In this document: piece after piece, positions 1-20,000 of the stretch | How positions within the stretch are numbered: the stretch's first letter is position 1 | Layout of the letters: every line of letters begins with the position of its first letter | Assembly (NCBI GenBank): GCA_021432655.1 | Contig: MU271363.1 | Location: 62,414 to 82,413 of the forward strand | Length of the DNA stretch: 20,000 nt | Origin: Atractiella rhizophila | Taxonomy: Eukaryota | Direction: 5' to 3' | Translations under genes and position numbers: made by a program | The notes under the pieces: model-generated | The model's database searches: none | Seen by the model: only the letters and a program-made list of their open reading frames with translations | Told to the model about the DNA's origin: nothing

Positions 1-493
1 ATGACATTTGGATGGTTGTCCCCAGACCTGTGGATGGGATGCTTGATTCCTCCCATTCACTGAGAGGAACGAAACACTCTTCCTCCTTGTAGTATACAGC
101 AATAGGTTCGAAGAGGGCCTCAGAGTGATTATCTGGAAGATGAAAAATGTATGTGAAGGGCTTCATGTCCAGGTGGTCCAAATCCACTGATGCATGATGT
201 TTGGTATCCCTGAAAGTTACCTTAATACTTTCTTCCTCCAAAGTGATGCAAAGATTGACTCTGCCGTCAGTCTCGACTGCATTTTCTAGATCTTCCACAG
301 AGAAGTAGGATGATTTCGACGGCCCATATTCGAACCTCCAGAATCGAATAGGTAAGACAAATGTGATCCGGAGCTTTCGAATTGATGAAGGTAGGTGAGC
401 AAGAAAAGAGGGAAGAATGGAGAGATGGATCGGACTGCCATGTTGTAATGTTCCTGGGGTGAGGAGATGGAGCAGTGCGATAGACTCTTTCCC
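1..493 (-). CDS. F-box/LRR family paralogue 1, 5' part of the main exon (runs off the window start)
   Basis: Not in the ORF track because no stop lies inside the window. Manual translation is open from 493 to 1: GKESIALLHLLTPGTLQHGSPIHLSILPSFLAHLPSSIRKLRITFVLPIRFWRFEYGPSKSSYFSVEDLENAVETDGRVNLCITLEEESIKVTFRDTKHHASVDLDHLDMKPFTYIFHLPDNHSEALFEPIAVYYKEEECFVPLSEWEESSIPSTGLGTTIQMS. It is collinear with paralogues 2 and 3. The boundary at 493 is an inferred splice acceptor. Confidence 0.85.
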
Positions 494-612
494 CTGACCG
501 TCCTTGCATAAAATCGATGATTTTCTTTTTTTCACTCTGGGAGATAACACGATGTACTAATGCCCACGAACACACATTAAACAAGACAAGAGCGGAACAG
601 ATAAGGTCATGC

Positions 613-690
613 CTGCATCGCATCTGTGCATTGTTCAACTCGAACCACCTCAACATTCTCTGGGGAATGATCAGGCCGATCAGGCATCAT
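613..690 (-). CDS. Putative first exon of paralogue 1 (MMPDRPDHSPENVEVVRVEQCTDAMQ)
   Basis: ATG-initiated micro-ORF conserved upstream of all three paralogues with frame-preserving indels. It ends CAG|GCATGA, a possible GC donor. Confidence 0.45.
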
Positions 691-1059
691 CGTGAGGATG
701 GAAATCGCAAAGCCGTTCGTGGGAGTCGATGTTTAGGCGGCCGTTTGGGACAGATGAGGATGGAGTTGGGTGGAAGTGGGCGGCCGGACGTTGAAGGCTT
801 TAGTTCTCTCGCAGTTAACTACCAGATAGTGCCACGGGAAATCCCAAAATATGTGAAAGAACTGAAATCCTTTGCAATACTAGTACCTAAATTACCCTGC
901 AAATCAAACGAGAGCTAGTGTAGAACACTCTGATATTAATGCTTCGTTCCGTAATGATCTGATTGTGAGAGGGAAGGCTAGATGTGGCTGGGATATTTAG
1001 GGAGGGCAGTTAGCAATCAGGATGACAGAGGAGGCAGAGGAAGCCACGTGCGAGAAGAT

Positions 1060-3345
1060 AGATGACACTTGAGTGAGTAGCGCCAGACAAGAGGGATGGA
1101 GGGCAGAGGCTTAGGAGCACCAGAGCGGCCGACCTAGCCGTCCTCTTGGTCCCTGATCCAACACTGTTACCGGGGCCTTCTTTCTCCATCGGTCATTTCA
1201 TTGTTGACCTCGATGTGACGAAGCAAGCATCGGTAGAAGGTGATCCATGAAGTGCGAGTCGGAGTGCGACAGAAGTTGAAGAATGGGAAATAGGATGGAG
1301 GCGGCATGGAACAGAGAGGCATAGAACGGCGACGAGTGGGAGCAGAGGTGCGAAGGAAAGCGTGAGGTGTCCCTCTGACATCCTATGTTGATTATCCGCC
1401 TCCCGCCTCCCCCTTCGCTATCCGACTTCCGACCTTCAGTCCGCGTAGGACTTCCGAGCTTTCGCGGGCTTGGTGGAGGATGAGAGACGGTGGAGTGTGA
1501 GAGGAGGGTGGAGTAAGTGTAGCAGAAAATGGAGCGGCGGAGCAAGGGACCTAGTGGGGATGTCAGTTAGGACACTTGTAGCAGGGAGAGAGGAAGAAAC
1601 GGAATACGCTGCCACCAGAACGGAATGCCCCAACGAGGCCAGAGCGTGAAAAGGCGGAGGCGTTGGGGGAAGGCGGGATGAAGGATGAACCGAGGCGGAG
1701 AGGGATGCGAGGTGGAGCGAGAGGGTAAGTGAGGCAAAAGGAGATGGCGGATGGATAAGGAGCAGGAGAGCCGCTGAATGGTCATTCTCCCGTTCTTCTG
1801 TGATCACAAACCGAACTCGTTCCCTCTGTCCAAATTTTCGTCGTTTGATATGCCCGTCGCTCTCTGGGTCCATTTAGATTACCAATATGCGAGAGAAGAT
1901 AGAAGAGCGATGGTGGAGTAGGAATGCGTTGCCTATGCAATGTGGACAGCGAGGAAATAGGCTCGTGGGCGAAAGATGGCGGCACGACTGGGGGATGGGC
2001 GAATGGGTGGGCCGCGACGTCTTTCTGTCCTCTTTTTTACCCCATCTGTGCCACAATCAAGTTCTCTGGCCATCACAAGTCACCACTACGCGTCGTGGTT
2101 GATTTCGAATGTCTAGGACGAAACAAAGTTGGCTACAGGTGAGGGACGGCGGAAACTAGTTTGAGTGATGTTGGAGAGCGAAGTGAAACGAGAGGCAACA
2201 GTGGGTTAGAGAAACCATCCCATGCCCTCCCATGTCCATCGCAATACCCGACCTGCTGTGTCACTTCCGTCCTCTGCTTTCGCAATCCGACTTTCAACTT
2301 GGCCTCGGCGTTCATTTCAGAGGGCATAGAAGTTCCTGGAGGAACGAAGGATGATGGGCGGCGAGAGGAGCACGCAGGTGAGGAGGAGAGAGAGACGCCG
2401 CGAGAGAACCAACGCGAGGGGGTTACGGGAAAGCGGGATAGGTCGCAACGGAGTATTGAGACTGGTGCAGGATGGCGCTCACTGGGTGCCCGCGTCTCCT
2501 TTTGCGTCCCACGGTTCCCTCGCATTGCTCTCTTGCTTCGTAGCCTCAGCAGTGAAGGTAAGTAGGGACGTTGGGAGTATCAAGCAGGGCTGAGGCGTGA
2601 AAGGGCTGCAGGAGGGAGACCGGTGGGGAGTGCACATGGGTGAGTAGGCGGTGAGCCTAATTCCTATGTCAGTAACCGCGATTGCAGAAACAGGAGAAGG
2701 GGAGGGGACGGTCATCTCTTTCTTTAGTAACTCTTTGTACTATATAGGGCTTTTAACCCTCCTTTGATCCAACCATGGGCCCTGTTTCCCACTCTTTTTC
2801 GCTCCTTCTTGCCGTACACTTCCCGTCGATTACCTGCTGCTCACACACTCTTTCGCTGGTTAGCAGCCCGGGCACTTCCTTCTCAGTCAGTGACGTCCGT
2901 CATGGTGTCGTGTCGTGCGTGTCGTGCTTTGCTCTCCCTTTCCATCTTTGTCATACTTCACCTTCCATGACAACCCATTCTGTTCACAATGCATCTTGAT
3001 ATCTTTCCCTTCCTTCCTCTCGCCGATTGTCCTTGCCCATTCATCACTTGCTCACACCAGAGCTACCGAATAAGTCGGCCCCCGCGTGTGGGAACGGTAC
3101 ATGAGCAAAAGTGGGCGGTGGAGGATAGCTACGGCGAAAGAGGATGTGGAGGATAGCGGAGCTGAAGGATGACGGAGTAGGCTGAAACAGGATAGGGACA
3201 CCAAACCATCCAGAGCGAAGGAGACTGTGGACGGAATAGACGACGCGATAGAGGTGAGGCAGAGAGGAGTGGGACTGCATGACATCTCAGAGCGGGAAGA
3301 GGGAAGAACGGCGGAGGGACGGCGGAAGACGTGAGGCACAGCGGT
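1060..3345. repeat. Intergenic block R, copy A
   Basis: Starts gatgacacttgagt. It is collinear with 5040-7215, 12490-14765 and 19530-20000 (shared anchors ccgacctag, cctgatcca, gtcagttaggac, gaaggtaagtaggg, cattcatcacttgctcacaccag in the full copies). Confidence 0.92.
1070..1873 (-). pseudogene. Decayed multi-exon gene of unknown function inside block R
   Basis: Begins MDPESDGHIKRRKF. A minus-strand branch/acceptor-like cctaactgacatccccactag lies near 1550-1571. A peptide RT(S/P)WITF(Y/H)RCLLR(H/D)IEV recurs in the four R copies but is broken by different frameshifts and stops. Confidence 0.4.
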
Positions 3346-3379
3346 GTGAGATGTTCGTAGTTTCGGGGAGAAGGACTAA

Positions 3380-5030
3380 CCGAAAACTTGTTCGCTTTCG
3401 CTCTCACAGATCACATTCGCGACGCGGCGCGTTACCAATGCGCAAGATCTCACGAGACACCACTGGAGAATTCACGCAAGGGCGTCTGTGGTCCCGTCTT
3501 CCGCTAATGGCAAGATCGCAGGTATCATCGTCAAGAGATGCTATCGTCTTGGGTCACGAACTGCCAGCGTAGTCGATGCTGGTACGTCTCCACGTCTCCT
3601 TCCCGCCTCTCATCCACTTGCTAAAGAAAATGAACATCGTCTGGCCCAAAGTCACACACCGCAAGAAGGGAGATCACGTCGCACTTGAGCCTGGAGAGAG
3701 AGAGAGGCTCTTATGACTGTTACGACTGCAAGGCAGGAAGGTATGAGCTATGCCCTTCCATCAAGTTCGCTGCTAGCCCTCCTTTCGTCCGTCATTCCTC
3801 TTCCTTCCGTTCGCTCTGTGGCACATGTTTGGGTGCTAACTGCATTGGACGGCAGGACGGAACCCTCCAAGGGTTCTACAACCTGAGGCGACTGTACGAC
3901 CTCTCCCTCTCCTCTACTCCTCTTTCCGATTGCGACTTATCACGTCTGTGCTGGAAGCGCCTGCAAACTTCAGGATGTGCGTCCGATTCCCTGTGCTCCA
4001 TGGATTATCTATTGTACGAAACCCACTGGATGGAACATTTCCCTCAAAGAAGGATGGTCGGGTCGCTCTCTCTGGCTGCCCAAGCGTGGCACGTATCAGT
4101 AAATGAAAGCTGCATTAAACGTCGCCATCTGTGGGTTCGTTTCCCTCCCCCCACTACTACTCCTTTGTCTTGTTGAATAAAGAATAATAACGTTGTTGTG
4201 AAGAGCTCGTCCCTTTGGACTCTTCTCACACTCAGTCGCGAGATGCTAGAAAGACATTCACTGTCGAAATCCAAGAGCGTAAGCTGTCTTTCGCGAACTG
4301 GTATGTAGGGTTGGAGACTTTTGATCGTCCGAAAGTGCGTCCGAATCTCACCTCTCGTATGCGTGTTCTGTCTTACCTTCCTTGTTTTCATGTGGCGGGT
4401 TCGTGATCGCGGTTTAGCGGAGGCGGGAGAGTAGAGGATTGGCTGTCGGAGGAGGTTCTCCATGATCGTGAAGGAGGAGTTCAGGGTTGCAGACAGGGGA
4501 TTGGATGGTATCCACCTGGGCCGCAGACTTCATGGGGCTGAGGTCCGTTTCTCCATCACTCCCGTTCTGCACTTTTGGATATTGGTGTATCGATGCACGA
4601 ATGAGAACAAGCGCGCACCCAGACCGCCCTCCATCTTGTCGAGGAAGGCAGAATGTGGCCCGGGCCGGAATGGGTACGAGTTCGTTCAAGCTCCCATCAC
4701 CGTCATCCTCATGAAGGAAGGCTCCTTTCGCTCCTTCTGTTGCTTCTCCTTCTACTGCTTGCACGCATTTCCGAAGCTTCCGGGTTGGTTATTGATTTGC
4801 GTGATAGATAAGGGCCAAGAGAGTTGAGCCAGTGATTGATCTGGTTGCTAGGGCTCTTGTCGACTTGAAGTCGCTCGAAATACAGCGCTACAAGTTCAAA
4901 GATTACAACTCGCGCCTCGAAGACAATGCAGGCTCATCTCCCGTGTTCTCTTCCGCCTCGATGTCACAAAGTTGAAAATCTGGTGATGATGGTTCGCTCT
5001 ATGGGACACGAAGGGACAGGATGTGGGGGG
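3380..5030 (+). pseudogene. Xylitol/sorbitol dehydrogenase (Zn-dependent MDR family) pseudogene, copy 1, near full length
   Basis: Ordered fragments: GVCG (3481), NGKIAGIIVK/IVLGHE, PKVTHRKKGDHVALEPG, CYDCKAGRYELCPSIKFAASPPF, intron 3787-3855 (GTCCGT..GCTAAC..CAG), DGTLQGFY, VEIQERKLSFAN, YEFVQAPITVILMKEGSFR, IDLVARALVDLKSLEIQRYKFKD. These match the known motif order of fungal polyol dehydrogenases, with several frameshifts. Confidence 0.9.
3694..3706 (+). repeat. (GA)6G microsatellite frameshifting dehydrogenase copy 1 after EPG
   Basis: gagagagagagag here, whereas copies 3 and 4 have only gagag at the equivalent site. Confidence 0.75.
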
Positions 5031-5039
5031 AGAACTTAG

Positions 5040-7215
5040 ATGACACTTGAGTCAGTAGCGGGAGATAAGAGGGATGAATGACAGAGGCTACGGAGCACGA
5101 GAGGGACCGACCTAGATGTCCACTTGTGGTCCTGATCCATCACTGCCCACATTTCTCTCCACTTTGTCCGTGAGTCATCTCTTTTTTGACCTCGACGTCA
5201 CGCAGCAAGCAGCGGTGGAAAGAGAGCCATGGAGTGCGATCCGGAGTGCGACAGAAGTTGTAGGATGAGGTGGGAGAGAGAATACGAGGGAGGGCGGCAG
5301 CATGGAACACAGGAGGGCATAGGACGCTGAGGGGTGACGAGGTGGCGCGGACGGTTGTGAACGACTCCGACATTCCATTTTGATCATCGGCCCTTGTCAC
5401 TTCTATGCTCCCCTTTCGCTATCCTACGTCCAATTCCAGTCGACCCCCAGTCGACGTTCCGAGCCCTCAGGAGCGTGGTGGAGGCAGGCTTGACGGATGT
5501 TCGAGTGCGACAGGGGGAGGATGAGATTAGGGCAAAAGGGAGCGGCGCAGCAAGGGGAGTACTACACATGTCAGTTAGGACAATTGTAGCAGGGAGAGAG
5601 AGATGGAGGGAGAAAGAGAATATACTGCTGACAAAAAAGAAAGTCCCTCCGAGGCCAGAATTGCGAAAAAGGTGCAAGGGTTGGTGGAGAGGGAAATGAA
5701 GATGAACGTTCGCAGAGAGGGGATGGGAGGTGGAATGAAAGGGTAAGTGACGCGAAAGGAGATGGCTAAGGTCAAAAGGAGGGGGAGAAACGCTTGGACG
5801 GTCATTCTCGCGTCCTTCAGCCATCACCGACCCAAATCATCCCCTCTATCCACGTTTTCGCCATTTGCGTGCCTCTCGTGCTACTGGGTTGATTTTAGAT
5901 GCCCATTATGCGAGAGAGGGTGGAAGGGCTTAGCGAGGAACGGTTCTCCAAGGCGATGGTGGACAGCGAGAAAAGGGGCGAGGAGGCGCAAGACAGCGGC
6001 ACGAATCGGGGGATGGGCGAATGACCCCATTTGCGCGGCAGTCCACCCATCACACGTTCGTGCTACACTTTACGGTTGATTTCCGATGTCTATGGTGCAG
6101 CAAGTTGGTTAGAATCGAGGGACGGCTTGGGGATGTTGGAGAGCGAGGTATGCCGAGAGAGCAACACTAGGTGAGAGAAAGTGTACCATGCCTCTTCGAT
6201 GCTCATTCTCAATTCCCAACCCAAACTGTCACCTCCTTCGTCTGCTTTGGCGATCCGCGTCCAACTATCACGCGCCGTTCATTTCTGAGTGCACAGTGGT
6301 TGCTGGAGGAGTGGAGAACGATGGACGACGAGAGGAACATGGAGGTAAATGGAGAGGGATCCTGGAAGGAGAGCGACAGGGGAGGGTTACGGCAAAACGG
6401 AAAGTGGGATAGCGGTATTGAGTTGATGCAGAACGGTGCTCCTGCATGTCTCCTTTCGCCTCCAACGCTTTCCTCGCGCTGCTCTCTCGCCTGGTGGCCC
6501 CAGCAGCGAAGGTAAGTAGGGATGCTGGGAGGGTCGCGCAGTGCTGAGGCGGGATGGGGCCACAGGAGGGAGAGGGTAAGGAGCGTCCTTGGTGAGGGGG
6601 CGAGGAAGCTGTTCCCGTTGTCATTAAGCACAGATGCAAAAGAGGAAGAGGAGTAGGATGCATATCAGCCTCTCTTTCGCCCCTCCTCGCTCGTTCTTCC
6701 CCTCCATTGCACATCGCGTGCCTCCTTTCTTGTGCTATGCCGTCCTCAGGCTCACTTTCACTGGACATCAGATAACAGTGCTGGCTCTTCCTTTTCAGTC
6801 AGTGTTGTATCTCATGGTCTCGTGCGTCGCCCTCCCTTTCCATCTCTGCCACTCGTAACCTACCTTTACGTACCATTTTGTTCACAATGCATCCCACTTC
6901 CCCTCCCATCTTCTCACTGATTGTACACGTCCATTCATCACTTGCTCACACCAGGGCTGCCGACTACATCGGCCGTCGCGTGTGGGGAGGCACATGAGCA
7001 AAGAAGGACGATGGAGGTTAGCTGTAGTGGAAAGGAATGTGGAGGAGGGCGAGCCAGAGGGGATGGCGAAGGAGGGTGAAAGAGGAGAGGGGCACCAGAA
7101 CCAGCCAGAGTGAAGGAGACCAGGGACGGATGAGAGCACGCGAGATCGCGAGAGGTGAAGCCTGTGAGAAAGCAGCGAACTGAAAGCGGGAATGCCAGGA
7201 ACGACGGCGGAGATA
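5040..7215. repeat. Intergenic block R, copy B (most diverged; no adjacent F-box gene)
   Basis: gatgacacttgagtcagtagcg at 5040 and collinear anchors to ~7215. It directly abuts the 3' end of dehydrogenase copy 1. Confidence 0.85.
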
Positions 7216-7673
7216 CCATAGCCAGCGATAGAAGGTGGCTGCAGATTCACCCTTATCCTGGCGATCGTAGAAAATCATTCAACACCATAGCACTTTCCGT
7301 GCAACGATCTACCCGAAGAAAAGCATCGCGATTTACGCCTCCCCACCGCAGTTGACATTCTTAGGCGGACTATTCTATGGATGGAGTTGACAGGAATGAG
7401 GCTGAGAGGAGGTTGATCAACGACGCCCATTTGTGTGTTCTTCTTTAGTTCTTGAAGCAAATTTTCAGGGGAAGCGTTGAGTATACTGCGATATGTTGAG
7501 AATGGTGCTGAGAACCCCCCAAAGTAGAATTGCTACCAGAGACCTTATGCACGGACTTGTTCGTTGGAGGATCTTTTCTGTCGGACACTTGCATCCACGC
7601 ACCAATCTCATGCCGAACTACACCACGTCTGAGAAGGAGGTGACAGCTAAGGCGTGGATGGAGGCCAGCTGGA

Positions 7674-8300
7674 TCGCAGACTTTGGTTCCTTCCAAACGT
7701 GCGTCCCACTGTTACCTTGCTGACCTGCATTTTGTCTTATTTTTGCTTATGGTGCGTTTTGTTTATGTTTAGCAGAGGTGTAATTGTGCTTTCAAGGAGG
7801 ATAGGGGATAGGGGGGTTCTGAAGGAGAAGCTCAAGGTTGCAGATGGGGATTGGAGGTATTCTCCTGGCTGTATATTGCATGGGGGCTGAGGTCCGTTTC
7901 TCCATCCTTCTTCCTTTGCTGCGCTTTTAGGTATTGGTGTACTAATACTGATGCACGGAATGAGAACAGGCGTGCATCCTGACCGTGCTCCACATATGAG
8001 AAGGATAACAGAATGTACAGGTGGGGATGGGCAATGATTCCCGCCAAGAGCTCATCACCGCCATCGTCAAGGCAGAAGTGACTATCAATGGTTCCTTCCA
8101 GTCCATCCTCCCTCGTACTTCCTGCGCATGACCAGTTAGCGAGCACGCATCGCTAGGGACCATGTAGGCCTGAAGCCGCCCACTACTCATTGCTACAAGT
8201 CCAAGATGCAATCCACGAATTAAGACCGCTCAGGTTCGTCTCTCCCTGTTCCTGTGATTGTCCTAAAGTTGACACTGGGTTATGTAAATGGGTAGAGAGA
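7674..8300 (+). pseudogene. Xylitol/sorbitol dehydrogenase pseudogene, copy 2 (3' part only)
   Basis: tcgcagactttggttcc followed by a GTGCGT donor, then GIGGILLAVYCMGAE|GTCCGT, VGMGND..ITAIVKAEVTINGSFQ and RIARDHVGLKPPTTHCYK. Collinear with 4310-4990. Confidence 0.8.
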
Positions 8301-8309
8301 TGAGATGAT

Positions 8310-9485
8310 TTCAAGAAGACCCCCATCGCCCTCGAGCGCGGAGAGTCATGTAGGACGTGCTACAACTCCAATGCGGGAAGGTAGGAGTTCTGTCCCTTCA
8401 TCGAATTCCCCGCTACCTTTTCTTCCGTGAGCTTGCCTCTTCCTTCTCTCTCCTTTTCGTGGTACACAACTTCGTGCTGACTCGATTGGTTGGCAGGGCG
8501 GAAGCTGCGAGGCTACAGACTACGGCGAGACCTGTACATTATTTCCATACCCCTCCGCTCTCCAAACGCTGCCTTATCGTGTCCGTGATCACAAAACCTC
8601 CAGATTTCCAGATGCCTTCCAAGCCCTCTACTCTCGTCGAATATATCTCATAACAGACTGCTGGTGTTTGACAGAATGTCTCCCTAGCAGAAGGGTTCGA
8701 TGAGCGAATCGCTCTCTGTGGCCGTTCAAAGCCTAGCACGTATCGGAGAATGAAAGCGGAGTCGAAGTTTGAACGTTACCTTGGTCCGGTTCGTCTCCCT
8801 TTCTCCTCTTCCTCCTGTACCCTTCGAATGAAAACTAATAACGCGTTGACTTGTGTTGTGAACAGCCGATCCGAGAGTGCTACTCGCACAGGCAGTCGCG
8901 AAGCCGTTAGGTACTGGAAGGATAAAGCTGTCGATATTCACGAGCGTAGGCTAACTTTCGCGAACAAGTGCGTGTCGCAGACTTTCGTTCCTCCAATGTG
9001 TGTCGACCTCTAGCCTCTCTCATGCACGTTTTGTCTTACGTTTCTGTTCCTTTACGGGAACAGGCGTGCATTCAGACTGTCTAACTTTTCAAGGACGGCG
9101 GAAAGTAAGTCTAAGTGGGAATGGGCACCGAGTTCGTTCTAGGTGCTGCCATCCTCACGAATGAGGTGGCCGTCAAAGGTTCTTCCGGTCCGTTCTCCCT
9201 CCTATGTTTTGTTCTATAACTTTGTTCTGACGCTTCGTTTATTTGCGCCGATGAATATAGACCGGGTGTTATGAAGAGACTGATTTGGTTGCTAGCGGCC
9301 TCTTAGACTGGCTGAGCCGCTCTTCACATTACTTCAAGTTTAGAGATGCAATTCGCGCCTTTAAGACAATACAGGCTCGCCTCCTCGCTTCTTTTCGCCT
9401 TGATCTGACAAAACTGAAATCTGACGATGATGCTTTGCTCTAAGACGGGGAGGACGAGTTCGAAAGCGTCATCGACGGATAGGTC
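8310..9485 (+). pseudogene. Xylitol/sorbitol dehydrogenase pseudogene, copy 3 (lacks N-terminus and one internal exon)
   Basis: Fragments IALERGESCRTCYNSNAGR*EFCPFIEFPAT, NVSLAEG/SLSVAVQSLARIG, VLLAQAVAKPLGTGRI/AVDIHERRLTFANKCVSQTFVPP, ACIQTV*LFKDGGK*V*VGMGTEFV..AILTNEVAVKGS, DLVASGLLD and HYFKFRDAIRAFKTIQA, with several in-frame stops. Confidence 0.88.
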
Positions 9486-9559
9486 AACGATTGAACTTTG
9501 TAGCGACATGAATGCAACTCTCTGGGCTATTAAGGAAATGAAGGAACAAAAAGTTGGGA

Positions 9560-9700
9560 TCTCTGCTACTACAAGGGGTTCAAGGGATGGTACCATTGTT
9601 GTACCACATCTTCAATCTTCGACGGCAGCCCCATCTGTTCTCTTAAGTAGTCCGTTGTCGAAATGCCAGAGTTGTTGTCAACCGTAAGAACAACTCAAGG
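9560..9700 (-). pseudogene. Decayed exon of an unknown gene downstream of F-box paralogue 2
   Basis: VVLTVDNNSGISTTDYLREQMGLPSKIEDVVQQWYHPLNPL** aligns with the same frame at 16582-16752. Confidence 0.35.
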
Positions 9701-10291
9701 GCTCTAAGGGTGAATCCGCTTCTTTACATCATGGCACTTATCGAATGAACTTGATGTCCTAACTGCTTTTACAAAGAATCAGCAGAATTGTTTGCAGGAC
9801 AGAGGACATCCATAATACACACAGAGAGCGTCCTCCTCACAAACCCGACCTTTTCAGGGCCTGAAGCCTCCGAAATAATCATCAACAGCAATTCTACTCC
9901 TTCCCATCCAGTGTCTTCATTGCCCGCATCCCTAGTTTCCAGATCCCCCAAGAACCCGCAGATAAACACTAGGAAACTGACTCACCCCCCGCAGTACGAA
10001 ATAGCTATGACCTTTACAGCATTGTGTGCTAATATTGTGCATAGAAAGACTTGAAGATTGCTCATAACCATCAAGTACGAGGTGTCGAGTATGACGGAGT
10101 GACTTTTGTGAGGAGCGGTATGTTGCATAAAGGGTGGAGGGATGGAGGGATGGTGTTGTTCCGAATAAATTCCAGCCCTGTCCCTAGTCACCCAAATTCA
10201 ATGCTGTGTGTTAGATGAAGAGCGATACGAAATGCACACCTTCTCCTCGTGTCTTCTCTAGAACACAGATGAAATTTGAGTACCTCCAGCA

Positions 10292-11971
10292 TCACTCCTC
10301 ACCTCCCTCCCGAATCCAGGTACTTTGAATATACTCGCTCACACCAAACTCTCTCAATGTGCTACTAGCCTTGCATATCTCTTCCTCAAGCCAGCCTCCA
10401 AAGAATAGCTGAACCCTCAACTCGCGTCCTCTCGTCGACTTCACCTTTTCAGCACCATCCACCATATCCCCCTCCTCCTTCATCCCCCTGTCCCCAAAGA
10501 ACCAGCAGATGAAGTCTGAGAATACGAACCCTGTGAATTCCCAGTCCACCACACAGTACCGAACCTCTACACGATCTATCGCTTTTGCATTTGTGAGGGT
10601 GTGGAAGAACGCGGGGGAAACAAGGTTTGAAGTTTCCTCACCACCGTCGAGGCGGAGTAGGGTGAGATGTTTGAGGTGTGATAGATCGAGTGGACTAGGT
10701 AGCATGGAGGTCTTTCCAGAAGGCGAGTAGGGGGCGAGCTTGATCTCGGGATGTTTTAGCAGAGGTGGCAGACAGCAGCCTGAGACGGAGGGAGGGAGGG
10801 GACACAGGTTGGAGAGAATCAGCCATGTGAGGGAGAGTGGGAGGGGGAGCGATGGGAGAGGCGGGTATGTGTGAAGCCATAGACTTTTGAGGCCAGATGA
10901 TAATTGAAGGCCTGGTGATGTCGACGAGACAGAGTCCTCCACGTCGCAAGCACTGAAGGTTCTGATCCTGTCACCCATCCTCTGCGTGAAATTCTCGACC
11001 TCAGCCTTCTTCCACTTTCTCAAACCTAGCTCTCCAAAGGTTACGGAATCCAACTTCCTCAAGCCTTCAATCGCATGCAACAAAATCTTCGCCTCCTCTT
11101 CATTCCAAATTGCATTCATTCTCACTAAAGTAACCTTCGGCGAGCCAGCGATGACGTCTTTCGCCATCTCAACGCTGATGTCATTGTCAGGCTGTTTGAT
11201 AAACCAAAGGGATGTCCGCAAATGCCCAGCATTAGGATACGATGTCAAACGAGCATGCAACTCCTTCACAGAAACCTCTTCACTGAAATATGGGACTGAA
11301 ACAGCCTTCCAAAGCTGACAGACGGCAGAAAGTCGCTCGAAGGAAACGAGATATCCAGTACCTTCTATCAGGCTTTCAGATTCATCGAATGAAAGAAACT
11401 CGAAGATGAGTGAGAGGATCTCAGTTGGAAGGTGCGTGATACTGCATAATCTAGTACCTGTAGATCGAGTTGTGGAGAGGGAGAGTTGGATGGTTATCCC
11501 CAGACCGGTGGATGGGATGGTTGATTCCTCCCATTCGCTGAGAGGAATGAAACGGTGTTGCTTCTCGGAGTATAGGGCAACGGGTTCAAAGAGGACCTGA
11601 GAGCGGTTATCTGGAAGATGAAAAGTGCATGTGAAGGGCTTCCGAGACGGGTCCTCCATATCCACGGATGCACGATGTTTGGAATCCCCCAAAGCTGCCG
11701 TAATACTTTCCTCCCCCAAAGTCATGGAAAGGTTCAATGTGTCGTCGCAATCGACTGCATCTTCGAGACCTTCCAGAGAGAAGTAGGACAATTTTGACGG
11801 CCCAACTTCGAACCTCCACAATCGAAGGGGTAAGACCAACGTGATGTGGAGCGTTTGAATAGATGAAGGTAGGCAAGCAAGGAAAGATGGAAGAATGGAG
11901 AGACGTAGCGGACTGCCACGTCGTAAGGTTACTGGGGTAATGAGATGGACCAGTGCGATAGACTCTGTCCC
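10292..11971 (-). CDS. F-box/LRR family paralogue 2, main exon (ORF-track 10292..12115, 607 aa)
   Basis: Long uninterrupted ORF with an F-box-like motif ITHLPTEILSLIFEFL...LSAVCQLWKAVS followed by ~10 LxxLxL-type repeats. It is about 73% identical to paralogue 3 by manual count. The ORF-track start is TTG and the 5' part is probably intronic. Confidence 0.9.
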   Translation of the reverse strand, partial: GTESIALVHLITPVTLRRGSPLRLSILPSFLACLPSSIQTLHITLVLPLRLWRFEVGPSKLSYFSLEGLEDAVDCDDTLNLSMTLGEESITAALGDSKHRASVDMEDPSRKPFTCTFHLPDNRSQVLFEPVALYSEKQHRFIPLSEWEESTIPSTGLGITIQLSLSTTRSTGTRLCSITHLPTEILSLIFEFLSFDESESLIEGTGYLVSFERLSAVCQLWKAVSVPYFSEEVSVKELHARLTSYPNAGHLRTSLWFIKQPDNDISVEMAKDVIAGSPKVTLVRMNAIWNEEEAKILLHAIEGLRKLDSVTFGELGLRKWKKAEVENFTQRMGDRIRTFSACDVEDSVSSTSPGLQLSSGLKSLWLHTYPPLPSLPLPLSLTWLILSNLCPLPPSVSGCCLPPLLKHPEIKLAPYSPSGKTSMLPSPLDLSHLKHLTLLRLDGGEETSNLVSPAFFHTLTNAKAIDRVEVRYCVVDWEFTGFVFSDFICWFFGDRGMKEEGDMVDGAEKVKSTRGRELRVQLFFGGWLEEEICKASSTLREFGVSEYIQSTWIREGGEE

Positions 11972-12089
11972 CTGTCCATCCTTGCGTAAAATCGATGATT
12001 TTCGTTTTTTCACTTTGGGAGATACACACTGGACTAGAGCCCACAAATGCACATTAAACGAGACAACAGGGGGAGAGATCAGATCATGC

Positions 12090-12164
12090 CTGCAGCGCAT
12101 CAGTGCATTGTCCAACTTGAACCATCTCGACGTTCTCCACGCAAGGATCTGGCTGATCAGATAT
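12090..12164 (-). CDS. Putative first exon of paralogue 2 (ISDQPDPCVENVEMVQVGQCTDALQ; first ATG is ATA here, next ATG at 12125)
   Basis: Homologous to 613-690 and 19086-19142 and ends CAG|GCATGA. Confidence 0.4.
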
Positions 12165-12489
12165 CACCAATCGTGAAGATGAAGATCGCATAACCGTTCG
12201 TGGGAGTCGATAGATTAGGCGACCGTTTGCAATTAGGATGGTGTTGGGTGGAAGTAGGCGTCCGGACGTTGAAGGCTTTGGTTCTCTGGCACTGGACTAC
12301 CAGATAGTGTGATCGGAAATCCTAAAATATGTAAAAGAACTGAAATCCTTTGCAATCCTAGTACCTCAATCACACTGCAATTCAAATCAGAGCTAGAGGA
12401 GAGCGCTCTGGTATTGATACTCCGTCCGTAATGATATAATTGTGGGAGGGAAAGCTGAGACAGTTAGGAAGGGCCACTTGCGAGGACAT

Positions 12490-14765
12490 AGATGACATTT
12501 GAGTCAAGACGGGAAACAAGAGGGATGGAGGGCTGAGGCTTAGGAGCACGAGAGCGGCCGACCTAGGCGTCCGCTTGTGGTCCCTGATCCAACACTGCCT
12601 ACATAGCTCTCCTCTTTTCCATCAACCATTTCATTGGTGACCTCCATGCACGAAGCAAGCGTCGGTCGACGGTGATCCATGTAGTGCGAGCCGGAGGGCG
12701 ACAGAAGTTGGAGAATGGGATGGGAGAGAGAATAGGATCGAGGCGGTATAGAACAGAGAGGCATAGAACGGCGACGAGTGAGAGCAGGGGTGAGAAGGAA
12801 CTCGTGAGGCGTCCCTCTGACATCCTACGCCGATTATCGGCCTCCCCCTTCGCTATTCGACTTCCAACCTTCAGTCCACGTTGGACTTCCGAGCTTTCAC
12901 GGAGCTTTCACGGGCTCAGTGGAGGGGTGAGAGACGGTGGAGTGTGAGAGGAGGTAGAGTAAGTGTAGCAGGAAATGGAGCCGCGGAGCAAGGGACCTAG
13001 TGGGCATGTCAGTTAGGACACTTGTAGCAGGGAGAGAGGAAGGGAGAAACGGAATACACTGCAACCAGAACGGAATGCCCCGACGAGGTCAGAACGTGAA
13101 AAAAGGCGGAAGAGTTGGGGGAATGCGGAATGAAGGATGAACCTTGGCGGAGAGGGATGCGAGGTGGAGTGAGAGGGTAAGTGAGGCGAAAGGAGATGGC
13201 GGGGTGGAAAAGGAGCGAGAGAGACGCTGGACGGTCATTCTCCCGTCCTTCTGCGATCGTCCGCCGAACTCGTTCGCTCTTTCCAGAATTTTTGTCACTT
13301 GATAAACCCGTCGCTCTCTGGGTTGATTTTAGATTACAAAGATGATTGAGAAGCTGGACGAGCGATGGTGGAGTGGGAATGCGTTGCTTATGCAATGGTG
13401 GAGAGTTGGCGAAAGACGGTGGCACGACTGGGGGATGGGCGAATGGGCGACGAAGTCTTTCCGTCCTCCTTTTTCACCTCAACTGCGCCGCAATCCAGTT
13501 CTTTGGCCATCACAAGCCACCACTACGCTTCGTGGTTGATTTCGGATGTCTAGGACGAAACAAAGTTGGCTACAGGTGAGGGACGGCGGAAACGTGTTTG
13601 AATAATGTTGGAGAGGTGACACGAGAGATTAGCGGTAGCTTAGAGAAAGCATCCCATGTCTCTCCCATATCCATCGTAATGTTCCACCTGCTGTGTCACT
13701 TTCGTTCTCTGCTTTCGCGATCCGACTTTCAACTTGGCCTTGGCGTTCATTTCGGACGGCATAGAGGTTACTGGAGGGACAAAGGATGATGAGTGGCGAG
13801 AGGAGCACACAGGTGAGGAGAGAGAGACGTCGTAGCGAGAGAATCAACGCGAGGGGGTTACGGGAAGCGGGATAGGTCGGAAGGGGTATTGAGACGGGTG
13901 CAGGATGGCGCTCACTGGGCTCCCGCGTCACCTTTTGCGTCCCGCACTTCCCTCGCACTGCTCTCTTGCTTCGTAGCCTCAGCAGCGAAGGTAAGTAGGG
14001 ACACTGGGAGCGTCGAGCAGTGCTGAAGCGTGAAAGGGCTGCAGGAGGCAGAGTGGCGATGGGTGTGCAGGGTGAGTAGGCGAGGAACCTAATCCTTATG
14101 TCAATAAGCGCAATTGCAAAAAGAGGGAGAAGGGAGGGGAAGGTCACCTCTTTCTCTGGTAACTCTTTGTACTGTATAGGGCCTTTTAACCCTCCCTTGA
14201 TCCAACCATGGGCCCTGTTTCCCACTCTTTTTCGCTCCTTCTTGCCCTGCACTGCCGATCGATTACTTGCTGCTCACACTCTCTTTCGCTGGTTAGCAGT
14301 CCAGGCACTTCCTTTCGGTCAATGCCGTCCGTCATGGTGTCGTGTCGTGCTTTGCTCTCCCTTTCCATCTTTGTCATACTTCACCTTCCATTACGACCCA
14401 TTCTGTTCACAATGCATCTTGAGATCTTCCCTTCCTTCCTCTCGCTGCTTGTCCTTGTCCATTCATCACTTGCTCACACCAGTGCAACCGACTACATCAT
14501 CCTTCGCGTGTGGGAAGGGCACATGAGCAAAAGCGGGCGGTGGAAGGTAGCTACGGCTAAAGAGAATGTGGAGGATAGCGGAGCTGAAGGATGCCGGAGT
14601 AGGCTGAAACAGGAGAGGGACATCAATCCAACCAGAGCGAAGGAGATTGTGGACGGATTGGACGACGCGAAAGAGGTGAGGCGGAGTGGATGACTGCATG
14701 ACAGCTCAGAGCGGGAAGGAGGGAAGACGGCGGAGGGACGGCGGAAGACGTGAGGCACAGCGGTG
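12490..14765. repeat. Intergenic block R, copy C
   Basis: Closely collinear with copy A; for example 14190-14480 versus 2752-3060 share long identical runs. Confidence 0.93.
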
Positions 14766-14809
14766 TGAGATGAGACGTCCCGGTGCGGTTTGTAGTTTCG
14801 GAGGAGGAC

Positions 14810-16535
14810 GAACCGAAAACTCGTTCGCTTTCGCTTTCACCGGTCACATTCGCGACGCGGCGCGTTCCGAATATTGAATGCGCAAGATCTCACCACAGCC
14901 GTCTGTCATCCTTTTCTTCCTGTGCCCAACTTGCAACTCAAATGATGGAAGCAGGATCCACGCAGAGGCGTCTGTGATTCCGACGTCCGCGAATGGGAAG
15001 ATCATGGATTTCAGCGTCAAAGTAGCTATGGTCTATGGTCTTGAGTCATGAAACTGCCTGCGTAGTCGCTCTCCGTTTCTACCTCTCCCCGCTGCCCGTC
15101 TCTCATCCTCTTGCTAAGAAAATGAACATTGTTTGGCCCAAAGTCAAACATCTCAAGAAGGGGAGATCGCGTCGCACTTTAGCCCGGAGAGTGACTTTTA
15201 GGACATCTTACGACTGCACAGCGGCAAGGCATGAGCTATGCCTTCCATCAAGTTCGCCGCTACCCTTCCTTTGTGAGTTTTTCCCATTCTTTTGTCCTCT
15301 TTGTGGTACATGTTTGGGTGCTAACCGCATTGGATGACAGGAGGAACTCTTGAAGGGTTCTAGAAGTTCCGAGACGACCTGTACGACAGCTCCTCTCGTC
15401 TACTCATCTCCCCGATCGCTCACTTATCGTTTCTGTGCTGGAAAGCGCCTACAAACTTCAGGATGTGTGTTCCATTCCCTCTACTCCCATGGAATATCTT
15501 GATTAACGAAACCGAATGGATAGAACGTTTCCCTAAGAGGAGAAGTGATGGCCGGACCGCTCTCCGTGGCAGTCCAAAGTGTGGCACGTGGTAGTCGACC
15601 AAAGCTGGGTTGAACGTCGCCATCTGCGGCTTCGTCTTCCTCCCCCTTCTTCTGCTCTACCGGCAAAAGGAAAATACCAATGGTGTTGTGAAGAGCCGAG
15701 CTAGTAGGAGTAGGAGTCCTCGCACAGGCAGTCAGGAAGGCGTTAGCGCGGTAGAAGGAGAATCGCCGTCGACAGTCATGAGCGGCAGGCTGGCTTCGCA
15801 TATGTATGTGGAATCAGAGACTTTCATGTCCCAAACATGCGTCCAACTCTAACATCTCTTATGCATGGCTTGTCTCACGTTTACGTTTCCTTTGCCCGCC
15901 GTGTTTTGCATTTGTGGTTTAGTGAAGGAGGGAGAGCAGAGGATAGCGTACTCGAGGAAGACGACGGGGATCATGAAGGAGGAGTTCAAGGTTGCATACT
16001 AGGGATTGGAGGGTATCGACCTCCACGTAGACTGCATGGGGGCGAGGTGCGTGTGTCCTTGCTTTCCATCCGACATTTTGAAGATTGATGTACTGATAGT
16101 GATAGATGGACGAGAACAGACGTGCATTCAGGCCGTCTACCTTGTGACCCAAGCCGGAATAGGCAACGAGTTCGTCCCGGCGCCGATCACTGCCATCCTC
16201 ACGAAGGATGTGACCGTCAACAGTTTTTCCAGGTCAGACCTCCCTTCTACCTCTTGCACTATAACTTTGTTCTGACGCTTCGTACTTATTGATTTGCTCA
16301 AGGAATACGAACCAGGTGTTAGGAGCAAGCATTAGGGGGCTCGTAGCCTGCTGAGATGCTCATCACACATCGCTTTATATTCAAAAATGCAACCCGCGCT
16401 TTTAGGACCGCTCAGGTTCGTCTCTCCCTTCTCCTGTGATGTTCTGAGGTTGACACTGGGTGATGCAAGTTTCTAGGAAGCGAAGGCAGAGGATGAAGAG
16501 AACGCAATCACGAGCATGCGTGACGGATACAACGA
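14810..16535 (+). pseudogene. Xylitol/sorbitol dehydrogenase pseudogene, copy 4, near full length
   Basis: Fragments GVCDSDV (14967), NGKIMDFSVKVAMV[7-nt duplication ctatggt]LSHETACVV, PKVKHLKKG, YDCTAARHELC, intron 15273-15340 (GTGAGT..GCTAAC..CAG), EGIDLHVDCMGA and TCIQAVYLVTQAGIGNEFVPAPITAILTKDVTVNSF. Frameshifted, with GHE changed to SHE. Confidence 0.9.
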
Positions 16536-16581
16536 TGACTGAACCTCAAAGAATGCTTAAATGGAACTCTTTGGACAAAGA

Positions 16582-16752
16582 TTAAGGAATGAAGGACAAC
16601 AAGATGGGAACTTTGTACTTCGACAAGGGGCTGAAGGAATTCCATTGTCGGCATTGTTGTACCACGTCTTCGACCTCCGACGGCAGATCCTTCTGTTCCC
16701 CCAATTAGTCCATCGTCGGAACGCAAGAGTCATCGTCAACGGTGAGAACAGC
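16582..16752 (-). pseudogene. Decayed exon of an unknown gene downstream of F-box paralogue 3
   Basis: AVLTVDDDSCVPTMD*LGEQKDLPSEVEDVVQQCRQWNSFSPLSKYKVPILLSFIP*. An acceptor-like gctgatt(c/t)..tgtaaaag lies upstream in both copies. Confidence 0.35.
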
Positions 16753-17293
16753 TTAAGCAAGACCCCACATTGTGACACTCTCGAGGCGGAATTTGATATC
16801 TTAAACCTTTTACAGGGAATCAGCAGAATTGTTTGCATAAAAGTAGACACCCGTGATACACAGCAAGCATCCCCCTCACGAATCCCCTCATACCTATTCA
16901 AGGAACTAAATAATCCTTCCCCCCTGCTCCCCATCCATCATTGTCCATATCCCGCTTCCATAAACTTTGGGAAACCGAATCACTCTGGGCAGTAGGACAT
17001 AGGAAACTTTAACCACATTGGGCTCTAACGGTGCGTGCAGAAGGATTTGGTGCGAACAGGGTTGGGCGAATGTGGTTGAAGATTCCTTGCAACCGTCGAG
17101 CGTGAGGTGTCGGGCATGAGGGAGGAGAGAGATGTGACATCTGATACGATGAATCGCGTTGGGGGATGGATGATCGACGCCGTCCTATACAAATCCCTAT
17201 CATTTGAATTCTGTGTCCAATAGAGAGAGATACGAACTCCACACCTTCTCGTGTCTTCCCTAGACCATGAGTCAAATCTGAGAATCTCCAGCA

Positions 17294-18964
17294 TCACTCC
17301 TCCCCTCCCTCTCGAACCCATGTGAATTTGTCCTCCTCGTCTACAAACTCACTCAACGTGCTCCTTGCCTTGCATATCTCTTCCTCAAGCCAGCCTCCAA
17401 AGAATAGCTGAACCCTCAACCAGCGTCCTCTGGTCGTCTTCACCTTTTCAGCTCCATCTGTCGTATCCCCCTCCTCCTTCACCCCCCTGTCCCCAAAGAA
17501 CCAGCAGATGAACTCTGAGAATACGAACCCTGTGAATCCCCAGTCCACCACACAATACCGAACATCTATGATTTCTATCGCTTTTGCATTTCTTAGGGTG
17601 TGGAAGAACTGGGGGGAAACGAGGCTCGAAGTTTCCTCACCACCGTCGAGTTCGAGGTAGCTGAGATGTTTGAGGTGTGAAAAGTCGAGTTGACTGGGTA
17701 GGATGGAGGTCTTTCCATCAGGCGAGTAGGGGGCGAGGGTGATCTTGAGCCTATCTAGAAGAGGCGGTAGACAGGAACCTGAGACGGAGGGGGGGAGGGG
17801 ACACAGGTTGGAGAGATACAAATCCGTGAGGGTGAGTGGGAGAGAGAGCAATGGGAGAGACGGGTATGTGTGAAGCTCTAGTACTTTGAGGTCAGATGAT
17901 AATTGAAGGCCTGGGGATGTCGACGAGGCAGAGTCCTCGACGTCGAAAGCACGCAAGGTTCTGGTCCTGTCGCCCATCCTCCGTGTAAAACTCTCGACCT
18001 CATCCTTCTTCCACTTTCTCCAACCTTGCTCTCCAAACATTACGTCATCCAACCTCGTCAAGCTTTCAATCGCATGCAACACAATCTTCGCCTCCTCTTC
18101 ATTCCAAATTGCGTCCAAGTACACATTCGTGACATTTGGCGAGCCAGCGATGACGTCTTTCGCCATCTCGACGCTGATGTCATCGTTCCCACTGTCAAAC
18201 AAGAGATATGTACACAAATGCCCAGTATTAGGATAAGCCTTCAAGCGAGCATGCATCTCCTTCGTAGAAACATGTCTACTCAAATATGGGGCTGAAACAG
18301 ATTCCCAAAGCTGACTGACGTCAGAAAGTCGCTCGAAGGCAACAAGATATCCAGTATCTCCTGTGTTTGGAGATTCATCGAATGAAAGAAACTTGAAAAT
18401 GAGTGAGAGGATCTCAGGAGGAAGGTGTGTGATACTGCATAAACTAATACCTGTAGGTTGAGTTGTGGAGAGGGAGAGTTGGATGGTTGTCCCCAGACCG
18501 GTGGATGGGATGGTTGATTCCTCCCATTTGCTGAGAGGAATGAAACAGTTTGTCTCCTCGGAGTATAGGGCAGCGGGTTCAAAGAGGACCTGAGAGCGGT
18601 TATCTGGAAGATGAAAAGTGCATGTGACGGGCTTCTGAGACAGGTCCTCCATATCCACGGATGCAAGATGTTTGGCATCCCCAAAAGTCACCGCAATACC
18701 TTCCTCCTCCAACGCGACGCAAAGAATCACTGCACCGTCAGTTTCAACTTCATTTTCGAGACTTGCCAGGGAGAAGTAGGAAGATTTCGACGGCCCATAC
18801 TTGCGCTTCCAGAATCGAATAGGTAAGACAAATGTGATCCGGAGAATGTGAATTGATGAAGGTAGGCGAGAAAGGAAAGAGGGGAGAATGGAGAGGTGGA
18901 TCGGAGTGCCATGTCGTAATGTTACTGGAGTGATGAGATGGACCAGTGCGATTGCCTCTGTTCC
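17294..18964 (-). CDS. F-box/LRR family paralogue 3, main exon (ORF-track 17294..19006, 570 aa)
   Basis: Long uninterrupted ORF with F-box-like ITHLPPEILSLIFKFL...LSDVSQLWESVS and LRR-like repeats. Indels relative to paralogue 2 are whole codons. The ORF-track start is GTG. Confidence 0.9.
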   Translation of the reverse strand, partial: GTEAIALVHLITPVTLRHGTPIHLSILPSFLSRLPSSIHILRITFVLPIRFWKRKYGPSKSSYFSLASLENEVETDGAVILCVALEEEGIAVTFGDAKHLASVDMEDLSQKPVTCTFHLPDNRSQVLFEPAALYSEETNCFIPLSKWEESTIPSTGLGTTIQLSLSTTQPTGISLCSITHLPPEILSLIFKFLSFDESPNTGDTGYLVAFERLSDVSQLWESVSAPYLSRHVSTKEMHARLKAYPNTGHLCTYLLFDSGNDDISVEMAKDVIAGSPNVTNVYLDAIWNEEEAKIVLHAIESLTRLDDVMFGEQGWRKWKKDEVESFTRRMGDRTRTLRAFDVEDSASSTSPGLQLSSDLKVLELHTYPSLPLLSLPLTLTDLYLSNLCPLPPSVSGSCLPPLLDRLKITLAPYSPDGKTSILPSQLDFSHLKHLSYLELDGGEETSSLVSPQFFHTLRNAKAIEIIDVRYCVVDWGFTGFVFSEFICWFFGDRGVKEEGDTTDGAEKVKTTRGRWLRVQLFFGGWLEEEICKARSTLSEFVDEEDKFTWVREGGEE

Positions 18965-19085
18965 CTGATCATCCTCCCGTGAAATCAATGATTCCTTCTC
19001 TATCACCCCTGGAGAAGATACACAGGACTAAAGCCCACGAATTCATGTTAAACGAGACAAGTGAGGGGGAAAGGTCAGATCATGC

Positions 19086-19142
19086 CTGTAGCGCTTGTGC
19101 AACTTGAACCATCTCAACGTTCTCCGCGCAATGATCAGACAT
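19086..19142 (-). CDS. Putative first exon of paralogue 3 (MSDHCAENVEMVQVAQALQ)
   Basis: ATG at 19142. It has two 9-nt in-frame deletions relative to the other copies and ends CAG|GCATGA. Confidence 0.45.
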
Positions 19143-19529
19143 CACGATCGTGAGGGATGGAGATTGCAAAACCGATCGTGGGAGTCGGATTAGGCGACCG
19201 TTTGCAATTAGGACAGATTAGGATGATGTTGGGTGGAATAAGTCTGCGTCCGGACAATGAAGGCTTTAGTTCTCTAGCACTTGACTACCACATAGTGCCA
19301 CAGGAAATCCTAAAATATGTAAAAGAACTGATATCCTTTACAATACTAGTACCTAAATTACACTGCAATTCCAACGATAACTACAGCAGTACGCTCTGAT
19401 AATGATGCTTCGTTACCTAATGATCCGAATGCGAAAGGGAAGGCTAGATAGGGCTGGGAGAGATAGGGCAGTTAGCAACAGGATGGCAGATGGAGCGGAA
19501 GTCACTTGCATCTCAGCGAGAATATAGGC

Positions 19530-20000
19530 GATGTTCGAGTCAGTAGCGGAGGGCAAGAGGGACGGAGGGCAGAGGCTTAGGAGCATGACAGAGGGGCCGA
19601 CCTAGACATCCTCTTGTGGCTCCTGATCCAACACTGTCCTCAATACCCTCCTCTTTCTTCATCAGGTATTTCATGGTTGACCTTGATGTCACGAAGCAAG
19701 CGCCAGTGGAAGGTAATCCAAGGAGTGCGAGCCGGAATGGGGCGGAAGATGCAGGATGAGGTGGGAGAGAGAATAGCACGGCGGCATGGAACACGGGAGA
19801 GGCATAGCAGGTGAGAGATGCGAAGGAATGCGATCAGAGTGCGAAGAAAGTGCGACGCATCCCTCCGACATCCTCTTGTCACATACCCTCCCTGCTACCC
19901 GACATCCAACCTGCGTGAGGGGGTGGAGTGCAAGAGGACGTGGAGTGAGACTATCAGAAAAGGGGGCAGTGAAGGATCTAGTCTGCATGCCAGTCAGGAC
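19530..20000. repeat. Intergenic block R, copy D (partial; array continues past the window end)
   Basis: gagtcagtagcgg..gggcagaggcttaggagca..ccgacctag..cctgatccaacactg matches 1070-1570. Confidence 0.88.

Follow-up and report, generated by a model that had tools for sequence, protein, structure and literature searches.

The window, a 20,000-nucleotide stretch of contig MU271363.1 of Atractiella rhizophila, holds three paralogues, all on the minus strand, of which copies 2 and 3 are complete. In copy 3, exon 1 (19086..19142, minus strand) begins with an ATG and comprises 19 codons. It is followed by a GC..AG intron of 58 nt (GCATGA...CTTTAG; 19028..19085, minus strand), placed by the annotated 596-aa protein P0003, and by exon 2 (17294..19027, minus strand), which includes the stop codon and matches residues 20–596 of P0003 at 100%. 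The intron is skipped exactly in one contig of run X1, which we take as a weak hint because the shorter side of the joint has just 21 letters. Copy 2 consists of exon 1 (12090..12191), a 61-nt GC..AG intron (12029..12089) and exon 2 (10292..12028), all on the minus strand; its exon 2, stop codon included, is a single continuous ORF that can be aligned with copy 3 over its whole length, whereas the annotated P0016 omits a segment close to the 3′ end and finishes out of frame. Copy 1, part of the 609-aa P0014, leaves the window: exon 1 (613..690), a 56-nt GC..AG intron (557..612) and the 5′ part of exon 2 (2..556) were located, again on the minus strand. For the pairwise comparison, the ORFs at 10292-12115 (copy 2) and 17294-19006 (copy 3), both on the minus strand, were aligned with each other.

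Upstream of copy 2 lies a repeated spacer unit (12482..16885, no strand assigned), whose relatives were recovered by self-BLAST of the window at 1052-4718, 5030-9846 and 19537-19874 with 64–79% identity. Spliced joints were seen in this unit on contigs of run X1, and none of 40 spacer and flank ORFs selected throughout the window, some 14 of which lie in the unit, had a Pfam match. Judged by the self-alignment, the spacer unit is duplicated jointly with the genes, and the window is part of a tandem array of an F-box-like/LRR family.

Atractiella rhizophila is an inhabitant of plant roots, and we take it to be a Pucciniomycotina species. All 60 matches of the family profile came from this fungus, with members detectable in no other species by that search, and on these matches the gene family is private to A. 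rhizophila, where it numbers about 60 gene models or more. It is expanded and in part arranged in tandem, in keeping with the tandem F-box/LRR paralogues of the sequence-only reading, and its tree is star-like. Fragments and fusions (chimeric models) are numerous among its members, as expected under birth-and-death evolution that includes decay.

In the encoded protein, an N-terminal domain of ~190 aa precedes an F-box-like motif, which is followed by some ten irregular leucine-rich repeats. In copy 3, the N-terminal domain corresponds to P0003 residues 27–214 (18443..19006, minus strand); it has no Pfam match, gave nothing above chance in the Atlas search, and was modelled by AF2 with low confidence. 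The F-box-like region, which contains a variable insert, spans residues 215–283 (18236..18442, minus strand) and was recognized by PF12937 and by invariant residues. The LRR domain covers residues 284–580 (17345..18235, minus strand) and was assigned from model pLDDT, the match to FBXL17 and per-position variability; the aligned domain of copy 2 lies at 10346..11239 on the minus strand.

The C-terminal half is predicted to form an LRR solenoid, in line with the fold expected in the sequence-only reading. In the AF2 model, residues ~270–535 are confident (block pLDDT mostly 80–97) and form 10 strands in alternation with helices or loops. The best match in the VIA comparison was FBXL17, from a chain in complex with SKP1 (Z 17.4, 282 aligned residues, rmsd 4.2), followed by RanGAP (Z 17.0), FBXL2 (Z 16.9), ribonuclease inhibitor (Z 16.2) and NLRC4 (Z of about 16); many LRR chains matched model residues ~250–596 at Z 14–17.4. 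Among the 50 Foldseek matches listed, nearly all are LRR proteins going by their titles, including TIR1, COI1 and D3. Position 4 of the LxxLxL strands falls at P0003 residues 294, 321, 348, 377, 402, 422, 446, 477, 506 and 556, and the core positions 1, 4 and 6 hold 1–5 residue types in the family, with one or two types at 27 of 30, as against 3–11 types at positions 3 and 5. None of the Pfam LRR families matched any of the 38 members (E<=0.01), nor did a profile search of the PDB return an LRR chain at E<=10, its only match being an F-box at E 0.066; the LRR assignment thus rests on the predicted fold, that is, on a single AF2 model from a shallow single-species alignment.

The sole Pfam signal, F-box-like (PF12937), stays below its 24.3-bit cut-off in both complete copies, at 20.7 bits (E 3.5e-4) in copy 2 and at about 19.2–19.3 bits (E 9.4e-4 to 0.001) over residues 218–273 of copy 3. 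The F-box named in the sequence-only reading therefore falls short of the threshold in these two copies but is borne out at the level of the family, where 28 of the 38 members match F-box-like at E<=0.01 (best 5.8e-9), with further Pfam matches to F-box in 8 and to F-box_4 in 4. Residues L221, P222, E224, L226 and W260 are invariant in all 38 paralogues, while their neighbours vary. Pairwise omega between copies 2 and 3 over the F-box region (residues 215–283, the variable insert included) was 0.88, so constraint is not visible there. NACHT and NB-ARC gave no Pfam match in copies 2 and 3 at E<=1 or in the 38 members at E<=0.01, and a kinase domain was likewise not matched in either set.

It could be argued that these proteins are diversifying LRR binders that act without SCF, with a degenerate or repurposed F-box-like motif and an N-terminal domain that gives the output by signalling, sequestration or ribonuclease inhibitor-like inhibition. 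The sub-threshold scores would fit such a role, as would the insert that splits the motif, the pLDDT below 50 over the F-box region, and the RanGAP and ribonuclease inhibitor matches, which are LRR proteins without an F-box at equal Z. The motif also lies ~215 residues in, after the conserved N-terminal domain, and an F-box behind a long N-terminal domain is unusual among F-box proteins. However, LPxExL and the tryptophan are retained amid varying neighbours, more than two-thirds of the members are recognized as F-box-like, and the best structural match is itself an F-box LRR protein complexed with SKP1. We consider this alternative unlikely and regard the family as probable ubiquitin-ligase adaptors.

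The proteins of copies 2 and 3 are identical at 415 of 573 residues (72%), with 3 in-frame gaps, and their differences are concentrated on the predicted strands. Within residues 284–580, the two copies differ at 27 of 64 DSSP-strand residues compared with 41 of 233 others (Fisher p 6.9e-5). The contrast is sharper within the ten LxxLxL strands: positions 3 and 5 differ in 18 of 20 cases and residues elsewhere in 137 of 550 (p 3.5e-9), while core positions 1, 4 and 6 differ in 6 of 30. The clustering of changes on the strand x positions described in the sequence-only reading is thus reproduced, and all 10 strand pairs it quoted (LRTSLWFI/LCTYLLFD to GRELRV/GRWLRV), as well as its 7 identical stretches, were found in the alignment of the two ORFs. 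The span 10400..18230 given there runs from within the LRR of copy 2, through a spacer of ~5 kb, to the LRR start in copy 3; the coding parts relevant to strand variability are 10346-11239 and 17345-18235.

The same pattern recurs outside this pair. Among 18 other close paralogues, columns with at least 6 residue types are enriched in the DSSP strands of the model (20 of 64 strand columns versus 10 of 233 others; p 1.8e-8). A separate 15-member clade showed a mean of 7.0 residue types at positions 3 and 5, compared with 3.1 over the remaining domain positions (p 1.6e-11). Aromatic and charged types are abundant among the variable strand residues, and positions 2, 7 and 8 are variable to a lesser degree than 3 and 5. 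The ligand site of LRR proteins is usually the concave face, according to the portion of PMC3138743 drawn on here, and we place the variable residues on that face by combining the DSSP strands with the standard LRR geometry given there.

At the DNA level, the data come from one gene pair, the available coding DNA covering two copies in full and a third in part. At positions 3 and 5, pN between copies 2 and 3 reached 0.70 against a gene-wide pS of 0.196 (p 1.2e-12), about 3.6 times the synonymous value, and the upstream non-coding divergence was 23.5%. Residues differ at 90% of these positions, where 39–46% would be expected under neutrality, and codons differing at all three bases number 8 among these 20 but 6 among the other 550 (p 1.3e-9), or 40% versus a neutral expectation of 0.8–1.3%. 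When sites were classed by the other paralogues alone, omega was 1.4–1.7 at variable sites and 0.53–0.63 at the rest. Over the whole gene, dN/dS is below 1 (0.67–0.94 depending on the method). Inside the 20 hypervariable codons alone, dN/dS was 2.4 and not significant (p 0.19), and omega computed within hypervariable codons was likewise not significantly above 1 (p 0.09–0.33); significance arises only against gene-wide synonymous or non-coding divergence. The Leu-core codons between the variable ones have a pS of 0.13, a value that speaks against gene conversion as the source of the variable codons. Synonymous divergence varies along the gene (0 to 0.36), so the gene is not free of conversion or other heterogeneity. 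Substitutions between the two copies (140 transitions and 138 transversions) are symmetric in direction, with no RIP-like bias found among them.

A rival reading is genomic drift, put forward for plant F-box genes in the text of PMC3030570 available to us: duplication would be neutral, the strand residues merely unconstrained and not adaptively diversified, and most copies possibly functionless. The whole-gene ratio and the codon-local omega values are compatible with drift, as are the near-equal divergence of codon positions 1, 2 and 3 (15.3, 14.6 and 18.9%), the high omega of the N-terminal domain (0.83) and of the F-box region, the star-like tree, and the many fragments and chimeric models. 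Unconstrained sites, however, cannot exceed the neutral rate, so the above-neutral change at positions 3 and 5 speaks against drift, both in pN and in the proportions of replaced residues and of three-base codons. The scaffold is constrained, with an omega of 0.46 in the rest of the LRR and nearly invariant core residues. The frames are open, whereas among 5000 neutral simulations a single one was free of stops (mean 8.8 stops), and the coding alignment contains only its 3 in-frame gaps, compared with flanking stretches of ~700 nt with 13 gap events and of ~4 kb with 73. Selection keeps the reading frames open, and we judge drift quite unlikely. That the strand face of the LRR is under diversifying selection is well supported, since change there outpaces the neutral rate and recurs across the paralogues and in the separate clade.

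We favour, with some reserve, the view that these genes encode F-box/LRR SCF adaptors, private to the species, whose LRR face has been diversified by positive selection after tandem duplication. The F-box would dock the protein on Skp1/Cullin-1, making it the subunit by which an SCF ubiquitin ligase selects its substrate, and, going by the fold, the substrate would be bound by the concave β-sheet of the solenoid. New copies arise by duplication of units of ~7 kb (gene plus upstream spacer), as seen in the array. Positive selection then repeatedly swaps the exposed strand positions 3 and 5 and, less so, 2, 7 and 8, a replacement observed at the codon level in one pair and at the protein level across the family. 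Because exposed strand residues are replaced repeatedly, each paralogue would offer a binding surface of its own while the scaffold stays conserved. Obvious target candidates would be rapidly changing proteins, foreign or selfish.

The targets could instead lie in the plant: a root-dwelling fungus might deliver such proteins into root cells as effectors that hijack the host SCF, in an arms race with host targets, and a fast-evolving family limited to one species would suit this role. Ralstonia GALA proteins are F-box/LRR effectors with such logic, as far as the excerpt of PMC2244805 goes, but the annotated N-termini, inspected by eye, carry no hydrophobic signal-peptide-like stretch, and we regard an effector role as very unlikely.

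The non-self recognition system suggested by the sequence-only reading is a conjecture. Under it, dozens of F-box adaptors would give A. rhizophila a repertoire for recognition inside the cell, each tagging a different foreign or selfish protein for ubiquitylation, an idea that we put forward tentatively and with no great expectation. Mycovirus, transposon, endobacterial or competitor effector proteins would then be the targets, and the repertoire would be without described precedent in fungi, its concave LRR faces diversifying much as in plant resistance proteins. The signature itself is distinct: about two residues per repeat are replaced repeatedly, faster than neutral DNA, on a conserved scaffold, which leaves ~20–30 candidate contact residues and natural variants at hand. 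It raises the questions of why one fungus would need so many specificities and whether recognition by ubiquitin-ligase adaptors extends beyond nematodes and plants. Should drift or decay be the explanation, the family would still be a worked example of the reach of pairwise data.

Among known systems, the family shares with FBXL17, FBXL2, TIR1, COI1 and D3/MAX2 the predicted fold and the order of F-box followed by LRR, although Pfam LRR and PDB profile searches detected no sequence-level kinship. FBXL-type proteins are conserved single-copy regulators, whereas the Atractiella family is species-private and hypervariable. With plant LRR receptors and NLRs it shares variation at the solvent-exposed xxLxLxx residues, but it is without NB-ARC, NACHT or kinase domains, and its output would be ubiquitylation rather than oligomerisation or cell death.

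Also comparable are nematode and plant families of F-box adaptors, which are expanded and positively selected (Thomas 2006, as relayed in PMC8120010) and for which that source, in the passages used, presents an immune or conflict role as proposed and unproven. Like them, the Atractiella family is large, lineage-specific and mostly derived by tandem duplication, and combines a conserved F-box hallmark with a variable, here predicted, substrate-binding domain. Unlike them, it belongs to a basidiomycete, its variable domain is a predicted LRR solenoid in place of FTH, FBA or MATH, its F-box sits behind the ~190-aa N-terminal domain, and purifying selection on the F-box is not evident from the one pair compared. 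An expansion in Agaricomycetes (a 2019 study cited in PMC10282164) was discussed in relation to development, and the passages of that citing article describe no site-level pattern on an LRR face; the Atractiella family belongs to Pucciniomycotina instead.

Candidate fungal immune repertoires are few, and the NOD-like receptors of fungi, proposed as non-self sensors, carry hypervariable WD, ANK or TPR repeats, with LRR motifs reported absent in the available sections of PMC4986451. As described in those sections, they resemble the Atractiella family in their large, fast-evolving repeat repertoire and in positive selection on repeat surfaces. They differ in that the Atractiella proteins have predicted LRRs and no NOD domain, and in that near-identical, shuffling repeats are replaced here by variation between paralogues over a fixed count of degenerate repeats. 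If the recognition repertoire proved true, the family would be an LRR-based counterpart of these WD, ANK and TPR receptors, coupled to degradation instead of cell death.

The array in the window consists of three minus-strand paralogues (copies 1, 2 and 3), whose proteins are assigned to Atractiella rhizophila by database names. Copies 2 and 3 are complete: copy 2 has exon 2 at 10292–12028 and exon 1 at 12090–12191 (ORF and annotated model), and copy 3 has exon 2 at 17294–19027 and exon 1 at 19086–19142 (ORF and annotated protein). Copy 1 is represented by its 5′ part (exon 2 at 2–556, exon 1 at 613–690; ORF and annotated protein match). Copy 3 encodes exactly the annotated protein P0003 (596 aa), whose residue numbering is used below, and copy 1 encodes a portion of the 609-aa P0014. 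A predicted 3′ intron shortens P0016, the annotated model of copy 2, whereas the uninterrupted copy 2 ORF aligns with copy 3 end to end. At an equivalent place, all three genes carry an intron whose donor is the non-canonical GC (GCATGA...AG), at 557–612, 12029–12089 and 19028–19085. In each case this 56–61 nt GC..AG intron separates a short variable exon 1 from the main exon.

Self-comparison of the window revealed that the duplicated unit comprises a gene together with its upstream spacer: 10219–12826 matches 17224–19874 at 80%, 8–4718 matches 11486–16208 at 79%, and 5030–9846 is an additional, more diverged spacer copy. The ~4–5 kb spacer repeats (1052–4718, 5030–9846, 12482–16885 and 19537–19874) lie alongside the genes, with one geneless instance between copies 1 and 2, and are partly strongly purine-rich on the plus strand, with a GC skew of up to 0.28. 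None of 40 selected spacer ORFs of the window had a Pfam match, which argues against transposon cargo and is still compatible with non-autonomous elements.

Contigs of X1, a sequencing run of unrecorded type, span 29 of the 30 bins of 10200–19200; 61 of the 403 placed contigs fit two places, and their depth is unfit for ranking genes. Within the spacer, contigs skip short GT..AG stretches on the plus strand (15272 to 15341, 16044 to 16098/16104 and 16230 to 16301) and a CT..AC stretch on the minus strand (12994 to 13056). The shorter side spans 36 letters or more in each case apart from 16230 to 16301, which has 27; these joints may represent unannotated spliced transcripts or small genes. Immediately downstream of the copy 3 stop codon, a well-supported minus-strand joint, with 54 letters on its shorter side and a depth of 239, takes out a 60-nt CT..AC stretch at 17184–17243. 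This stretch is either an intron of the 3′ UTR or belongs to a different minus-strand transcript. The reading of an annotated relative, P0010, continues into the homologous region. The joint across the copy 3 intron has just 21 letters on one side and is a weak hint at most. One contig passes from 19000, within copy 3, back to 12090, where exon 1 of copy 2 starts, with 27 other letters between them, and probably stems from another paralogue or a chimeric assembly.

The window copies belong to a large family: 53 proteins were recovered by a single-sequence search, 56 by an exhaustive HMMER search over 1.84 billion cluster representatives, and 60 by a profile search. All named matches from the single-sequence and profile searches come from A. 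rhizophila, as do all nine representatives checked, including the four weakest matches of more than 300 residues; P0014, encoded in the window itself, is the one match that carries no species name. We regard the family as species-specific as far as sampling allows, a claim bounded by how many close relatives have sequenced genomes. Seven family models lie on the 82,413-base contig of the window and the rest are spread over many contigs; the family tree is star-like, and the window copies are not mutual nearest relatives. Fragments or fusions are numerous among the matches, as expected under birth-and-death evolution. On the same contig, P0004 fuses a full copy with a partial one; elsewhere, P0053 combines a RhoGAP domain with the N-terminal and F-box part of the family, P0055 pairs an F-box-like motif with a Pfam domain of TPR type, and P0067 (‘TPR-like protein’) carries the family LRR part at its C-terminus. 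These four may reflect domain shuffling or merged gene models.

The sole Pfam signal is F-box-like, sub-threshold in both complete copies (20.7 bits in copy 2 and 19.3 bits in copy 3, against a cut-off of 24.3). Across 38 aligned family members it is found in 28 at E ≤ 0.01 (best E 5.8e-9), and every one of the 38 keeps the LPxExL/W hallmark residues L221, P222, E224, L226 and W260, which supports the F-box proposed by the sequence-only reading. That reading had also proposed an LRR solenoid. Pfam LRR models match none of the 38 members, and a PDB search with the family sequence profile returned no LRR chain, only an F-box helicase (E 0.066). The proposal gains support from the predicted fold: an AlphaFold2 model computed from the alignment of the 38 sequences shows ten beta-strands interleaved with helices or loops in the C-terminal part, the only part modelled with confidence (block pLDDT mostly 80–97 over residues ~270–535; whole-protein mean 62). 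Nearly all of the 50 Foldseek matches listed are LRR proteins by title (E from about 5e-4 upward), and VIA, a second structure comparison, gave Z 17.4 against FBXL17 of an SKP1 complex (282 residues, rmsd 4.2), 16.9 against FBXL2, 17.0 against RanGAP, and about 16 against NLRC4 and ribonuclease inhibitor. Model quality is poor for the F-box region and for the N-terminal stretch of ~190 residues, and an Atlas structure and feature search with the N-terminal domain found nothing beyond chance (feature scores up to 0.80, structural TM by query up to 0.42). Diversifying binders of the same kind could also act in a non-SCF role; the sub-threshold F-box scores and poor F-box model leave room for this, the invariant hallmark and the resemblance to FBXL17 speak against it, and we consider it unlikely.

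Variation in the LRR domain is concentrated in the strands. Among 18 close paralogues, scored with the two window copies left out, columns with at least six residue types account for 20 of 64 model-strand residues versus 10 of 233 other domain residues (p 1.8e-8). Along each LxxLxL strand, conserved and variable positions alternate: the core (1, 4 and 6) is nearly invariant, and positions 3 and 5 carry 3–11 residue types, with W, Y, H, R, E, D and S abundant. A separate clade of 15 paralogues, 44–49% identical to copy 3, displays the same pattern, with a mean of 7.0 residue types at positions 3 and 5, 3.1 in the rest of the domain and 1.9 in the core (p 1.6e-11). In LRR proteins, according to the accessible text of PMC3138743, the strands build a concave face, where ligands usually bind, and the x residues in LxxLxLxx face the solvent. 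DSSP strands of the model and this standard geometry would place the variable residues on the concave face.

Copies 2 and 3, which contain every sequence string cited in the sequence-only reading, are 72% identical in protein (415/573) with three in-frame gaps, and show 278 differences over 1710 aligned coding bases. For this one gene pair, on which the DNA-level analysis is based, whole-gene dN/dS is 0.73 (NG86), 0.67 (LWL85), 0.94 (YN00) or 0.88 (ML), and codon positions 1, 2 and 3 differ by 15.3, 14.6 and 18.9%, so that the average looks nearly neutral. Only one in 5000 neutral simulations at the observed divergence remained stop-free (mean 8.8 stops), and the flanks are rich in gap events (13 in ~700 nt upstream, 73 in the ~4 kb spacer) compared with the three in-frame gaps of the coding alignment; the reading frames have therefore been maintained by selection, and the near-neutral average conceals a mixture of site classes. 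Open frames and in-frame gaps likewise argue against a pseudogene reading.

Over the ten strands, the two copies differ in 18 of the 20 residues at positions 3 and 5, where pN reaches 0.70 versus a gene-wide pS of 0.196 (Fisher p 1.2e-12) and an upstream non-coding divergence of 23.5%. Eight of these 20 codons have all three bases changed and another six have two, compared with 6 of 550 other codons changed at all three (p 1.3e-9); neutral expectation at 0.196–0.235 per site is 39–46% of residues altered and about 1% of codons changed at all three bases. The remainder of the LRR domain has an omega of 0.46. The variable codons are unlikely to have come from divergent paralogues through gene conversion, because the intervening core codons have a pS of only 0.13, and RIP-like mutation is rejected on the equal numbers of transitions and transversions and their symmetric directions. 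Pure drift, which as ‘genomic drift’ is the standing alternative for plant F-box genes (PMC3030570, in its accessible part), would suit the near-neutral average and the likewise fast F-box region (omega 0.88) and N-terminal domain (0.83). These two fast regions weaken the case for selection, as do two further results: omega within the variable codons is 2.4 for positions 3 and 5 alone and 1.4–1.7 for classes set from other paralogues, not significantly above 1 by either definition (p between 0.09 and 0.33), and synonymous divergence along the gene is uneven (0 to 0.36). The excess of change at the strand positions speaks against drift, which we judge improbable, and diversifying selection on the LRR strand positions is supported. 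The sequence-only reading is confirmed in what it observed and supported in part in what it proposed: the predicted fold, the F-box and diversifying selection have support, and a ligase role and non-self recognition are putative.

Two local features stand apart. Across about 60 codons of copy 3 (~18467–18646, residues 147–206), pS relative to copy 2 is zero and pN about 0.09–0.11, with pS of 0.24–0.36 in adjoining windows; this stretch contains a second hypervariable patch, ‘EETNC’, with 6–8 residue types. Two explanations would account for it: a recent conversion after which amino acids changed, or positive selection acting locally within the N-terminal domain. In copy 2, core position 4 of repeat 7 (LLKHPEIK, ~10748–10750) is a proline; copy 3 has a leucine (L446), and no more than two residue types occur there among the 18 further close paralogues. 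Because of this proline and the truncated P0016 model, copy 2 may be at the onset of decay.

Overall, gene-plus-spacer units have been duplicated, a scaffold with the F-box hallmark has been conserved, an LRR solenoid is predicted, and strand-face residues have been replaced well above the neutral rate. We favor, with reasonable though not strong confidence, a family of SCF adaptors with diversifying specificity, in which the F-box would dock onto Skp1/Cul1, the LRR face would bind substrates, and each paralogue would have its own specificity. That the targets are foreign or selfish proteins is our conjecture. Delivery of these proteins as effectors into a plant host is a further alternative, which we hold to be very improbable.

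As SCF adaptors, the A. rhizophila proteins would match the logic of the F-box families that have expanded in nematodes and plants and that, according to the accessible part of PMC8120010 (citing Thomas 2006), combine a conserved F-box with a positively selected substrate domain. Expansion and fast evolution of F-box genes are also described for mushroom-forming fungi in the available text of PMC10282164. The literature covered, which excludes most subscription journals, yielded nothing on A. rhizophila F-box proteins or a comparable fungal F-box/LRR family. Compared with known F-box expansions, this family differs in that its variable module is a predicted LRR with a plant-R-gene-like xxLxLxx pattern, an additional domain precedes the F-box, and relatives are detectable in one species only. 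Fungal NLR-like receptors reportedly carry WD, ANK and TPR repeats, with no LRRs reported in the accessible text of PMC4986451; to that extent, a hypervariable LRR repertoire is therefore unusual in a fungus.
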